Origin: an uncultured bacterium
Lineage (GTDB): Bacteria; Acidobacteriota; Thermoanaerobaculia; Thermoanaerobaculales; Sulfomarinibacteraceae
Assembly (NCBI GenBank): GCA_965533305.1
Contig: CBESWV010000002.1
Coordinates: forward strand, 1-52,204
Direction: 5' to 3'
DNA: 52,204 nt
Shown here: positions 1-52,204 of the stretch, one piece after another
How the letters are laid out: every line of letters starts with the position of its first letter
How positions within the stretch are numbered: position 1 is the first letter of the stretch
Made by a program: the position numbers and the translations under genes
Notes under the pieces: model-generated
Database searches by the model: none
What the model saw: the letters and a program-made list of their open reading frames with translations, nothing else
What the model was told of the DNA's origin: nothing

Positions 1-1
1 T

Positions 2-274
2 TCGGTCTCTACGTATAGCTCCAACCCCCTGGCAGGAAGAGACTTCTGGGCTGGAACCGGCAGCCTTCAGCAGGTCCAGGTTGATCTCACCGCGTTGGCC
101 GGTGGCGATCTCTGGATTCGATTCCGCCTTGGCTGCGACAGCTCAGTCTCCGGCAACGGATGGTGGGTGGACGATATCAAGATCGAGACCACGGCACCCT
201 GCGACATGCTCTTCGGAGATGATTTCGAAATCGGTGGTTGCGGCAACTGGACGGCGGCGATCGGCGAACTGTAG
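2..274 (+). CDS. 3' end of a gene truncated by the window edge; C-terminal domain of a probable secreted protein
   Basis: Frame 2 is open from the window edge to TAG 272-274. The translation ends ...GNGWWVDDIKIETTAPCDMLFGDDFEIGGCGNWTAAIGEL. A clean intrinsic terminator follows directly. Confidence 0.5.
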   Translation, partial: SVSTYSSNPLAGRDFWAGTGSLQQVQVDLTALAGGDLWIRFRLGCDSSVSGNGWWVDDIKIETTAPCDMLFGDDFEIGGCGNWTAAIGEL

Positions 275-288
275 CGATCCTCAACGAA

Positions 289-323
289 CTGTCGGGACGG
301 GAAACCGTCCCGACAGCGTTTTT
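289..323 (+). terminator. Rho-independent terminator
   Basis: 12-bp perfect stem ctgtcgggacgg / ccgtcccgacag with loop gaaa, followed by cgttttt. Confidence 0.75.
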
Positions 324-368
324 GATTGACTTATCCCTAAATTGAGCGATTCTCACCGGCGATCTGCA

Positions 369-465
369 CCAACTCCTTGCGCTCTGGGTATTTGCAAAAA
401 GCCTCGACATACCACCAGTATTCCTGCGTTTTTTGCAAACACCAGAGCGAGCATCAAGGAGTTGG
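369..465. other. 97-nt composite hairpin (three stacked helices, 29 bp) in the infC upstream region
   Basis: Helix a is 369-379 ccaactccttg with 455-465 caaggagttgg. Helix b is 380-387 cgctctgg with 442-449 ccagagcg. Helix c is 391-400 tttgcaaaaa with 430-439 tttttgcaaa. The apical loop is 29 nt. Confidence 0.55.
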
Positions 466-581
466 CACATCTCATCCGGCAGAATCGCTTAATTCAGGTT
501 TTCGTTTGATATACTGCGAATTCAGCCTGGCCGAAGGTTCGGCCGGCTGGGTAGACAACCGAGAGACAAAGGAGGAAAATC

Positions 582-1127
582 ATCCGCAAGTTCGCGTTCC
601 GAGACGATCCTGAAGCACCCCAGGTGCGAATCAATGAACGAATCCGGCTCACGCCGGTCCGCCTCATCGGCGCCGATGGCGAGCAAGTTGGTGTTGTTCC
701 CGTCGACGAGGCCCTGAGAATGGCTCGTGATGTCGGCTTGGACCTCGTTGAGGTCGCCGCCAATTCACGCCCCATTGTCTGCAAGATCATGGACTATGGG
801 CGCTTCCGCTTCGAGCAGGAAAAGAAGGCGCGTGAGGCCAAGAAGCAGCAGCACCAGGTCGAACTCAAAGAGGTCAAGTACCGACCCAACATCAACATCC
901 ACGATTTCAACACCAAAACGAATCGAGCCCGAAAGTTCCTCGGTCAGGGAAAGCATGTCAAGGTGACCATCATGTTTCGCATGCGCGAGATGCGTCGTCC
1001 GGAGAACGGTTTCGAACTTCTCCGGCGGGTTGCCGCAGATCTCGAGGATGTGGCCAAACTCGAGAGGATGCCCGACCGCCTCGAGGGACGTGACTTGACC
1101 ATGGTGCTGCGGCCCCTCAAAAAGTAA
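582..1127 (+). CDS. infC: Translation initiation factor IF-3, probable non-canonical ATC start
   Basis: The translation ...RINERIRLTPVRLIGADGEQVGVV...CKIMDYGRFRFEQEKKAREAKKQQ...HDFNTKTNRARKFL is typical IF-3. The frame is open from 555. A strong SD AAGGAGG (569-575) lies 6 nt before ATC 582. The GTG at 624 used by the ORF track has no SD. Confidence 0.85.
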   Translation: MRKFAFRDDPEAPQVRINERIRLTPVRLIGADGEQVGVVPVDEALRMARDVGLDLVEVAANSRPIVCKIMDYGRFRFEQEKKAREAKKQQHQVELKEVKYRPNINIHDFNTKTNRARKFLGQGKHVKVTIMFRMREMRRPENGFELLRRVAADLEDVAKLERMPDRLEGRDLTMVLRPLKK

Positions 1128-1152
1128 CCTCGATCTGAGCCAGAACGAATCC

Positions 1153-1178
1153 AACCCGCGCTCGCCGCGGGTTTTTGG
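1153..1178 (+). terminator. Rho-independent terminator after infC
   Basis: Stem aacccgcg / cgcgggtt with loop ctcgc, running into a ttttt tract. Confidence 0.7.
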
Positions 1179-1249
1179 TTATCGGACCGCGGCGTCGCAA
1201 GAAATCGACCATCGCCTGTCGCAACCACGAAGATTTGCGTCTTCGCGGA

Positions 1250-2230
1250 TCAATCCCGCGATGGTTGCGCCTCCGCGTCCCTGGGTTGAGTCTCCGCCCG
1301 TTCCAGGTTGGCCCTGGCCACCGCCAGGCTTCGCTTGAGCTGAAGGAAGGGAATCCGGCCCAGGGCGCTTCCCTGCCGCCAGAGCTTCCATCCATCCTCA
1401 TCGAGGGCTTCGAGGTCTGAGATGAGGGGACGAAACCGGTGCGGCGCCGGGGCGAACTCAGGGTGGAGATCCGCGGGCGCCTTCCTGGTCCACGGGCAGA
1501 CCTCGTTGCAGCGATCGCAGCCGGCCACCATGTTGCTGAAGGCCTGCCCGAACTCGGCGGGAATCTCACCGCGATGTTCCACGGTGAAGTAGCCGATGCA
1601 GCGGCGCGCATCGAGGGTATAGGGCTTTACAAAGGCGTCGGTCGGGCAGGCGTCGAGACACGCGGTGCACCGGCCGCAGTGGTCGGTGACGGGTTCATCG
1701 GGCTTGAGGTCGATATCGGTGAGGAGAGCGCCGAGAAAGAGTTCGGAACCCAGTCGGCGGTTGAGGAGCATCGTGTTCTTGCCGATCCAGCCGAGACCCG
1801 CACGGGCCGCCCACTCGCGCTCGAGGAGGGGTGCCGTGTCCACCACCGCCCGCCAGGAACTACCAGGGTGGTGTTCCTCGAGCCGACGACCCAGCCGCAC
1901 GAGTTTCTTTTTGAGGAGGCGGTGATAGTCGCGTCCCCAGGCGTACCGTGAGATCCACACCCGATCATCGGGTGGGGTGGCGTCGGAATCCGGTTGCGAG
2001 CCGTGATAGCTCATCGCGACGATGATCACTGAGCGGCAACCCTCAAGGAGGTGCTCCGGGTGCGATCGTTGGACCGCGGTCTCGGCCATATAGCTCATCT
2101 GACCATGCATCTCGTCGGCGAGCCAGCGGTGGAGCCGTGATGTGGTCTTCGCCGGCCCTGCGGCGGCGATCCCAACAAGATCGAATCCCTCGTCGAGAGC
2201 CCAACTCTTCAGTTCGGCGGCTTTTTCCAC
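1250..2230 (-). CDS. queG: Epoxyqueuosine reductase (tRNA queuosine biosynthesis)
   Basis: Two 4Fe-4S motifs, CGRCTACLDACPTDAF and CDRCNEVCPW, and overall QueG-like sequence. I set the start at GTG 2230 with SD GAGGAG upstream. The ORF-track start 2359 would overlap the upstream gene by 150 nt. Confidence 0.85.
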   Translation of the reverse strand: MEKAAELKSWALDEGFDLVGIAAAGPAKTTSRLHRWLADEMHGQMSYMAETAVQRSHPEHLLEGCRSVIIVAMSYHGSQPDSDATPPDDRVWISRYAWGRDYHRLLKKKLVRLGRRLEEHHPGSSWRAVVDTAPLLEREWAARAGLGWIGKNTMLLNRRLGSELFLGALLTDIDLKPDEPVTDHCGRCTACLDACPTDAFVKPYTLDARRCIGYFTVEHRGEIPAEFGQAFSNMVAGCDRCNEVCPWTRKAPADLHPEFAPAPHRFRPLISDLEALDEDGWKLWRQGSALGRIPFLQLKRSLAVARANLERAETQPRDAEAQPSRD

Positions 2231-3321
2231 ACCGGCTCCTCGAGGCCGCTCAATTCCCCCTCGTCCCGGACCTTGGGGACAAAGGTCCCGAATTCCGGCG
2301 GGGTCTCGCCATCGGACCAGTTGGCGATCATGGGACCCTCGCGCAGGGGATCGCACCAACGGAGATCGCGAGGCGTTCCGGGGAGCGCCCCGGTCGCGAC
2401 AATCTTCCGTTCTTTGACATCAACGACGGTGAGCGACCCGCCCTCGAGGGCGACGGCGACATAGGTTCCCCCGGGCGAGGGGGCGATCCGGACCGGGCTC
2501 GAGGCGAGGGGGATCGAAAATTCCTTGTCGATCCTCATCCCCTTTTTACTGGTCTTGAAGATCGCGAGATCGAGGACCCCGGCGCCGTCGCCGGTGGCGA
2601 TCGCGGTGGCCATGATCTTTCCCTCGTGGGTGAAGGTGACATCGACGGGCTGGCCCGCGGTGGCGCGCACGGCAATGGGGGTCAGGGTCGCGGGCTCGAC
2701 CAGGTGAACCTGGTCGGTCTCGGCATCGGCCAGGGCGAGAATGCCGAGCTGGGGCGACAGCGCGAAGTGGCGGATGTCGCCGATCAAGGGCCGTCGGTAG
2801 ACCACCTGGCTCGTGATGAGGTTCACGGTGGTCATGTGCACACCGGTGCTCCCGTCCGGCAGCCGCTCGAGGATCATCATGGCCGCCCCATCGGGGGCCA
2901 TGATGACCTGCCACGGGTGGGCGATCTTTGCCCCGATTGTCTTGATGACCGCGCGGTCGGGGTAGCTCAATAGGACGATTTCGTCGGTGATGGCGGTGTA
3001 TCGGTCGGGATTGGCGCTGAAGTACGGCATGGTGAGACCGTCGAGGCGGTCGACAACGGCGAGTGCGAGCAGATTGATCACCGTGGTCCGGGCATTGATG
3101 ACATCCGGGGCGAAGAGAATCCCTCCGGGAGCCGGGTAGAGCCACCCGATGGGGCCGGTCTCGAAGGAGACCGTGCGGCCGCTGAAGGGTTCAACCAGCA
3201 TCACCGTGTCGCCCACCGATGCCGCGAGGATACCGTCCGGGGGCCTCGTCTTCGCCGAGCAAGGCAAGGCAACGGACAACGTGAGAGCGACGACGAGGGC
3301 TGGGATGTGTTTGATTTTCAT
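2209..3321 (-). CDS. Secreted hypothetical protein, probably a beta-propeller-like repeat fold
   Basis: ATG 3321 gives MKIKHIPALVVALTLSVALPCSA, a signal peptide. The ORF-track extension to 3576 overlaps the helicase gene. The sequence is repetitive and beta-rich (..GTYVAVALEGGSLTVVDVKERKIV..). Confidence 0.7.
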   Translation of the reverse strand: MKIKHIPALVVALTLSVALPCSAKTRPPDGILAASVGDTVMLVEPFSGRTVSFETGPIGWLYPAPGGILFAPDVINARTTVINLLALAVVDRLDGLTMPYFSANPDRYTAITDEIVLLSYPDRAVIKTIGAKIAHPWQVIMAPDGAAMMILERLPDGSTGVHMTTVNLITSQVVYRRPLIGDIRHFALSPQLGILALADAETDQVHLVEPATLTPIAVRATAGQPVDVTFTHEGKIMATAIATGDGAGVLDLAIFKTSKKGMRIDKEFSIPLASSPVRIAPSPGGTYVAVALEGGSLTVVDVKERKIVATGALPGTPRDLRWCDPLREGPMIANWSDGETPPEFGTFVPKVRDEGELSGLEEPVWKKPPN

Positions 3322-3344
3322 CACCACAACCTTAGCCCAGCTCG

Positions 3345-4745
3345 TCAGGGGGTGCTGCCGCCGGAGTCCGTTGTCGGTTTCTTCCGCCGCCTGGGACGCC
3401 GGTGCTTCTCCTTCGGCTGGTCGTCGCTCGATTCCGGGCGATTCTCTGGCTGAGGGCTTGGCTTCCGATCGGCGGGTCTTCTCGCCGGAGGTCGTTGGTT
3501 GCTGCGTTGGGGTCTCGGTGTCGGCTTGTGTCTGAACGGGATGACCTCGGCGAAGAGTTCCTCGGGTGCGAAACACACGGGGATCTCGTAGCCGACGTAT
3601 TTGTGAACCGCATCGAGGGAGTAGACATAGTTGTCGCAGGCGAGGGTGAAGGCCTTGCCTTCGGCGCCAACCCGGGCCGTTCTGCCGATGCGGTGGACGT
3701 AATCCTCGGCGTCCTGCGGCAGATCGAAGTTGATGACATGGGTGACGCCGTCGATGTGCAGCCCACGGCTCGCGACATCGGTGGCGACGAGAATCGGCAG
3801 GTTACCGTCGCGGAAGTCGTCGAGCACCTTCAGCCGCTTGGTCTGCATGACGTCTCCGGTGAGACCGCGGGCGATGTAGCCGTGGCGGCGCAGGTCTTCG
3901 ACGAGACGGCGGGCGGCGTGCTTGGTGTTGAGGAAGATCATGATCCGCTCCCCGCCCTCTCGTTTGAGCAGGCCGAGGAGGAGGGACAGCTTCTCGTGGG
4001 ACGCGACGTGATACAGCTCCTGTTGGACCGTGTCGGGGGTGAGCTGTTCGCGGTTGATGACGATCTCGGCGGGGTCCGTCATCTCGCGCCAGCCGAGCTG
4101 CATGACCCGTCGCGATAGGGTGGCGGTGAACATGAGCGACTGCCGTTTGTCGGTGTAGGGGAGGCGATGGAGCAGCCACCTGAGGTCTTCGGCGAAGCCC
4201 ATGTCGAAGAGCCGGTCACACTCATCGACGACGACCATCTCGGTGTCGCGCAGCGAGTAGGCCCCCTTACGGTGGTAGTCGATGAGGCGTCCGGGCGTGC
4301 CGATGAGAAGATCGACACCGTCGGCGAACCGGTTCTGTTGTTTCCTGTAGTCGATGCCCCCGAAGACCACGTGGACGCTGAATGGTATGTGGACCGAGAG
4401 TTTTTCGGCGTCCGAGGCGATTTGGACGGCGAGTTCGCGGGTTGGGGCGATGATCAATCCGCGGGGATTCTGGATTTCCGATTGCCGCTCCTGCCGCATC
4501 ATTCTGGTGAAGAGCGTCAGGAGATAGGCGGCGGTCTTTCCCGATCCGGTCTGTGCCTGAGCGACGATGTCGCGCCCTTCGAGAGAAAGCGGAAGAACCT
4601 CCTCCTGAACTCGGGTGAGTCGCTCGAAGCCGAGATCGTTGACCGCCGCGAGGAGTTCCTCGGGAAGGTCGATGTCGGAAAAAGTCTTGTCGGAGAAAAG
4701 CGGATCAAAAGCCGTAGCATCAGTCATAGCGCGCAAGTGTAGCAC
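3345..4745 (-). CDS. DEAD-box ATP-dependent RNA helicase with a basic C-terminal tail
   Basis: Q-motif region, AQTGSGKTAAY (motif I), VVVDECD (motif II variant DECD), TAT, and HRIGRTAR (motif VI). The C-terminal tail is Arg/Pro/Lys-rich. An alternative ATG start is at 4727. Confidence 0.9.
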   Translation of the reverse strand: MLHLRAMTDATAFDPLFSDKTFSDIDLPEELLAAVNDLGFERLTRVQEEVLPLSLEGRDIVAQAQTGSGKTAAYLLTLFTRMMRQERQSEIQNPRGLIIAPTRELAVQIASDAEKLSVHIPFSVHVVFGGIDYRKQQNRFADGVDLLIGTPGRLIDYHRKGAYSLRDTEMVVVDECDRLFDMGFAEDLRWLLHRLPYTDKRQSLMFTATLSRRVMQLGWREMTDPAEIVINREQLTPDTVQQELYHVASHEKLSLLLGLLKREGGERIMIFLNTKHAARRLVEDLRRHGYIARGLTGDVMQTKRLKVLDDFRDGNLPILVATDVASRGLHIDGVTHVINFDLPQDAEDYVHRIGRTARVGAEGKAFTLACDNYVYSLDAVHKYVGYEIPVCFAPEELFAEVIPFRHKPTPRPQRSNQRPPARRPADRKPSPQPENRPESSDDQPKEKHRRPRRRKKPTTDSGGSTP

Positions 4746-4872
4746 CTGAAATCTCGAGGTGCGGGTCCTTGCGGGTTTCCTGCCCGCGGGATCCGGGCCT
4801 TGTTCAGCAGCACTTCCCAGGTAAACTCGTGGGCGTATCTGGGAAGATCCTGGACGAATATTTGCTTAAACA

Positions 4873-6822
4873 GTGCGTATGGAGCAAAAAGACCCTCGTA
4901 TGACTCGACGTTTTGCAATCGCAACGACAATCGCATTCATGGTCCTGGTGGTCCTGACGGGACCACTGCGGGCCCAACAAGGAGTGGGCGACCCACAGGA
5001 TGATGGAATGCCCGCCGGGTTGGTGGCATTTCTCGAAGCCCGGCTGCTCGAGAGCGAAGAACGCTTTCGAGAGGCTCTCGAGGCCTATGATCGCGCCCTT
5101 CGTGACGATCCTTCGGTAGTCGAGGTCCGGATCGGTTTCGCCAATTTGCTTTTCCGGCTCGGTATGGCGGATCGTGCGGTCGCCCTCCTCGAGGATGTCG
5201 ACGACCTCGATTGGCACGGTCGCAGAGTCTATGCGCAGGCTCTCGCCCAGTACTCGGTCCAAAAACCAGACCGGATGGAAGATGCGAGGGTGGCTCTCGA
5301 GGATGTTCTCGATGAACGGGACGACGATCCGAACCTGCAGCTGGCTCTTGGTCAACTTCTTCATCGGATGAATCGCATCGATGAGGCGGAAGCGGCCATC
5401 GGGGCAGTGCGTAAGAGCCGCCCCGGGTCGCCGCAGCTCATCTCGTACCACGCAACCCTGCTGCTCCTACTCGATCGTCGGGAGGAGGCTGCGGAGCTCT
5501 TTGCCGTGTGTGCGGCAAGCCCGATAACGGTCAATCAGTGCCGCGACAGCGCCGTGGAACTTCTGATCGAACTCGACCGACCGGGTGAAGCCGCGGATCT
5601 CTTGTTGGCATCGCTCGACGATGACGATCTCGATCAGCTCATGCGGACCGCGTATCTTCTGTGGGACGACAACCGGCCCTCAGAGGCGCTCCAGGTCGTT
5701 AACCGGGTTCTCCGACAGGTGCCCGATTCCCAGCGCGGCCGCGCCCTCAGGGCCCATCTTCTTTCGGCCACCGGTCGATATCCTGAAGCCGCTCGCGAGT
5801 TCAAATCCATGCTCAAGAAGAACCCGACCGAGATCGACTTCAAGCTGTCCTTGGCGTGGGCACTGTCGAGAATGGACGATCTCGACCAAGCCCGCCGTTG
5901 GCTCGATCGTGCCTGGGAACCGGTCGCCGCCGACGCCGCTTCCGCCAACGCGGTCCGGTGTGCCGTCACCGGCGCCAGGATCGAACTCGTGGCGGAAAAT
6001 CCTCTCGTCGCCAGGGAGTGGCTGGCGCGGATTGCCGATCCGGAGGGGGTGGGTGAGGAGTACGTGCGCCTGCTCGGCGAGTCCTACCGGCAGGAGGAAA
6101 ACTGGAGCGGTGGAATCGGCGCCTTGATGCGTCTCCAACCTCGGCTCAAGGACACTCCTCTGTTGGCCGCACAGGCCATCGAAGCGGAATTCAGAATCCG
6201 TTCCGCCGATCCGCGTGCCTGGCAGCGGCTGCGTCCTCTCCTCGATAGCGATGACCCTGTGTCGGTTTTGATCGGGTTGCAGGTGCTCCAGTCGGCGGAG
6301 AGATGGTCGGACGCCGAACGTGAGGCCCTCGCGGCGCGCGAGCGGTTCCCCGACAACCGCGACATTCTCTTTGTTCAGGCCGCCTCGCTCGAACGTCTTG
6401 AACGATTCGAGGACGCGGAAGATGTCTTTCTCGCGATTCTCGAGGCCGATCCGGGCGACGCGAATGCCGCCAATTATCTCGGGTATCTCTGGGCAGACCG
6501 CGAGGTTCGACTCGATGAGGCCCTCGATCTGATCAGCCTTGCCGTGGAGCTCGATCCCGAGAACCCTGCCTATCTTGATTCCCTGGGTTGGGTTCACTAC
6601 CGGCTCGGTTCCACGGAAGAGGCCGTGTTCTGGCTCCGTCGGGCCATCGAGTTCAACGACGGCGACGGCACCTTGCTCGCCCATCTCGGCGAGGTGCTGC
6701 TGGCAAACGGCGAGATCGAGGAGGGAAGCCGATACCTCCAGCTTGCGCTGGGTCTGGGCTGCGAACGCCCCGAACACGTGCAATCGCTGATCGATGGCCT
6801 CGACGATGCGGCGCGGCCGTAG
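4873..6822 (+). CDS. TPR-repeat protein with N-terminal signal/anchor
   Basis: MTRRFAIATTIAFMVLVVLTGPLRAQQ, followed by many TPR-like helical repeats (..ANAANYLGYLWADREVRLDEALDLISLAVELDPENPAYLDSLGWVHYRLG..). The start is uncertain (4873 GTG, 4879 or 4900 ATG). Confidence 0.8.
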   Translation: MRMEQKDPRMTRRFAIATTIAFMVLVVLTGPLRAQQGVGDPQDDGMPAGLVAFLEARLLESEERFREALEAYDRALRDDPSVVEVRIGFANLLFRLGMADRAVALLEDVDDLDWHGRRVYAQALAQYSVQKPDRMEDARVALEDVLDERDDDPNLQLALGQLLHRMNRIDEAEAAIGAVRKSRPGSPQLISYHATLLLLLDRREEAAELFAVCAASPITVNQCRDSAVELLIELDRPGEAADLLLASLDDDDLDQLMRTAYLLWDDNRPSEALQVVNRVLRQVPDSQRGRALRAHLLSATGRYPEAAREFKSMLKKNPTEIDFKLSLAWALSRMDDLDQARRWLDRAWEPVAADAASANAVRCAVTGARIELVAENPLVAREWLARIADPEGVGEEYVRLLGESYRQEENWSGGIGALMRLQPRLKDTPLLAAQAIEAEFRIRSADPRAWQRLRPLLDSDDPVSVLIGLQVLQSAERWSDAEREALAARERFPDNRDILFVQAASLERLERFEDAEDVFLAILEADPGDANAANYLGYLWADREVRLDEALDLISLAVELDPENPAYLDSLGWVHYRLGSTEEAVFWLRRAIEFNDGDGTLLAHLGEVLLANGEIEEGSRYLQLALGLGCERPEHVQSLIDGLDDAARP

Positions 6823-7540
6823 CTGCCGTCGGCATACGTTCAGCGCTGTCGCCCTTCTGATCTTGATTCAGGGTGCGGCCGGTTGTTCGAGCGCTCGAAC
6901 GAGTTCGAGCGGCGCCGATTCGCAGCAGTTGACCGAGGCGATCGATCGCCTCGATCGCCCCACTGCGGGTGACATGGCTGCGCTTTATGATCTCAGGGTC
7001 GCACGATCGGGCGGGCTGCGGTTATCCATGATCACCGTCGGGCGCGCCGGCCGGCTCACGATTTCCGAACCGTTTGGTTCGGCGGTCTCGTTGACCGCCT
7101 GGGAAGCGGATTCCCCAACGGTCTTCTTCGACATGGACAAGGGCTGCCGGCGTGAGGTTCGAGACCTCGAGGACATTCTCGGTGTCGGGGCCCTGCCTTT
7201 GGAGCACGCAGCTCGGCTTCTCGGGGGCCGGCTCCCGACGACCGACCGCGGCCAGGTGCAGCCCATCGGGGACGGCATGGTCGAGGTCGTCGAGGACGAG
7301 TTCGTGGCCACGGTCCGCCTGGCATCGGACCCGTGGCGGGTCGAGGAGGTTTGGGTGAATCAGGACGCCAGGGGGAATGGCTGGCACCTCGATCTCGATT
7401 CCCACGCGAGTTCCGTACCCGGCACGATCAGGATCGAGAACCCCGATGGACGTTGGGCCGAGCTTGTGCTGAAGAGGTTGGAGTGGCCGACTGGTGCGAC
7501 GCTGCCGGATTTGCCGAACTTCCCACCCTGTGGTGGATGA
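6794..7540 (+). CDS. Lipoprotein in the LolB position upstream of ispE
   Basis: Lipobox ...LILIQGAAGC SS. The gene sits directly before ispE with an ATGA stop/start overlap, as lolB does in proteobacteria. The function is assigned by position only. Confidence 0.65.
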   Translation: MASTMRRGRSCRRHTFSAVALLILIQGAAGCSSARTSSSGADSQQLTEAIDRLDRPTAGDMAALYDLRVARSGGLRLSMITVGRAGRLTISEPFGSAVSLTAWEADSPTVFFDMDKGCRREVRDLEDILGVGALPLEHAARLLGGRLPTTDRGQVQPIGDGMVEVVEDEFVATVRLASDPWRVEEVWVNQDARGNGWHLDLDSHASSVPGTIRIENPDGRWAELVLKRLEWPTGATLPDLPNFPPCGG

Positions 7541-8523
7541 TGGGAACGCCCCGGATCTCGGTTTCGGTCCCGGCAAAGATCAATCTCCATCTTCAGATTC
7601 TGGGACGTCGGCGGGACGGCTTCCACGAACTCCGTACGCTTTTTCAGAGTATCGACCTCTTCGACCGCCTCACCGCGGAGATGGCTCCACCGGGCGAAGT
7701 GACCCTCGAGGTGGATCCGAAGGGCGCCGTTGAATCCGGTGAAGTCAATCTCGTACTCCGAGCGGCGCGGCTGCTCGCCGAAGAGGCGGGGGTTTCGACC
7801 GGAGCCAGATTGATGTTGAGCAAGATCATCCCCGTTGGCGGCGGTCTCGGCGGCGGGTCGGCCGACGCAGCGGCGGCCCTCGTGATCCTCGATCGGTTGT
7901 GGTCTTGCAACCTTGATGGGTTGTGTCTCCATCGCCTGGCCGCGACGCTCGGAAGCGACGTCCCGTTCTTCCTCCACGGCGGACTGGCCCTTGGGATCGG
8001 TCGTGGAGACGAGGTCTTTCCACTTCCTGATGAGGTTGAGTTGGCGACGGTTGTGGTGGTCCCGAAGGTGCGAGTTTCGACGGCGGAGGCTTACAGAGCC
8101 TTTGATGACCAGTTGACCTCGCACCGACAGAAAGGTAACTTGTACGCCTTCGCGGCTGGCCTGCGGGGGAATCTGGATTGGCCGGCCATGACCAACGTGT
8201 TCGAAGAGGTCGTGGTCAGGTCTTGGCCGGAGGTCGGCGAGGGGTTGCAGATGCTGCGTTCGAGCAGTCCGTTGCACGCTTCTCTGTCGGGTTCCGGGGC
8301 GGCGAGTTACGCGGTTTTCGACAATCCGGCGGCCGCCCGTCGGGCCGCCGACAAGCTGCCGGCGGACTGGTTCGTGCACGTGGGTTCGACCCTGCCGCGC
8401 CGGTCGGCGGGACTTGTCGTCGAAGATGATGTGATGGAGGTAGGCGATGGAAGTGACCGAGGTGCGCATCAGCCCGGCCAAAGGTGGCAAGATACGAGCG
8501 TTCGCGAGCATCGTGGTCGATGA
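7537..8523 (+). CDS. ispE: 4-diphosphocytidyl-2-C-methyl-D-erythritol kinase
   Basis: The start MMGTPRISVSVPAKINLHLQILGRRRDGFHEL is typical of IspE. It carries the GHMP kinase motif PVGGGLGGGSADAAA. ATG 7537 overlaps the stop of the upstream gene. The frame runs 77 nt into spoVG. Confidence 0.9.
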   Translation: MMGTPRISVSVPAKINLHLQILGRRRDGFHELRTLFQSIDLFDRLTAEMAPPGEVTLEVDPKGAVESGEVNLVLRAARLLAEEAGVSTGARLMLSKIIPVGGGLGGGSADAAAALVILDRLWSCNLDGLCLHRLAATLGSDVPFFLHGGLALGIGRGDEVFPLPDEVELATVVVVPKVRVSTAEAYRAFDDQLTSHRQKGNLYAFAAGLRGNLDWPAMTNVFEEVVVRSWPEVGEGLQMLRSSSPLHASLSGSGAASYAVFDNPAAARRAADKLPADWFVHVGSTLPRRSAGLVVEDDVMEVGDGSDRGAHQPGQRWQDTSVREHRGR

Positions 8524-8845
8524 CTGCTTCATCGTCAACGATCTGCGGGTGATCGAAGGTCGCGAAAACCAGTTTTTCGTCACCATGCCCGCCCGCAAGG
8601 CGCGTAACGGGCAGATGCGGGACATTGCCCATCCCCTCAACAAGGAAACCCGTGAGGCCATCGAGGAACGGGTGATCGAGGAGTACATGAACGCCGTTCG
8701 TAATCACGCTGTGCCGAACCGCGAGAGTGACAAGAACCAGCGTGGCTCCGGCGGGCCGAATGTGATGAATCGACTGGCGGCAAAGCTCTTCAGCGAGGAC
8801 TATTGGACCGCGGACGTCGACAGGAGGAATCTCGACGCCGAGTAA
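8447..8845 (+). CDS. spoVG: SpoVG family protein
   Basis: MEVTEVRISPAKGGKIRAFASIVVDDCFIVNDLRVIEGRENQFFVTMPARK is the canonical SpoVG N-terminal domain. The C-terminal tail is longer than usual. Confidence 0.9.
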   Translation: MEVTEVRISPAKGGKIRAFASIVVDDCFIVNDLRVIEGRENQFFVTMPARKARNGQMRDIAHPLNKETREAIEERVIEEYMNAVRNHAVPNRESDKNQRGSGGPNVMNRLAAKLFSEDYWTADVDRRNLDAE

Positions 8846-8921
8846 CTGAATCGGTGACGGCGCCGGGCATTGTGCTCGGTTGCCCCCGGTGAAGATGTAC
8901 TCGGCTATAATTCGCGACGCT

Positions 8922-8996
8922 TGGGGCGTCGGCAAGTGGTAAGCCACCGGTTTTTGGTACCGGCATTCGAAGGTTCGAATCCTTCCGCCCCAGCCA
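8922..8996 (+). tRNA. tRNA-Gln (anticodon UUG), CCA encoded
   Basis: Cloverleaf folded by hand. Acceptor TGGGGCG/CGCCCCA, D stem GGC/GCC, anticodon stem CCGGT/ACCGG with loop TTTTGGT (UUG), T arm GAAGG-TTCGAAT-CCTTC, discriminator G plus CCA. A TATAAT box at 8906-8911 lies about 10 nt upstream. Confidence 0.92.
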
Positions 8997-9012
8997 AGAG
9001 GCAGGCACGAAG

Positions 9013-9960
9013 ATGCTCAAAGAACATCCCTTACAGGTCTTTTCCGGTCGTGCGAACCCGGCGCTGTCGGAGGCGATCTGCGGCTATCTGCAGATCGAGA
9101 TGGGGCACCTGCGTCTCGGGAGCTTCTCCGATGGAGAAATCTTCTGCCAGATCCAGGACAACGTTCGGGGCGCCGATGTATTCATCGTCCAGCCCACCGG
9201 GCAACCGGCGAACGAGTCCCTCATGGAGCTGCTGATCATCCTCGATGCCTTTCGCAGGGCCTCGCCTTCGCGGGTCTGCGTCGTCATGCCCTACATGGGG
9301 TATGCACGTCAGGACCGCAAGGACGCCCCGCGTGTTCCCATCACCGCAAAGCTCGTGGCCAACCTCATCACCTCGGCCGGGGCCAGTCGGATGCTGACCA
9401 TTGATCTCCACGCCGCCCAGATCCAGGGATTCTTCGACATCCCCGTCGATCACCTCTATGCGGCGCCGATCCTCATTGAAGCCATCCGTCGCAAGAACCT
9501 CGAGAAACTCGTACTGGTTTCGCCCGACGCCGGCGGTGTCGAACGCGCACGAGCATTCGCCAAGCGACTCAAGAGCGACCTGGCGATCATGGACAAGCGT
9601 CGTCCCGAGGCCAACAAGGCTGAAATCATGAACGTGATCGGTGATGTGGAAGGTCGCGACTGCGTCATCATCGATGACATCATCGACACTGCCGGAACCC
9701 TGGTGGGTTCGGCAAAGGCCCTGACCGAACGTGGCGCACGCTCGGTCTATGCAGCCGGGGTCCACCCCGTTCTGTCCGGTCCGGCCGTTGAACGCATCAA
9801 TTCCAGCACCATCGAAAAGGTTCTGGTGACAGATACTCTGAGCCTGAGTGAGGAGGCGGCCATGAGCCCGAAGATCGAGCAGCTTTCGTTGGCCGTGCTG
9901 CTCGGCGAGGCGATCCGCCGGATCCACGAGGGAGCGTCCGTTTCGAGCCTGTTTGTATAA
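9013..9960 (+). CDS. prs: Ribose-phosphate pyrophosphokinase
   Basis: Full-length Prs-like sequence, including the PRPP-binding loop DCVIIDDIIDTAGTL and YMGYARQDRK. Confidence 0.95.
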   Translation: MLKEHPLQVFSGRANPALSEAICGYLQIEMGHLRLGSFSDGEIFCQIQDNVRGADVFIVQPTGQPANESLMELLIILDAFRRASPSRVCVVMPYMGYARQDRKDAPRVPITAKLVANLITSAGASRMLTIDLHAAQIQGFFDIPVDHLYAAPILIEAIRRKNLEKLVLVSPDAGGVERARAFAKRLKSDLAIMDKRRPEANKAEIMNVIGDVEGRDCVIIDDIIDTAGTLVGSAKALTERGARSVYAAGVHPVLSGPAVERINSSTIEKVLVTDTLSLSEEAAMSPKIEQLSLAVLLGEAIRRIHEGASVSSLFV

Positions 9961-10015
9961 CCCTATTCTTTGACCCATCGTCAGGGATGGGGCTGTGTGT
10001 AAGGAGACATCGAGA

Positions 10016-10708
10016 ATGGCAACGACAATTCAAACCGCTGATATCACACTGAACGTTGAATTACGCGAGGACAAGGGGACCGGCTCATCGGGCCGCCTAC
10101 GCGCCAAAGGACGGATCCCGTCCGTGATCTACGGTGGCGATCTGTCGCCGGTGGCGATCTCCGTCGATGACCTCGCCGTCAGGGAAATCCTCAAGCAGGA
10201 TGCCGGTGAGAACACCATCTTCCTCCTCAAGCTCAAGGACTCGACGGAGGAGCGGATGGCGATGATCAAGGAACTCCAGGTCAATCCGATCTCGGGCAAG
10301 TTCGTCCACATCGACTTCATTCGCGTCACCGCCGGCCACAAGCTCAACGTGTCCATCCGCATCGATCTCGTTGGAGACTGCTTGGGTGTCCGCGAGGGTG
10401 GCCGCATCGACTTCTCGTCGCGCGAGCTCTCGGTCGAGGTGCTTCCCCGTCACATGTTCGACCACATCGACATCGATGTGGAAGAGATGGTGATCGGCGA
10501 TGTCGTCACCGTGGCTGATCTCGAGGACAAGCTTCCCGAAAGCGGCAAGTTCCTCGAGGACCCGAGTCGGGTCGTCGTGGTCATCGAGCAGCCTAAACTT
10601 GTCGAGGAAGAGGAAGAGGACGAGCTCGCTGAGGACCTCATCATCGAGGAAGGCGCCGAGCCCGAGCTCATCGGCAAGGACAAGGACGACGAGGAAGCGG
10701 CCGAATAG
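10016..10708 (+). CDS. rplY: 50S ribosomal protein L25 / general stress protein Ctc
   Basis: ATG 10016 lies after SD AAGGAGA. The sequence GRLRAKGRIPSVIYGG...ENTIFLL...VHIDFIRV is typical of L25/Ctc, and the C-terminal tail is acidic. Confidence 0.9.
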   Translation: MATTIQTADITLNVELREDKGTGSSGRLRAKGRIPSVIYGGDLSPVAISVDDLAVREILKQDAGENTIFLLKLKDSTEERMAMIKELQVNPISGKFVHIDFIRVTAGHKLNVSIRIDLVGDCLGVREGGRIDFSSRELSVEVLPRHMFDHIDIDVEEMVIGDVVTVADLEDKLPESGKFLEDPSRVVVVIEQPKLVEEEEEDELAEDLIIEEGAEPELIGKDKDDEEAAE

Positions 10709-10729
10709 CCGTCCTTTTCCAGCAAAAGG

Positions 10730-11320
10730 ATGTCCATCGAACTGGTGCTCGGCCTCGGGAATCCGGGGCCGCGCTATGCCGAAACCCGACACAATGTCGG
10801 GTTTCGCGTCGTGGACGAACTCGCGCGCCGAAGCGGCGTCGGTGTCTGGGACCGGCATCCGAGTTGTGAAATCCGGCCTCTCGCCACCCTTGGTGGAGTC
10901 ATCGGCGCAAAACCTCTGACCTTTATGAACCGGTCGGGTGACGCCGCCGGGTGGCTGATCGAGAGATACGCCTTCGAACCTGAACGGATTCTGGTGGTCG
11001 TCGATGACATCGATCTGCCCATCGGTCGTCTGCGGTTACGGAAGCACGGCGGGCCTGGGACGCACAACGGTCTGAGGGACCTCTGCGAAGAGATCGGGAA
11101 TGGGTTTCCCAGGCTCAGGGTCGGGGTCCGCGGCGAAGAGGTTTGGGATGATCTTGCGGCCTATGTCACCGATCCGTTCGGTGCGCATGAGCTGGAGGAG
11201 GTGGACCGAGCAATCGTCCGCGCCGCGGACGCGGTCGAGTCCGTCATCACCGACGGCCTCGATGCGGCGATGAATCGGTTCAATCGGTTTGAGGTCGAAC
11301 CTGAAGACGTCAACTGTTGA
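10730..11320 (+). CDS. pth: Peptidyl-tRNA hydrolase
   Basis: LVLGLGNPGPRYAETRHNVGF...GGPGTHNGLRD motifs. Confidence 0.95.
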   Translation: MSIELVLGLGNPGPRYAETRHNVGFRVVDELARRSGVGVWDRHPSCEIRPLATLGGVIGAKPLTFMNRSGDAAGWLIERYAFEPERILVVVDDIDLPIGRLRLRKHGGPGTHNGLRDLCEEIGNGFPRLRVGVRGEEVWDDLAAYVTDPFGAHELEEVDRAIVRAADAVESVITDGLDAAMNRFNRFEVEPEDVNC

Positions 11321-11362
11321 AGCTAATCAGCTTGTCATTCTGTGGGCTGCGCCGGTCCAGCC

Positions 11363-11383
11363 GACTGACGACTCACGACTCAT
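11363..11383. repeat. Tandem heptamers GACTGAC GACTCAC GACTCAT (reverse complement of the GTGAGTC family)
   Basis: Three head-to-tail 7-mers in the convergent pth/PilZ spacer. Related arrays are at 41161-41190 and 48319-48339. Confidence 0.6.
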
Positions 11384-11390
11384 GTGAACC

Positions 11391-11816
11391 CTAATTCGCC
11401 CCATGCTTCTCCAGCTCGGGGGCGTGCTCGAGAGCGTCGACATTCACCTTGATCTTGATGGGTCCGCGATGCGCCGGTTTCTTTTCTTTCGCCGGGTAGG
11501 CGAGTCGGATCATCTTCGCCAACTTGGGGTCCACATCGAGAAACTGAACCCCGGCGTGGTAGACCAGCTCGCTGCTCGATTCGGTGTTCGAGAAACCGGT
11601 GAGCTTGCAGTGAACCACTCTCGCCTTGATCCGCAGGAGTCCTTTGGGGAGCGGCAGCGAGATCCTGCATTCACCTCTCGGATTGAGGGCCGAAGCCAAT
11701 ACGAGATGCGCGCCTTCCGGAGAGACATCGACCACCCGGGCGGGTCGGTTTCCCCAAATCGAAATTTCGACTTCGTGCGCCGGAGCGGCGCGACGAGAGT
11801 GACGGCGTTCGTCCAT
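11391..11816 (-). CDS. PilZ-domain protein (putative c-di-GMP receptor)
   Basis: RRHSRR (RxxxR) and DVSPEG (DxSxxG) motifs at the spacing expected for PilZ. SD GAGGGGAGAG lies upstream of ATG 11816. Confidence 0.8.
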   Translation of the reverse strand: MDERRHSRRAAPAHEVEISIWGNRPARVVDVSPEGAHLVLASALNPRGECRISLPLPKGLLRIKARVVHCKLTGFSNTESSSELVYHAGVQFLDVDPKLAKMIRLAYPAKEKKPAHRGPIKIKVNVDALEHAPELEKHGAN

Positions 11817-11970
11817 CGGACTCTCCCCTCTTACCGGTTCCGGCCGGGCGTCCCCTCCAGCACAACCTCAGGTCGCGACGTCCGGTCAGTTATTTGCGGT
11901 GCCCGAAAAGAGTACCCGATCCGATCATCGGGGTCCAGCCGAAAAAGCGAGTAAGATTGATCTCGATCGA

Positions 11971-12148
11971 GGAGTGTGTCATTCATCGATGGCGGATGGA
12001 TTTCGGCGAGGTCTCTGCGGCCGTTTTTTGGCGAATCTGCAGGTTCATGCCGGTGGTACGGCCCGAGAATTCACCAAGAAAAGGCTCAGACAAGATCTCT
12101 TAGGCGCCGCCGATTCTTTGGGCTACGAACTCCCGGCAGGAGGACACG
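11971..12148 (+). promoter_or_regulatory. Conserved ~180-nt leader element, copy A (upstream of the USP gene)
   Basis: Aligns without indels over about 130 nt to 30529-30711. The identical blocks gatggcggatggatttcgg (11988-12006) and aggcgccgccgattct (12102-12117) are exactly 114 nt apart in both copies. An internal helix pairs 12008-12022 with 12083-12099. Confidence 0.55.
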
Positions 12149-13042
12149 ATGGTTGCCAACCCCAAGAGGATCCTGGTCGCGACGGATTTTTCGACCACAG
12201 CCGACATGGCAGAAAAAATCGCCTATCAGCTCGCGCATCAGCTGGAAGCCGAGCTCCATCTCGTCCACGTGAGGGTGATTTTGGAAGATCCACTCATGGC
12301 GGAAGAGCAGCAGATGGAAATTGAGCGCATGATGTCCTCGACGGACGAGGCAACCCGGCAGACCTTTGCCAGGGATCGGTCCGGGGAACCCGGCATCACC
12401 GTTAGAACTCACCTGATCCGCAGCGTTTCAGCGGCGGAGGCGATCACCGAGACCGCTTCGGATCTCGACTGTGATCTCATCGTCATGGGCACACAAGGGC
12501 GACGCGGCATCAAACACATGCTGCTCGGCTCCGTCGCCGAGAACGTCATTCGAAGCGCCGATCTCCCGGTGCTCACCGTTCGCCCCGGCACCGCCTTCCC
12601 CGATCACGGACCCAAGAAAATCCTCGTAGCCCACGATTTTTCGGGTCGTTCGGCGGGGGCTGTGCGGGCTGCCGGGGAGTGGGCCCGGGCCTTCGATGCG
12701 GACATCACCCTGCTCCACGTCGTGGAACCGGTGGTCTATCCCGAGTTCTACGCCATCAACGCCCTCTCCGACGACGTGATGACGCGGCTTCAGGATCGCG
12801 CGTCCGAGGCCCTCGATGACGCCGCGACGGAGACTCTCCCTGATCTAAGGGTCACTACCCGGGTTCTCATCGGACGCGCCATCAACACCATCATCACCGA
12901 AGCGCGGCCCGAGAGCTTCGATCTCGTGGTCATGGGGACACGCGGACTCAGCGGACTGGAGCAACTCGTGCTCGGCTCGGTAGCCGAGGGGGTGCTGAGG
13001 AGGTGTCCGGTGCCGTTGTTGACCGTGAGTCGCTCATCTTAG
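12149..13042 (+). CDS. Universal stress protein, tandem UspA domains
   Basis: Two repeats of KRILVATDFS...LHLVHV...GSVAE.V.R....PVLTV. Confidence 0.85.
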   Translation: MVANPKRILVATDFSTTADMAEKIAYQLAHQLEAELHLVHVRVILEDPLMAEEQQMEIERMMSSTDEATRQTFARDRSGEPGITVRTHLIRSVSAAEAITETASDLDCDLIVMGTQGRRGIKHMLLGSVAENVIRSADLPVLTVRPGTAFPDHGPKKILVAHDFSGRSAGAVRAAGEWARAFDADITLLHVVEPVVYPEFYAINALSDDVMTRLQDRASEALDDAATETLPDLRVTTRVLIGRAINTIITEARPESFDLVVMGTRGLSGLEQLVLGSVAEGVLRRCPVPLLTVSRSS

Positions 13043-13046
13043 GAAC

Positions 13047-14366
13047 TTATGTCTTCAACTGCTGCGCGAAGTCCCTCGCCTCTGACTCGATCCGTTCCTG
13101 ATCCATGGTGTTGAGGTGTCGGTTTCCAACCACGAGCTTGCCGTGGACCAACACGTGCCGGACATCGGAGGATCGGGCGGCATAGACGAGGTGCGACCAG
13201 GGATCGAAGACCGGTGTGGCGTGCGGTCCATCGACCGAAAAACACACCAAGTCGGCGATTTTGCCTTCGGTCAGAGTGCCGATCTCGGTTTCGAGCCCCA
13301 GGACTCCGGCCCCACCGATGGTCGCCATCTCGATCATCGAACGGGCGGGCAGGACCGTTGGATCTCCGAACACGCCCTTGTGCAGGAGCGAGGCCAGCTG
13401 GGTGTCACGCAGGAGGTCCAGGGTGTTGTTGGACGCCGCACCGTCGGTGCCGAGACCGACCTTGACCCCTGCCTCGACCATGGCGGGAATCGGGGCCACG
13501 CCCGAGGCGAGCTTGAGATTGGAGACCGGGTTGTGGGCGACGCCGACTTCGAATTCGACCAGGGTCTCGATGTCTTCCGGTGAGACGTGGACACAGTGGG
13601 CGGCGACGGTTCGCTCGGAGAGCACACCGAGATCGGCGAGGTAGGCGACGGGAGATCGTCCCTTCTCTTCCATGAGCTTTTCCACTTCCCATCGCGACTC
13701 GGAGAGGTGGATCTGGAGAGTGGTTCCGAGCTCCTCGGCGAGTTCGGCCTCCTTGACCAGGTTGGCCGCGCTCACCGTGTAGGGTGCGTGGGCGGCGACG
13801 GAGGGTGTGATCAGCGGGTGGTCCCGGTACTCCTGGGCCAGCTCCCGCTGTTTTTCCATCATCTCTTCGGGGGTCTTGCAGCGAGGGGTGGCGAAATCGA
13901 TGAGCGACTCGGCAATCACCCCGCGCATCCCGGCCTCGGCGAGCACCGCGGCGACCTCGTTGCCGAAGAAGTACATGTCGGTGGTGGTCGTGACGCCGGC
14001 GAGAAGTTGTTCGGCAACCGCGAGTTCGGTGCCGAGTCGAACGGCCTCGCGGTTCATGTGGGTCTTCTCCGCGGGCCAGATGTGGTTTTCCAGCCAATCC
14101 ATCAGCGGGAGGTCATCGGCAAGACCGCGGAGCAGGGTCATGGCGAGGTGGCAGTGGGTGTTGACCAGACCCGGCAGGATGAGGCATCCGCCGGCGTTGA
14201 CCACCTCGCCGGTGGGCGCGTGCTCGAGCAGGTCCTCGGCGAGGCCGACGGCGGCGATCCGGCCGTCGGCGATCGCGATGGCGCCGTCGGGGATGGGTTC
14301 GCTCCCGGGCTCCATGGTGAGAATGGTTCCGCCGACAACGAGAGTGTCCCAATTTGATGTGTCCAT
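13047..14366 (-). CDS. mtaD: Amidohydrolase of the MtaD / SAH-MTA deaminase type
   Basis: PGLVNTHCHLAMTLLRGLADDLPLMDWL and the downstream HxH/Asp metal ligands are typical of the chlorohydrolase/deaminase family. ATG 14366 is preceded by SD GGAGGA. The ORF-track GTG at 14384 is less likely. Confidence 0.8.
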   Translation of the reverse strand: MDTSNWDTLVVGGTILTMEPGSEPIPDGAIAIADGRIAAVGLAEDLLEHAPTGEVVNAGGCLILPGLVNTHCHLAMTLLRGLADDLPLMDWLENHIWPAEKTHMNREAVRLGTELAVAEQLLAGVTTTTDMYFFGNEVAAVLAEAGMRGVIAESLIDFATPRCKTPEEMMEKQRELAQEYRDHPLITPSVAAHAPYTVSAANLVKEAELAEELGTTLQIHLSESRWEVEKLMEEKGRSPVAYLADLGVLSERTVAAHCVHVSPEDIETLVEFEVGVAHNPVSNLKLASGVAPIPAMVEAGVKVGLGTDGAASNNTLDLLRDTQLASLLHKGVFGDPTVLPARSMIEMATIGGAGVLGLETEIGTLTEGKIADLVCFSVDGPHATPVFDPWSHLVYAARSSDVRHVLVHGKLVVGNRHLNTMDQERIESEARDFAQQLKT

Positions 14367-14368
14367 GC

Positions 14369-14409
14369 AATCCTCCAGACCCACACCCGAGGTGCGAGTC
14401 TGGAGGATT
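14369..14409 (-). promoter_or_regulatory. SD-sequestering hairpin in front of the mtaD-like gene
   Basis: Perfect 12-bp stem aatcctccagac / gtctggaggatt with a 17-nt loop. On the minus-strand mRNA the 3' arm contains the GGAGGA SD, 4 nt before the ATG. No U-tract follows. Confidence 0.5.
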
Positions 14410-14439
14410 GTAGCTAATCGGGATTCGGGGGACGACTCC

Positions 14440-14844
14440 TCAGAACTCCTCGCCCTCTTTCAGCCGGCGAAGTCGGCGGCGTTCCTGCTTCTTGGGCGCA
14501 CCCATGCCGCGATCGCGGAGCGGCGGCATGGAAAGACGTTGCATTCTTCTGAGTTCGATCTCTTCTGGAGTCGGCGGCGGAGTGTGATCGATATAGAGCT
14601 CGCGGGCCCGGGCTTTGGAGACATTGGTGGATTCGATTCCCACGACCTCGATGGTTCGCTTCCGACCGCCGGGAAGGGAGATCTTGATCTCGTCCCCCGG
14701 ACGGACCGCTCGATGAGCCTTGCCGTTGTCTCCGTTGACTTCAACACGGCCATTCTTGCAGGCCGTCTGGGCCTGTGATCTGGTCTTGAAGATGCAGGCC
14801 ACATCGAGCCAGATGTCCAGACGGAGGGAAGCATTGTCGGCCAC
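14440..14844 (-). CDS. S4-domain RNA-binding protein, Hsp15/HslR-like
   Basis: LRLDIWLDVACIFKTRSQAQTACKNGRVEVNG resembles the Hsp15 S4 domain, and the C-terminus is basic. I prefer the GTG start at 14844, which gives a length similar to E. coli HslR. The ORF track extends to TTG 14940. Confidence 0.7.
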   Translation of the reverse strand: MADNASLRLDIWLDVACIFKTRSQAQTACKNGRVEVNGDNGKAHRAVRPGDEIKISLPGGRKRTIEVVGIESTNVSKARARELYIDHTPPPTPEEIELRRMQRLSMPPLRDRGMGAPKKQERRRLRRLKEGEEF

Positions 14845-15212
14845 GGTGCGAGTGTAGCGCGAGAGGATGAGAGTTGGGAGAGCAAGAACCCGCACGAATC
14901 GAGGGTGGATTTCACGATTGAAGGATGTTTGATTGAGCAACCTTCAAATTCGGTGATCCGCATCACACAGCAAACGAGGATTGGATGTGGGAGGCTCTGC
15001 GGAGATGGACTGGTCGGTCGGGAGCTGGTCGTGCGCCGCGGTTCCCGGCACGACTGGTTCAGAATCGAGGATTGACGACCCCGGTGTTCGACTCAGGGTT
15101 TTCGGAAACCGGAGTACGATCTACAATGGACGCCAATAACCGCCACGAGGAACTATGGCCGTGGAATCGTCTTGGATTGGATTCGCGACCAAATCCGGCT
15201 GCTGGAGAATTG

Positions 15213-16964
15213 ATGGGAACACACCACCGGTCCCCCCACAGGTTTGGGCTCTACCTGATCATTGCGATGGCCCTGTCCATGGTTACAGGGAACGGCTCGG
15301 CGGCGGACCATCCGACCCTGGTGAATCCGGAAACGACCACCTGCGTCACCTGCCACGACGAGGTGCTTGCGGTGCGGGTTCCGCATCCGCCGGCGGCCGA
15401 TGACTGCCTGACCTGCCACGTGTTTGAAGCCAGCGAAGGCGAAACGAGCGTGGGATTGATGGAGTCAGGATCTGCGCTGTGTCTGGCCTGCCACGATGGG
15501 CTTGCGGCGGCCGCGACCGGTGAGATCGCGGTCCCGCACGCTCCTGTGGTCGATGACTGTGGGACCTGCCACGGTGCTCATGGCACGGACTTCGATGCCA
15601 TGCTCGTGGTGGAGCCGGCACTCATCTGTGCCGAGTGTCACGATTTAGACGACACCGACGCCGCCCACCCACTACCCGTGCGGCGTGCCGACTGCCGGAC
15701 CTGCCACGAGGCTCACGGTTCGAAGAACGCCCACATGCTGCGTGGATCTTCACGACACGTGCCCTTTGAGGAAGGTTCGTGCGACGCATGTCACCGCACA
15801 CCGCGCGGGACACGTGTGCGTCTCCTCCAAGAGGGCGGGGCTCTCTGTGAGGCGTGCCATGGCGATATCGCGAATGACGGCGATGCGGTGGTCCATACCG
15901 CGATCAAGCAGGGCCGGTGTGTGGAGTGCCACGACCCCCATCTTGCGGATCGCCCCCACCTTCTGAAGGCCGACGGCGGCGAACTCTGCTTTTCGTGCCA
16001 CCCCGACATCGCCGAGCGGGCGAAGGGCCCCGGTGCTCACGCTGCGCTGGAGGATGGTTGCGACGGCTGTCACGACGCACATTCCAGTGATCGGCCCGCG
16101 ATGCTGCTCGACGACGTGGACGAACTCTGTGGCACCTGCCACGATTCGGCGGACCCCGATCTTCGCCGACTGCACTTCGGGGCGGATATGACGACGATCC
16201 GCTGCCTCGGCTGCCACGATCCCCACGGATCATCGAGCATGCCTCTCATCGCCAACGGATCGATCCATCCGCCGTTCCGCGAGGGCTGCAGCAATTGTCA
16301 CGGCGCTACGGCGCAGGAGCTTGAGGGCGGCGGTGGCAATGCTCTGTGCGAGATGTGCCACGACGACGTGGCGGAGACCATCGCGACGGCTGCCGTGCCC
16401 CACCCCGCCATGGAGGCGATGGAGTGCGTGGACTGCCATTCTCCCCATGCATCCCGCCAGCCGAAGCTTCTGCGGGCAGCCGGAGGCGAATTGTGCCTCG
16501 ACTGCCACGAAGACCAGGCGGGAGGCGAGGGTGAGAGCGTTCACCGGGCGATCTCGTGGATCGGATGCCACAGCTGTCACCTACCCCACGGGGGTCCGAG
16601 TGAGAACCTCCTGCGGGCGTCAGGGAACGACCTGTGCAACGGGTGTCACCTGAAGAACCGGGTGAAGGTGGACCGGAACGGCGATGTCAGGCTTGACGGC
16701 GGATTCGTCCTGCGGGGTGAACGGGCTCGGGAACTCGAGATGATCGGCCTCGATCCCTTCCTTCGCAAGAACCACCCGATCCCCGAGCACCCGGTTACCG
16801 GGATGATCGATGGCAAGGGCCGGACGGAAGTGGCGAAGTCGCTTGTGGGTCAAGAGATGACCTGCCGGCTCTGTCATGAACCCCATGCAGCGGCGAGCTC
16901 GAAGTTGTTTGCCTGGAAAGCGACAAACCAGGCTGAGCTGTGCATCGCATGCCACCCCAAATGA
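15213..16964 (+). CDS. Multihaem c-type cytochrome, 21 CxxCH motifs, modular
   Basis: ATG 15213 after SD GGAGA gives the signal peptide MGTHHRSPHRFGLYLIIAMALSMVTGNGSAA. I counted 21 CxxCH motifs. The unit LCxxCH...H.....CxxCH.(A/P)H repeats throughout. Confidence 0.9.
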   Translation: MGTHHRSPHRFGLYLIIAMALSMVTGNGSAADHPTLVNPETTTCVTCHDEVLAVRVPHPPAADDCLTCHVFEASEGETSVGLMESGSALCLACHDGLAAAATGEIAVPHAPVVDDCGTCHGAHGTDFDAMLVVEPALICAECHDLDDTDAAHPLPVRRADCRTCHEAHGSKNAHMLRGSSRHVPFEEGSCDACHRTPRGTRVRLLQEGGALCEACHGDIANDGDAVVHTAIKQGRCVECHDPHLADRPHLLKADGGELCFSCHPDIAERAKGPGAHAALEDGCDGCHDAHSSDRPAMLLDDVDELCGTCHDSADPDLRRLHFGADMTTIRCLGCHDPHGSSSMPLIANGSIHPPFREGCSNCHGATAQELEGGGGNALCEMCHDDVAETIATAAVPHPAMEAMECVDCHSPHASRQPKLLRAAGGELCLDCHEDQAGGEGESVHRAISWIGCHSCHLPHGGPSENLLRASGNDLCNGCHLKNRVKVDRNGDVRLDGGFVLRGERARELEMIGLDPFLRKNHPIPEHPVTGMIDGKGRTEVAKSLVGQEMTCRLCHEPHAAASSKLFAWKATNQAELCIACHPK

Positions 16965-16984
16965 ATGAGAGCGAGAACTGACTG

Positions 16985-18034
16985 ATGGGCCATCGAGCAA
17001 AGTACTTCCTTTTTCCAGTGTTCGCGGCGCTTCTCTGGTCGTGTAGCTCAGGTGGAGCGAGTTCGGGCAAGCGAGCCGCCTCTGAGCCGACGAGGGTCGT
17101 CTATCCTCCGGCTCCGGCCGATCCGGTTGTCGAGTGGGTCGGTGTGATCGGCACCCGGGCCGATGTCGACAACCGGAAACGAACCTTGAGGAAGGTCCTC
17201 GTCGGCGAAGAGGAAATCGAGGCGTCGCTGATGGCTCCGACGGCGGTGGCCATCGGCCCTGACCAGACTCTCTATGTGGTCGATCAGCATCTCCGGGGAG
17301 TGGTGATTATCAACCGGGATGAACAGCGTTTCGAACTCTTCCGGGGGACGGCCCCGGGTTCGCTCTTCCAGCCCGTCGGCGTCGCGGTGGCCGATGACGG
17401 CACTCTGTATGTCAGTGATGCGAGCTCTCAGGCCGTCTATGCCTATGACGCGGAACTCGGGTTCAAGAGGGCCTATGGCGGAGCTGGAATCTTCGATCGG
17501 CCGACCTCCATCGCATTGACGGCGGGTGGTGATCGGATTGCAGTGTGCGACACCGAACGCCATGTGGTAAACGTGATGGAAACCGCAACGGGATTGCCGG
17601 TGATGACCCTGGGAGGCAATGAGAACAGCGCCCGCGACGGCGAGTTTAACTTCCCGGTCGCGGCCGCCTTCGACGCCGAGGGTTACCTCTATGTCTCCGA
17701 CTACCTGAACTTCCGGATTCAGGTCTTCGATCCCGCCGGTGATCTTGATCTAATTTTCGGGAGCGCCGGAGACAGCCCCGGGAACTTGAATCGGCCCCGT
17801 GGATTGGTGGCCGACGCCGCCAACGGCGTGTTGTATGAGGTGGATGGAGCGTTTCAGCTCGTTCAGATGTTTAACCTCGATGGTGAGTTGCTCATGTGGT
17901 TCGGAGAGCCCGGTCAGGGGCCGGGCCAATTCTCTCTTCCTTCAGGTATAGCCATGCGTGACAAGCTTCTGGTCGTCGCGGATACGCTCAACCACCGTAT
18001 TCAACTCTTTCGGTTCCTTGGTTCACCGCAGTGA
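16985..18034 (+). CDS. NHL-repeat beta-propeller lipoprotein (paralog 1)
   Basis: Lipobox FAALLWSC. There are six NHL-like blades (LYVVDQHLRGVVII, LYVSDASSQAVYAYD, IAVCDTERHVVNVM, LYVSDYLNFRIQVFD, LYEVDGAFQLVQMFN, LLVVADTLNHRIQLF). Confidence 0.85.
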   Translation: MGHRAKYFLFPVFAALLWSCSSGGASSGKRAASEPTRVVYPPAPADPVVEWVGVIGTRADVDNRKRTLRKVLVGEEEIEASLMAPTAVAIGPDQTLYVVDQHLRGVVIINRDEQRFELFRGTAPGSLFQPVGVAVADDGTLYVSDASSQAVYAYDAELGFKRAYGGAGIFDRPTSIALTAGGDRIAVCDTERHVVNVMETATGLPVMTLGGNENSARDGEFNFPVAAAFDAEGYLYVSDYLNFRIQVFDPAGDLDLIFGSAGDSPGNLNRPRGLVADAANGVLYEVDGAFQLVQMFNLDGELLMWFGEPGQGPGQFSLPSGIAMRDKLLVVADTLNHRIQLFRFLGSPQ

Positions 18035-18225
18035 TCTGCCCGCCGGAGTTTGTTTGCGCGGTCGGATTTCGATTCGGCGTTCAACAAAGATTTGGAGGCA
18101 TTATCGGCCGCGAGCGGAGATCTCGTTGTTGCGACAGTGTCTTTATTTGAAGACTCCATGACCCGGCCATGACAAAAAACCCTGCCATTTATGTGCGCTT
18201 CGTCACGTGTTCATTAACTCAAGCA

Positions 18226-18254
18226 TTGATTTGGGAATAAATACCGAATATGCT
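18226..18254 (+). promoter_or_regulatory. Candidate sigma-70 promoter TTGATT-N17-TATGCT inside the cytochrome locus
   Basis: It lies in the AT-richer 340-bp gap between 18034 and 18374, about 120 nt upstream of the tetrahaem gene start. Confidence 0.35.
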
Positions 18255-18373
18255 CCAGCCTGTCGATGGGATTCGACTGAACCTGCGGGCCGTTCGCAAT
18301 CAAACGCGGAGGGCTCACGCCGGCAGCGAGGTTCGAATCGAATTTCACCGGACTCGAGAACGGAGGGCAAAAA

Positions 18374-18988
18374 ATGATGAAGAGAGCGCTTGTGATGAGC
18401 TTTTGCGTGGTCCTGGTGGCGGGAATCGCCAGTGCCCAGATTACCGGCAGCGCACACGACTTCAGTAGCGAGACGTGGTCGAACGGCACCATCTGCCTGC
18501 CGTGCCACACGACCCACGATGGTGAGACCTCCTTTGTCGCGCCGCTGTGGAACCACGAAGTGACCGTGGCCAGCTTTCAGATGTACACCAGCGGCACCCT
18601 CGATGGGGAGGTCGATACGCAGCCGGCCGATGTCTCCAAAGCGTGCCTGTCCTGTCATGACGGCACCGTCGCGCTCGAGAACTTTGGTGGGAACACAACC
18701 GGATCGACCTATATCGACGGTGGCGCCCTGGTCGGAACCGATCTGTCGAACGATCACCCGATCAGCGTGACCTACAGCGCAGGAACGGGTGCGGGTCAGG
18801 ATCCCGAGCTCAACCCGACATCGGCGACCTATGCCGATGGGACCATTGCAGACTATCTCTTCGCCAACAAGGTGGAGTGCGCCACCTGCCACGACGTCCA
18901 CAACGGTGGGGCCGTCGGGGGTAACCCGTCCCTGTTGGTGGAGGATCCGGGTGGCAGCCTGATGTGCATTCGTTGCCACGCGAAGTAG
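18374..18988 (+). CDS. Secreted tetrahaem c-type cytochrome (paralog A)
   Basis: SD GGAGGG, then the signal peptide MMKRALVMSFCVVLVAGIASA. The four haem motifs are CLPCH, CLSCH, CATCH and CIRCH. The signature is CxxCHTTH...APLWNH...CLSCHDGT.AL...DHP.S...CxxCHD.H...C..CHAK. Confidence 0.9.
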   Translation: MMKRALVMSFCVVLVAGIASAQITGSAHDFSSETWSNGTICLPCHTTHDGETSFVAPLWNHEVTVASFQMYTSGTLDGEVDTQPADVSKACLSCHDGTVALENFGGNTTGSTYIDGGALVGTDLSNDHPISVTYSAGTGAGQDPELNPTSATYADGTIADYLFANKVECATCHDVHNGGAVGGNPSLLVEDPGGSLMCIRCHAK

Positions 18989-19001
18989 TCTGATCCCGCT
19001 G

Positions 19002-20081
19002 ATGATGCAAGCTCGCGGCACGGGGGGCGATCGTCTCGCCTCCCGTGTCTTTTTTTGGGTGGTTTCTCCTGGTCGGAGGAACACCGCAATCGGCAGACGA
19101 TTGCTGAATGCGGTCGTCATCTTTGCGGCAACGGTACAGCTTGTCGCCCCGATTGCCCAATCGGCCTCGGTGGTCGATTCGGTGGCGATCGTCAATGGCC
19201 GGCAACTCGAGGCGTGGGAACTCGATCGTGAACTGGCGGTGCGGATTTCGGTTGGAAGCTACCATCGGCAGATCTCCCAGGAGAAGAAGACCGAATTCAG
19301 GTGCGAGTCTCTCAAAGCTCTGGTGCTCAAAGAACTCAAGCGGCAGTGGGCGGGGGAGAACCCCGTCGATGTCGATGAAGCAGCAGAAGAGGCGGCCTGG
19401 CAGGAAGTGCGGGCGCGCTTCACCAGCGAGGGGCAATACCGCTCCGCTCTCGAGACCAAGGGAATCGTCGAGGACGCCTTCCGACTGGCCCTCCGTCGAG
19501 ATGCCGTCGCCGAGGCGGTTGACGAGTCGATCGTTTCCAGCGTCACGTCTCCAAGCGAGACTGAGGTTGAGGTCTTCTTCATCCTCAACAGCGATGACTA
19601 TGTGAACCCGGAAGCCCGGCACGTGACTCACATCCTGGTCCACGTTCCACCGTCCGCGACCGTGGAAACCTGGCAGGCGTCCGAGCAACACGCACGTCAG
19701 CTTGCCGAGGAAGCCCGTCGGGAAAGCCTCCCGCTTCTCGTGGTGGGTGAGTCCGATCTCGAGAGCCTCCCTCCTCGGTTTCGCGATGAGGTCGGCGATA
19801 TCGGCTTTGTCCACCGTGGATCGCTGTTGCCCGCCGTCGATGAGGCGGTCTTCTCGGCGGAGGTTGGAGAGGTGATCGAGCCGGTGAAATCGATCTACGG
19901 TTATCATGTGTTGCAAGTGATCAGCACACGTCAATCAAAACCGATCGAACTCGCTGCCGTGCGGGCTGCAGTGGAGGAGCGAATTACGCGGGAGAAGAGA
20001 CAGCATCGGCTCGACGAATTCGAGTTTCAGTTGTTTGACCTTGCGACGATCGAGGTTCTCGAATGCGTCGAGAGATTCTGA
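19002..20081 (+). CDS. Parvulin-type peptidyl-prolyl isomerase (SurA/PpiD/PrsA-like), N-terminal anchor
   Basis: A SurA-like N-terminal chaperone region is followed by the parvulin core ARHVTHILVHV...GDIGFVHRGSLLPAVDEAVFSAEVGEVIEPVKSIYGYHVLQV. Confidence 0.8.
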   Translation: MMQARGTGGDRLASRVFFWVVSPGRRNTAIGRRLLNAVVIFAATVQLVAPIAQSASVVDSVAIVNGRQLEAWELDRELAVRISVGSYHRQISQEKKTEFRCESLKALVLKELKRQWAGENPVDVDEAAEEAAWQEVRARFTSEGQYRSALETKGIVEDAFRLALRRDAVAEAVDESIVSSVTSPSETEVEVFFILNSDDYVNPEARHVTHILVHVPPSATVETWQASEQHARQLAEEARRESLPLLVVGESDLESLPPRFRDEVGDIGFVHRGSLLPAVDEAVFSAEVGEVIEPVKSIYGYHVLQVISTRQSKPIELAAVRAAVEERITREKRQHRLDEFEFQLFDLATIEVLECVERF

Positions 20082-21823
20082 ACCTCGTAGCTCGCCGGCT
20101 CTGCGCTGGGGTCTGTCTGTGGTGCTTTGCCGGGTCCGCCTGGGCCTCGAGCGGGGCGACCTTCACGCTGGGCCTCTCGGCGGAGTACCTGAGCGACTCG
20201 CAGGAATACGCCGGCGTTTCCACCAAGCGATCGAATCTCCAAACCGTCCTCTGGGCGGCCGTTGTCGGTCACCTCGTCGATCCGAGATTCATGACCTTTG
20301 ATGCCAGTGTTGCAAAGACTCTGTCGAATCAGACGATTTCCGGCCAACAGGACAATGAGGTCGACGACACCTACTACGACGGGTCGCTGCGGTTCTTCAA
20401 CAACCGTGCGATTTCGTTCGAAGTCGGTGCGGGCCGTCAGGGAACCGACGTCACCGGTCTCCAACAGGGGGCGATCGTCGATGGGGTGCGCAGCTATCAG
20501 CGGTACGGCCTGCGAGCCCTCGGCGGCCAGTGGTTCCGTCTCAATCTTCGGCACTGGGAGCAGAGCTTCGCCGCGGACCAGCCGGACACGCTGCGTGATG
20601 AGGACTCCGCCTGGAGCGAGCTGTCGACCCAGGCGGCCGTCGGCAAAGTCGATGCCATGCTGCAGCTTCTGTGGAAGGAGAACAATCTCTTCGGGGATGG
20701 TCTTCAGCAGGAGATCGGATCCGGACGGTTCGACCTCGACATCAACCGGACCGGGCGGGTCTACTGGCACACCGACCTCATTGGAAATGTCTACCGTTCC
20801 GCCCAGAATCACGAAGAGTTCTCGCCGTGGACGACGAATTACCTGTTCAGAAACCAGTTGCGCCACCGATACAGTCAACACGGATTCTGGGATCTCAGGG
20901 CGGATATGCGGGTAGTCCGCGTCGACACCGAGCCGGTTGAGGAGGTCATCACCGGAAACGCCTCGGCCAACCTCGTGGCACCGCTGAGCCCGTCGACCTT
21001 TCTCGAGGCCGAACTCGGCTATCTCAGCAACGAGTACGGTGACGGCCTGCGGCTGACCCAGCCCCGGGCGGGCCTCGGGCTGAGGTGGGGTCAGCAGTTC
21101 GGCCGCTGGTGGGTGTCGTTCTACCCCCGGGTGACCTATCTCAGAGCCGACCCGGAGGAACTCGAGCAGGAGTCGGCCTTCGGCTCGCTGATCTTCGGGT
21201 CCGTTCGCTACCAACTTCCCCGTTCGAGTGTGACCTTGGAGGGCGAATACTTCGACAACCAACTCTCGATCCCGGACTACAGCGTCGGCGAACCCCCCAT
21301 CGGGAGCGCGTTTCTCGCAGGTCTCGACCGGCGGCGCTACCGCGGACGGGTGATCTTCGAGTATCGGCCCACCCGCCGAGCCGCGTTCTCGCTCGACTTT
21401 GACTATCGCAACCGGGTGCGGGTGGATCGTGGGTTCGAGATCGAGGAAGATGTAGCCCGCGCCCAGCTCAACATGGCGCTTGGACGGGTGACCATCGGAG
21501 CCTCCGCCGACCGGTTCGAGATGGTCGGAAGCGAGATCCCGACCTTGACCGATGTGTGGCAGGCGAACATCAGCTGGGGTCCGACGTACTGGTTGCTCTT
21601 CGACGGGTTCGTACGCTCCGAGGAGCGCAGGATCTTCGATCATATTGGCACGTACGAGTTCGCAGAGCTCGGAGTGCGATTCAACTACGCCAAGCTTTCA
21701 TTCTATGCTCGGGTGCGAGAGCAGCGAACCGAGGAGGCGGGACTCGAACAGCGCCGATTTCGACGGATTTGGGTCGGTGTGAGGCGTTTGTTCAACATCA
21801 GAGCCGGAGACAACCGAAGATGA
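20063..21823 (+). CDS. Putative outer-membrane beta-barrel protein (porin-like component of the cytochrome locus)
   Basis: Signal peptide MRREILNLVARRLCAGVCLWCFAGSAWA. The 586-aa sequence is rich in alternating hydrophobic/polar stretches and aromatic girdle residues (VSFYPRVTYLRA, LIFGSVRYQL, VTLEGEYFDN, AFSLDFDYRNR). It overlaps both neighbours (19 nt upstream, ATGA downstream). Confidence 0.6.
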   Translation: MRREILNLVARRLCAGVCLWCFAGSAWASSGATFTLGLSAEYLSDSQEYAGVSTKRSNLQTVLWAAVVGHLVDPRFMTFDASVAKTLSNQTISGQQDNEVDDTYYDGSLRFFNNRAISFEVGAGRQGTDVTGLQQGAIVDGVRSYQRYGLRALGGQWFRLNLRHWEQSFAADQPDTLRDEDSAWSELSTQAAVGKVDAMLQLLWKENNLFGDGLQQEIGSGRFDLDINRTGRVYWHTDLIGNVYRSAQNHEEFSPWTTNYLFRNQLRHRYSQHGFWDLRADMRVVRVDTEPVEEVITGNASANLVAPLSPSTFLEAELGYLSNEYGDGLRLTQPRAGLGLRWGQQFGRWWVSFYPRVTYLRADPEELEQESAFGSLIFGSVRYQLPRSSVTLEGEYFDNQLSIPDYSVGEPPIGSAFLAGLDRRRYRGRVIFEYRPTRRAAFSLDFDYRNRVRVDRGFEIEEDVARAQLNMALGRVTIGASADRFEMVGSEIPTLTDVWQANISWGPTYWLLFDGFVRSEERRIFDHIGTYEFAELGVRFNYAKLSFYARVREQRTEEAGLEQRRFRRIWVGVRRLFNIRAGDNRR

Positions 21824-22827
21824 GGACGCAACGATTCGCACTCGTAATTCTCCTAGCAGCGGGTTGCCTGCCGTCGCGGGCGATCTGTGCCGAGGGCCCG
21901 GTCTGGCCGCCCCCCGGAGCTGAGGCTCCGGCCGAGGTTGCCTGGCAGGCCATCGTCGAGGAGTTCCGCCCCAAGGGCCTGGGACGATTCTTCCGCGCGG
22001 TGGCAGGCGCAGAGCGACATCAGCAGGCGTGGACTCTGCCGCGGCCCGTCGCCGTGGCTCTCGCCAAAGACCGGGTCTTCGTGGTGGACACGGCCATGAG
22101 CTGGGTGATCGGCGGCAAGACCGATGGAAGCTCCGCGGTCAAGCTGAAGCTGCCTGACGGTGTGCAACCGGTCGCTATCGCCTCGACCCCGGATGGGAAT
22201 CGGATCCTGGTCGCGGATCGGGAACTCGGAGTCGTCTTCGCTTTCGACCTCAAAGGCTCGCTGCTCGGCGAAGTCGTGGGTCGAGATTTGGTGCAGCGTT
22301 GTGGTGGGATCGCCGCGTGTGCGAATGGCGATGTGTTGATCACCGATGCTGAGGCCGGTCAGGTCGTTCGTGTCTCCACCGATGGACTCGAGGTGGCCAG
22401 GTCGGGCGGGCGTGGAACCGGCGATGGAGAGTTCAACACTCCGACCGCTGTTGCCGAAGCACCGGACGGCACGGTTTGGGTCCTCGATCCCTTCAATTTC
22501 CGGGTCCAGCAGCTCGACGCCGAACTTCAATACCTGTCTCAGTTCGGCCAGCACGGGGATGGGTCCGGGCATTTTGCCCTTGCCAAGGGGCTGGCGATTG
22601 ATCCCGACGGCCATATCTATGTGTCCGACGCACGCTTTGATGCAGTTCAGGTCTTTGACGGGGAGGGGCAGCTTCTCCTGATCATCGGTGGTCGTGGTTT
22701 CTCAGCGGGCGAATTCTGGACACCCGGAGGTCTCGCCATCGATCGACGCGGTCATCTGGCCGTGGCGGATACCGGGAATCGACGGATCCAACTCATGCGC
22801 TACCAGCGAAGGGAAAACCAGAAATGA
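21820..22827 (+). CDS. NHL-repeat beta-propeller lipoprotein (paralog 2)
   Basis: ATG 21820 overlaps the upstream stop (ATGA). The start is MRTQRFALVILLAAGC, with a lipobox. NHL blades include GEFNTPTAVAEAPDGTVWVLDPFNFRVQQLD, IYVSDARFDAVQVFD and LAVADTGNRRIQLMRY. Confidence 0.85.
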   Translation: MRTQRFALVILLAAGCLPSRAICAEGPVWPPPGAEAPAEVAWQAIVEEFRPKGLGRFFRAVAGAERHQQAWTLPRPVAVALAKDRVFVVDTAMSWVIGGKTDGSSAVKLKLPDGVQPVAIASTPDGNRILVADRELGVVFAFDLKGSLLGEVVGRDLVQRCGGIAACANGDVLITDAEAGQVVRVSTDGLEVARSGGRGTGDGEFNTPTAVAEAPDGTVWVLDPFNFRVQQLDAELQYLSQFGQHGDGSGHFALAKGLAIDPDGHIYVSDARFDAVQVFDGEGQLLLIIGGRGFSAGEFWTPGGLAIDRRGHLAVADTGNRRIQLMRYQRRENQK

Positions 22828-23477
22828 GACGCGCGGCAATCACCCTGACGATGGTATTGGGTTTGGCTGTTCTGGCCTGGTCCCAGGAAAGCATACGCGA
22901 CACCCCTCACAATCTTTCCGTGACCGGTCCGGGCACCGTCAGGGCGGTGTCCGAAACCAGGGTGTGTGTCTTCTGTCACACGACCCACAACGCCGCCTTC
23001 CATGCGCCGTTGTGGAATCGGGAGAACCCGGGAGGCAGCTACCAGATGTACTGGAGCGAGACCATGGACGCCTATGGATCCTCGGGGGAGGCGCCGCAGC
23101 CCAATGGTTCGTCGAAACTCTGCCTTTCCTGCCACGACGGAACCATTGCACTCGGATCGACGGTTTCGTCGGGTCGTATCGAGATGCGTGGAGGAATCAC
23201 GACCATGCCGTCGACCTCGGAATCAAATCTCGGCCGAGACCTCAGCGGTGATCACCCGGTCTCCTTCACGGTGACGGACCACCTGGTCACGACCAACAAT
23301 TCCAAGGGCGATGTCCCTCTGAGATCGTTGTCGGAGATGCGGAACCACCCCCTCGCGAAGCTCGACAAGGAGAATCGCATCCAGTGCACGACCTGCCACG
23401 ATCCCCATCGCGACCCTTATGGAAATTTCCTTCTCACCGCAAAACCGGGGGAGCTATGCATCGCGTGTCATTCCTGA
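22824..23477 (+). CDS. Secreted tetrahaem c-type cytochrome (paralog B)
   Basis: ATGA overlap with the upstream gene. Signal peptide MRRAAITLTMVLGLAVLAWS. Haem motifs are CVFCH, CLSCH, CTTCH and CIACH. It shares the signature of 18374-18988 (CHTTH, APLWNRE, CLSCHDGTIAL, DHPVS). Confidence 0.9.
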   Translation: MRRAAITLTMVLGLAVLAWSQESIRDTPHNLSVTGPGTVRAVSETRVCVFCHTTHNAAFHAPLWNRENPGGSYQMYWSETMDAYGSSGEAPQPNGSSKLCLSCHDGTIALGSTVSSGRIEMRGGITTMPSTSESNLGRDLSGDHPVSFTVTDHLVTTNNSKGDVPLRSLSEMRNHPLAKLDKENRIQCTTCHDPHRDPYGNFLLTAKPGELCIACHS

Positions 23478-24586
23478 GGACTGCTGCGGCGGCGATTGTC
23501 CTGATCGCCCCGGTGGCCTCGGCCGTTGATCTCGGCAAGCACTTCGAGCCGGGCAAGCTCGCCGAAGACTGTACACCGTGCCATCAGGGTCACGGGGCCG
23601 CCCGAACACCCATGTTGACGACCGAGAGCGACCTCATGTGCATTGAGTGCCACCAGACGGGCGCAGCTGAGCCCGGCCGGCGTGAAGCACTTGGAATGGA
23701 CTCCGGCGCCGATCCGGCGGACATCCGTGTGGAAATGGTCAAACCGGTGATCCACCGCGGGGCGCGTTGTATAGACTGCCACAGTGTTCATGGCATCGGC
23801 CGGCTTCAGGGGGCGCCTGGGGCCAACCTCAATCTCGGACGGCAGAAGCCTTCGCCGAAACGGGGCTTCGCCAGCGAGGCGAATCTCTGCCTTTCGTGTC
23901 ACGGAACCCGGTCGACAATGGTCTCGGATCCTCATGACATCGGTCTGCTCTTTGATTCGAGGAATCCCTCGTTCCACCCGGTCCTCGCCATCGGTGTCGG
24001 CGAGGTCCCAAGCCTCTTGCCTCCATTGACACCTGATTCCCTCATCAACTGTTCTGATTGCCACACAAACGATGATGTCCGTGGTGCGCGTGGACCGCAC
24101 GGGAGCCGAGTGCCGGGGCTGCTCGGCGCCGACTACTCATTGCAGGATGGGCAGCCGGAATCGGAGGCCGGATACGCTCTGTGCTATCAGTGCCACGATC
24201 GGAAAATCGTCCTCGATTCCGATCCCTTCCCATACCACCGACTGCACGTTGTGGACCAACGAACCGCGTGCGTCCTGTGCCACGATGCGCACGGTGCGAC
24301 CGCTGGGCGGGCCCTCATTCGCTTCAACGAACCCACGGCGATCACCGGCGTTCTGGCCTCGAGTTCTGGGCGGCTCGAATACAGTTCTGAGGCGGCGGGG
24401 ATGGGGGGCTGCTATCTCACCTGCCACGGCGTTGATCACGACCCCCTCGGTTATGGGCCCATGTTCACAACCAAAGGCCGCCCCAGGTTTGTCGATCCCA
24501 ATCGTGATGGGGCCCTGGGTCGGCATCCGGCCGGCACCCAGGCGGCGCCGCGAGCGGGCACCAGATCCGACGGCAGGAAACAGTGA
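23456..24586 (+). CDS. Octahaem-type c cytochrome (7 CxxCH + 1 CxxxCH)
   Basis: ATG 23456 follows GGGGGA. Signal peptide MHRVSFLRTAAAAIVLIAPVASA. The motifs are CTPCH, CIECH, CIDCH, CLSCH, CSDCH, CYQCH and CVLCH, plus CYLTCH at 24410-24427. Confidence 0.9.
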   Translation: MHRVSFLRTAAAAIVLIAPVASAVDLGKHFEPGKLAEDCTPCHQGHGAARTPMLTTESDLMCIECHQTGAAEPGRREALGMDSGADPADIRVEMVKPVIHRGARCIDCHSVHGIGRLQGAPGANLNLGRQKPSPKRGFASEANLCLSCHGTRSTMVSDPHDIGLLFDSRNPSFHPVLAIGVGEVPSLLPPLTPDSLINCSDCHTNDDVRGARGPHGSRVPGLLGADYSLQDGQPESEAGYALCYQCHDRKIVLDSDPFPYHRLHVVDQRTACVLCHDAHGATAGRALIRFNEPTAITGVLASSSGRLEYSSEAAGMGGCYLTCHGVDHDPLGYGPMFTTKGRPRFVDPNRDGALGRHPAGTQAAPRAGTRSDGRKQ

Positions 24587-24819
24587 GGCTTCAAAACACC
24601 ACCCTCGCTGATACGGTCCTGTCCGCGAGTTCGAGTGGGTCCGTGATCCAAGGCACTGAAAGTGGATGGCCTCTTTCGCGACAATCAATAATCGGAACGG
24701 TTCCCGTTAAAGAGTGTGATTCGGTTTCGAGAAAGGAAAACGGAGTGAGACGCCCACCAACGAAGGATGGCGACCCGAGGGGCGCGAGCGCACGCTGGAA
24801 TGGCTCCGCGCGGTCAGGG

Positions 24820-25833
24820 ATGACCGCCCGAGTGACAGTGCTCATTGCTGTCGGCGTGATCATCCTCGGACTGCCGGGAACGACGTCCGCACAGCTGTGT
24901 AACTGGGACGGCACACCGATGCTGCCGCCACCTGAAGTCGATGCTCTGGGCACACAGCTGGAGATCCTGCGGGCCCCGGCCCGTCTGGCGGTCGACTCCG
25001 CCGACAACGTCTACGTCACCGATCCGACCCGGGGAACGATCGTGGTCATGGATGTCTACGGAGACGTCATCGAAATGCGCAGTGGATTGGGGGCTCCCCT
25101 GACCGTCGCGGTGGACGCCTTTGACAACATCTACGTGGGCGATGACGCGACAGGACGGATCGACATCTTCGATTCTCTGTGGCAGCACGCTGGCGTCCTC
25201 GGTAGCGGTGCGGGGGAGTTCATGGCCGCAACCGATATCGCCATCGATCCGGATCCAGGTTTTGGTTTTGTCTTCGTCTCCGATGGTGAGGCGAACCTGA
25301 TCAAGGTCTACGGTCCCGATGGCCAGATGGTCCGATCATTCGGAGGCTCTGGAACTGGTCCGGGAGAGTTCGATTTTCCGTCAGCCGTTTGGGTGAGTCC
25401 GTACGGTGAGGTCTATGTCGGAGACCAGAACAATGATCGTGTCCAGGTTTTCGATCGTGACGGTGCTTTTCTTCGCTGCTTCGGGGCTCAGGGCGGGGGA
25501 AACCGAAACTTCGGCCGGATCCAGGGTCTGACAGGGGACCTCGATGGCAGAATCTATGTCGCCGATGCGTTCCAGAGCCATGTCAAGGTCCTCGACGGCG
25601 CCGGTGCGGATCTCGGGACCATCGGCAGCCTGGGAGATCGTTCCGGTCAGTTCCGGACCCCCTTCGGCGTGGTGATAGATAGCACCAACCGGCTGTTCGT
25701 GTCATCAGTGAACAGCGGTCGGCTCGAGGTCTTTGGGTTGGACGACTACGGAGTCGTTCCTCCCTCCGGCCTGATCTTCAACGACGGATTTGAATCTGGA
25801 GATGTTCATGCCTGGTCTGAAGCTGTTCCGTAG
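24820..25833 (+). CDS. NHL-repeat beta-propeller protein (paralog 3), secreted
   Basis: MTARVTVLIAVGVIILGLPGTTSA is a signal peptide. Six NHL blades are present (VYVTDPTRGTIVVMD, IYVGDDATGRIDIFD, VFVSDGEANLIKVYG, VYVGDQNNDRVQVFD, IYVADAFQSHVKVLD, LFVSSVNSGRLEVFG). An alternative GTG start is at 24745. Confidence 0.8.
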   Translation: MTARVTVLIAVGVIILGLPGTTSAQLCNWDGTPMLPPPEVDALGTQLEILRAPARLAVDSADNVYVTDPTRGTIVVMDVYGDVIEMRSGLGAPLTVAVDAFDNIYVGDDATGRIDIFDSLWQHAGVLGSGAGEFMAATDIAIDPDPGFGFVFVSDGEANLIKVYGPDGQMVRSFGGSGTGPGEFDFPSAVWVSPYGEVYVGDQNNDRVQVFDRDGAFLRCFGAQGGGNRNFGRIQGLTGDLDGRIYVADAFQSHVKVLDGAGADLGTIGSLGDRSGQFRTPFGVVIDSTNRLFVSSVNSGRLEVFGLDDYGVVPPSGLIFNDGFESGDVHAWSEAVP

Positions 25834-27958
25834 ACCGCCGAAGGGGATTCTCGTGCGGGGAATTCTGCTGTCGATGGCTTTGCTGCTTGTCGTCCCAGGC
25901 GCCGATGCGCTGGATCCGCCGCACGACGCCTCGTGGGCCATAGACTGCTCGAGTTGTCACACGACTCACAGTGCGTCCGGCGGTGGACTCACGACCGTGG
26001 GAGGCAACGGCAATCTGTGTCTGAGCTGTCACGTCTTCGGCGGTCTCGCCGCGGGGCTTCCTTTCGTCGATGCCGATCAGGCGTTGCCGGGCCCCGGTCT
26101 GCCTTCGGGTACCAGCCCGTCGGGAAATTCTCACCGATGGGACGCCGGCGCCGCCGGCCACGTCAAGCCCGATGGCGGCAACACGTCGGTGGGCGAGGTC
26201 GCTCCGGGCGGCCTATTCGTTGGGAAATTTCCAAAGACCTACACGGTGACAATGACCTCTTCCGGGGATGTCGGTGCGGCCGTCTTCTCGTGGAACGACA
26301 CCCTGGCGGGCGGAGGCGCCGGATTGACCACCGGCGCCGATGTGCTCCTCGACGAGGGTGTCATGGTGACGTTCACCAACGCCGAGGCTTCGCCGTCTTT
26401 CGTGGCTGGGGACGTGTGGCGGATCTATGTTCGGGCCGATTTGAGGCATCCGCAAACGGCGGCCATGTCGAGCCGTCTCGAGGACGGCCGAGCCATGTGT
26501 TCGACCTGCCACGACCAGCACAAGCAGGCGAGAGAGCCCTTCGATGCCACGGCGCCGCCATACGGTGGAGCTGGGACCGGTGAAGGACGCCACTTCATGC
26601 GGATCGACGACGACGAGGGCGCCAGCTGCAACGACTGCCACGGATTCAGGGATGTGACGGTCTCCATTGATGGATCGCACCCGGTTGGCCGAAGTGTTCC
26701 CGGCTCGGGAGGCTACCAGCAGCCTACGACGCTGCCGCTGGATCCCATGAACTGGATGGTGTGCATGACCTGTCACCAGGTCCATGACGCACCCACGAGC
26801 GATGGGTCGCTGCTGCGCAGAGTGGATCGAACGGGTCTGTGCACCGAGTGTCACACTCTCGCCGACACCGCGACCCCCGCAGCCCATCTCGACCCGGCCT
26901 CCACCGGGGCACTCTGGCCCGGCGGACAATATGGATCGACCTTCCCGGCCATCACGGACGTATCCCAGACCGCGAGCTGTTCCGGTTGCCATCAGGCGCA
27001 CGGCTGGCCCGACACCAACGATGTCGATCGGGATTACCCCCGGCTCCAGATCGATCTCGAAGAAGACCTGTGTTTCACATGCCACGATGGGAGCCCGGCG
27101 AATGCCGACGTGCGGACCGACTTCCTCAAGAACTCGGCACACCCGTTGGATCTGGCATCCGAGGTTCACCAGCCGGGCGAGCCCGCCGTCGTGACCACCC
27201 GTCACGTCGAGTGCGAAGACTGCCATGGTCCGCATGACGCAGTGGCGAGAGTCAACCTTCCCGGCGCCACCACCTCGCCTCGACCGGCTTCGGGGCCGCT
27301 CGAAGGTGTTTCCGGCGTCAACCTGGCCGGCAACGAGGTGAGTCCCGCATCCTATGAGTACCAGCTCTGTCTTCGTTGTCACGCCGACAGCCCCAATCTG
27401 CCGTCGCCGTCCACGCCGCGCCAATTCCCCGAATCCAACCTCCGACTCGAATTCAACGGCTCGCTGGCGTCCTATCACCCGGTCGCGATGGAAGGAACGA
27501 ACTCCAGCGTGCCGAGTTTGACCACCGGGTGGGACGAAACCAGCCTGATGAGCTGCACCACATGCCACAACAACGACGACGGCCCGGTGACCGGCGGTTC
27601 GGGCGCCAACGGCCCGCACGGCTCGGACTGGCCGCATCTGCTCGAGCGTCGCTATGAGACCACGGACCCCCAACAGTTCAACCAGCAAAAATACGCCATG
27701 TGCTTCAAGTGCCACTCATGGCAGAACCTGGCTGGCGGCAACAGCTTCGACGACCACTCCAAACACGTCTCCGGCGAGCAGACGCCATGCAACGTCTGCC
27801 ACGACCCGCACGCTTCGGCTAACCCCAAACTCATCAACTTCGACACCTCGGTGGTGACGCCCTTCAACGGCACCCTCGAGTTCGTGTCATCGGGGACCCA
27901 CCAGGGTGAGTGCACGTTGACCTGTCACGGCGAGGAACACGACCCCTATACCTATTGA
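25808..27958 (+). CDS. Large multihaem c-type cytochrome (13 CxxCH + 1 CxxxCH)
   Basis: GGAG lies 6 nt before ATG 25808. The signal peptide ends ..LLLVVPGADA. There are 13 CxxCH motifs plus CTLTCH at 27911-27928. The N-terminus resembles the tetrahaem paralogs (CSSCHTTH, CLSCH). The C-terminal 136 aa are homologous to the end of the 23456-24586 protein. Confidence 0.9.
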   Translation: MPGLKLFRRPPKGILVRGILLSMALLLVVPGADALDPPHDASWAIDCSSCHTTHSASGGGLTTVGGNGNLCLSCHVFGGLAAGLPFVDADQALPGPGLPSGTSPSGNSHRWDAGAAGHVKPDGGNTSVGEVAPGGLFVGKFPKTYTVTMTSSGDVGAAVFSWNDTLAGGGAGLTTGADVLLDEGVMVTFTNAEASPSFVAGDVWRIYVRADLRHPQTAAMSSRLEDGRAMCSTCHDQHKQAREPFDATAPPYGGAGTGEGRHFMRIDDDEGASCNDCHGFRDVTVSIDGSHPVGRSVPGSGGYQQPTTLPLDPMNWMVCMTCHQVHDAPTSDGSLLRRVDRTGLCTECHTLADTATPAAHLDPASTGALWPGGQYGSTFPAITDVSQTASCSGCHQAHGWPDTNDVDRDYPRLQIDLEEDLCFTCHDGSPANADVRTDFLKNSAHPLDLASEVHQPGEPAVVTTRHVECEDCHGPHDAVARVNLPGATTSPRPASGPLEGVSGVNLAGNEVSPASYEYQLCLRCHADSPNLPSPSTPRQFPESNLRLEFNGSLASYHPVAMEGTNSSVPSLTTGWDETSLMSCTTCHNNDDGPVTGGSGANGPHGSDWPHLLERRYETTDPQQFNQQKYAMCFKCHSWQNLAGGNSFDDHSKHVSGEQTPCNVCHDPHASANPKLINFDTSVVTPFNGTLEFVSSGTHQGECTLTCHGEEHDPYTY

Positions 27959-28215
27959 ACCGTTCCGCGGTCCCCGGTCCGGACAACCCGGCCGGAAAGC
28001 AAGATCCGGGCGGGGGTCCTATCAGGATGCACTTCCGCTCCCCGTGGTGTCCCCCGGGTGGTGACCACGACGTCCGCGGTCACCGAGTCGTCGCGAGATG
28101 AATCCCGCGATCAGAGCCGACGCCGCGGCGCCGCCCGCGCCGACACAGGCGAAGCACGAGGTGCAATCGCAAGTCGGCGCGCCCCTCAACCCGGGCGGAT
28201 GGGAGGACGGTCTAT

Positions 28216-28995
28216 TTACTCTTCAGCAACGATCTCAGCATCCTTGAGCATGACCGCATAGGTATAGCCGGCGCCAAAATCCTGATTGGTGACCAGGGTG
28301 CCGGTGGCGGTCACAATGTCCCCGACAGAGGCGGTGCCGAGCGTGGTGACGGTGAGATCGTGCGATCCTTCAGCCGCCGAACCCGTGCCATCCTGGAGAT
28401 GGATCCAGTTCGTGCCCAGAATTCCGCCGTTGTACTTGACCACTCGTCCGCGGACGGTGATCGAGGTGTCAGCGAGTTTGGCGGTTTCGGACCAGATCTG
28501 CCCCACCGTCACACCGCCATCGGCAGGCTCGACCGGTTCCGTCGCCTGGCTGGACGCATCATGGGCGGAGACGGTTTCTCCGGCCACGGCTGGGTGACCC
28601 GCGGGCATGGAGGGCGAGGCTGTTTCGCCTTTGCGCATGATCTGCGAGGTGAAATAGACCACTGGGAAGGTACGGTCCAGGCTCTCACTGTGAAAATCCT
28701 GCATCGGCATTTCCAGGGGAACAACGACAACCTCGCCCACGGCCACGTCGAATCGTGTGGCCGCGGCCCAGATTTCTTCGCCTCCCGTATCGACGCGAAC
28801 ATAGGTGTAGTTCCCGGCGTTCATGGTCTCCACGACCGTGCCGGTCGCGGTGGCGCCGGCGGGGGCCATGCTCTGGGCCGCCTCGATATCGGTCTGGTTC
28901 TGGGAATTCTCGTCCTCGGGCTGTTCGGCGGTACACGCACCGACGACGCCGAGCGAGGCGGCCATCAATAGCGACATGGTGATTCGATAGGTCAT
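28216..28995 (-). CDS. Lipoprotein with OB-fold-like (tRNA_anti-type) repeats
   Basis: Lipobox SLGVVGAC. One module is GTVVETMNAGNYTYVRVDTGGEEIWAA. The second is ITVRGRVVKYNGGILGTNWIHLQDGTG...VGDIVTATGTLVTNQDFGAGYTYAVMLKDAEI. The fold assignment is from memory of similar annotated proteins. Confidence 0.65.
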   Translation of the reverse strand: MTYRITMSLLMAASLGVVGACTAEQPEDENSQNQTDIEAAQSMAPAGATATGTVVETMNAGNYTYVRVDTGGEEIWAAATRFDVAVGEVVVVPLEMPMQDFHSESLDRTFPVVYFTSQIMRKGETASPSMPAGHPAVAGETVSAHDASSQATEPVEPADGGVTVGQIWSETAKLADTSITVRGRVVKYNGGILGTNWIHLQDGTGSAAEGSHDLTVTTLGTASVGDIVTATGTLVTNQDFGAGYTYAVMLKDAEIVAEE

Positions 28996-29091
28996 ATTGG
29001 TTTCTCCTGTGTCTCCGTCAGCGTGGACGGTTGGGTGGCTTTTATCGATCCAAAACGACGTGGGACTCAGATCTCGAGCTCCTCGCCATGA

Positions 29092-30417
29092 CTATGACGG
29101 CAGATCCACTTTCGCCCTGCCGACACCGTAGTATTCGAACCCGTTGTCCGCCATGCGTTCGGGGCTGCAGACGTTGCGCAGATCCACGATGGCGTTGCCT
29201 GTGAGCGCCGACTTGATCCGGTCCATATCCAGGGAGCGGAACTGGTTCCACTCGGTGACGATGACCAGGGCGTCGGCGCCGGAGGCGGCGTCGTAGGAGT
29301 CTTCGCAATACTCCACCGATGCCGGGAGATAGGTCTTGGCGTTGTCCATGGCCACCGGATCGAAGGCGCGCACCTTGGCGCCCTCGTTGACCAGCGTCTC
29401 GGCGATGGGGATCGAGACGGACTCCCGCATATCGTCGGTCTCGGGTTTGAAAGAGAGACCGAGGAGGGCCACCGTTTTGCCGGCGAGGTTGTTACCGAGC
29501 GCAGCGCGGACCTTCTCCACCGCCCGGGCCTTCATCCGCTCGTTCACCGTCACGACGGTCTCGACGATGTCGAAGGGCCTCCCGGCTTCGCGGCCGATCT
29601 CGGCGAGGGCCAGGGTATCCTTCGGGAAGCACGACCCACCATAACCCGGTCCGGGGTGGAGGAACTTGGATCCGATCCTCTTGTCCAGCCCCATCCCCTT
29701 GGCGACGTGGTGGACATCGGCGCCGATGAGTTCACAGATTTCGGCAACTTCGTTGATAAAGGTGATCTTGGTGGCGAGGAAGGCGTTAGACGCGTACTTG
29801 ATGAGCTCCGACGACTCGACATTGGTGATGACGAATGGGGTGTCGCGGAGAAAAAGCGGCGAGTAGATGTCCTTCATGATGGCGATGGCCTGGTGGTCCC
29901 GGGCGCCGATCACCACCCGGTCGGGGCGCATGAAGTCTTCGATGGCCGAACCCTCACGAAGGAATTCGGGATTGGATACGACTGAAAAGGGTTGATTGCT
30001 CGTGGTGCGCCCTGAAATGGTCTTTTCGATGAGCTGACCGGTCCCGGTGGGCACCGTGGACTTGGTGATGACGACCTTGTAGCCGTCGAGGTTGTCGGCG
30101 ATGGACTCGGCGACCTGAATGACATACGACAGATCGGCCGAACCGTCCTTTTTGGGCGGGGTGCCGACGGCAATGAAGACCGCCAGTGCGCTTCTGATGG
30201 CCGGGTCGAGATCGGTGGTGAAGTGCAGACGTCCGGCCTTGGCGTTCTTCTCCACCAGTGCGTCGAGGCCGGGTTCGTAGATTGGCATCTCACCGCGCAG
30301 CAGCATGTCGATCTTCCGTTCGTCCTTGTCGACACACGTCACGTTGATGCCGAAATCGGCCAAGCACGCTCCGGTGACCAGTCCCACATAGCCCGTACCT
30401 ACCACGCAGATGTGCAT
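29092..30417 (-). CDS. ugd: UDP-glucose 6-dehydrogenase
   Basis: MHICVVGTGYVGLVTGACLA Rossmann start, the catalytic GGSCFPKD motif, and full-length similarity to UDP-glucose/GDP-mannose dehydrogenases. Confidence 0.95.
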   Translation of the reverse strand: MHICVVGTGYVGLVTGACLADFGINVTCVDKDERKIDMLLRGEMPIYEPGLDALVEKNAKAGRLHFTTDLDPAIRSALAVFIAVGTPPKKDGSADLSYVIQVAESIADNLDGYKVVITKSTVPTGTGQLIEKTISGRTTSNQPFSVVSNPEFLREGSAIEDFMRPDRVVIGARDHQAIAIMKDIYSPLFLRDTPFVITNVESSELIKYASNAFLATKITFINEVAEICELIGADVHHVAKGMGLDKRIGSKFLHPGPGYGGSCFPKDTLALAEIGREAGRPFDIVETVVTVNERMKARAVEKVRAALGNNLAGKTVALLGLSFKPETDDMRESVSIPIAETLVNEGAKVRAFDPVAMDNAKTYLPASVEYCEDSYDAASGADALVIVTEWNQFRSLDMDRIKSALTGNAIVDLRNVCSPERMADNGFEYYGVGRAKVDLPS

Positions 30418-30528
30418 CGAAACCTCCTCACACGTAGGGTCGAGATTCTAACAGAGTGAGACGCAATCCGGCCGGTTTCGTGTACCCTGTCGGGGCCGGC
30501 TCGATGGTCGGCTCGTCATTGCGAACTT

Positions 30529-30711
30529 GGAGTGTGTAGTGAATAGATGGCGGATGGATTTCGGTGAGTCGTTTGAGGCCATTTTGGGGCGAATTCGCAG
30601 GCTCATACTGGTGGTATGGGTCAAGGATTCACCATGAAATGGGCCAAACGACACCCGAAAGGCGCCGCCGATTCTATGCACTACACACTCCTTGGCCCAA
30701 GGAGTCCCGCC
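30529..30711 (+). promoter_or_regulatory. Conserved ~180-nt leader element, copy B (upstream of the DegT-type aminotransferase operon)
   Basis: Homologous to 11971-12148. The identical blocks lie at 30546-30564 and 30660-30675, again 114 nt apart. A long-range helix pairs 30559-30580 with 30642-30660. The element ends at SD AAGGAG and ATG 30712. Confidence 0.55.
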
Positions 30712-31821
30712 ATGCCCATTCCGCTGCTCGATCTCAAACGCCAGTACGAACCCCTGCGCGACGAAATGGAACGAACCCTCAACGAGGTCGCTGCGAGCCA
30801 GTACTTCATCCTCGGACCCGAGGTTGAGAAATTCGAAAAGTCCGCCGCCACGTGGCTCGGAGTCGAGCACGCCATCGGCGTGGCGTCGGGAACCGACGCG
30901 CTTCTGATCGCTCTCATGGCCCTCGATGTCGGACCCGGTGACGAGGTCATCCTGCCGACCTTCACCTTCTTCGCCACCGCCGGGGTGGTTTCCCGTCTGG
31001 GTGCGACACCGGTCTTTGTCGACATCGACCCAGTTGACTTCAACATGGATCCCGCCCTGGTGCGCGAGAAGGTCTCGGATCGCACCAAGGCGATCATCCC
31101 GGTTCACCTCTTCGGGCAGTCGGCCGATCTCGAAGCGATCCGCGAAGCCGCCGGCGATGTTCCGATCCTCGAGGATTGCGCCCAGGCATGGGGCGCCGAC
31201 TTCGGCGGCCGTTATGTCGGTGGCCACGGCATCATGGGTGCCTTCAGCTTCTTTCCGTCAAAGAACCTCGGTGGATTCGGTGATGGCGGGATGGTGACGA
31301 CCAACGATGCCGAGATGGCCGCCAAACTGAGGGAACTCCGCGTCCACGGCCAGTCCGGGCCGTATCTCCACCCGATCGTCGGTGGGAACTTCCGGCTCGA
31401 CGCCATCCAGGCGGCTGTGCTCCGGGTCAAGATGCCCCATGTCCAGGGTTGGGTCCAGGGGCGCCGCGCCAACTCCATGCGGTATGTCGATGCCTTCACC
31501 CAGAGGGATCTGGACAAGGTCCTCGGTCTGCCGCTCGCTCTGTCGGGCCGAGGCCACACCTATAATCAGTTCGTGATCCGTGCGCCGCGTCGTGACGAGC
31601 TGAAGCAGCACCTCCTGGATCGCGAGATCGGGTGTGCGGTCTACTACCCCCTGTGTCTCCACCTCCAGCCGTGTTTCAGCGATCTCGGTTACGCGGAAGG
31701 CGACTGTCCAGTGGCGGAGCAGGCGAGTGCCGAGGTTTTGGCGCTGCCGGTCTTCGGCGAGCTCACGGAAGGGGAGATCGAAGAAGTCGTGGGCGCGATT
31801 GCGGAGTTCTACACGGTTTGA
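30712..31821 (+). CDS. DegT/DnrJ/EryC1/StrS-family PLP-dependent sugar aminotransferase
   Basis: MPIPLLDLKRQYEPLRDEM start and the PLP-lysine region FSFFPSKNLGGFGDGGMV. ATG 30712 follows SD AAGGAG. The ORF-track start at 30616 lies inside the leader element. Confidence 0.9.
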   Translation: MPIPLLDLKRQYEPLRDEMERTLNEVAASQYFILGPEVEKFEKSAATWLGVEHAIGVASGTDALLIALMALDVGPGDEVILPTFTFFATAGVVSRLGATPVFVDIDPVDFNMDPALVREKVSDRTKAIIPVHLFGQSADLEAIREAAGDVPILEDCAQAWGADFGGRYVGGHGIMGAFSFFPSKNLGGFGDGGMVTTNDAEMAAKLRELRVHGQSGPYLHPIVGGNFRLDAIQAAVLRVKMPHVQGWVQGRRANSMRYVDAFTQRDLDKVLGLPLALSGRGHTYNQFVIRAPRRDELKQHLLDREIGCAVYYPLCLHLQPCFSDLGYAEGDCPVAEQASAEVLALPVFGELTEGEIEEVVGAIAEFYTV

Positions 31822-31828
31822 TCGATTC

Positions 31829-33004
31829 ATGAAGCTGCTGCTGGTCTCGAGCCGATTTCCCTGGCCGCCGTGGCGGGGGAATCAGCTTCGGACGATCCAG
31901 TGGCTCGACGCGCTTGCGGACCACGAGCGCCTCCTCATCTGTCCGCCGCCCGCCGATGTCACCGAGCCGCCCGGCGGGGGTGCTGAAATCCGCTTCCTTC
32001 CCGGAGTAGGGGTCGCGAGCGCGATCGGCGTCGGCGCCGCCGTTTTCACCGGTCGGCCGGCCCAGGAGGGACTCTACGCTTCGCCTGCCGGGAAAGAAAT
32101 TGTGGCTGAGGCTGTGCGTCACTGGCAGCCCGATGTGGCGGTGGTTCAGATGGTCCGCAGCGGCTGGGCCGCGGATGCGATCAGGCAGGCCGATCCCGGC
32201 CTTCCGATGATCTTCGACGCCATCGATTGCATGGCTCTCCACTACCTCAGAGCGGCCGCGTCGGCGGGCGGGCTGATCCGGTCGGCATACCGCTGGGAAG
32301 CCGAGCGCTGTCGTCGTCGTGAATCGGAGTTGGTCGCCACCGCTTTCAGCACCGCCGTGAGCGGAAGGGATTTGCGGGCTCTTGGGGCTGGCGCTCATGG
32401 GATGGTCGTTGCGGTCGCTGCAGGGGCGGAGGTCACGCACGCCGATCCGTCGTCCGCCGAGCCCATCGTTCTCCTCTCCGGGAATCTGGGGTATCGGCCG
32501 ACCGTCCGCTCGGCCCTGTGGTTTGCCGATCGCATATGGCCGAGGATTCGTGACCGTACGCCCGCGGCGAGGTTGATTCTCGCGGGTGCCCGCCCCGCCC
32601 CGGCCGTCCATCGGCTCGCATCGGAGCCGGGGATCGAGGTCTTCGGCGATGTCGATGATCTCGGGACCTTCCTGGCCCGAGCGAGGGTGGCTATCGCCCC
32701 CATGGCCAGTGGTTCGGGAGTCCCCATCAAGATTCTCGAAGCCCTGGCTGCGGGAATTCCGGTCATCGCCGATCCCTGGTCGGCGGATGGACTCGAAGAT
32801 CCGTCGGCGGTGATTGTGGCCGACACCGATGCGGCGTGGGTGGAGAACCTGTCCCGCCTGCTTGATGATCCGCATGCGGCGCGACACCAGGCCGCCCGGG
32901 GAACCGAGGTCTGGCGATCACACTATGCGCCGGAGAGGGTTGCGGCTCAGATTCGTGAAGCCGTCGACGCATCGGTTTCGCGAGTCCGGCAAACACTCCC
33001 ATGA
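31829..33004 (+). CDS. GT-B fold glycosyltransferase (family 1/4-like)
   Basis: MKLLLVSSRFPWPPWRGNQLRTIQWL start, and the C-terminal GT-B motif APMASGSGVPIKILEALAAGIPVIA. ATG 31829 is 8 nt after the upstream stop. Confidence 0.85.
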   Translation: MKLLLVSSRFPWPPWRGNQLRTIQWLDALADHERLLICPPPADVTEPPGGGAEIRFLPGVGVASAIGVGAAVFTGRPAQEGLYASPAGKEIVAEAVRHWQPDVAVVQMVRSGWAADAIRQADPGLPMIFDAIDCMALHYLRAAASAGGLIRSAYRWEAERCRRRESELVATAFSTAVSGRDLRALGAGAHGMVVAVAAGAEVTHADPSSAEPIVLLSGNLGYRPTVRSALWFADRIWPRIRDRTPAARLILAGARPAPAVHRLASEPGIEVFGDVDDLGTFLARARVAIAPMASGSGVPIKILEALAAGIPVIADPWSADGLEDPSAVIVADTDAAWVENLSRLLDDPHAARHQAARGTEVWRSHYAPERVAAQIREAVDASVSRVRQTLP

Positions 33005-33022
33005 CATCACGCACACTCAGCG

Positions 33023-34336
33023 ATGATTGAGTTTCTCAGTCTTTTTGTCGGTCTGGTCATCGGCGTTCACAAGGTCGATGTGACGGTTTCCGGGCCGGTC
33101 GCGCGGGTTGAGTTCCGCCTCGATGGCGAGGTCGTGGCCGAGGTCGAGGGCACACCATGGGTGACTCAGGTCGATTTTGGTCGGAAGCTCCTTCCGGTGG
33201 AATTCGAGGCTGTGGCGTTTGATGCCGGCGGTCTCGAGGTCGGCAGGGACCGTCAGCTGCTCAATCTTCCGGGTCAACGGGCGGAGGCCGAGATCGTTGC
33301 CATCCGGGATGATTCGGGCGCCGTCACCGCGGCTCGGCTGACATGGACAAGTCCCGAGTTCGGGAAGCCCAGAAAAACCAGGATCGAACTCGATGGTCGC
33401 GAACTCAAAGTGCGGCCCCCGTATCGCATCGATCTCACCGGCATTCCGGAACAAAGGGTCCATGTCCTGACCGCCGATTTCGAGTTCTCTTCCGATCTCG
33501 TCATCCGACGCGAGCTCGTCTTCGGCCCCGAGTTCGAGGGTCAGCACGACTCGGGGCTCACCGCGATCACAGTGGTCCTCGACGACCTCGATGAGCTGCC
33601 GTCCATCGAGGTGATGGATGGTTGGTTTGTCAAAGCCGGATCCGATCTCAGGGTGGCAGCGGTCGAGAAACCCGGCGCGCGGGTTGTTCTTGTGCGGGAT
33701 CCGACCGTCGTCCATCGATTGGCGGCCATGGAACCGGAACTCGAACAACGCCGCAAGAAAGCGCGCCGAGATTCATCGAAGCGGCGCTCTCTCGATGCCT
33801 TTGACGATGACGTGGAACTACTGACCCTGTCGCCGGAGCCCGTGGTCTCCGACGAGGAGTCGGCTGCGACCTTGCTCTTTCCGTTCTCCGCCAAACCGAA
33901 TCCGGGCTCGGAGGGAATCGTGGCCGGAACCATCGGAACATCCCCTGCGTCCCTCCTTGCAGGTCCGTTGATGTTGTCCGATGCCGTTGCCGTGGCCGGA
34001 CTTCGTGCCGCCGAGGGCAATGGACGGCGCGCTGTGATTCTTCTGCTCGGGCAGGAGCGTGAGGACGGGAGCCGGTTTTCGGTCGAGGCCGCTCGGAGGT
34101 ATCTCAGCGCCCTCAGGGTGCCGCTCGTTGTCTGGGACCTCTCCGGTCCGGCCAAAGATGTTCCGCTGGGTTGGGGCGATTCTCGTCCGGTGGACAACGT
34201 TGACGATCTCGTGCGTGCGGTGCGCCGGGTGCGTTACCAACTCGATGAACAACGGATCATCTGGGTCAACGGACGCCATCTGCCGCAGGAGATAGAGCTG
34301 TCGGAAAAGGCGAAAGGTATCAGCCTCGCACGGTGA
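33023..34336 (+). CDS. Hypothetical protein with N-terminal membrane anchor
   Basis: The anchor is MIEFLSLFVGLVIGV. An Ig-like beta region follows, then a C-terminal alpha/beta-looking part (RRAVILLLGQEREDGSRFSVEAARRYLSALRVPLVVWDL) that may be VWA-like. There is no firm family assignment. Confidence 0.6.
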   Translation: MIEFLSLFVGLVIGVHKVDVTVSGPVARVEFRLDGEVVAEVEGTPWVTQVDFGRKLLPVEFEAVAFDAGGLEVGRDRQLLNLPGQRAEAEIVAIRDDSGAVTAARLTWTSPEFGKPRKTRIELDGRELKVRPPYRIDLTGIPEQRVHVLTADFEFSSDLVIRRELVFGPEFEGQHDSGLTAITVVLDDLDELPSIEVMDGWFVKAGSDLRVAAVEKPGARVVLVRDPTVVHRLAAMEPELEQRRKKARRDSSKRRSLDAFDDDVELLTLSPEPVVSDEESAATLLFPFSAKPNPGSEGIVAGTIGTSPASLLAGPLMLSDAVAVAGLRAAEGNGRRAVILLLGQEREDGSRFSVEAARRYLSALRVPLVVWDLSGPAKDVPLGWGDSRPVDNVDDLVRAVRRVRYQLDEQRIIWVNGRHLPQEIELSEKAKGISLAR

Positions 34337-34347
34337 TATCCGTGTGG

Positions 34348-34971
34348 TTAGCCGAAGAGTTCGAGCACCTCGATGTCGCCCTTGCCTTCCCGGACGAGAA
34401 CGGGCTCGCTTCCCGAGAGATCGATCACCGTGGAGGGCTGAGCCACCAGGGGGCCGCCGTCGACCACGACATCGACCCGGTCATCGAGGGTCGACTCGAC
34501 CTCGACCGGTTCGATGACCCAGTCGTCGTCCGGGGTGCGGACCGACGTCGTCAGGAGTGGTTCGTCCAGTGCTTCGAGCAGGGCCAAGGTGATGGGGTGA
34601 TCCGGCATCCGAATACCGATGGTGCGCCGTTTTCGGAGCATGATCTTGGGCACCTCGGAAGTCGCCTCGAAGATAAAAGTGTAGGGTCCTGGCAGGACCC
34701 GTTTCAACAACCTGAAATACGGGGTGGTGACGCCGCGCGCATACTCACCCACGGTGGTCATGTCGCCGACCAGGATGGCCAGCGGTTTCTTCGGGTCCAT
34801 ATCTTTGAGAGCGTAGATCCTCTTGATGGCTTTGTGTTGGCTGATACCGCAGGCGAGACCATAGACGGTATCGGTGGGGATGATGGCAACGCCACCCTTG
34901 CGCAGCACATCTGCGGCGCGGGCAACGAGCCAGGGCTCGGTATCGGTGGGGTCGATTTCGATGATCACCAT
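34348..34971 (-). CDS. tsaC: L-threonylcarbamoyladenylate synthase (YrdC/Sua5 domain)
   Basis: GGVAIIPTDTVYGLACG...PGPYTFI...RMPDHPITLALL...STVIDL motifs. ATG 34971 gives 207 aa. The ORF-track extension to 35454 is unsupported. Confidence 0.9.
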   Translation of the reverse strand: MVIIEIDPTDTEPWLVARAADVLRKGGVAIIPTDTVYGLACGISQHKAIKRIYALKDMDPKKPLAILVGDMTTVGEYARGVTTPYFRLLKRVLPGPYTFIFEATSEVPKIMLRKRRTIGIRMPDHPITLALLEALDEPLLTTSVRTPDDDWVIEPVEVESTLDDRVDVVVDGGPLVAQPSTVIDLSGSEPVLVREGKGDIEVLELFG

Positions 34972-35116
34972 AGACTCCGGATCTCGTGTATAGCCCGGGA
35001 TCGCCGTGCCGTCAACTCGTCGAGCGGCGGCGCAGCCCCCGGGATGCCGCGCTACAATGACCGCCACTGCCGCAATGCGGCGAGTATTGCAGCTAAAACC
35101 AAACGGGAGGCGCGGC

Positions 35117-36040
35117 ATGAGTGAGAGCGGATTGAAGAAGATCGGCGTCATCGGCATCGGCACCATGGGCAACGGGATCGCCCAGGTTGCCGCACAGAGT
35201 GGGTTCGAGACCGTGGTGATGGATGTGGATGCAAGTGTTCTTGACAAGGGTCTCGATGCGGTCAGCCGCAGTCTCGATCGGTTGGTCAAGGCATTTGAAA
35301 AATCCGGTGGTGAAAAGGGGATCGACAGCGACACCAAGGACCAGGCCTTTGCCCGGCTGAGCACCACCACCCAGAGCGAAGATCTCCTCGATTGCGACCT
35401 CATCATCGAGGCCGTACCGGAAAGACCCGAACTCAAGGAGAAGATCAACCGCAAGCTGGCCGAAATCGGCTACGACAAGATCCTGGTTTCGAATACCTCG
35501 GGGATTTCCATCACCCGGCTCGGCGCCGCCTACGGGAAGCCCGAGAAGTTCATGGGCATGCACTTTATGAACCCGGTGCCGATGCAGAAGGGTGTCGAGA
35601 TCATTCGCGGGCTCGCGACGTCGGAAGAGACTTATGAGACCATCGTCGCTCTTTGCCACGACCTCGGCAAGATCGAGATCGCAGCCGAGGATAAGGCCGG
35701 TTTTGCCATCAACCGGATGTTCGTGCCCTTTGTCAACGAGGCCATCCGGATCATCGAAGAGGGGATTGCGTCGGTCGAGGATGTCGACAAGTGCACCTAC
35801 TGCCTGGGTCACAAGATGGGTCCGCTGATGACCGCTGACTACGTTGGTCTGGACACCATGCTCTTTATCTGCGAAGTCATCGAAGAAGAGCTCGGGAGCT
35901 TCTACAAACCGAGCCCTCTGCTCAAACGTCTGGTTGAGTCGGGTCAACTCGGGGCCAAGACCGGCAGTGGTTTCTACACTTGGGAGAAGTACAAGGCGAC
36001 GGGGATCAATCCCGAAATCGTTCGCTACCGGATCAAGTAA
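35117..36040 (+). CDS. hbd: 3-hydroxyacyl/3-hydroxybutyryl-CoA dehydrogenase
   Basis: KKIGVIGIGTMGNGIAQVAAQSGFETVVMDV Rossmann motif, SNTSGISIT and MHFMNPVPMQKGVEIIRG. SD GGGAGG lies before ATG 35117. Confidence 0.88.
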   Translation: MSESGLKKIGVIGIGTMGNGIAQVAAQSGFETVVMDVDASVLDKGLDAVSRSLDRLVKAFEKSGGEKGIDSDTKDQAFARLSTTTQSEDLLDCDLIIEAVPERPELKEKINRKLAEIGYDKILVSNTSGISITRLGAAYGKPEKFMGMHFMNPVPMQKGVEIIRGLATSEETYETIVALCHDLGKIEIAAEDKAGFAINRMFVPFVNEAIRIIEEGIASVEDVDKCTYCLGHKMGPLMTADYVGLDTMLFICEVIEEELGSFYKPSPLLKRLVESGQLGAKTGSGFYTWEKYKATGINPEIVRYRIK

Positions 36041-36042
36041 AC

Positions 36043-36091
36043 GCAAACGTCGCAACCGCCAAGGCACGAAGACACAAAGAAAAACACGAAG
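36043..36091. repeat. CACGAAG/CACAAAG-type short repeat cluster
   Basis: aaacgcaaacgtcgcaaccgccaaggCACGAAGaCACAAAGaaaaaCACGAAG. It resembles 51921-51960 and 52045-52100. Confidence 0.45.
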
Positions 36092-36096
36092 TTCAT

Positions 36097-36129
36097 GAGA
36101 AGGGCCTGGCCATCGGCCGGCCCCTTCTC
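36097..36129 (+). terminator. GC-rich stem-loop after hbd (terminator-like, weak U tract)
   Basis: gagaagggcc...ggccccttctc gives about 14 bp with small bulges, followed by gtggtcttt. Confidence 0.4.
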
Positions 36130-36618
36130 GTGGTCTTTGATGGGATAAGCGATGATCTACGGCTGCCAGTCCGGAGGGTGTTTCGTTCCCGACGCGCGAA
36201 CCGATCGATCTCGGGAATCCCCGTGGAAGATCGCTTCGCTTCTTCCCCGTGAATTCCCGAGGTTGGGTTGAATACGGGGCGCACCGGCAAGTCTCGAAGA
36301 CAACATAACTACTGGGTGAGGGTCTCGTTGTGGTGCGGGCGAATCGTCGATTTTCGAAAGCACCACGCGAGCGCCCACATCGGCGTTCCGGCGGGACGTG
36401 CCATGCACGTCATTGTGTTTGGACACTCTGTCGGTTGAGAGTGCGTCGTCCACAATGTGCGTGCTTGGCAATCCTCGGAGAGGGCGCCCCGGGTGCGTCG
36501 CTGAAGCTCGGAAGCAGGCCGCCGTCGATAGCGGTTCCAGGCTTTAGAACCTTAGAGATTCGATCATCTCAACTTCCTAAGTTCATCAAGCCTGAGCACC
36601 CATCGTTTCGTTGTCGAC

Positions 36619-36647
36619 TTGACAACGCCCAGAGGAGAGCCGATATT
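36619..36647 (+). promoter_or_regulatory. Candidate sigma-70 promoter TTGACA-N17-GATATT upstream of the GLUG gene
   Basis: The -35 is perfect and the -10 matches 4 of 6. It sits about 40 nt before ATG 36688 and overlaps a small hairpin, cgttgtc/gacaacg. Confidence 0.35.
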
Positions 36648-36687
36648 TTTTCTAAAATATGCCAAGAGGAAAACGGAGTGGAGAAGA

Positions 36688-37698
36688 ATGGGCAAGCATC
36701 TGAGGATCTCACCAGCAGTCGTTTTTGCCCTTGTTGGATCCATTCCAGGGGTATTTTCTTCGACCGGTCATGAAGTCGATGTGCCGCACGTCTACACGAT
36801 CTCGACTTTGATTGAGCTGCAAGAAATCAACAACGATCTTGCGGGAATCTATCAGCTCGCCAATGACATCGACGCCTCCGATACGGCCAACTGGAATTCC
36901 GGTGAGGGCTTTTTGCCGATCGGCAACGTTGTCCATCCTTTCACCGGCCAATTTGACGGTCAGTTTCATGCCATTCACAACCTCTTCATCAATCGACCGG
37001 GCGGCGATCAACAGGCCCTCTTTGGGAGGGTCCTTACGCCGCCTGGAGCCATCGAGCGCGCCGTCATCAAGAATGTGAGATTGATTGACGCAGACGTCAC
37101 CGCCGGCGCGCATAGCGGCACCCTTATCGGCTACGACGAATACGCGGATGTTTACACGTGCGGAGCCACAGGGAATTTGGCTGTCAGGCCAAACAATAGT
37201 TCGGGAGCGGGATCCGGCGGTCTGATTGGCAATGGCGGTCGGGGCAGCAACATTGCCCAGTGCTTTTCCGAAGTCATCGTCGATGGAGGCCTTAGGAACC
37301 AGGTGGGCGGGCTTGTCGGCTACCTTCGCGGAGTGGAGGCCGGCACCCGACTGACCAACTCCTATTCTCGTGGCGAAGTCATCGGAACCGGCGGCAAGCA
37401 AGGCAACCTGGTCGGCGACGCTGACGGCTGTGTGGTCGACCGTTGCTATTCGAGCGGCGGCGGCAAGGCGCTTATTGGAAACAATTTCCGGAATCCGGTA
37501 ATAACGAGAAGCTACTGGGACTCTGATACAGGCGCCGCATCAAGCACGCTCGGAGGAACCCCGAAGACTACCGCTGAAATGATGCAGCAATCCACCTACG
37601 TGGATTGGAACTTCGCTTCGATCTGGGAACTTGATCAGAGCTATCCTCAGTTTCAGGCGACGGTTCCTGTGGATCTCATGAATTTCACCATCGAGTGA
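36688..37698 (+). CDS. Secreted GLUG-motif repeat protein
   Basis: Signal-like start MGKHLRISPAVVFALVGSIPGVFS. It has repeated G-G-L-(I/V)-G motifs (GGLIGNGG, VGGLVGYL, GNLVGDA). The tail YWDSDTGAASSTLGGTPKTTAEMMQQSTYVDWNFASIWELD is typical of GLUG proteins. The local GC content is visibly lower than in the flanks. Confidence 0.72.
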   Translation: MGKHLRISPAVVFALVGSIPGVFSSTGHEVDVPHVYTISTLIELQEINNDLAGIYQLANDIDASDTANWNSGEGFLPIGNVVHPFTGQFDGQFHAIHNLFINRPGGDQQALFGRVLTPPGAIERAVIKNVRLIDADVTAGAHSGTLIGYDEYADVYTCGATGNLAVRPNNSSGAGSGGLIGNGGRGSNIAQCFSEVIVDGGLRNQVGGLVGYLRGVEAGTRLTNSYSRGEVIGTGGKQGNLVGDADGCVVDRCYSSGGGKALIGNNFRNPVITRSYWDSDTGAASSTLGGTPKTTAEMMQQSTYVDWNFASIWELDQSYPQFQATVPVDLMNFTIE

Positions 37699-37735
37699 AT
37701 AGGAACAAGAGAGTGCCGAAATAACGGAAATAGCG

Positions 37736-37806
37736 GTGCCAGGTTCACACATTTGCAGATTGTCGATCGACCCGACCGTCGAATATGGAATGTGTAAACC
37801 TGGCAC
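37736..37806. repeat. 18-bp inverted repeat (17/18 match) with a 35-nt spacer
   Basis: gtgccaggttcacacatt (37736-37753) pairs with aatgtgtaaacctggcac (37789-37806). The spacer contains the palindrome tcgatcga. Confidence 0.6.
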
Positions 37807-37931
37807 GATTCCGAAGTAGAAGCTCTCAGTTCTCAGCATCCCTTCCAACTGACTTCAGCGATGGGGCCGGGTGGTCGGGCTGACAGCTGATGGCTGAACG
37901 CTGACAGCTTGCCAGGGGACCTGAGCGGGTG

Positions 37932-38546
37932 CTAGCCCGCCAGCGCGGGGCTGGTGGCTTTCCACGCCGGGAGCTCTTCGATGGCGGCGTACCAGCGCTG
38001 GATGTTGGGGAACTCGTCGAGGGGCAACTCGCAGGGTTTGGCGAAGGTCAGATTGGCGGCAACTGCGAGGTCGGCCAGGGTCATGGTCTCGCCCACAAGC
38101 CAATCGCGTTCGTTGAGGTGTTGGTCGAGGGCCTTTGCATGGCGACGAAACTTGGCCATCGACTCTTCGATCCGAGTCTCGTCGGGATCCTTTCCCATCA
38201 TGGGTTTGATGAGTTTCTGGAAGAACAATAATCCGGTGGCATACATGAAGTGCGACTGTTCCCAGAACATCCACTGGAGGATCTCGAGCCGGTGTTCTTC
38301 GGGCCAGAGCTCCGAGTCGGTCTTCTCGGCCAGATAGATGAGAATACAGTTCGACTCGACAACCGTGCGGGTCCCATCCACCAGAACCGGCACCATCCCG
38401 TTGCGGTTGACGGCAAGGTATTCCGACTGCGCCTGTTTGCCCTTGAAGAGATCGACGAACTCGTACTTCACATCGATGCCGAGCAGTTCGATCACGGTGC
38501 TCACTTTGCGGCAGTTGGTTGAGGCTGGATGGTAGTAGTACTTCAT
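37932..38546 (-). CDS. Glutathione S-transferase
   Basis: MKYYYHPASTNCRKV...NGMVPVLVDG...VVESNCILIYLAEK forms the thioredoxin-like N-terminal domain. A helical GST C-terminal domain follows. Confidence 0.88.
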   Translation of the reverse strand: MKYYYHPASTNCRKVSTVIELLGIDVKYEFVDLFKGKQAQSEYLAVNRNGMVPVLVDGTRTVVESNCILIYLAEKTDSELWPEEHRLEILQWMFWEQSHFMYATGLLFFQKLIKPMMGKDPDETRIEESMAKFRRHAKALDQHLNERDWLVGETMTLADLAVAANLTFAKPCELPLDEFPNIQRWYAAIEELPAWKATSPALAG

Positions 38547-38816
38547 ATGATGCTCCCTCGACGTCCCTTGAAAGGGTACAGGATCTCAACGCTCTCAGGT
38601 CTGGTTCGGTGTTCAATCCTCAGCGCGCACCGGGAGCACTCAGATATTTCCGTGGAGGCTCGCTTCGCTCCCTCCCCGGAAATCTCTGAGACTGTGTTGA
38701 GTTGAAGGCTCTATTCAGCGATCTTGGGTTATTCAGTGCGCCCGACCCCACGAAGCCGCCGCATAGATGATTCGCACGAGCGAAGCGAGAGCGACCACAA
38801 TTCGTCCGACGAATTG

Positions 38817-41051
38817 TTAGAGCACCCAGGCGTACCCGACCTTGGCGAAGATTGTGCGATCGGTCTTGGTGAAGCCGTAGTCCTGGTTTGCGGCCGAATT
38901 GTCCGAATAGCCGACAAAGAGCACGGTACGTGGGTTGAGTTTGTAGGAGAAGAGAAACTGGGTGAAGAGTCCACGGTAATCCGGATCGCGGCCGTCGCTG
39001 TAGAGCTCGGGATTGAACTGATTGTCTACGTACTGAATGACTGCACGGATAAAGCACCTGGGGTTGAACTGCCATGAGGTTTGGAGTTGACCGATGGCGG
39101 TGGTGTAGAGCCAGCCCTCATCCACCTCCATCCGTTCGCGGGTGTAGTTGGGCTCGATAGAGAAATGGGGGCCGATCCGATACCAGAAGCCACCATCGAA
39201 GTTGAAGAAGTCTCCTGGTCGGGTGTTGGCGTAGTCGACCTGGCCGCCGCCCGTGAGATTGAACCAAACATGGCTGTGGCCGTTGGGTTTGCCGCAGACG
39301 TGGAGGCGGACTCGGTTGAAATCGAAGATCTGCCCGTTGTAGCCCTCGCGGACACGGCTGGGTCGGATCACCGAATGGGATTGAAGCGGACCTTCGACGG
39401 TGAACTGGACCACGTCCTCGTGGAAGAGCAGAAACCCGGTTTGGTCGACAACGTGGGCGATCTTGCTCTTGAGGTTGAGCTTCGAATACCAACTGGTCTC
39501 GGTGGCGTTCCATGTGTAGCCGAGACCGGCTTCGTAGATGGTGCGGTTGACCCAGGGCATGAAGCCGAGATCGGCACGGAAATCGGTGCCGATGTCCGAG
39601 TACACCGCCCACCACTCCCAGGTGCGGGTGTTGTGGGTGTAGATGATCTCGGCAGCCAAATCTTCAAAGGCACCGTCCGGCTGGACGAAGTCCTCCACGA
39701 CTTCGTCCGGGTACTCGGTGCTCGAATGGAGCACCTGGGCGACGATCCGGTCGCGCGGCGAGAGCCTGAGATCGGCGTCGATCCCTGCAACCCGGTTGAG
39801 GTAGTCGCTCCCATTGCGGTTGGTCAACAGCGCACCCAGAGTGAAGCGACTGCCCAGGTCGTACTTGTATCGAAGCACGGTGGACAGATTCGACTGATCG
39901 AGGAAGGTGAAATCCGAGCTCTCGCTGCCCGGGATGATGATATTCGTCTGGTCGTCCTCAACCACATAGACACCGATGGTGTGATCGCCGTCTTTGCCGG
40001 TGACCTTCAGACCCCACGCCGGGTCGCGCATCATCCGGGTGTAGACCGCATTCATCGTCGTGTTGAAGAAGTCGGCGCCCTCCATGAAGAAGGGCCGAAG
40101 TTCGGGGAAGAAAATGGCAAACGGGCGGTTGACGCTCAACTGAAGCGCATCGGCTTCGATCTGGGAGAAATCGGGGTTGAGGGCCGCGCTCAAGGTCAGG
40201 TTCGGGGTGAAACCCCACCTGACGGTGGCGCCGAGTTCGATCTCGGGATCGTCGGACTCCATGGGACCATCCGGGAGCTCCTCACGGATGTCGGTGCGCG
40301 ATGCCGTCAGGGTGGGGACGATCTCCAGGTTGCGGCCCGGCGAGACGCCCGCGAAACCCTCGATTTTGTGCGCTTGGCAGCGGTAGCAATTGTTGCTGCG
40401 ATCGCGGGCAAAGGAGCCCATCTGGTGTGAAAGATTGCGGGGATACATACGGATGGCATCGAATCCCCAGATCTGGGGCCCGTCGCTTCGTTGGAACCTC
40501 AGGGTCGAGAACGGGATCTCGAGCTCGGCCGACCAGCCCCACTCGGTGATGGTTGCCGCCGAGGTCCAGATGCCGTCCCACGGCGTGTTTCCATTCATGG
40601 TCTCGATGGTGTCGAGTTGAACACCCATGGGGTTGACCATGAAGAGGTAGTTGCGGCGCTCGTCGTTGAAGGTGTCGAGCACAATCCCGATGGCGTCGTC
40701 GGGCCCGAAGTTGTCCCGGTCCGACAGATGGGCGCGAATCGCGGACGGCTCCGGGTCCCACGATCGAAAACCGATATAGAGCCGCGATTCATCGTGATAG
40801 ACCAGTACCTCGGTCTCGGCCAGGGCCGGGGTGTTCTCACCCGGTCTGACCTCGTAGTCGAGGGTCATGGACCATGCCGAATCCCACACCGCCTCATCGA
40901 GGACACCGTCGACCGAGATGCGCTCATCGACCCGGGGAATCTGGAGAGTCGACTCCACCGCGCCGACCGAGGAAACGAGCAAAAAAACAACCCCGAGCGT
41001 GCCTTTCACCCGGGATGAATTCCGGTCCTTTCGAATACCGTGAGCTCCCAC
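38817..41051 (-). CDS. Outer-membrane-type protein with an N-terminal CBM9-like domain (DUF5916-like)
   Basis: A signal peptide is followed by IPRVDERISVDGVLDEAVWDSAW...TEVLVYHDESRLYIGFRSWDPEPSAIRAHLSDRDNFGPDDAIGIVLDTFNDERRNYLFMVNPMGVQLD. The long beta-rich C-terminal part ends ..FAKVGYAWVL. The family is assigned from memory. Confidence 0.7.
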   Translation of the reverse strand: MGAHGIRKDRNSSRVKGTLGVVFLLVSSVGAVESTLQIPRVDERISVDGVLDEAVWDSAWSMTLDYEVRPGENTPALAETEVLVYHDESRLYIGFRSWDPEPSAIRAHLSDRDNFGPDDAIGIVLDTFNDERRNYLFMVNPMGVQLDTIETMNGNTPWDGIWTSAATITEWGWSAELEIPFSTLRFQRSDGPQIWGFDAIRMYPRNLSHQMGSFARDRSNNCYRCQAHKIEGFAGVSPGRNLEIVPTLTASRTDIREELPDGPMESDDPEIELGATVRWGFTPNLTLSAALNPDFSQIEADALQLSVNRPFAIFFPELRPFFMEGADFFNTTMNAVYTRMMRDPAWGLKVTGKDGDHTIGVYVVEDDQTNIIIPGSESSDFTFLDQSNLSTVLRYKYDLGSRFTLGALLTNRNGSDYLNRVAGIDADLRLSPRDRIVAQVLHSSTEYPDEVVEDFVQPDGAFEDLAAEIIYTHNTRTWEWWAVYSDIGTDFRADLGFMPWVNRTIYEAGLGYTWNATETSWYSKLNLKSKIAHVVDQTGFLLFHEDVVQFTVEGPLQSHSVIRPSRVREGYNGQIFDFNRVRLHVCGKPNGHSHVWFNLTGGGQVDYANTRPGDFFNFDGGFWYRIGPHFSIEPNYTRERMEVDEGWLYTTAIGQLQTSWQFNPRCFIRAVIQYVDNQFNPELYSDGRDPDYRGLFTQFLFSYKLNPRTVLFVGYSDNSAANQDYGFTKTDRTIFAKVGYAWVL

Positions 41052-41160
41052 CAGCTCCTCCTTCCCGGCCTTGTACGGAGGGTTGGCGCAAGTGTTTCAG
41101 TTTTATGAGATTTACCTGATGTTTACACCTTTCTGGGTGCGAGGGCGTCTAAGAGTGTTG

Positions 41161-41190
41161 GTCAGTATCGTGAGTCGTAGGTCGTGACGG
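41161..41190. repeat. Degenerate GTGAGTC-family heptamer array
   Basis: The array reads gtcagta tc GTGAGTC GTAGGTC GTGACGG and lies in an intergenic spacer. Confidence 0.5.
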
Positions 41191-41312
41191 AGATACCGTC
41201 GGGGTGAACTGAGCTTTCGATGGTGTGAGCGGCTGACGTGGGAATCGCTGTGGCGAGGATGAGGCAGACCGGAACCGGAAGTAGACGCACGGGGTCCGTT
41301 GGTTCCTCCTGG

Positions 41313-41345
41313 AGGAAAAGAAGCAGCGGCCCCGTGCGGGGCCGC
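41313..41345 (-). terminator. Rho-independent terminator of the CpxP/Spy-like gene
   Basis: On the minus strand, gcggcccc-gcac-ggggccgc is followed by tgcttctttt. Confidence 0.7.
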
Positions 41346-41365
41346 CGGTCAAGGACGTGGTGTGT

Positions 41366-41905
41366 CTACTGAGGGCCGACTCGCTTGCCGCCGCCGTGGC
41401 GCGGTCCGCCGCGACCGTTGCCGAACAGCTCCATGAGTTCCTGAAGTTCTTCCTGTTGCTCGGTGGTGAGTACCGCCCATGCCTGGGACATCATGTTGGC
41501 GCCGATGAGCTGCATCTCCACGTGGAGCTGCGACTGGGACTCGAAGTGGGAGCGGTAGGTCGTCTCATCGAAGCTGCCCATGGGATAGAGCTCGCGGAAC
41601 TCGTCACGAGCGGTCTGCGCCTGCTCCCTGAGAGCTTCCAGCCCGGGCTTGCCGGCATCGACGATCGCTTGAATCTGGTCCTGCTGTTCCTGGGTGAGAT
41701 CGAGCTTGTCGGCAAGACGCGGCAGCATTCGCAGCATGCCGTGTCCGCCCTGGTTGCCGAATGCTCCGCCGCCGCCCGGTCCGCCCATCTTGCGGTGGGG
41801 GCCGTCGCCGTCGCAGTTGCCCGGTCCCTGCTGTGCGAAGACGACACCGGCAGCAGCGATGATGGCACATGCGGTGATGGTGAGGATGATGTTTCTGGCT
41901 TTCAT
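41366..41905 (-). CDS. Periplasmic Spy/CpxP-family (LTxxQ) protein
   Basis: A signal peptide and two LTxxQ motifs (LDLTQEQQDQI and LTTEQQEEL). It is divergent from a two-component system, as cpxP is from cpxRA. Confidence 0.8.
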   Translation of the reverse strand: MKARNIILTITACAIIAAAGVVFAQQGPGNCDGDGPHRKMGGPGGGGAFGNQGGHGMLRMLPRLADKLDLTQEQQDQIQAIVDAGKPGLEALREQAQTARDEFRELYPMGSFDETTYRSHFESQSQLHVEMQLIGANMMSQAWAVLTTEQQEELQELMELFGNGRGGPRHGGGKRVGPQ

Positions 41906-42103
41906 TTCGAACCTCCTGGTTCTTGCCGGAGCGGCACGCGTTCTGGATCGAACGGCGGGCCGCCGGTGCGGCGTTTTCCTGTCTCGGAATGTACGCCGCC
42001 GGCACCTTCATTGTTGACAGGCTTTGCCTTAGGAAGCATGGTGAAAGCTAAAGAAACGTCAACGAGATACGTCGTCATCAGCGATGTGGGTTAGGATCGG
42101 TGC

Positions 42104-42796
42104 ATGAGTGAGGTTCTCCTGATCGATGACGATGTCGAGCTCTGCGAACTCGTGTCCGAATACCTCGTTGGTGAGGGATTCACCGTCGATGTGGTCCACA
42201 ACGGCGACGGTGGGCTCCTTCGAGCGCTCGAAAGGAAGCACGACCTGGTCATCCTTGACGTGATGCTTCCCGGCCTCACCGGGTTCGAAGTCCTGCGCAA
42301 ACTCCGCGAGACCTCGGCGGTGCCGGTGCTCATGCTCACGGCGCGGGGTGAGGATGTGGATCGAATCGTCGGGCTCGAGATGGGCGCCGACGACTATTTG
42401 GCAAAGCCATTCAACCCCCGCGAGCTCGCGGCGCGGATGCGGGCAATTCTCCGTCGGGCCTCCTCCGAGCCCAAGATGGGCGACAGGATCGGCGTGGACG
42501 ATGTCGTTGTCGATCTCGGGACGCGTTGTGTGCGCGTGGGTGAAGAGGAGATCCCGTTGACCGGGGTCGAATTCTCGCTCCTCGAGGTATTGGTCCGTTC
42601 GGCCGGAAACGTCGTCAGCCGGGACGATCTCTCGCGGGCCGCGCTCTTCAGGCGAGCGAATTCCTTTGATCGATCCCTCGATGTTCACATTTCCAACCTC
42701 CGGCGCAAACTCGGCCCGACGGCTGCGGGCGGCGAGCGGATCAAGACCGTCCGCGGAGTGGGTTACCAATACGTCCGTACGACCGGGGAGCGCTGA
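42104..42796 (+). CDS. OmpR/PhoB-family response regulator (CpxR-like by context)
   Basis: A receiver domain (LLIDDD...DLVILDVMLPG...LTARG) and a winged-helix output (LTGVEFSLLEVL...VRGVGY). Confidence 0.93.
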   Translation: MSEVLLIDDDVELCELVSEYLVGEGFTVDVVHNGDGGLLRALERKHDLVILDVMLPGLTGFEVLRKLRETSAVPVLMLTARGEDVDRIVGLEMGADDYLAKPFNPRELAARMRAILRRASSEPKMGDRIGVDDVVVDLGTRCVRVGEEEIPLTGVEFSLLEVLVRSAGNVVSRDDLSRAALFRRANSFDRSLDVHISNLRRKLGPTAAGGERIKTVRGVGYQYVRTTGER

Positions 42797-44199
42797 TGCG
42801 GAGCCTCTTTCTTCGCATCTTCCTTTGGTTCTGGCTTGCCATGACGGCCATCGTGGCGGTGCTGGTCATCACCTCGCCGTTATTCACGCGTTCGCGTCCG
42901 GGTGTCGAGAAGTGGCACCGGGATGCCGAAAACTGGGCCCGGGCTCGGGTCGAGAGGGCTGCAGTCCACATCGAGAGAAAGGGTGTTGACGATCTTTCCA
43001 TGGGCCGGGGGCATGGTCGGGGCCGGGGCGCCGGACCGCCGTCGCCGACAAAGATCTACTTCATCGACGAAGACGGTGGGCAGATCTCCGGAACCGATGC
43101 GCCGCAGGAGGTCTTCGAGATCTCCGGTCGTGCATTGACTGCGGGAGTGGAAGTCACCGAACGGACGGGGATGCTCCACCTGGTCGCGCGCCCGGTGGAA
43201 GACCCCGACGGGCGCCGCCTGGTTGTTGTAGCGGCGCACCACAATCCCCCGAAATTGACTCATCTGATGGAACCGCGGGCCCTCGCCTTGCGACTCGGCG
43301 TGCTCATCCTGGTGGTCGGCGGTCTGAGCTTCTGGCTGGCCCGCTATCTCACCTCGCCGATGGGCCCGCTGCGCCGCGCCACGCGCCGGCTGAGCCGCGG
43401 GGATCTCTCCGCCAGGGTCGGGGGCAACGTCGGCCGAAGACGGGACGAGATCGGCGAGCTCGCCCGCGATTTTGACGCCATGGCCGAGCGCATTGAAGCC
43501 CTCGTCGGTTCGCAGCAACGATTGCTGCGGGACGTCTCCCACGAGCTTCGCTCGCCTCTTTCGAGACTCGTGGTGGCGCTCGAGCTCGCGCGGTCCCGAG
43601 CGGGAGACGGTGCGACCAAAGCCCTCGACCGAATCGAACGTGAAGCGGCGAGACTCGACGAACTCATCGGCCAGTTGCTGCTCCTCCAACGATTGGAAGG
43701 TGGGGGCGAGGGGGCAGAATTGGTGGATCTCGAACTTGCGGACCTGCTCGCCGGAGTGGTGGCGGACGCCGGGTTCGAGGCGGCGCCGGACGGACGTGAG
43801 GTGGTGTTCGCTCCGGCCGAGAGCTGTCCCATGGTGGGGCGGCCCGAGTTGTTGCGCAGCGCCCTCGACAATGTCATCCGCAACGCGGTCCACCACACAC
43901 CCTCAGATACTTCAGTGGAGGTGGATCTTCGGTCGGTCGACGACGGGATCGAGGTCACGGTCCGGGATCGCGGCCCCGGGCTGGCCGACGACGATCTCGA
44001 GCGCGTTTTCGAGCCCTTCTACCGGGTCGATGCGGCGCGCGATCGATCAACGGGTGGGGTGGGTCTCGGCCTGGCCATCGCGAAACGGGCCATCGAGGCC
44101 CACGGCGGCAGACTGTTCGCCCGTAACCATGATGGAGGGGGCTTGGAGGTCGTAGCGCGCCTCCCATCCAACGGAACCCGTCGAAAGCACCGTTCGTGA
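42796..44199 (+). CDS. Sensor histidine kinase (two TM segments, HAMP, HisKA, HATPase)
   Basis: HAMP region ..GPLRRATRRLSRGDLSARV.., H-box SHELRSPLS, N-box NVIRNAVHHT, G-box DRGPGL...GGVGLGLAI. It overlaps the regulator gene stop by 1 nt (TGATG). Confidence 0.9.
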   Translation: MRSLFLRIFLWFWLAMTAIVAVLVITSPLFTRSRPGVEKWHRDAENWARARVERAAVHIERKGVDDLSMGRGHGRGRGAGPPSPTKIYFIDEDGGQISGTDAPQEVFEISGRALTAGVEVTERTGMLHLVARPVEDPDGRRLVVVAAHHNPPKLTHLMEPRALALRLGVLILVVGGLSFWLARYLTSPMGPLRRATRRLSRGDLSARVGGNVGRRRDEIGELARDFDAMAERIEALVGSQQRLLRDVSHELRSPLSRLVVALELARSRAGDGATKALDRIEREAARLDELIGQLLLLQRLEGGGEGAELVDLELADLLAGVVADAGFEAAPDGREVVFAPAESCPMVGRPELLRSALDNVIRNAVHHTPSDTSVEVDLRSVDDGIEVTVRDRGPGLADDDLERVFEPFYRVDAARDRSTGGVGLGLAIAKRAIEAHGGRLFARNHDGGGLEVVARLPSNGTRRKHRS

Positions 44200-45644
44200 C
44201 CGGTTCGGATCGCCGGTTCTTCGCCGTCCTTGCCGCGATCGTCGTCGGTGGCGCCGCCCTCCGTTTCTTCCGCCTGACGTATCAGAGTCTGTGGTTTGAC
44301 GAGCTCTTCTCGGTGGTCTTCAGCTCATCGGGTCGGTCGGTGTCGGAGGTGATCGCCACGTATGCCGGTGATGTCCACCCGCTCGGCTATCCGCTGATGC
44401 TGCACGGCTGGCTGCGGGTCTTCGGCGACAACGATATCGCGGCGCGGTCGCTGTCCGCTCTGTGGGGTGTCATCGGCATCGGGGTGGTCTATCTGGTTGC
44501 CAAGCGACTGGGCGGAAAGGATCTGGGGCTGACGGCCGCACTGCTGACCGCGATCAACGCCTTCCACATCGCCTTGTCGCAGGAGGCTCGATCCTACACC
44601 CTGGTCTTCGTCTTTGCGGCTGTCTCCTATGTCGCTCTGGTGGAAATGATTTCGTCTCCGAGGTGGAAGACGGCCCTGATTTACGGTGTCGCAGTGGCCG
44701 TGGCGGTCCACATCCACTACTACGCTCTGGTCATGTTCTTCGGTCAGATGGTGGCGGCGGTGCTCGTGCTGTTGTGGACGCGCACGCCGTGGCGTCGTTG
44801 GTGGCCGCCGGTACTGTCGTCGGTCGTGGTGGCGGTGGCGCTGCTGCCGTGGATCGGTCCGTTTCTCAAGGTCGCCACCATGGACCGCTACTGGCCCGCG
44901 GTTCCAGAACCTCTGTTCTTTGTGGACTACTTCCACGCCTACTTTGGCGAGAGCGTCGCATCGAGTCTGCTCTTCGCCGGGCTCCTGCTCGCGCTTCCGC
45001 TCCTCCTGAGGCGGCCGGCGCTGGAGGACGACGGGGCCGAGAACCGCGTTTCGCGACGGATGGCCGCGTTGGTATGGGCGATCTCGGTGGTGGCGTCCCT
45101 GGCCGTCGCTTACGTCCGATCGGTGCTGGTCGTGCCGATGCTCATGCCCCGCTTCACCTTCGTCCTGCTGCCGGCGATCCTCCTTCTCATCGCCATGGCC
45201 CTCGCCGCACTCCGACCGGTGCTGGTGCGGACCTTGATCATCGTCGCCGTGTTGCTGCTCTCTCTGGTCAATCTCATCACCGACGAGTACTACACCCAAC
45301 CCCGCAAGGAGCAGTGGCGGGAGGCGGCCGCATCGGTTGTGAGCGACCCCAGGTTCAGCCCGGCCACCGACGCGTGGTTGGCCATGTGCCACCAGGGCTT
45401 CCAGTACTACGCCGATCAGATGAGCCCGGGCCTCGAGCTCCAAGAGGCAACTCCGGATGTGCTTCAGGACCTGCTTGGTGGCTCCCCTCCACCGCCCGTC
45501 GTATGGATTGGGGTGGCCAGGAGCACCGAGCCCCCCGAGGAGTTCTGGCGGCTTCTCCGGCGCCGCTACCAACGCACCGATCGATCCCAGTTCATTTCGA
45601 CCCGGATCGAGCGCTGGCGGCTCCGATCGTCAGAATCCGAGTGA
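44196..45644 (+). CDS. Polytopic membrane glycosyltransferase, family 39 (ArnT/PMT-like)
   Basis: The N-terminus LRFFRLTYQSLWFDELFS and 10 or more hydrophobic segments. A GTGA overlap with the kinase gene indicates co-translation with the two-component system. Confidence 0.75.
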   Translation: MTGSDRRFFAVLAAIVVGGAALRFFRLTYQSLWFDELFSVVFSSSGRSVSEVIATYAGDVHPLGYPLMLHGWLRVFGDNDIAARSLSALWGVIGIGVVYLVAKRLGGKDLGLTAALLTAINAFHIALSQEARSYTLVFVFAAVSYVALVEMISSPRWKTALIYGVAVAVAVHIHYYALVMFFGQMVAAVLVLLWTRTPWRRWWPPVLSSVVVAVALLPWIGPFLKVATMDRYWPAVPEPLFFVDYFHAYFGESVASSLLFAGLLLALPLLLRRPALEDDGAENRVSRRMAALVWAISVVASLAVAYVRSVLVVPMLMPRFTFVLLPAILLLIAMALAALRPVLVRTLIIVAVLLLSLVNLITDEYYTQPRKEQWREAAASVVSDPRFSPATDAWLAMCHQGFQYYADQMSPGLELQEATPDVLQDLLGGSPPPPVVWIGVARSTEPPEEFWRLLRRRYQRTDRSQFISTRIERWRLRSSESE

Positions 45645-45662
45645 TCAGCGAACCGAATCGCT

Positions 45663-48239
<2,577 letters not shown>

Positions 48240-48318
48240 ATCTCCCAGGTCGGCGGAAGCCGATAGGGGCGCATTCTACGCTGAAGGCTCATCGGGCGCC
48301 AATCGTCTGTCGAAACGC

Positions 48319-48339
48319 GTGAGTCGTGAGTCGTGCGAC
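48319..48339. repeat. Tandem heptamers GTGAGTC GTGAGTC GTGCGAC
   Basis: They lie in the divergent leuS / TerB-like spacer. Same family as 11363-11383 (opposite orientation) and 41161-41190. Confidence 0.6.
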
Positions 48340-48450
48340 TCGCGCCATCCGGCCTCAAGCCCCCGCACCCTCGATCAGCCGGTTGTGGCATAATTCACAA
48401 CGGCGGCGAGATTGACCTGAATACGCTTGATTTTTGGAGGAGACAGCCAC

Positions 48451-49026
48451 ATGAGCATGCAACGTCCGGACGTGACCGGTCTGAGGCAATCAGGAAAAGC
48501 CCTCGAAGATTCGTTCTTCGCCAAAGAGAACGCCCGACTTCTGGAGAAGCTGAAGAAGGCGGAAGCCGAGGAGGCCAAGCGCCGGGCTTTCAGGGACGCC
48601 AACATCAAGAGCGAACAGCTTATCGATGCGCTCGTGGATCTCGAGATCACCCCGGGCGGCATCGCAGCACTGAGTATCGTGCCTCTGGTAGCGGTCGCCT
48701 GGGCCGACGGCGAGATCCAGAAGAAGGAGCGCGAAGCCATCATCAGGGCGGCGGAGGACGGAGGCATCGAACCAGGATCGGCCAACCACGAGTTGCTTGA
48801 AAACTGGCTCAAGACAAAGCCGGGCCCGGATCTCCTTGCGACCTGGAAGGAATACGCCCACGCCATTGAAGAGCGTTTGGACTCAGTGGTCGGCAACGAG
48901 CTCAAGGAGCGACTCATGACCAGGACCACGGACATCGCCAAGGCCGCGGGCGGTTTCCTCGGTCTAGGAGCCATCTCCTCGGCCGAGCAGGTGATGCTCG
49001 ACGAGCTCGCGCACGCTCTCGAGTAA
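48451..49026 (+). CDS. TerB-like (tellurite-resistance/DjlA N-domain type) protein
   Basis: SD GGAGGAG lies before ATG 48451. The core VAVAWADGEIQKKEREAIIRAA and the helical repeat are typical of TerB-family domains. The assignment is moderate. Confidence 0.55.
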   Translation: MSMQRPDVTGLRQSGKALEDSFFAKENARLLEKLKKAEAEEAKRRAFRDANIKSEQLIDALVDLEITPGGIAALSIVPLVAVAWADGEIQKKEREAIIRAAEDGGIEPGSANHELLENWLKTKPGPDLLATWKEYAHAIEERLDSVVGNELKERLMTRTTDIAKAAGGFLGLGAISSAEQVMLDELAHALE

Positions 49027-49054
49027 CGGACATCTCGACCTGATCTTCGCGCGT

Positions 49055-51826
49055 TTGGTCGTTGGTTTCGTCGCGCTGGTCGTGGCGGTGCCCGTGTTTG
49101 CGGTTGAGGTGGCGGTGACTTCGGTCATCGCCGAGCTCGAGCTGCCGGTCGATCTGGTCGATGAGAAGATCCCACTCGGTGGTCTCTCGGGTCTGACCTA
49201 CGACCCCGGATGCGGCCTTTTCTACGCGCTCACCGATGACCGCGGTTATGTTGCCCCTCCCCGGGTCTACGCGCTGAAGCTCGAGCTCGACGGTCCGTCC
49301 GTTCGACCGCTCGAGGTCATCACCCTGCGCAACGAGCGAGGTGAGCCGTTCGCCGATGGAGACCTCGACCCCGAGGCGGTAGCGCTGGCTGCGGATGGAA
49401 CCTTGTGGGTTGCCACCGAAGGCGAGGCGCACCGTTCGATTCCTCCTCGGATCATCGCCTTTCGCCTCGATGGATCCATGCTCCATGAACTCGAGATCCC
49501 ATCGGCCTATCTGCCCGCCCGTGACAGAGGTGTCCGATCCAATCACGGTTTTGAAGGCTTGAGTATCAGCCCGGATGGCGACCGAATCATCGCGGCGGTG
49601 GAAAGCGCCCTCGTGCAGGACGGTCCAAACGCCGATCTCGATCGGGGGACCGTCGTCCGGCTGGTGGTCTTCGATCCGGTCACGCGGCGCTCTGTCTCGG
49701 AGCGGGCATACCGGGTCGAGGCGGTGCCGGACGAACCGCGTCCGCCAACGGGGTATCGCTCCACCGGCGTGTCCGAGATTCTCGCCCTCGATGAAGACCG
49801 GGTGTTGGTGGTCGAGCGTTCGTTCTCGGCCGGCGTCGGAAACACCGTGCGGATATTCCTCGTCAATTTAGAGACCGGGGACGATCTCACCGGCATCGCC
49901 TCGATACCGGCGAAGGTGAATCCCGTCGACAAGAGCCTCGTGGTGGATCTCGCCGACCTTGGGATCGACCCCGACAATCTCGAGGGACTCTCGTTCGGAC
50001 CGGTCCTGTCCGATGGTCGGCCCACCCTCGTGATGGTGGCGGACAACAATTTCCAGCCCGAAGTCCAGGCCAATCAGCTGCTCGTCCTGGCCTTGTCGGG
50101 CGTCGACGCGTCGCAACCGTCCAGACGCGCCGCTTCGGTCAACGACATTCAGGCAGCGGCTCATGTCTCGCCGATGGTGGGTCGGTGCGTCAGCCGTGTC
50201 GACGGCACCGTGACCGCCATTCTCGGCCAGCGCAAGGGCTCTGCTTTCTGGATGCAGCAGACACCGGGTGATGACGATCCCGCGACGTCGGAAGGGCTGT
50301 TCGTGACCGCCCTCGATGGTTTGCCGTCGGTTTCCGTTGGTGATGTCGTTCGTCTGACCGGCCGGGTCGAGGAATCGATGTGGCGGATGGAGCTGCCGGT
50401 GACGCGATTGGTTGCCGATGGACTCGAGATCATCGATCACGATCAGGGGCTGCCGCCACCGGTGGTCATGGGAATCGGGGGCCGATCAATTCCCACTCCG
50501 AACATCGATGACGACGGGCTGACGCTCTTCGAACCGGAATCCGACGCCATCGACTTCTACGAGAGCCTCGAAGGCATGCGCGTTCTTGTGAGCAATGCGG
50601 TGGTCGTCGGTCCGACCTCCAAGTATGGTGAGATCGTAGTCCTCGGCGATGCCGGAGCTGGTGCCCAACCCCGCAGCAGCCGGGGAGGGGTCGTCATTCA
50701 ACCGGAGAACTACCACTCCGAGCGCGTCATGATCAGCGACCGGTTGGTCGACGACCCCCCGGCTGTGATGGTTGGAGATCGCCTGTCAGGTGAGATCGAA
50801 GGTGTGCTCCACTACTCCTACGGCTCATACAAGATGCTCAACACCGAGCCTCTGACCTTGGATGCCCGCGCAACCGCCGACCCCGCCTCAACGACTCTCG
50901 CAGCCGATGAGAGGCACATCACGGTTGCGAGTTTCAATGTCGAGAATCTCCACGCTGGATCGAACGAGGCGAAGTTTGAGGCGTTGGCCGAGATCATCGT
51001 GAATGGGATGGGATCTCCCACCGTGCTCGCCCTTCAGGAGATCCAGGATGACACGGGCCCCGAAGACGATGGGGTTGTGAGCGCCGAACGGACTCTCAGT
51101 CGCTTGGTGGAGACAATTGTGACGGCCGGCGGTACGCGGTACGACTGGCGGCAGATCGATCCGGTGGACAAGGCCGATGGTGGGCAACCGGGGGCCAATA
51201 TCCGGGTCGTGCTCCTTTTCGATCCGAGTCGAGCCAAGGTGGAGGATCGTTTCGCCACCGCTGGTAGCGCGACGGTGGTCTCGGGACCGCATCTGCACCC
51301 GAATCCGGCCCTCGTCCAACCGTCAGATGCCGCTTTCATTAAGAGCCGAAAACCTCTCGCGGTCGAGCTCGATATCGATGGCGGGCGGTTCTTTTTCATC
51401 GTCTGCCACCTCAGATCCAAGGGTGGAGATGACTCCCTTTTCGGACGACGGCAACCGCCCATGAGGCGGTCCGAGAAACAGCGGACACCGCAGACCACGA
51501 TCGTGAGGAACCTGGTCGTTGAGATTCTTGCGCTGGATCCACAGGCGCGGATCGTTGTCCTCGGCGATCTCAACGATTTCGATTTCCGCGAGCCTATCGA
51601 ACACTTGGCGGCTTCGCCGATGTTCAACCTCATCAAGCGTCTGCCCGAGCCCGAGCGGTTGACCTATGTCTATCAGGGCAACTCACAGGTTCTCGATCAC
51701 ATCATCGTCAGTGCCGCTCTCGCTGACGGCGCCGAAGTCGAAGTCATCCACGTCAACGCCGAGTTACCCGCGTCAGAACGAGCCTCCGATCACGACCCCG
51801 TTATCGCCCGTTTCAAGCTTCGATAG
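49055..51826 (+). CDS. Secreted fusion protein: phytase-like esterase domain + central beta domain + endonuclease/exonuclease/phosphatase (ExeM/NucH-like) domain
   Basis: The N-terminus GGLSGLTYDPGCGLFYALTDDRG is a phytase-like (esterase-like activity of phytase) signature. The C-terminus VASFNVENL...LALQEIQDD...SDHDPVIARF carries EEP catalytic motifs. It has a TTG start and a hydrophobic N-terminus. Confidence 0.78.
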   Translation: MVVGFVALVVAVPVFAVEVAVTSVIAELELPVDLVDEKIPLGGLSGLTYDPGCGLFYALTDDRGYVAPPRVYALKLELDGPSVRPLEVITLRNERGEPFADGDLDPEAVALAADGTLWVATEGEAHRSIPPRIIAFRLDGSMLHELEIPSAYLPARDRGVRSNHGFEGLSISPDGDRIIAAVESALVQDGPNADLDRGTVVRLVVFDPVTRRSVSERAYRVEAVPDEPRPPTGYRSTGVSEILALDEDRVLVVERSFSAGVGNTVRIFLVNLETGDDLTGIASIPAKVNPVDKSLVVDLADLGIDPDNLEGLSFGPVLSDGRPTLVMVADNNFQPEVQANQLLVLALSGVDASQPSRRAASVNDIQAAAHVSPMVGRCVSRVDGTVTAILGQRKGSAFWMQQTPGDDDPATSEGLFVTALDGLPSVSVGDVVRLTGRVEESMWRMELPVTRLVADGLEIIDHDQGLPPPVVMGIGGRSIPTPNIDDDGLTLFEPESDAIDFYESLEGMRVLVSNAVVVGPTSKYGEIVVLGDAGAGAQPRSSRGGVVIQPENYHSERVMISDRLVDDPPAVMVGDRLSGEIEGVLHYSYGSYKMLNTEPLTLDARATADPASTTLAADERHITVASFNVENLHAGSNEAKFEALAEIIVNGMGSPTVLALQEIQDDTGPEDDGVVSAERTLSRLVETIVTAGGTRYDWRQIDPVDKADGGQPGANIRVVLLFDPSRAKVEDRFATAGSATVVSGPHLHPNPALVQPSDAAFIKSRKPLAVELDIDGGRFFFIVCHLRSKGGDDSLFGRRQPPMRRSEKQRTPQTTIVRNLVVEILALDPQARIVVLGDLNDFDFREPIEHLAASPMFNLIKRLPEPERLTYVYQGNSQVLDHIIVSAALADGAEVEVIHVNAELPASERASDHDPVIARFKLR

Positions 51827-51920
51827 CTCTTCTTCAGCGTCTACGCCCGCGGCCCAATGGAACCATGCGCGAATCCGGTGTTGTGGTGGCAAAGGGACAA
51901 TTGTCGCGGTCGTCTTTTTG

Positions 51921-51960
51921 AAACACAAAGGACACAAAGGACCACGAAGGGGCCACGAAG
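51921..51960. repeat. Tandem CACAAAG/CACGAAG units
   Basis: The array is aaaCACAAAG gaCACAAAG gacCACGAAG gggcCACGAAG. A related segment, aaacgcaaagaacgc...atcgcaaagaaacac, lies at 52045-52100 and resembles 36043-36091. Confidence 0.5.
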
Positions 51961-52204
51961 CATCGCATTTGAAAGTGGGACCTCGGTTCCGGGGCGCCAT
52001 ACGACTTCGTGAATCGGCTGAGACAGCTTCAACTGCATTTTTCAAAACGCAAAGAACGCTACGACCGCTATGGCCATCGCAAAGAAACACTTCAAGAAGT
52101 CATCGCAACAGGGGTCGGATGACGGCATCCGGCTTGAAGGACGACCTCGCCGGGTGATCATCATTTCAGCGAACCTGAGTGCTCGACCCTCGATGAGCTC
52201 CCGC

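Follow-up and report, generated by a model that had tools for sequence, protein, structure and literature searches.

The closest described relatives of the locus reported here are gene clusters built around OmcE-type tetrahaem cytochromes. The minimal OmcE cluster has been described as OmcE itself, a large barrel and two each of multihaem cytochromes and beta-propeller lipoproteins. In OmcE one haem is ligated by a histidine of the neighbouring subunit (PMC9473688). The uetABCDEFGHIJ cluster of Ca. Tenderia encodes a tetrahaem cytochrome, a PPIase, a 28-strand barrel, two NHL proteins and an undecahaem cytochrome; the outer-membrane cytochrome clusters of D. ferrophilus include NHL propellers; and Supplementary Table 5 of Flieder et al., 2021 lists for Ca. 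Sulfomarinibacter a cluster of "extracellular cytochromes & associated genes", proposed as a conduit for metal-oxide reduction and syntenic with that of the Fe/Mn reducer Thermoanaerobaculum aquaticum (PMC8528874). The original prediction for this DNA had held that described modules lack NHL propellers and a dedicated PPIase, but uet, the minimal OmcE cluster, D. ferrophilus and Flieder et al. show otherwise. What cytochrome filaments do physiologically is itself disputed (PMC11077965).

The window analysed here, a stretch of 52,204 nucleotides, contains at positions 15213-27958 ten open reading frames (g1 to g10), all on the plus strand, as had been predicted. Five encode c-type cytochromes, and their haem motifs bear out the earlier count of 21, 4, 4, 8 and 14: 21 CxxCH in the first, four in each of the next two, 7 CxxCH and 1 CxxxCH in the fourth and 13 CxxCH and 1 CxxxCH in the last, 51 in total. 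As no CxxCH occurs in any other open reading frame of at least 60 aa, in any frame of the window, the clustering of the haem genes is not due to chance. The predicted coupled junctions were all found, with ATGA overlaps at 21820 and 22824 and overlaps of 19, 22 and 26 nt at 20063, 23456 and 25808. The original proposal of an envelope electron-transfer locus is supported, as are a barrel of outer-membrane type, the lack of any soluble-enzyme family at threshold and conservation of the gene set; the ten-gene block is a genuine, conserved outer-membrane electron-transfer locus. We would give odds of roughly six in ten that it is an outer-membrane conduit of the OmcE/Uet type, probably bearing a filament that is a polymer of tetrahaem cytochromes; that filaments form, and which way electrons flow, are proposals that we infer.

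Central to this reading are two tetrahaem proteins of the OmcE family. T4a (g3, 18374..18988), a standalone protein of 204 aa with a Sec signal peptide and our proposed major filament subunit, matches 9YUQ (E=5e-19) and the OmcE filament 7TFS (E=1e-15), each over its full length, with its four CxxCH motifs and four distal histidines all conserved. The 217-aa T4b (g7, 22824..23477), proposed to be a filament base or adaptor, matches 7TFS at E=2e-30, likewise over the full length, and keeps all eight haem-ligating histidines. The OmcE homology of the two 4-haem proteins had been overlooked in the earlier reading of the sequence. With the tetrahaem proteins being OmcE homologues, and with the order tetrahaem, PPIase, barrel, then NHL and a large cytochrome matching both the published uet cluster and the 2021 Ca. 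Sulfomarinibacter listing, the "undescribed parts list" of the original prediction does not hold.

Both experimentally solved members of the OmcE family form filaments, 7TFS and 9YUQ, the latter with 16 chains and probably, we assume, the D. soudanensis bundle (Petersen et al. 2025 preprint). This argues against a possible but on the whole doubtful alternative, a plain porin-cytochrome conduit of the MtrCAB/Pcc type that has no filament and in which the tetrahaem proteins would be monomeric extracellular or periplasmic carriers at the barrel. The histidine count fits that alternative equally well, since eight histidines would serve a monomeric bis-His tetrahaem protein just as readily and are thus no proof of polymerisation; an MtrA-like cytochrome is present and MtrB is the best fold match of the barrel, which also speaks for it, and the Uet authors themselves put a conduit first and polymers as a mere possibility. 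On the other hand, none of the five cytochromes is an MtrC/OmcA-type lipoprotein, and a standalone tetrahaem gene with a promoter-side spacer and a terminator is typical of an over-produced structural subunit. A conduit of this filament-free kind is in essence what both the original prediction and Flieder et al. envisaged.

For the OmcE/Uet-type conduit that we favour, it matters which paralogue would polymerise. In a comparison set of 80 loci (L001-L080) from about 12 phyla, T4a sits in a clade of standalone tetrahaem proteins that is present in 58 of the 80, and T4b groups with 75 fused N-terminal domains of 11-12-haem cytochromes, being 46% identical to residues 27-209 of the 12-haem protein of locus L017; judged from sequence, T4b is the orthologue of that N-terminal domain. 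The solved OmcEs fall weakly with the T4b/fused clade and are about equally distant from T4a and T4b, so that homology does not fix the polymerising paralogue.

The T4a gene has a spacer of its own in front and a terminator-like hairpin after it. Upstream lies a 339-nt intergenic region (18035..18373, plus strand) with a CRP-like palindrome, TGTGCGCTTCGTCACG, at 18192-18207, whose pattern occurs once in the window against zero expected and lies in a spacer block conserved in loci L084 and L085. The same spacer holds a weak promoter-like site read by eye, TTGATT-N17-TATGCT, which a promoter scan did not flag, and the assignment of a T4a promoter is therefore tentative. Directly 3' of T4a is an intrinsic-terminator-like hairpin (19017..19056, plus strand; z = -2.2) with a 14-bp stem including 10 G-C pairs, followed by a T7 run, which we propose to be a partial terminator leading to an excess of T4a. 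An equivalent hairpin follows the standalone tetrahaem gene or omcE in all 11 of the 11 loci inspected, from at least five phyla, and in a systematic count a terminator-like hairpin came after 27 of 64 T4a genes versus 46 of 483 other cluster genes (Fisher p=5e-10), the criterion being a simple pattern that 58% of T4a genes failed. This enrichment fits the role of a major structural subunit for the standalone tetrahaem protein.

The hairpin also bears on the next gene, g4 (19002..20081), whose reading frame opens at 19002: as the strong hairpin fills 19017-19049, the true start is probably at 19059 or 19101. The product has an N-terminal signal or anchor and is, as predicted, a parvulin PPIase, SurA-like, with Rotamase (E=3e-12), Rotamase_2, SurA_N_3 and PPIC rotamase domains in Pfam; it may act in the periplasm as a chaperone of the barrel, of the cytochrome subunits or of both. 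The gene is kept at the same position in L083-L085, L058 and L069, and UetB is its positional counterpart. A PPIase is missing from 76 of 80 related loci and is therefore not essential to the module.

The 586-aa product of g5 (20063..21823), for which only a barrel-like sequence texture had been noted, carries a Sec signal peptide, and its AlphaFold2 model shows 28 beta strands besides a signal helix (pLDDT 77.6), pointing to an outer-membrane barrel and not to a non-membrane fold. It has no match in Pfam or NCBIfam, only 26 relatives were detectable with HMMER among 1.84 billion representatives, and its closest named relative (69% identity) is from a Ca. Sulfomarinibacteraceae MAG. A widened g5 profile nevertheless aligns end to end with a barrel family of about 700 aa from clusters of other phyla (hhalign 99.1%, E=8e-19, 527 columns), and on this profile alignment g5 is a homologue of the barrels that similar clusters carry in many phyla. 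Its best PDB folds in Foldseek are MtrB (6R2Q_B, TM 0.43), then the PapC and FimD ushers, LptD and TonB-dependent barrels.

The presence of ushers among these matches raises the question of whether barrel, propellers and PPIase are mainly a chaperone-usher-like secretion and assembly machine for the tetrahaem subunit, with electrons reaching the filament in some other way. A chaperone-like periplasmic PPIase gene lies between the subunit and barrel genes, the order of subunit gene, terminator and assembly genes recalls pilus operons, and a porin-mounted assembly model has already been proposed for OmcS and OmcE. We nonetheless consider this unlikely: the TM-scores to pilus ushers are low (0.21-0.31), the PPIase is so often lacking, and the clusters always come with an MtrA-like cytochrome as well as an OmcE-like domain that has an 8-haem domain fused to it, features that make little sense unless a haem chain crosses the barrel.

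The MtrA-like component in the window is MHC21 (g1, 15213..16964), an MtrA/DmsE-like cytochrome of 583 aa and 21 haems that has a signal or anchor at its N-terminus and which we propose to be a wire that spans the periplasm and enters the barrel. It has ten Paired_CXXCH_1 stretches in Pfam, scores 198.2 bits against the DmsE-family decahaem model TIGR03508 (cut-off 192.2) and matches chain A of 6R2Q, presumably MtrA of the Mtr complex (E=4e-13); L058 has a 21-haem homologue (40% identity) at the same position. [quoted passage not shown] MHC14 (g10, 25808..27958; 716 aa, 14 haems), conserved in L084 and L085, has a haem-free insert at about residues 100-230; its residues 279-716 share 36% identity with residues 132-567 of the L017 protein and its residues 391-716 share 32% with MHC8, making it, on these alignments, a paralogue of the 12-haem (T4b plus MHC8) type.

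In profile searches with Pfam and NCBIfam, none of the cytochromes scored at threshold against families of soluble enzymes (NrfA, HAO or Otr, for example), a result that supports the original prediction. A periplasmic multihaem nitrite, sulfite, hydroxylamine or tetrathionate reductase could draw only on sub-threshold NCBIfam scores (NrfH, 24.8 bits versus 134; a pentahaem NrfB-type subunit, 17.5 versus 184), and is effectively refuted by the lack of a family at threshold and of CxxCK or another catalytic-haem motif in the cytochromes and by the presence of an outer-membrane barrel and OmcE homologues.

Three paralogous six-bladed NHL propellers (29-41% identity), each with a Pfam NHL match as predicted and at least one of them lipid-anchored, accompany the cytochromes. 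NHL1 (g2, 16985..18034; 349 aa; NHL E=7e-23) is 31% identical (E=1e-45), and NHL2 (g6, 21820..22827; 335 aa) 32% identical (E=5e-38), to the propeller in the omcE cluster of Geobacter. For NHL2 the model shows 24 strands forming six blades, confident over residues 72-329, and its PDB sequence matches are six-bladed NHL domains. The lipobox of NHL2 (LAAGC), ahead of a disordered tether of about 55 residues, is clear, but that of NHL1 (LWSC) is borderline, so that NHL1 is a possible lipoprotein. NHL3 (g9, 24820..25833), which also matches DUF5128, most likely starts at 24820, where its signal peptide begins, and not at 24583, from which the frame is open; this leaves a 233-nt gap after g8.

All ten genes are kept in L084 and L085, and the stretch from T4a to MHC8 in L083, which supports the original prediction. 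Across the 80 loci, what recurs is a module of six parts: a standalone OmcE-like gene (58 loci), two NHL proteins (NHL in 77), an MtrA-like cytochrome, a barrel of one family (67) and an 11-12-haem protein (in fused 12-haem form in 75) whose N-terminus is a second OmcE-like domain. The original description of cytochrome and NHL pairs recurring three times is replaced by this conserved unit, of which MHC21 with NHL1 and NHL3 with MHC14 are lineage-specific variations.

It is tempting to combine these parts as follows. Electrons from an inner-membrane quinol oxidoreductase, which would be encoded elsewhere, would pass to the MHC21 rod, which would bridge the periplasm and enter the g5 barrel, and the T4b and MHC8 pair could extend the haem chain through or onto the barrel. 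The OmcE-like T4b might then serve as a template on which T4a, made in excess owing to its proposed own promoter and leaky terminator, would polymerise through inter-subunit His-to-haem ligation. At the outer membrane, lipid-tethered propellers may keep the complex in place or put it together, the SurA-like PPIase may escort the barrel or the coil-rich cytochrome subunits through the periplasm, and NHL3 with MHC14 could form an accessory extracellular branch. Points that weigh against this reading are that the window carries no gene for an inner-membrane partner, that g5 shows no detectable homology with the barrel of the Geobacter omcE cluster, and that the physiological role of cytochrome filaments is in dispute. 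Because of the lineage, electron flow is most likely outward, to metal oxides or partner cells. Inward flow, with Fe(II) minerals, cathodes or partner cells as the electron source, has been suggested for Uet of electroautotrophic Tenderiales and some Gallionella but seems improbable to us here: multihaem conduits can run both ways, the tetrahaem-PPIase-barrel order is that of uetABC and iron oxidisers carry Uet-like sets, but the closest named relatives here are anaerobic Thermoanaerobaculia, a cultured relative of theirs, whose cluster is syntenic, is a reducer of Fe and Mn oxides, and the Uet cupredoxin and trihaem c7 proteins are lacking in the window.

The locus compares with the known systems as follows. 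MtrCAB of Shewanella (6R2Q) shares with it an MtrA-like periplasmic cytochrome, the fold closest to g5 and the logic of a barrel-insulated haem wire, but the barrels have no sequence homology and 26 strands in MtrB versus 28 in g5 (TM 0.43), and the window lacks an MtrC/OmcA-type lipoprotein decahaem cytochrome and has propellers, a PPIase and OmcE-like subunits in addition. The Desulfuromonadia omcE cluster has a tetrahaem subunit to which T4b and T4a are homologous (E=2e-30 and 1e-15, respectively), every haem ligand being kept, homologous NHL/DUF5128 propellers (31-32% identity) and, like the window, other multihaem cytochromes and a large barrel without a Pfam family; no homology was detectable between the 752-aa Geobacter barrel and g5, the Geobacter cluster lacks the PPIase and second OmcE-like module found here, and glycosyltransferases lie directly downstream in Geobacter but 1-16 kb away in the window. 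The uet cluster of Ca. Tenderia electrophaga and some Gallionella has the same order of tetrahaem UetA, PPIase UetB and predicted 28-strand barrel UetC and, likened by gene order and description, NHL proteins (UetH, UetI) and a large cytochrome of about 11 haems (UetJ), whereas its trihaem c7 proteins and cupredoxin are absent from the window, which has extra 21-haem and 14-haem cytochromes and its 12-haem equivalent in two pieces. Clusters of T4a, NHL, MHC5, barrel, NHL and 12-haem genes in Planctomycetota, Bacteroidota/Ignavibacteria, Verrucomicrobiota, Gammaproteobacteria and other phyla (loci L001-L080) have both tetrahaem classes, NHL proteins, MtrA-like cytochrome, barrel family and 8-haem domain homologous to those of the window, in which a 21-haem cytochrome replaces the 5-haem one, a PPIase is added, the 12-haem protein is split, the first three genes are permuted and NHL3 and MHC14 are added. 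The order given by Flieder et al. (MHC, NHL, extracellular cytochrome c, PPIase-like, barrel, hypothetical, MHC, MHC) is that of g1-g8, and we equate the two clusters by gene list and lineage, although the OmcE homology and the split 12-haem protein went unrecognised there and the NHL proteins were termed "beta-barrel" (PMC8528874). As OmcE/Uet clusters and this 2021 cluster of the same acidobacterial family have already been described, the locus adds a new member to a described kind, the OmcE "cytochrome nanowire" and Uet clusters, and is not a new machine.

The ten genes of the locus (15213-27958, + strand) are all co-directional, and the ORF and motif counts agree with the original prediction: the five cytochromes carry 21, 4, 4, 8 (seven CxxCH and one CxxxCH) and 14 (13 and one) haem motifs, 51 in total, and CxxCH is absent from every other ORF of at least 60 aa in all frames of the 52-kb window. 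In order, genes g1 to g10 encode the 21-haem cytochrome MHC21, the propeller NHL1, the standalone OmcE-like tetrahaem cytochrome T4a, the PPIase, the 586-aa barrel, NHL2, the second OmcE-like tetrahaem cytochrome T4b, the 8-haem MHC8, NHL3 and the 14-haem MHC14. The three NHL proteins and the one parvulin PPIase that had been read from the sequence were likewise recovered by Pfam and NCBIfam, which place NHL repeats in three proteins and a PPIC rotamase domain with a SurA-like N-terminal domain in 19002-20081, and which return no match for the 586-aa ORF. The predicted junctions are also real, with ATGA overlaps at 21820 and 22824 and overlaps of 19, 22 and 26 nt at 20063, 23456 and 25808. The ORF of NHL3 is open from 24583, and its first ~79 codons (24583-24819) look non-coding; the start is most likely at 24820, because the signal peptide begins there and the gene calls of relatives agree, and there is therefore a 233-nt gap behind g8, a possible internal promoter for the NHL3 and MHC14 pair. 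Similarly, the PPIase probably starts after 19056, since a strong hairpin occupies 19017-19049. In MHC14 (25808-27958), haem motifs two and three are separated by a haem-free insert of ~130 residues (about 100-230) that the 12-haem paralogues lack.

A 259-aa predicted lipoprotein (28216-28995, - strand; lipobox VGAC), which belongs to no Pfam family, runs convergently towards the last gene of the locus. Farther downstream lie a UDP-glucose dehydrogenase (29092-30417, -), a GT1-family glycosyltransferase (31634-33004, +) and a PMT_2 (GT39-like) mannosyltransferase (44196-45644, +); GT2, GT4 and GT39 glycosylation islands trail many Geobacter omcE clusters, to which these enzymes may or may not be related. 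Two large predicted envelope or secreted proteins are unrelated to the locus: a 744-aa DUF5916/CBM9 protein (38817-41051, -) and a phytase-like 923-aa protein with an endonuclease/exonuclease/phosphatase domain (49055-51826, +). On the upstream side, the long high-GC3 ORFs at 7360-8688 (-) and 10097-10858 (-) have an odd translated composition and no family matches and are probably shadow ORFs, not genes, and a tRNA-Gln (anticodon TTG; 8922-8996, +) is the sole RNA gene detected in the window.

The gene set is conserved in relatives. All ten genes are kept, in order, in L084 and in a closer relative, L085. L084 is a Ca. Sulfomarinibacteraceae MAG (Acidobacteriota, Thermoanaerobaculia); among named relatives its barrel comes nearest to that of the window, at 69% identity, and from this one relative the window very probably belongs to the same lineage. 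The more distant L083 (barrel 53% identical) has T4a, PPIase, barrel, NHL, T4b and MHC8 in succession on a contig that ends just upstream of them. An OmcE-like alignment scan of species-representative genomes returned at least 568 matching stretches, of which the best 80 loci were analysed; these come from Planctomycetota, Bacteroidota/Ignavibacteria, Verrucomicrobiota, Acidobacteriota, Nitrospirota, Pseudomonadota, Desulfobacterota, Myxococcota, Calditrichota, Eisenbacteria, Binatia and Fidelibacterota. When the ten window proteins were compared by BLASTP with the ORFs of these loci, a tetrahaem homologue was found in 80/80, an MHC8-like protein in 79/80, an NHL protein in 77/80, an MtrA-like protein in 62/80 and a PPIase in 4/80. 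The prevailing architecture among the 80 is a T4a-like tetrahaem cytochrome, an NHL protein, a 5-haem MtrA-like protein, a ~700-aa protein, a second NHL protein and an 11-12-haem cytochrome.

Both tetrahaem proteins are homologous over their full length to OmcE, the tetrahaem cytochrome that builds an extracellular filament in Geobacter sulfurreducens (PDB 7TFS): T4b matches at E=2e-30 (residues 6-216 of 217) and T4a at E=1e-15. Both also match 9YUQ (E=5e-19 for T4a), a 16-chain entry of a 218-aa cytochrome, presumably the OmcE bundle from Desulfuromonas soudanensis described in a 2025 preprint. H29, H55, H144 and H195 and the four CxxCH motifs are invariant among T4a, T4b, the G. sulfurreducens OmcE and the 9YUQ protein, and all eight histidines are 97-100% conserved across 149 modules, in both classes of tetrahaem protein. 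The adjacent subunit donates a histidine ligand to one of the haems in both OmcE and OmcS (PMC9473688). The eight histidines show membership of the OmcE family; a monomer would need the same residues, so polymerisation does not follow from them, and they would serve equally in the rival case of a conduit that carries no filament. A neighbour-joining tree of the tetrahaem modules has two clades, the standalone T4a type and the T4b or fused type, and the two solved OmcEs fall in the latter, a weak placement because they are nearly equidistant from both classes.

Bearing on the same choice is the layout around T4a. Directly behind the gene is a terminator-like hairpin (19017-19056, +), with a 14-bp, 10-GC stem at 19017-19049 and then a T7 tract. 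A like hairpin stands behind the standalone tetrahaem gene or omcE in all 11 loci inspected, which come from Acidobacteriota, Geobacter, Nitrospirota, Ignavibacteria, Desulfobacterales and Gammaproteobacteria; besides the window it was seen in the Geobacter omcE cluster L081 (about 10720-10750), in L069 (about 5410-5445), in the Ignavibacterium album locus L017, in L046, L063, L029 and L058, and in the close relatives L083-L085. By a fixed criterion it occurs behind 27 of 64 T4a genes as against 46 of 483 other cluster genes (Fisher p=5e-10). Overall, the scan for sigma-70 and terminator patterns gave no enrichment over shuffles, the hairpin after T4a being the single strong one. The spacer upstream of T4a, 339 nt long, contains a CRP-type palindrome, TGTGCGCTTCGTCACG (18192-18207, +), which lies ~170 nt before the gene, is conserved in L084 and L085 and might serve the subunit gene as a site where a regulator binds. 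The palindrome is followed by a weak TTGATT-N17-TATGCT promoter-like site. Taken together, the hairpin and the upstream spacer give the arrangement one would expect if a structural subunit made in excess were encoded ahead of the genes for its assembly. Rfam searches of the locus, run at the gathering threshold and also at E<=1, matched no RNA family, riboswitches included, so a cyclic-dinucleotide riboswitch of the sort that precedes electron-transfer genes in Geobacter cannot be detected here.

The 11-12-haem cytochrome of other loci combines an OmcE-like domain and an 8-haem domain in one chain, and g7 and g8 (22824-24586, +) together correspond to this protein, which in most phyla is encoded by a single gene, as in L017 (9923-11626) and in 74 other loci. 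T4b aligns with residues 27-209 of the I. album 12-haem protein at 46% identity and MHC8 with residues 247-567 of the same protein at 33%; by these alignments, g7 and g8 are a split version of the 11-12-haem cytochrome. The split is not an assembly error, because a separate signal peptide is present on g8 and the two-gene state recurs in other loci (L002, L058, L069 and L083-L085). MHC14 is a further paralogue of the 12-haem type.

The AlphaFold2 model of the 586-aa protein, built with 21 homologues, consists of a signal helix and then 28 beta strands (mean pLDDT 77.6), and it has the form of an outer-membrane barrel and not the non-membrane fold that would have told against the original prediction. 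Foldseek against the PDB retrieved large outer-membrane barrels only, MtrB first and then the PapC and FimD ushers, LptD and TonB-dependent transporters, with modest TM-scores of about 0.4 that are expected because strand number differs; for MtrB itself, the TM-score is 0.43 at 10% identity, with an unlike strand number and no sequence-family match. The usher matches, together with the chaperone gene beside the barrel, favour a rival in which the locus encodes an usher-like secretion machine whose barrel is not an electron path. This reading is weakened by the MtrA-like and 8-haem proteins, which are a constant feature, and by a PPIase that is missing from 76/80 of the best loci.

In a set of 1.84 billion representatives, HMMER detects no more than 26 proteins related to the window barrel, which accounts for its lack of a family name. 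A narrow barrel profile run by HMMER against the ORFs of the best 80 loci gave only matches of E>0.05, the top ones among them sharing one cluster position. This left the link between barrels unsettled, and only profile-profile comparison resolved it. The ~700-aa proteins of the other loci are one BLAST-connected family of 62 ORFs; hhalign of a widened window-barrel profile (25 sequences) against 56 of its members gave a probability of 99.1% (E=8e-19) over 527 columns, end to end, and the narrow profile gave 85.7% (E=5e-6). By profile comparison, then, the window barrel belongs to one barrel family shared across many phyla. The Geobacter omcE-cluster barrel showed no link to either the window barrels or the ~700-aa family by phmmer or hhalign, even as a 30-sequence profile (probability 4% against the former, and 47%, out of register, against the latter), and the L069 barrel, as a single-sequence query, was tied to neither. 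In L034, L062 and L070 the barrel family is present as two adjacent or overlapping ORFs, which suggests frameshifts, assembly errors or pseudogenes.

For the propellers, the NHL2 model has 24 strands, making six blades, with a disordered tether of ~55 residues behind a clear lipobox, and its sequence matches in the PDB are six-bladed NHL domains. NHL1, NHL2 and NHL3 align with the Geobacter propeller at L081:8338-9423 at 31-32% identity (E=1e-45, 5e-38 and 7e-32, respectively). All of the locus cytochromes lack a lipobox.

We infer that the locus is a porin-cytochrome conduit carrying an OmcE-type filament, because MHC21 resembles MtrA: its score against TIGR03508 (DmsE family) is 198.2 bits, above the cut-off of 192.2, and it matches 6R2Q chain A at E=4e-13, a 333-aa chain which is presumably the decahaem MtrA of the Mtr complex. 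The PDB sequence copy names this chain "Cystathionine beta-synthase", which looks like a source-file labelling oddity. A soluble enzyme system, the rival that would place the cytochromes among known multihaem reductases, is excluded for practical purposes: NrfA, HAO, Otr and MccA were rejected, with no family match at threshold and no CxxCK.

Added to the observed homologies, folds, gene architecture and transcription signals is a proposed order of the haem chain. MHC21 would span the periplasm and enter the 28-strand barrel, T4b and MHC8 would extend the chain to the surface, and the OmcE-like T4b would offer the platform on which T4a polymerises; the tethered propellers might be a scaffold for the complex at the outer membrane, and the SurA-like PPIase a chaperone of the barrel or of coil-rich subunits. 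The direction of electron flow would be outward or, as a rival, inward, in the manner of the electron uptake proposed for Uet. No inner-membrane quinol oxidoreductase is encoded within the window. It is tempting to generalize to a two-paralogue system in which T4a polymerises and a T4b-type module nucleates the filament and wires it, via the 8-haem domain and the 28-strand barrel, to an MtrA-like periplasmic rod, a tentative proposal to which we would give roughly three chances in ten. If true, it would explain, for about a dozen phyla, what holds cytochrome nanowires in place and how electrons reach them, and the g7/g8 split would be a natural separation of "nucleator" from "trans-barrel wire".

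To the question of how nanowires are secreted, anchored and linked to the electron-transport chain of the cell, the locus adds an acidobacterial example and the comparison adds leads: a second OmcE-like module with an 8-haem domain, which may be the base of the filament; a single barrel family common to many phyla; and a terminator behind the presumed subunit gene. In sediments, the locus is in favour of Thermoanaerobaculia transferring electrons to metal oxides or between species. The locus also joins three literatures, on Uet in electroautotrophs, on OmcE in Geobacter and on the "extracellular cytochrome" cluster of marine Acidobacteriota.

The original prediction of an envelope conduit was thus right in kind and wrong as to novelty: this is an OmcE/Uet-type cluster, of a kind known yet poorly understood, and not a new kind of system. 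Its supposedly undescribed parts are already held by the Uet, omcE, Desulfovibrio ferrophilus and Ca. Sulfomarinibacter clusters, the last listed for this family in 2021. Like MtrCAB, the locus has a periplasmic cytochrome of the MtrA/DmsE family, MHC21, but it differs in having no lipoprotein decahaem of the MtrC/OmcA family (TIGR03507 scores of 19-31 bits, cut-off 209). The uetABCDEFGHIJ cluster of Ca. Tenderia electrophaga, found also in some Gallionella, encodes a tetrahaem UetA, a PPIase UetB, a predicted 28-strand barrel UetC, the NHL proteins UetH and UetI and an undecahaem UetJ; by its published description, g3-g4-g5 repeat its tetrahaem-PPIase-barrel order, with 28 strands modelled here and 28 predicted for UetC, whereas the locus has neither a trihaem ORF (UetD, UetE and UetG are trihaem c7 proteins) nor a cupredoxin (UetF). 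Outer-membrane cytochrome clusters of D. ferrophilus include NHL propellers. Petersen et al. describe the minimal omcE cluster of Desulfuromonadia as OmcE with a large barrel, a pair of multihaem cytochromes and a pair of beta-propeller lipoproteins, and the locus has all of these component classes, co-directional; its propellers are homologous to the Geobacter cluster propeller, but no homology was found between the barrels. For Ca. Sulfomarinibacter MAGs, Flieder et al. 2021 (PMC8528874) list a multi-haem cytochrome, then an NHL protein, an extracellular cytochrome c, a PPIase-like protein, two entries of a hypothetical beta-barrel and further multi-haem cytochromes, in a cluster syntenic with that of the Fe/Mn-reducing isolate Thermoanaerobaculum aquaticum, and the listed gene order is that of g1-g8.

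Follow-up and report, generated by a model that had tools for sequence, protein, structure and literature searches.

Two OmcE-family tetrahaem cytochromes, a candidate filament subunit and its candidate base, in a cytochrome, NHL-propeller and barrel gene cluster of a marine-sediment Acidobacteriota

For OmcS, the concept of a cytochrome that polymerises with His ligation between subunits has been set out (PMC9473688). The stretch of DNA analysed here (52,204 nucleotides; the window) belongs to the MAG of an uncultured Acidobacteriota from marine sediment and carries a cluster of multihaem cytochromes, NHL beta-propeller proteins and a large barrel (Table 1), among which two small secreted tetrahaem cytochromes, A and B, were described in an earlier note as paralogs and possible filament subunits. 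The locus raises the question of which family these proteins belong to, whether either of them may polymerise, and whether both would do the same work. In the whole assembly (4.3 Mb, 493 contigs), A and B are the sole OmcE homologs.

Table 1. Features of the cytochrome cluster in the window.
Feature	Position	Strand	Remarks
mhc659, 21-haem cytochrome	15213..16964	+	ORF opens at 14985; probable start ATG 15213, followed by signal peptide
NHL1, six-blade NHL beta-propeller lipoprotein	16985..18034	+	Lipobox LLWSC
339-nt non-coding leader of A	18035..18373	+	Ends in Shine-Dalgarno GGAGGG
OmcE-A (A), secreted tetrahaem cytochrome of the OmcE family, A clade; candidate for the polymerising subunit of a filament	18374..18988	+	
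Intrinsic terminator or attenuator after the A stop codon	19017..19056	+	14-bp stem (10 G-C), 5-nt loop, T7
Parvulin/SurA-like peptidyl-prolyl isomerase (PPIase)	19059..20081	+	ORF opens at 19002; likely start GTG 19059 or TTG 19101, past the hairpin
Large outer-membrane beta-barrel, 586 aa, about 28 strands	20063..21823	+	Signal peptide
NHL2, NHL beta-propeller lipoprotein	21820..22827	+	Lipobox LLAAGC
OmcE-B (B), secreted tetrahaem OmcE-family cytochrome (B clade)	22824..23477	+	
mhc400, cytochrome with 7 CxxCH and one CxxxCH	23456..24586	+	Own signal peptide
NHL3, third NHL beta-propeller	24820..25833	+	Signal of the signal-peptidase-I type
mhc722, 14-haem cytochrome	25808..27958	+	13 CxxCH and one CxxxCH

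The coordinates and strand of the open reading frames of A (204 aa) and B (217 aa) were verified, and the paralogy claimed in the earlier note was borne out, with 36% identity over the full length (BLASTP E 2e-29); at this level chance resemblance of the two sequences is excluded and the paralogy is real. Each protein has exactly four CxxCH motifs (C41, C91, C169 and C198 in A; C48, C100, C188 and C212 in B) and, as had been proposed, a signal peptide, which is of the Sec type (AGIASA before QITG in A, LAWS before QESI in B). All the motifs quoted in that note were found: in A and B, respectively, CLPCHTTHD and CVFCHTTHN, APLWNHE and APLWNRE, CLSCHDGTVAL and CLSCHDGTIAL, DHPIS and DHPVS, CATCHDVH and CTTCHDPH, and the C-termini CIRCHAK and CIACHS, each directly before the stop codon.

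In phmmer searches against all PDB chains, the only significant matches of A and B were the OmcE filament subunits 7TFS and 9YUQ. The first, the filament of Geobacter sulfurreducens OmcE (GsOmcE), reportedly solved by Wang and co-workers (Nat Microbiol, 2022), was matched over the full length by B (E 2.1e-30, residues 6-216 against 9-230) and by A (E 1.1e-15). The second, from the OmcE bundles of Desulfuromonas soudanensis WTL (DsOmcE; PMC13712944), was also matched over the full length, by A with 4.9e-19 and by B with 9.2e-20. A profile of the A family reached 1e-39 with 7TFS and 4e-37 with 9YUQ. Identity of A and B to the G. sulfurreducens protein is just 31-36%, and the alignments span the non-haem motifs PLWN, SCHDG and LSNDHP as well. 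By these comparisons A and B are true members of the OmcE tetrahaem family, of which more than 7,700 homologs of A were retrieved at E<=1e-5, and A-type and B-type homologs bear only the name 'cytochrome c3 family protein' in public databases. The two characterised OmcE proteins build micrometre-long extracellular filaments, in which the haems form an insulated linear chain of alternating stacked and T-shaped pairs.

The database name would suit ordinary periplasmic tetrahaem carriers of the c3 or NrfB type, sharing merely the CxxCH spacing with OmcE, and so would marginal matches to Pfam Cytochrome_C7 and Cytochrom_c3_2 (24-28 bits, with cut-offs near 25). These matches, however, are limited to the last two haems, the OmcE alignments run the full length through PLWN, SCHDG and LSNDHP, and neither the single-sequence PDB searches (E<=10) nor the A-family profile (E<=1) retrieved any c3, c7 or NrfB structure. 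Carriers of this kind as closest homologs were what the earlier note had named as speaking against its proposal; no such structure matches, and the explanation is effectively refuted by the sequence comparisons, so that we give it hardly any weight. The 'OmcS/OmcE-like' flavour of that note held for OmcE only. OmcS did not match A or B at E<=10 in the single-sequence PDB searches, and kinship with it was rejected, as the profile match (E 0.032) covers 15 residues round one CxxCH and the haems number four against six. The CxxCHxxH start motif of OmcS is also present in A and B; OmcS (6EF8) is hexahaem, A and B are tetrahaem.

The four CxxCH motifs and four distal His (H28, H48, H128 and H176 in A numbering) align across A, B, GsOmcE and DsOmcE; four CxxCH and four further His are the eight conserved positions of the family (PMC13712944). 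With regard to the His passed between subunits, for which the earlier note had proposed a check, all four distal His are kept in A and B, whichever one is donated. The four chains all stop 1-2 residues past the last CxxCH. In length (about 200-230 aa), haem number, Sec signal, register of CxxCH and distal His, presence of PLWN, SCHDG and LSNDHP, and a chain that ends straight after haem 4, A and B are like the G. sulfurreducens protein. An AF2 model of A built without haems was poor (mean pLDDT 49) and gave 0 hits in Foldseek against the PDB.

In mature A there are exactly nine His, and none of them varies among 54 A-clade sequences. The ninth is H61, in PLWNH; Arg is found there in the filament-forming OmcEs, and R, H and K in 79, 25 and 12, respectively, of 150 B-clade sequences, a variation more like that of a propionate contact than of an axial ligand. 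H61 could complete a haem of its own subunit and so leave A monomeric, or A could serve as a cap; this counts against a filament role of A. B shares with GsOmcE and DsOmcE both PLWNR and the longer N-terminal segment. B also scores above A against GsOmcE, and this counts against A as the main subunit.

The A clade and the B clade were supported by SH-aLRT values of 99 and 95, respectively, and neither contains a characterised member. The deepest supported split (97) placed GsOmcE and DsOmcE, both proven to form filaments, on opposite sides, with A and B on the side of DsOmcE; DsOmcE lies outside both clades, and the Geobacter clade is separate from them. A and B belong to two old OmcE subfamilies. 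At least 8 phyla have both types in a single cluster, and wherever the flanking sequence of a locus was long enough the two were found together.

The two genes lie in different surroundings. The start codon of B overlaps the NHL2 stop (ATGA), and the 5' end of mhc400, which has its own start and Shine-Dalgarno sequence, overlaps the 3' end of B by 22 nt; an NHL gene is directly upstream in most loci with a B-type gene. Most B-type domains form the N-terminal part of longer proteins (500-750 aa) with 10 or 11 haems: 84 of the 150 best B representatives are at least 450 aa long with the B domain N-terminal (modal haem count 11), and mhc400 matches the C-terminal parts of fused B ORFs with E values of 1e-37 to 1e-50. 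The fused state was seen in loci L005-L008, L010 and L015-L017, the split state in the acidobacterial loci L001-L004 and in L011. B is, from this pattern, the split-off N-terminal module of a protein that is 11-haem elsewhere, and because B is mostly such a module, A and B are probably not equivalent in function. Since the fusion follows right after haem 4, the position of the next subunit would be taken, and with the 7-haem domain usually joined at that site a general polymerising role of B is unlikely.

The leader of A is the biggest intergenic gap within the cluster. A gap of about 345 nt upstream of the A-type gene recurs in L001-L004, and the gap upstream of Geobacter omcE is 577 nt; a search for sigma-70 and sigma-54 promoter consensus upstream of A found none. 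Downstream, an 86-nt stretch with a hairpin (18985-19070) folds with -35.9 kcal/mol (z -3.06), and the terminator hairpin is kept in L001-L004, 98.6% of cells being paired vs 40-67% in slid controls. An independent hairpin is located 3' of the A-type gene of the Sumerlaeota locus L009. By a simple scan, a terminator after the A-type or omcE gene is absent in Geobacter, in Phycisphaerales L005 and in L008; as a general rule behind omcE-type genes it was rejected, having been seen in two of the five scanned lineages (Acidobacteriota and Sumerlaeota). In other phyla, A-type genes occur in 1-3 copies, adjacent in L016 and on both sides of the cluster in L017. With its leader and terminator, and with multiple copies elsewhere, the A gene is laid out like one for a structural subunit made in abundance.

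Among the neighbouring genes, mhc659, with 21 CxxCH, was matched 10 times by Pfam Paired_CXXCH_1 (E 1e-90), narrowly passed the cut-off of NCBIfam TIGR03508 for DmsE/MtrA-type decahaem cytochromes (197.5 bits; cut-off 192.2) and is similar to the cytochromes of the Geobacter omcE cluster (cyt370, 2e-24; cyt330, 7e-17). It is a candidate periplasmic electron feeder. Of the window proteins, NHL1 (Pfam NHL, E 7e-23) best matches the NHL protein adjoining G. sulfurreducens omcE (E 1.7e-46, 31% over 325 aa), and in other phyla, too, genes of the NHL1 type are found beside A-type genes. NHL2 and NHL3 gave Pfam NHL matches of 4.8e-22 and 8e-12, and matched the Geobacter NHL protein with 6.6e-39 and 1.3e-32, respectively. 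The PPIase (Pfam Rotamase, 2.9e-12; SurA_N_3, 3.4e-5) was detected among L001-L012 only in the acidobacterial L001-L004 (tblastn, E<=1e-5).

The barrel protein, which had no match in Pfam or NCBIfam and belongs to a narrow family of 26 homologs, models as a large barrel of 28 beta strands (AF2, mean pLDDT 77.6). The best Foldseek match was MtrB (6R2Q_B; E 7e-8, TM 0.43), followed with nearly equal scores by PapC/FimD ushers, LptD and TonB-dependent transporters. MtrB (6R2Q) has 26 strands. Direct sequence homology with the barrels of Geobacter and other phyla was rejected, none being found by BLAST or phmmer; hhalign gave a weak match to them (76%, E 2e-5) over the N-terminal 100 columns. The C-terminal 330 aa of mhc722 are paralogous to mhc400 (32% over 339 aa, E 2e-41). 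The earlier note had seen the CxxCHTTH and CLSCH arrangement of A and B at the start of this 14-haem protein; CSSCHTTH...CLSCH is present there, the likeness staying at motif level without an OmcE domain. A third OmcE module at the N-terminus of mhc722 was rejected, as the spacing is 24 residues vs about 50, PLWN and DHP are missing and phmmer gave only fragments of about 10 bits. For an outer cytochrome of the OmcA/MtrC type, TIGR03507 yielded weak matches only, far under its 209-bit cut-off.

A minimal omcE cluster consists, by a published definition, of OmcE and a large barrel together with multihaem cytochromes and beta-propeller lipoproteins, two of each (PMC13712944), and all these components are present in the window. 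The same authors (Petersen et al. 2026, PMC13712944) take a barrel and a propeller lipoprotein nearby as their working criterion for nanowire-capable OmcE homologs; here these are the lipobox-bearing NHL1 and NHL2 and the 28-strand barrel model. In G. sulfurreducens, the locus comprises cytochromes, NHL, omcE and a 752-aa protein without Pfam match, presumed to be the barrel, an order mirrored in the window by mhc659, NHL1, A, the interposed PPIase and the barrel. As with Geobacter omcE, the A gene stands between an NHL lipoprotein and a barrel-sized gene, with multihaem cytochromes and a large gap upstream. The two loci also differ: Geobacter has a single OmcE gene in a cluster without B-type fusion, whereas the window has A and B; no PPIase was called within 10 kb of Geobacter omcE; and the Geobacter barrel is without direct sequence similarity to that of the window. 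The Geobacter cluster is followed by a long glycosyltransferase block, whereas the window has few sugar genes nearby (Ugd, DegT and one GT1/GT4-type gene, with a PMT_2 gene 16 kb off). The cluster of D. soudanensis WTL, which comes from a saline habitat, is likewise of the minimal type, with no large glycosylation block (PMC13712944); the bundling loops of DsOmcE are not conserved within the family, and Acidobacteriota are not among the five phyla named (PMC13712944).

Other systems share parts of this arrangement. For the osc companions of OmcS, roles in folding (OscH) and secretion (OscE, OscF and OscG) were proposed by Shen et al. 2025, according to PMC13194489. The cluster is like MtrCAB (6R2Q) in a large barrel with MtrB as top fold match and a long periplasmic multihaem cytochrome with DmsE/MtrA-like modules, and unlike it in outer cytochromes of the OmcE and not the MtrC/OmcA family, in three NHL propellers and a PPIase, and in a barrel model of 28 strands at a TM of 0.43 to MtrB. 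Clusters of multihaem cytochromes and NHL propellers in Desulfovibrio ferrophilus IS5 were read as an outer-membrane complex (PMC5815863; Deng et al. 2018), and syntenic cytochrome and barrel clusters of marine Acidobacteriota and Thermoanaerobaculum aquaticum, a cultured relative that reduces Fe and Mn, were proposed to serve metal-oxide respiration (PMC8528874; Flieder et al. 2021). By their description, both resemble the window cluster in marine-sediment habitat and proposed mineral electron exchange; neither study identifies an OmcE-type subunit.

The solved relatives, the eight haem ligands and the omcE-like neighbourhood give computational support to the earlier lead of an OmcE-type filament, and from them we infer filament formation. 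The reading that we favour, with a probability of roughly 0.55, is that A and B are OmcE-family proteins of an omcE-type extracellular electron-transfer cluster in which A polymerises and B, with the 7-haem protein, is basal. Besides H61 and the higher score of B, points against this reading are that the characterised OmcE proteins all lie outside the A and B clades, that the barrel matches that of Geobacter only weakly by profile, and that the terminator was seen in just two of five lineages. We infer polymerisation, where the proteins lie, how A and B share the work and which way the electrons flow; these parts would combine as follows. The 21-haem mhc659 would gather electrons in the periplasm, and the barrel, aided by the NHL lipoproteins and the PPIase, would hold or export the outer cytochromes. 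B and the adjoining 7-haem protein, as the halves of a split 11-haem protein, would form a barrel-associated base, or adaptor. A, made in excess from its own leader and with the terminator behind it, would add onto this base and then polymerise head to tail, one haem of each subunit being completed by a His of the neighbouring subunit, as in OmcE.

The same genes may instead encode a porin-cytochrome conduit without filament, in which A, B with mhc400, and mhc722 would be monomeric cytochromes of the outer face or periplasm docking on or threading the barrel in the manner of MtrA and MtrC with MtrB, and the cell surface would be the only place where electrons exit or enter. MtrB as the barrel's best fold match, the score of mhc659 above the DmsE/MtrA-type cut-off, the usual occurrence of B-type domains within 11-haem single chains, a format typical of conduit cytochromes, and the outer-membrane complex proposed for the IS5 clusters (PMC5815863) all point this way, and the invariant ninth His of A could satisfy all haems inside one subunit. 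Yet A and B have filament subunits as their sole solved relatives, all ligands are kept, including whichever His passes between subunits, the layout of the A gene (leader, terminator, several copies in other phyla) fits an abundant structural subunit, and the TM of just 0.43 to MtrB is nearly equalled by ushers, LptD and TonB-dependent transporters; the conduit is thus considered possible, though doubtful.

It is less likely still that the roles are reversed, with B polymerising after gene fission has separated it from its 7-haem partner, and A acting as a nine-His, four-haem 'anchor/terminator' subunit. A subunit of this kind is predicted within the cluster by Petersen et al. 2026 (PMC13712944), who sought a nine-His anchor and found a candidate, Dsoud_2415, solely outside it; the nine invariant His of mature A fit the predicted composition, B is nearer to GsOmcE than A is (2e-30 vs 1e-15) and shares its longer N-terminal segment and PLWNR with both filament-forming OmcEs, and A and B go together in every sufficiently flanked locus. 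In most lineages, however, B is covalently joined to a 7-haem domain where the next subunit would stack, and in the B clade the residue at the H61 position varies among R, H and K. The high-output layout of the A gene would be unexpected for an anchor present once per filament, and some phyla have 2-3 A-type copies per cluster. We keep to A as the candidate polymerising subunit and B as its candidate base.

Cytochrome nanowire structures have been solved from few organisms, and with regard to how the filaments start, are anchored and terminate, a cluster-encoded anchor has been called for and none was located (PMC13712944). Outside Geobacter, the cluster regularly has two different OmcE-type modules, one of them normally joined to a 7-haem domain, and the B-type module is a concrete candidate for the filament base. 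The combination of A, B fusion, NHL genes and barrel also provides a simple genomic marker by which long-range electron transfer could be predicted across many phyla. In abundant uncultured marine-sediment Acidobacteriota, suspected metal-oxide respirers, OmcE-type genes are present along with propeller and barrel partners. Tentatively, and with more doubt than the reading of this locus, the A and B cluster may represent a cytochrome-wire system of two components that is widespread, and in which stand-alone A polymerises on a B base whose fused or partnered 7-haem domain is seated in the barrel. If this were true, the B base would supply the 'anchor/initiator' missing from current nanowire models, and cytochrome nanowires would extend to Acidobacteriota, Planctomycetota, Bacteroidota, Nitrospirota, Binatota, Zixibacteria and Sumerlaeota.

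The products of A (OmcE-A) and B (OmcE-B) were searched by sequence against all PDB chains. B matched the Geobacter sulfurreducens OmcE filament (7TFS) over its whole length (E 2.1e-30) and the Desulfuromonas soudanensis OmcE bundle (9YUQ; E 9.2e-20), A matched 9YUQ (E 4.9e-19) and 7TFS (E 1.1e-15), and a profile of 54 A-type sequences retrieved 7TFS at 1e-39 and 9YUQ at 4e-37. In a joint alignment, four CxxCH motifs and H28, H48, H128 and H176 (A numbering) were common to A, B and both filament proteins; exactly these eight positions (four CxxCH, four distal His) are the conserved core of the OmcE family according to Petersen et al. 2026 (PMC13712944). Judged by these matches, A and B are almost certainly members of this family. 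In OmcE and OmcS filaments a His of one subunit ligates the haem of the next (PMC9473688; PMC12954529), and as all four distal His are kept in A and B, so is that inter-subunit ligand, which had been proposed for checking. Pfam and NCBIfam assigned only a generic paired-CxxCH domain. The AF2 model of A was poor (pLDDT 49) and gave 0 Foldseek matches.

Both genes lay exactly where the earlier note had placed them and code for paralogs of 204 and 217 aa (36% identity over the full length, BLASTP E 2e-29), each with the signal peptide (of Sec type) and the four CxxCH motifs claimed, the final motif 1-2 residues before the stop codon; the quoted signatures CxxCHTTH, APLWN(H/R)E, CLSCHDGT(V/I)AL, DHP(I/V)S and CxxCHD(V/P)H were all found. 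Of the OmcS/OmcE flavour, the OmcE part stood and the OmcS part fell, the A-family profile matching OmcS at E 0.03 across 15 residues. Likeness to the N-terminus of the 14-haem cytochrome (mhc722) held only at motif level: the spacing differs, PLWN and DHP are absent and phmmer gave fragments of ~10 bits. A and B are the sole such genes in the assembly (4.3 Mb, 493 contigs).

Features of the window and of compared loci (L012, Zoogloeaceae MAG; L016, Nitrospirota MAG; L017, Flavobacteriaceae MAG)
Feature	Position	Strand
Cluster of ten co-directional genes	15213-27958	
Gene 1, 21-haem cytochrome (mhc659)		
Gene 2, NHL propeller lipoprotein 1 (NHL1)		
Gene 3, A	18374-18988	+
Intrinsic-terminator hairpin	19017-19056	
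Gene 4, PPIase, parvulin/SurA-like		
Gene 5, 586-aa barrel protein, no family match	20063-21823	
Gene 6, NHL lipoprotein 2 (NHL2)		
Gene 7, B	22824-23477	+
Gene 8, cytochrome with 7 CxxCH and one CxxxCH (mhc400)		
CYLTCH closing mhc400	24410-24427	
Gene 9, NHL protein 3 (NHL3)		
Gene 10, 14-haem cytochrome (mhc722)		
CTLTCH closing mhc722	27911-27928	
259-aa lipoprotein-like ORF	28216-28995	-
Sugar-modification genes	29092-33004	
PMT_2 (GT39-like) gene	44196-45644	
L012, divergent OmcE-like protein	460-1236	
L016, three tandem A-type genes	1690-4528	
L017, A-type genes flanking cluster	8111-8734; 14280-15089	

The cluster is very probably of the omcE electron-transfer type, whose minimal set in PMC13712944 is OmcE, a large barrel and a pair each of multihaem cytochromes and beta-propeller lipoproteins; Petersen et al. 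take barrel and propeller genes nearby to mark nanowire-capable homologs. The G. sulfurreducens locus reads cyt370, cyt330, NHL, omcE, a 752-aa protein without Pfam match and glycosyltransferases; its NHL protein was matched by NHL1 (1.7e-46), NHL2 (6.6e-39) and NHL3 (1.3e-32), and both its cytochromes by mhc659. The two barrels share no direct sequence similarity, with a weak hhalign match (76%, E 2e-5) over the N-terminal 100 columns. With 26 homologs in 5.8 billion clusters, none of them less than 53% identical, the barrel family is very narrow, unlike the families of the neighbouring cytochromes with their thousands of members. The barrel seems either to have been replaced or to be evolving at a much higher rate.

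The atypical CxxxCH motifs close mhc400 and mhc722, which share a homologous C-terminal region of ~330 aa (E 2e-41). Directly after the cluster lies a lipoprotein-like ORF (signal ...GVVGAC) without Pfam match, and further downstream are genes for UDP-glucose dehydrogenase, DegT aminotransferase and a GT1/GT4-type glycosyltransferase, with a PMT_2 gene 16 kb beyond; these sugar genes faintly recall the glycosylation block 3' of Geobacter omcE.

The closest loci were from uncultured Acidobacteriota MAGs, with the whole cluster syntenic and B 89-96% identical; one barrel homolog was labelled Candidatus Sulfomarinibacteraceae, and the stretch was found again in marine-sediment metagenomes of several studies. 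Syntenic clusters that combine multihaem cytochromes with barrels were described by Flieder et al. (PMC8528874) from marine MAGs of the Thermoanaerobaculia and from Thermoanaerobaculum aquaticum, an isolate that reduces Fe/Mn; the authors proposed that these clusters serve to reduce metal oxides.

A tree of 142 OmcE domains resolved three supported clades, Geobacter-type with 7TFS (SH-aLRT 97), A (99) and B (95), the latter two without characterized members; D. soudanensis OmcE fell outside all three, on the same side of the deepest split as A and B. Since the two proven filament formers thus stand on opposite sides of that split, polymerization is the parsimonious ancestral state. A-type and B-type genes occurred together in every fetched non-acidobacterial locus with sequence on both sides (Planctomycetota, Binatota, a Myxococcota-labelled MAG, Zixibacteria, Bacteroidota and Nitrospirota), recurrently ordered A, NHL, small cytochrome, barrel-sized ORF, NHL, B; a Sumerlaeota locus carried an A-type gene only, up to the contig end. 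On a long branch, the OmcE-like protein of L012, encoded beside an NHL gene, is without two of the four distal His (CHTPT, DNRP) and is possibly a non-polymerizing or Met/other-ligated offshoot.

The best 120 relatives of A were, within the search length limits, four-haem proteins of ~200 aa, bar one with three motifs. Other phyla have up to three A-type copies per cluster, some with a fifth haem. The three genes of L016 have one small response-regulator gene between them, and one copy each in L016 and L017 carries a fifth CxxCH, similar to the '5-haem OmcE-like' proteins mentioned in PMC13712944. A sigma-54 activator or response regulator lies immediately upstream in L015 and L016. The window A is preceded by a 339-nt leader that includes a strong Shine-Dalgarno sequence, and has directly 3' of its stop a hairpin with a 14-bp G+C-rich stem and T7, kept in four related MAGs (98.6% of cells paired vs 40-67% in slid controls). 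Sumerlaeota has an independent hairpin 3' of its A-type gene; a simple scan found none 3' of the omcE-type gene in Geobacter, L005 (Phycisphaerales) or L008. As the window hairpin lies inside the start of the called PPIase ORF (ATG 19002), the PPIase probably begins not there but at GTG 19059 or TTG 19101.

In contrast to A, B overlaps both NHL2 (ATGA) and mhc400 (22 nt), the latter having its own signal peptide. In most of the other lineages compared, B makes up the N-terminal 200 residues of a larger protein (500-750 aa, 10 or 11 haems) whose remainder is homologous to mhc400. When 1.84 billion representatives were searched exhaustively with B, 84 of the top 150 matches had an N-terminal B domain and at least 450 aa, with a modal count of 11 haems. 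As the split recurs in four acidobacterial MAGs that are independent of each other, and also in Zixibacteria, it is not an assembly error.

That at least one of A and B polymerizes is given a probability of about 0.5-0.6, and that A is the wire and B with mhc400 its base is put forward tentatively. The main rival, a less likely one, is an Mtr-like conduit without a filament: the barrel model (28 antiparallel strands, pLDDT 77.6) had MtrB of the Mtr porin-cytochrome complex as top PDB fold match, followed by PapC/FimD ushers, LptD and TonB-dependent transporters. That the proteins are ordinary carriers of the c3 type is all but excluded; homologs bear the public name 'cytochrome c3 family protein', but no c3, c7 or NrfB structure was among the PDB matches, including those of the A-family profile. 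Closest homologs of the c3/NrfB type were the outcome that the earlier note had named as refuting.

The roles might also be reversed, B being the wire and A the anchor. Exactly nine His are present in the mature A protein. All are invariant, and one of them, H61 (PLWNH), stands where both characterized OmcE proteins have Arg; PMC13712944 predicts an anchor with nine His and four haems encoded within the cluster, and this matching composition keeps the reversed assignment in consideration. It is nevertheless improbable: proteins of the B clade have R, H or K at the H61 position, which suggests that this residue contacts a propionate.

OmcE nanowires and the omcE cluster are already known. In the literature examined, earlier descriptions were not found, and may exist, of an acidobacterial marine-sediment host, of two old OmcE subfamilies paired in one cluster across many phyla, or of B as a module that has been split from an 11-haem protein; Acidobacteriota are not among the five phyla with OmcE homologs listed in PMC13712944.

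In the arrangement with A as wire, the NHL lipoproteins and PPIase may aid folding and assembly of the coil-rich, proline-containing cytochromes, much as has been proposed for osc genes in the assembly of OmcS (PMC13194489). The 21-haem protein would pass electrons to the barrel-seated base of B and mhc400. Because the OmcE chain ends at haem 4 and the fused domain would take the next subunit's stacking place, a B-fusion could only be a terminal unit. Chaperone-usher operons express major pilin genes in excess, with attenuation before the assembly genes; A may likewise be made in excess, attenuated ahead of the assembly genes, and would polymerize on the base via inter-subunit His-haem ligation.
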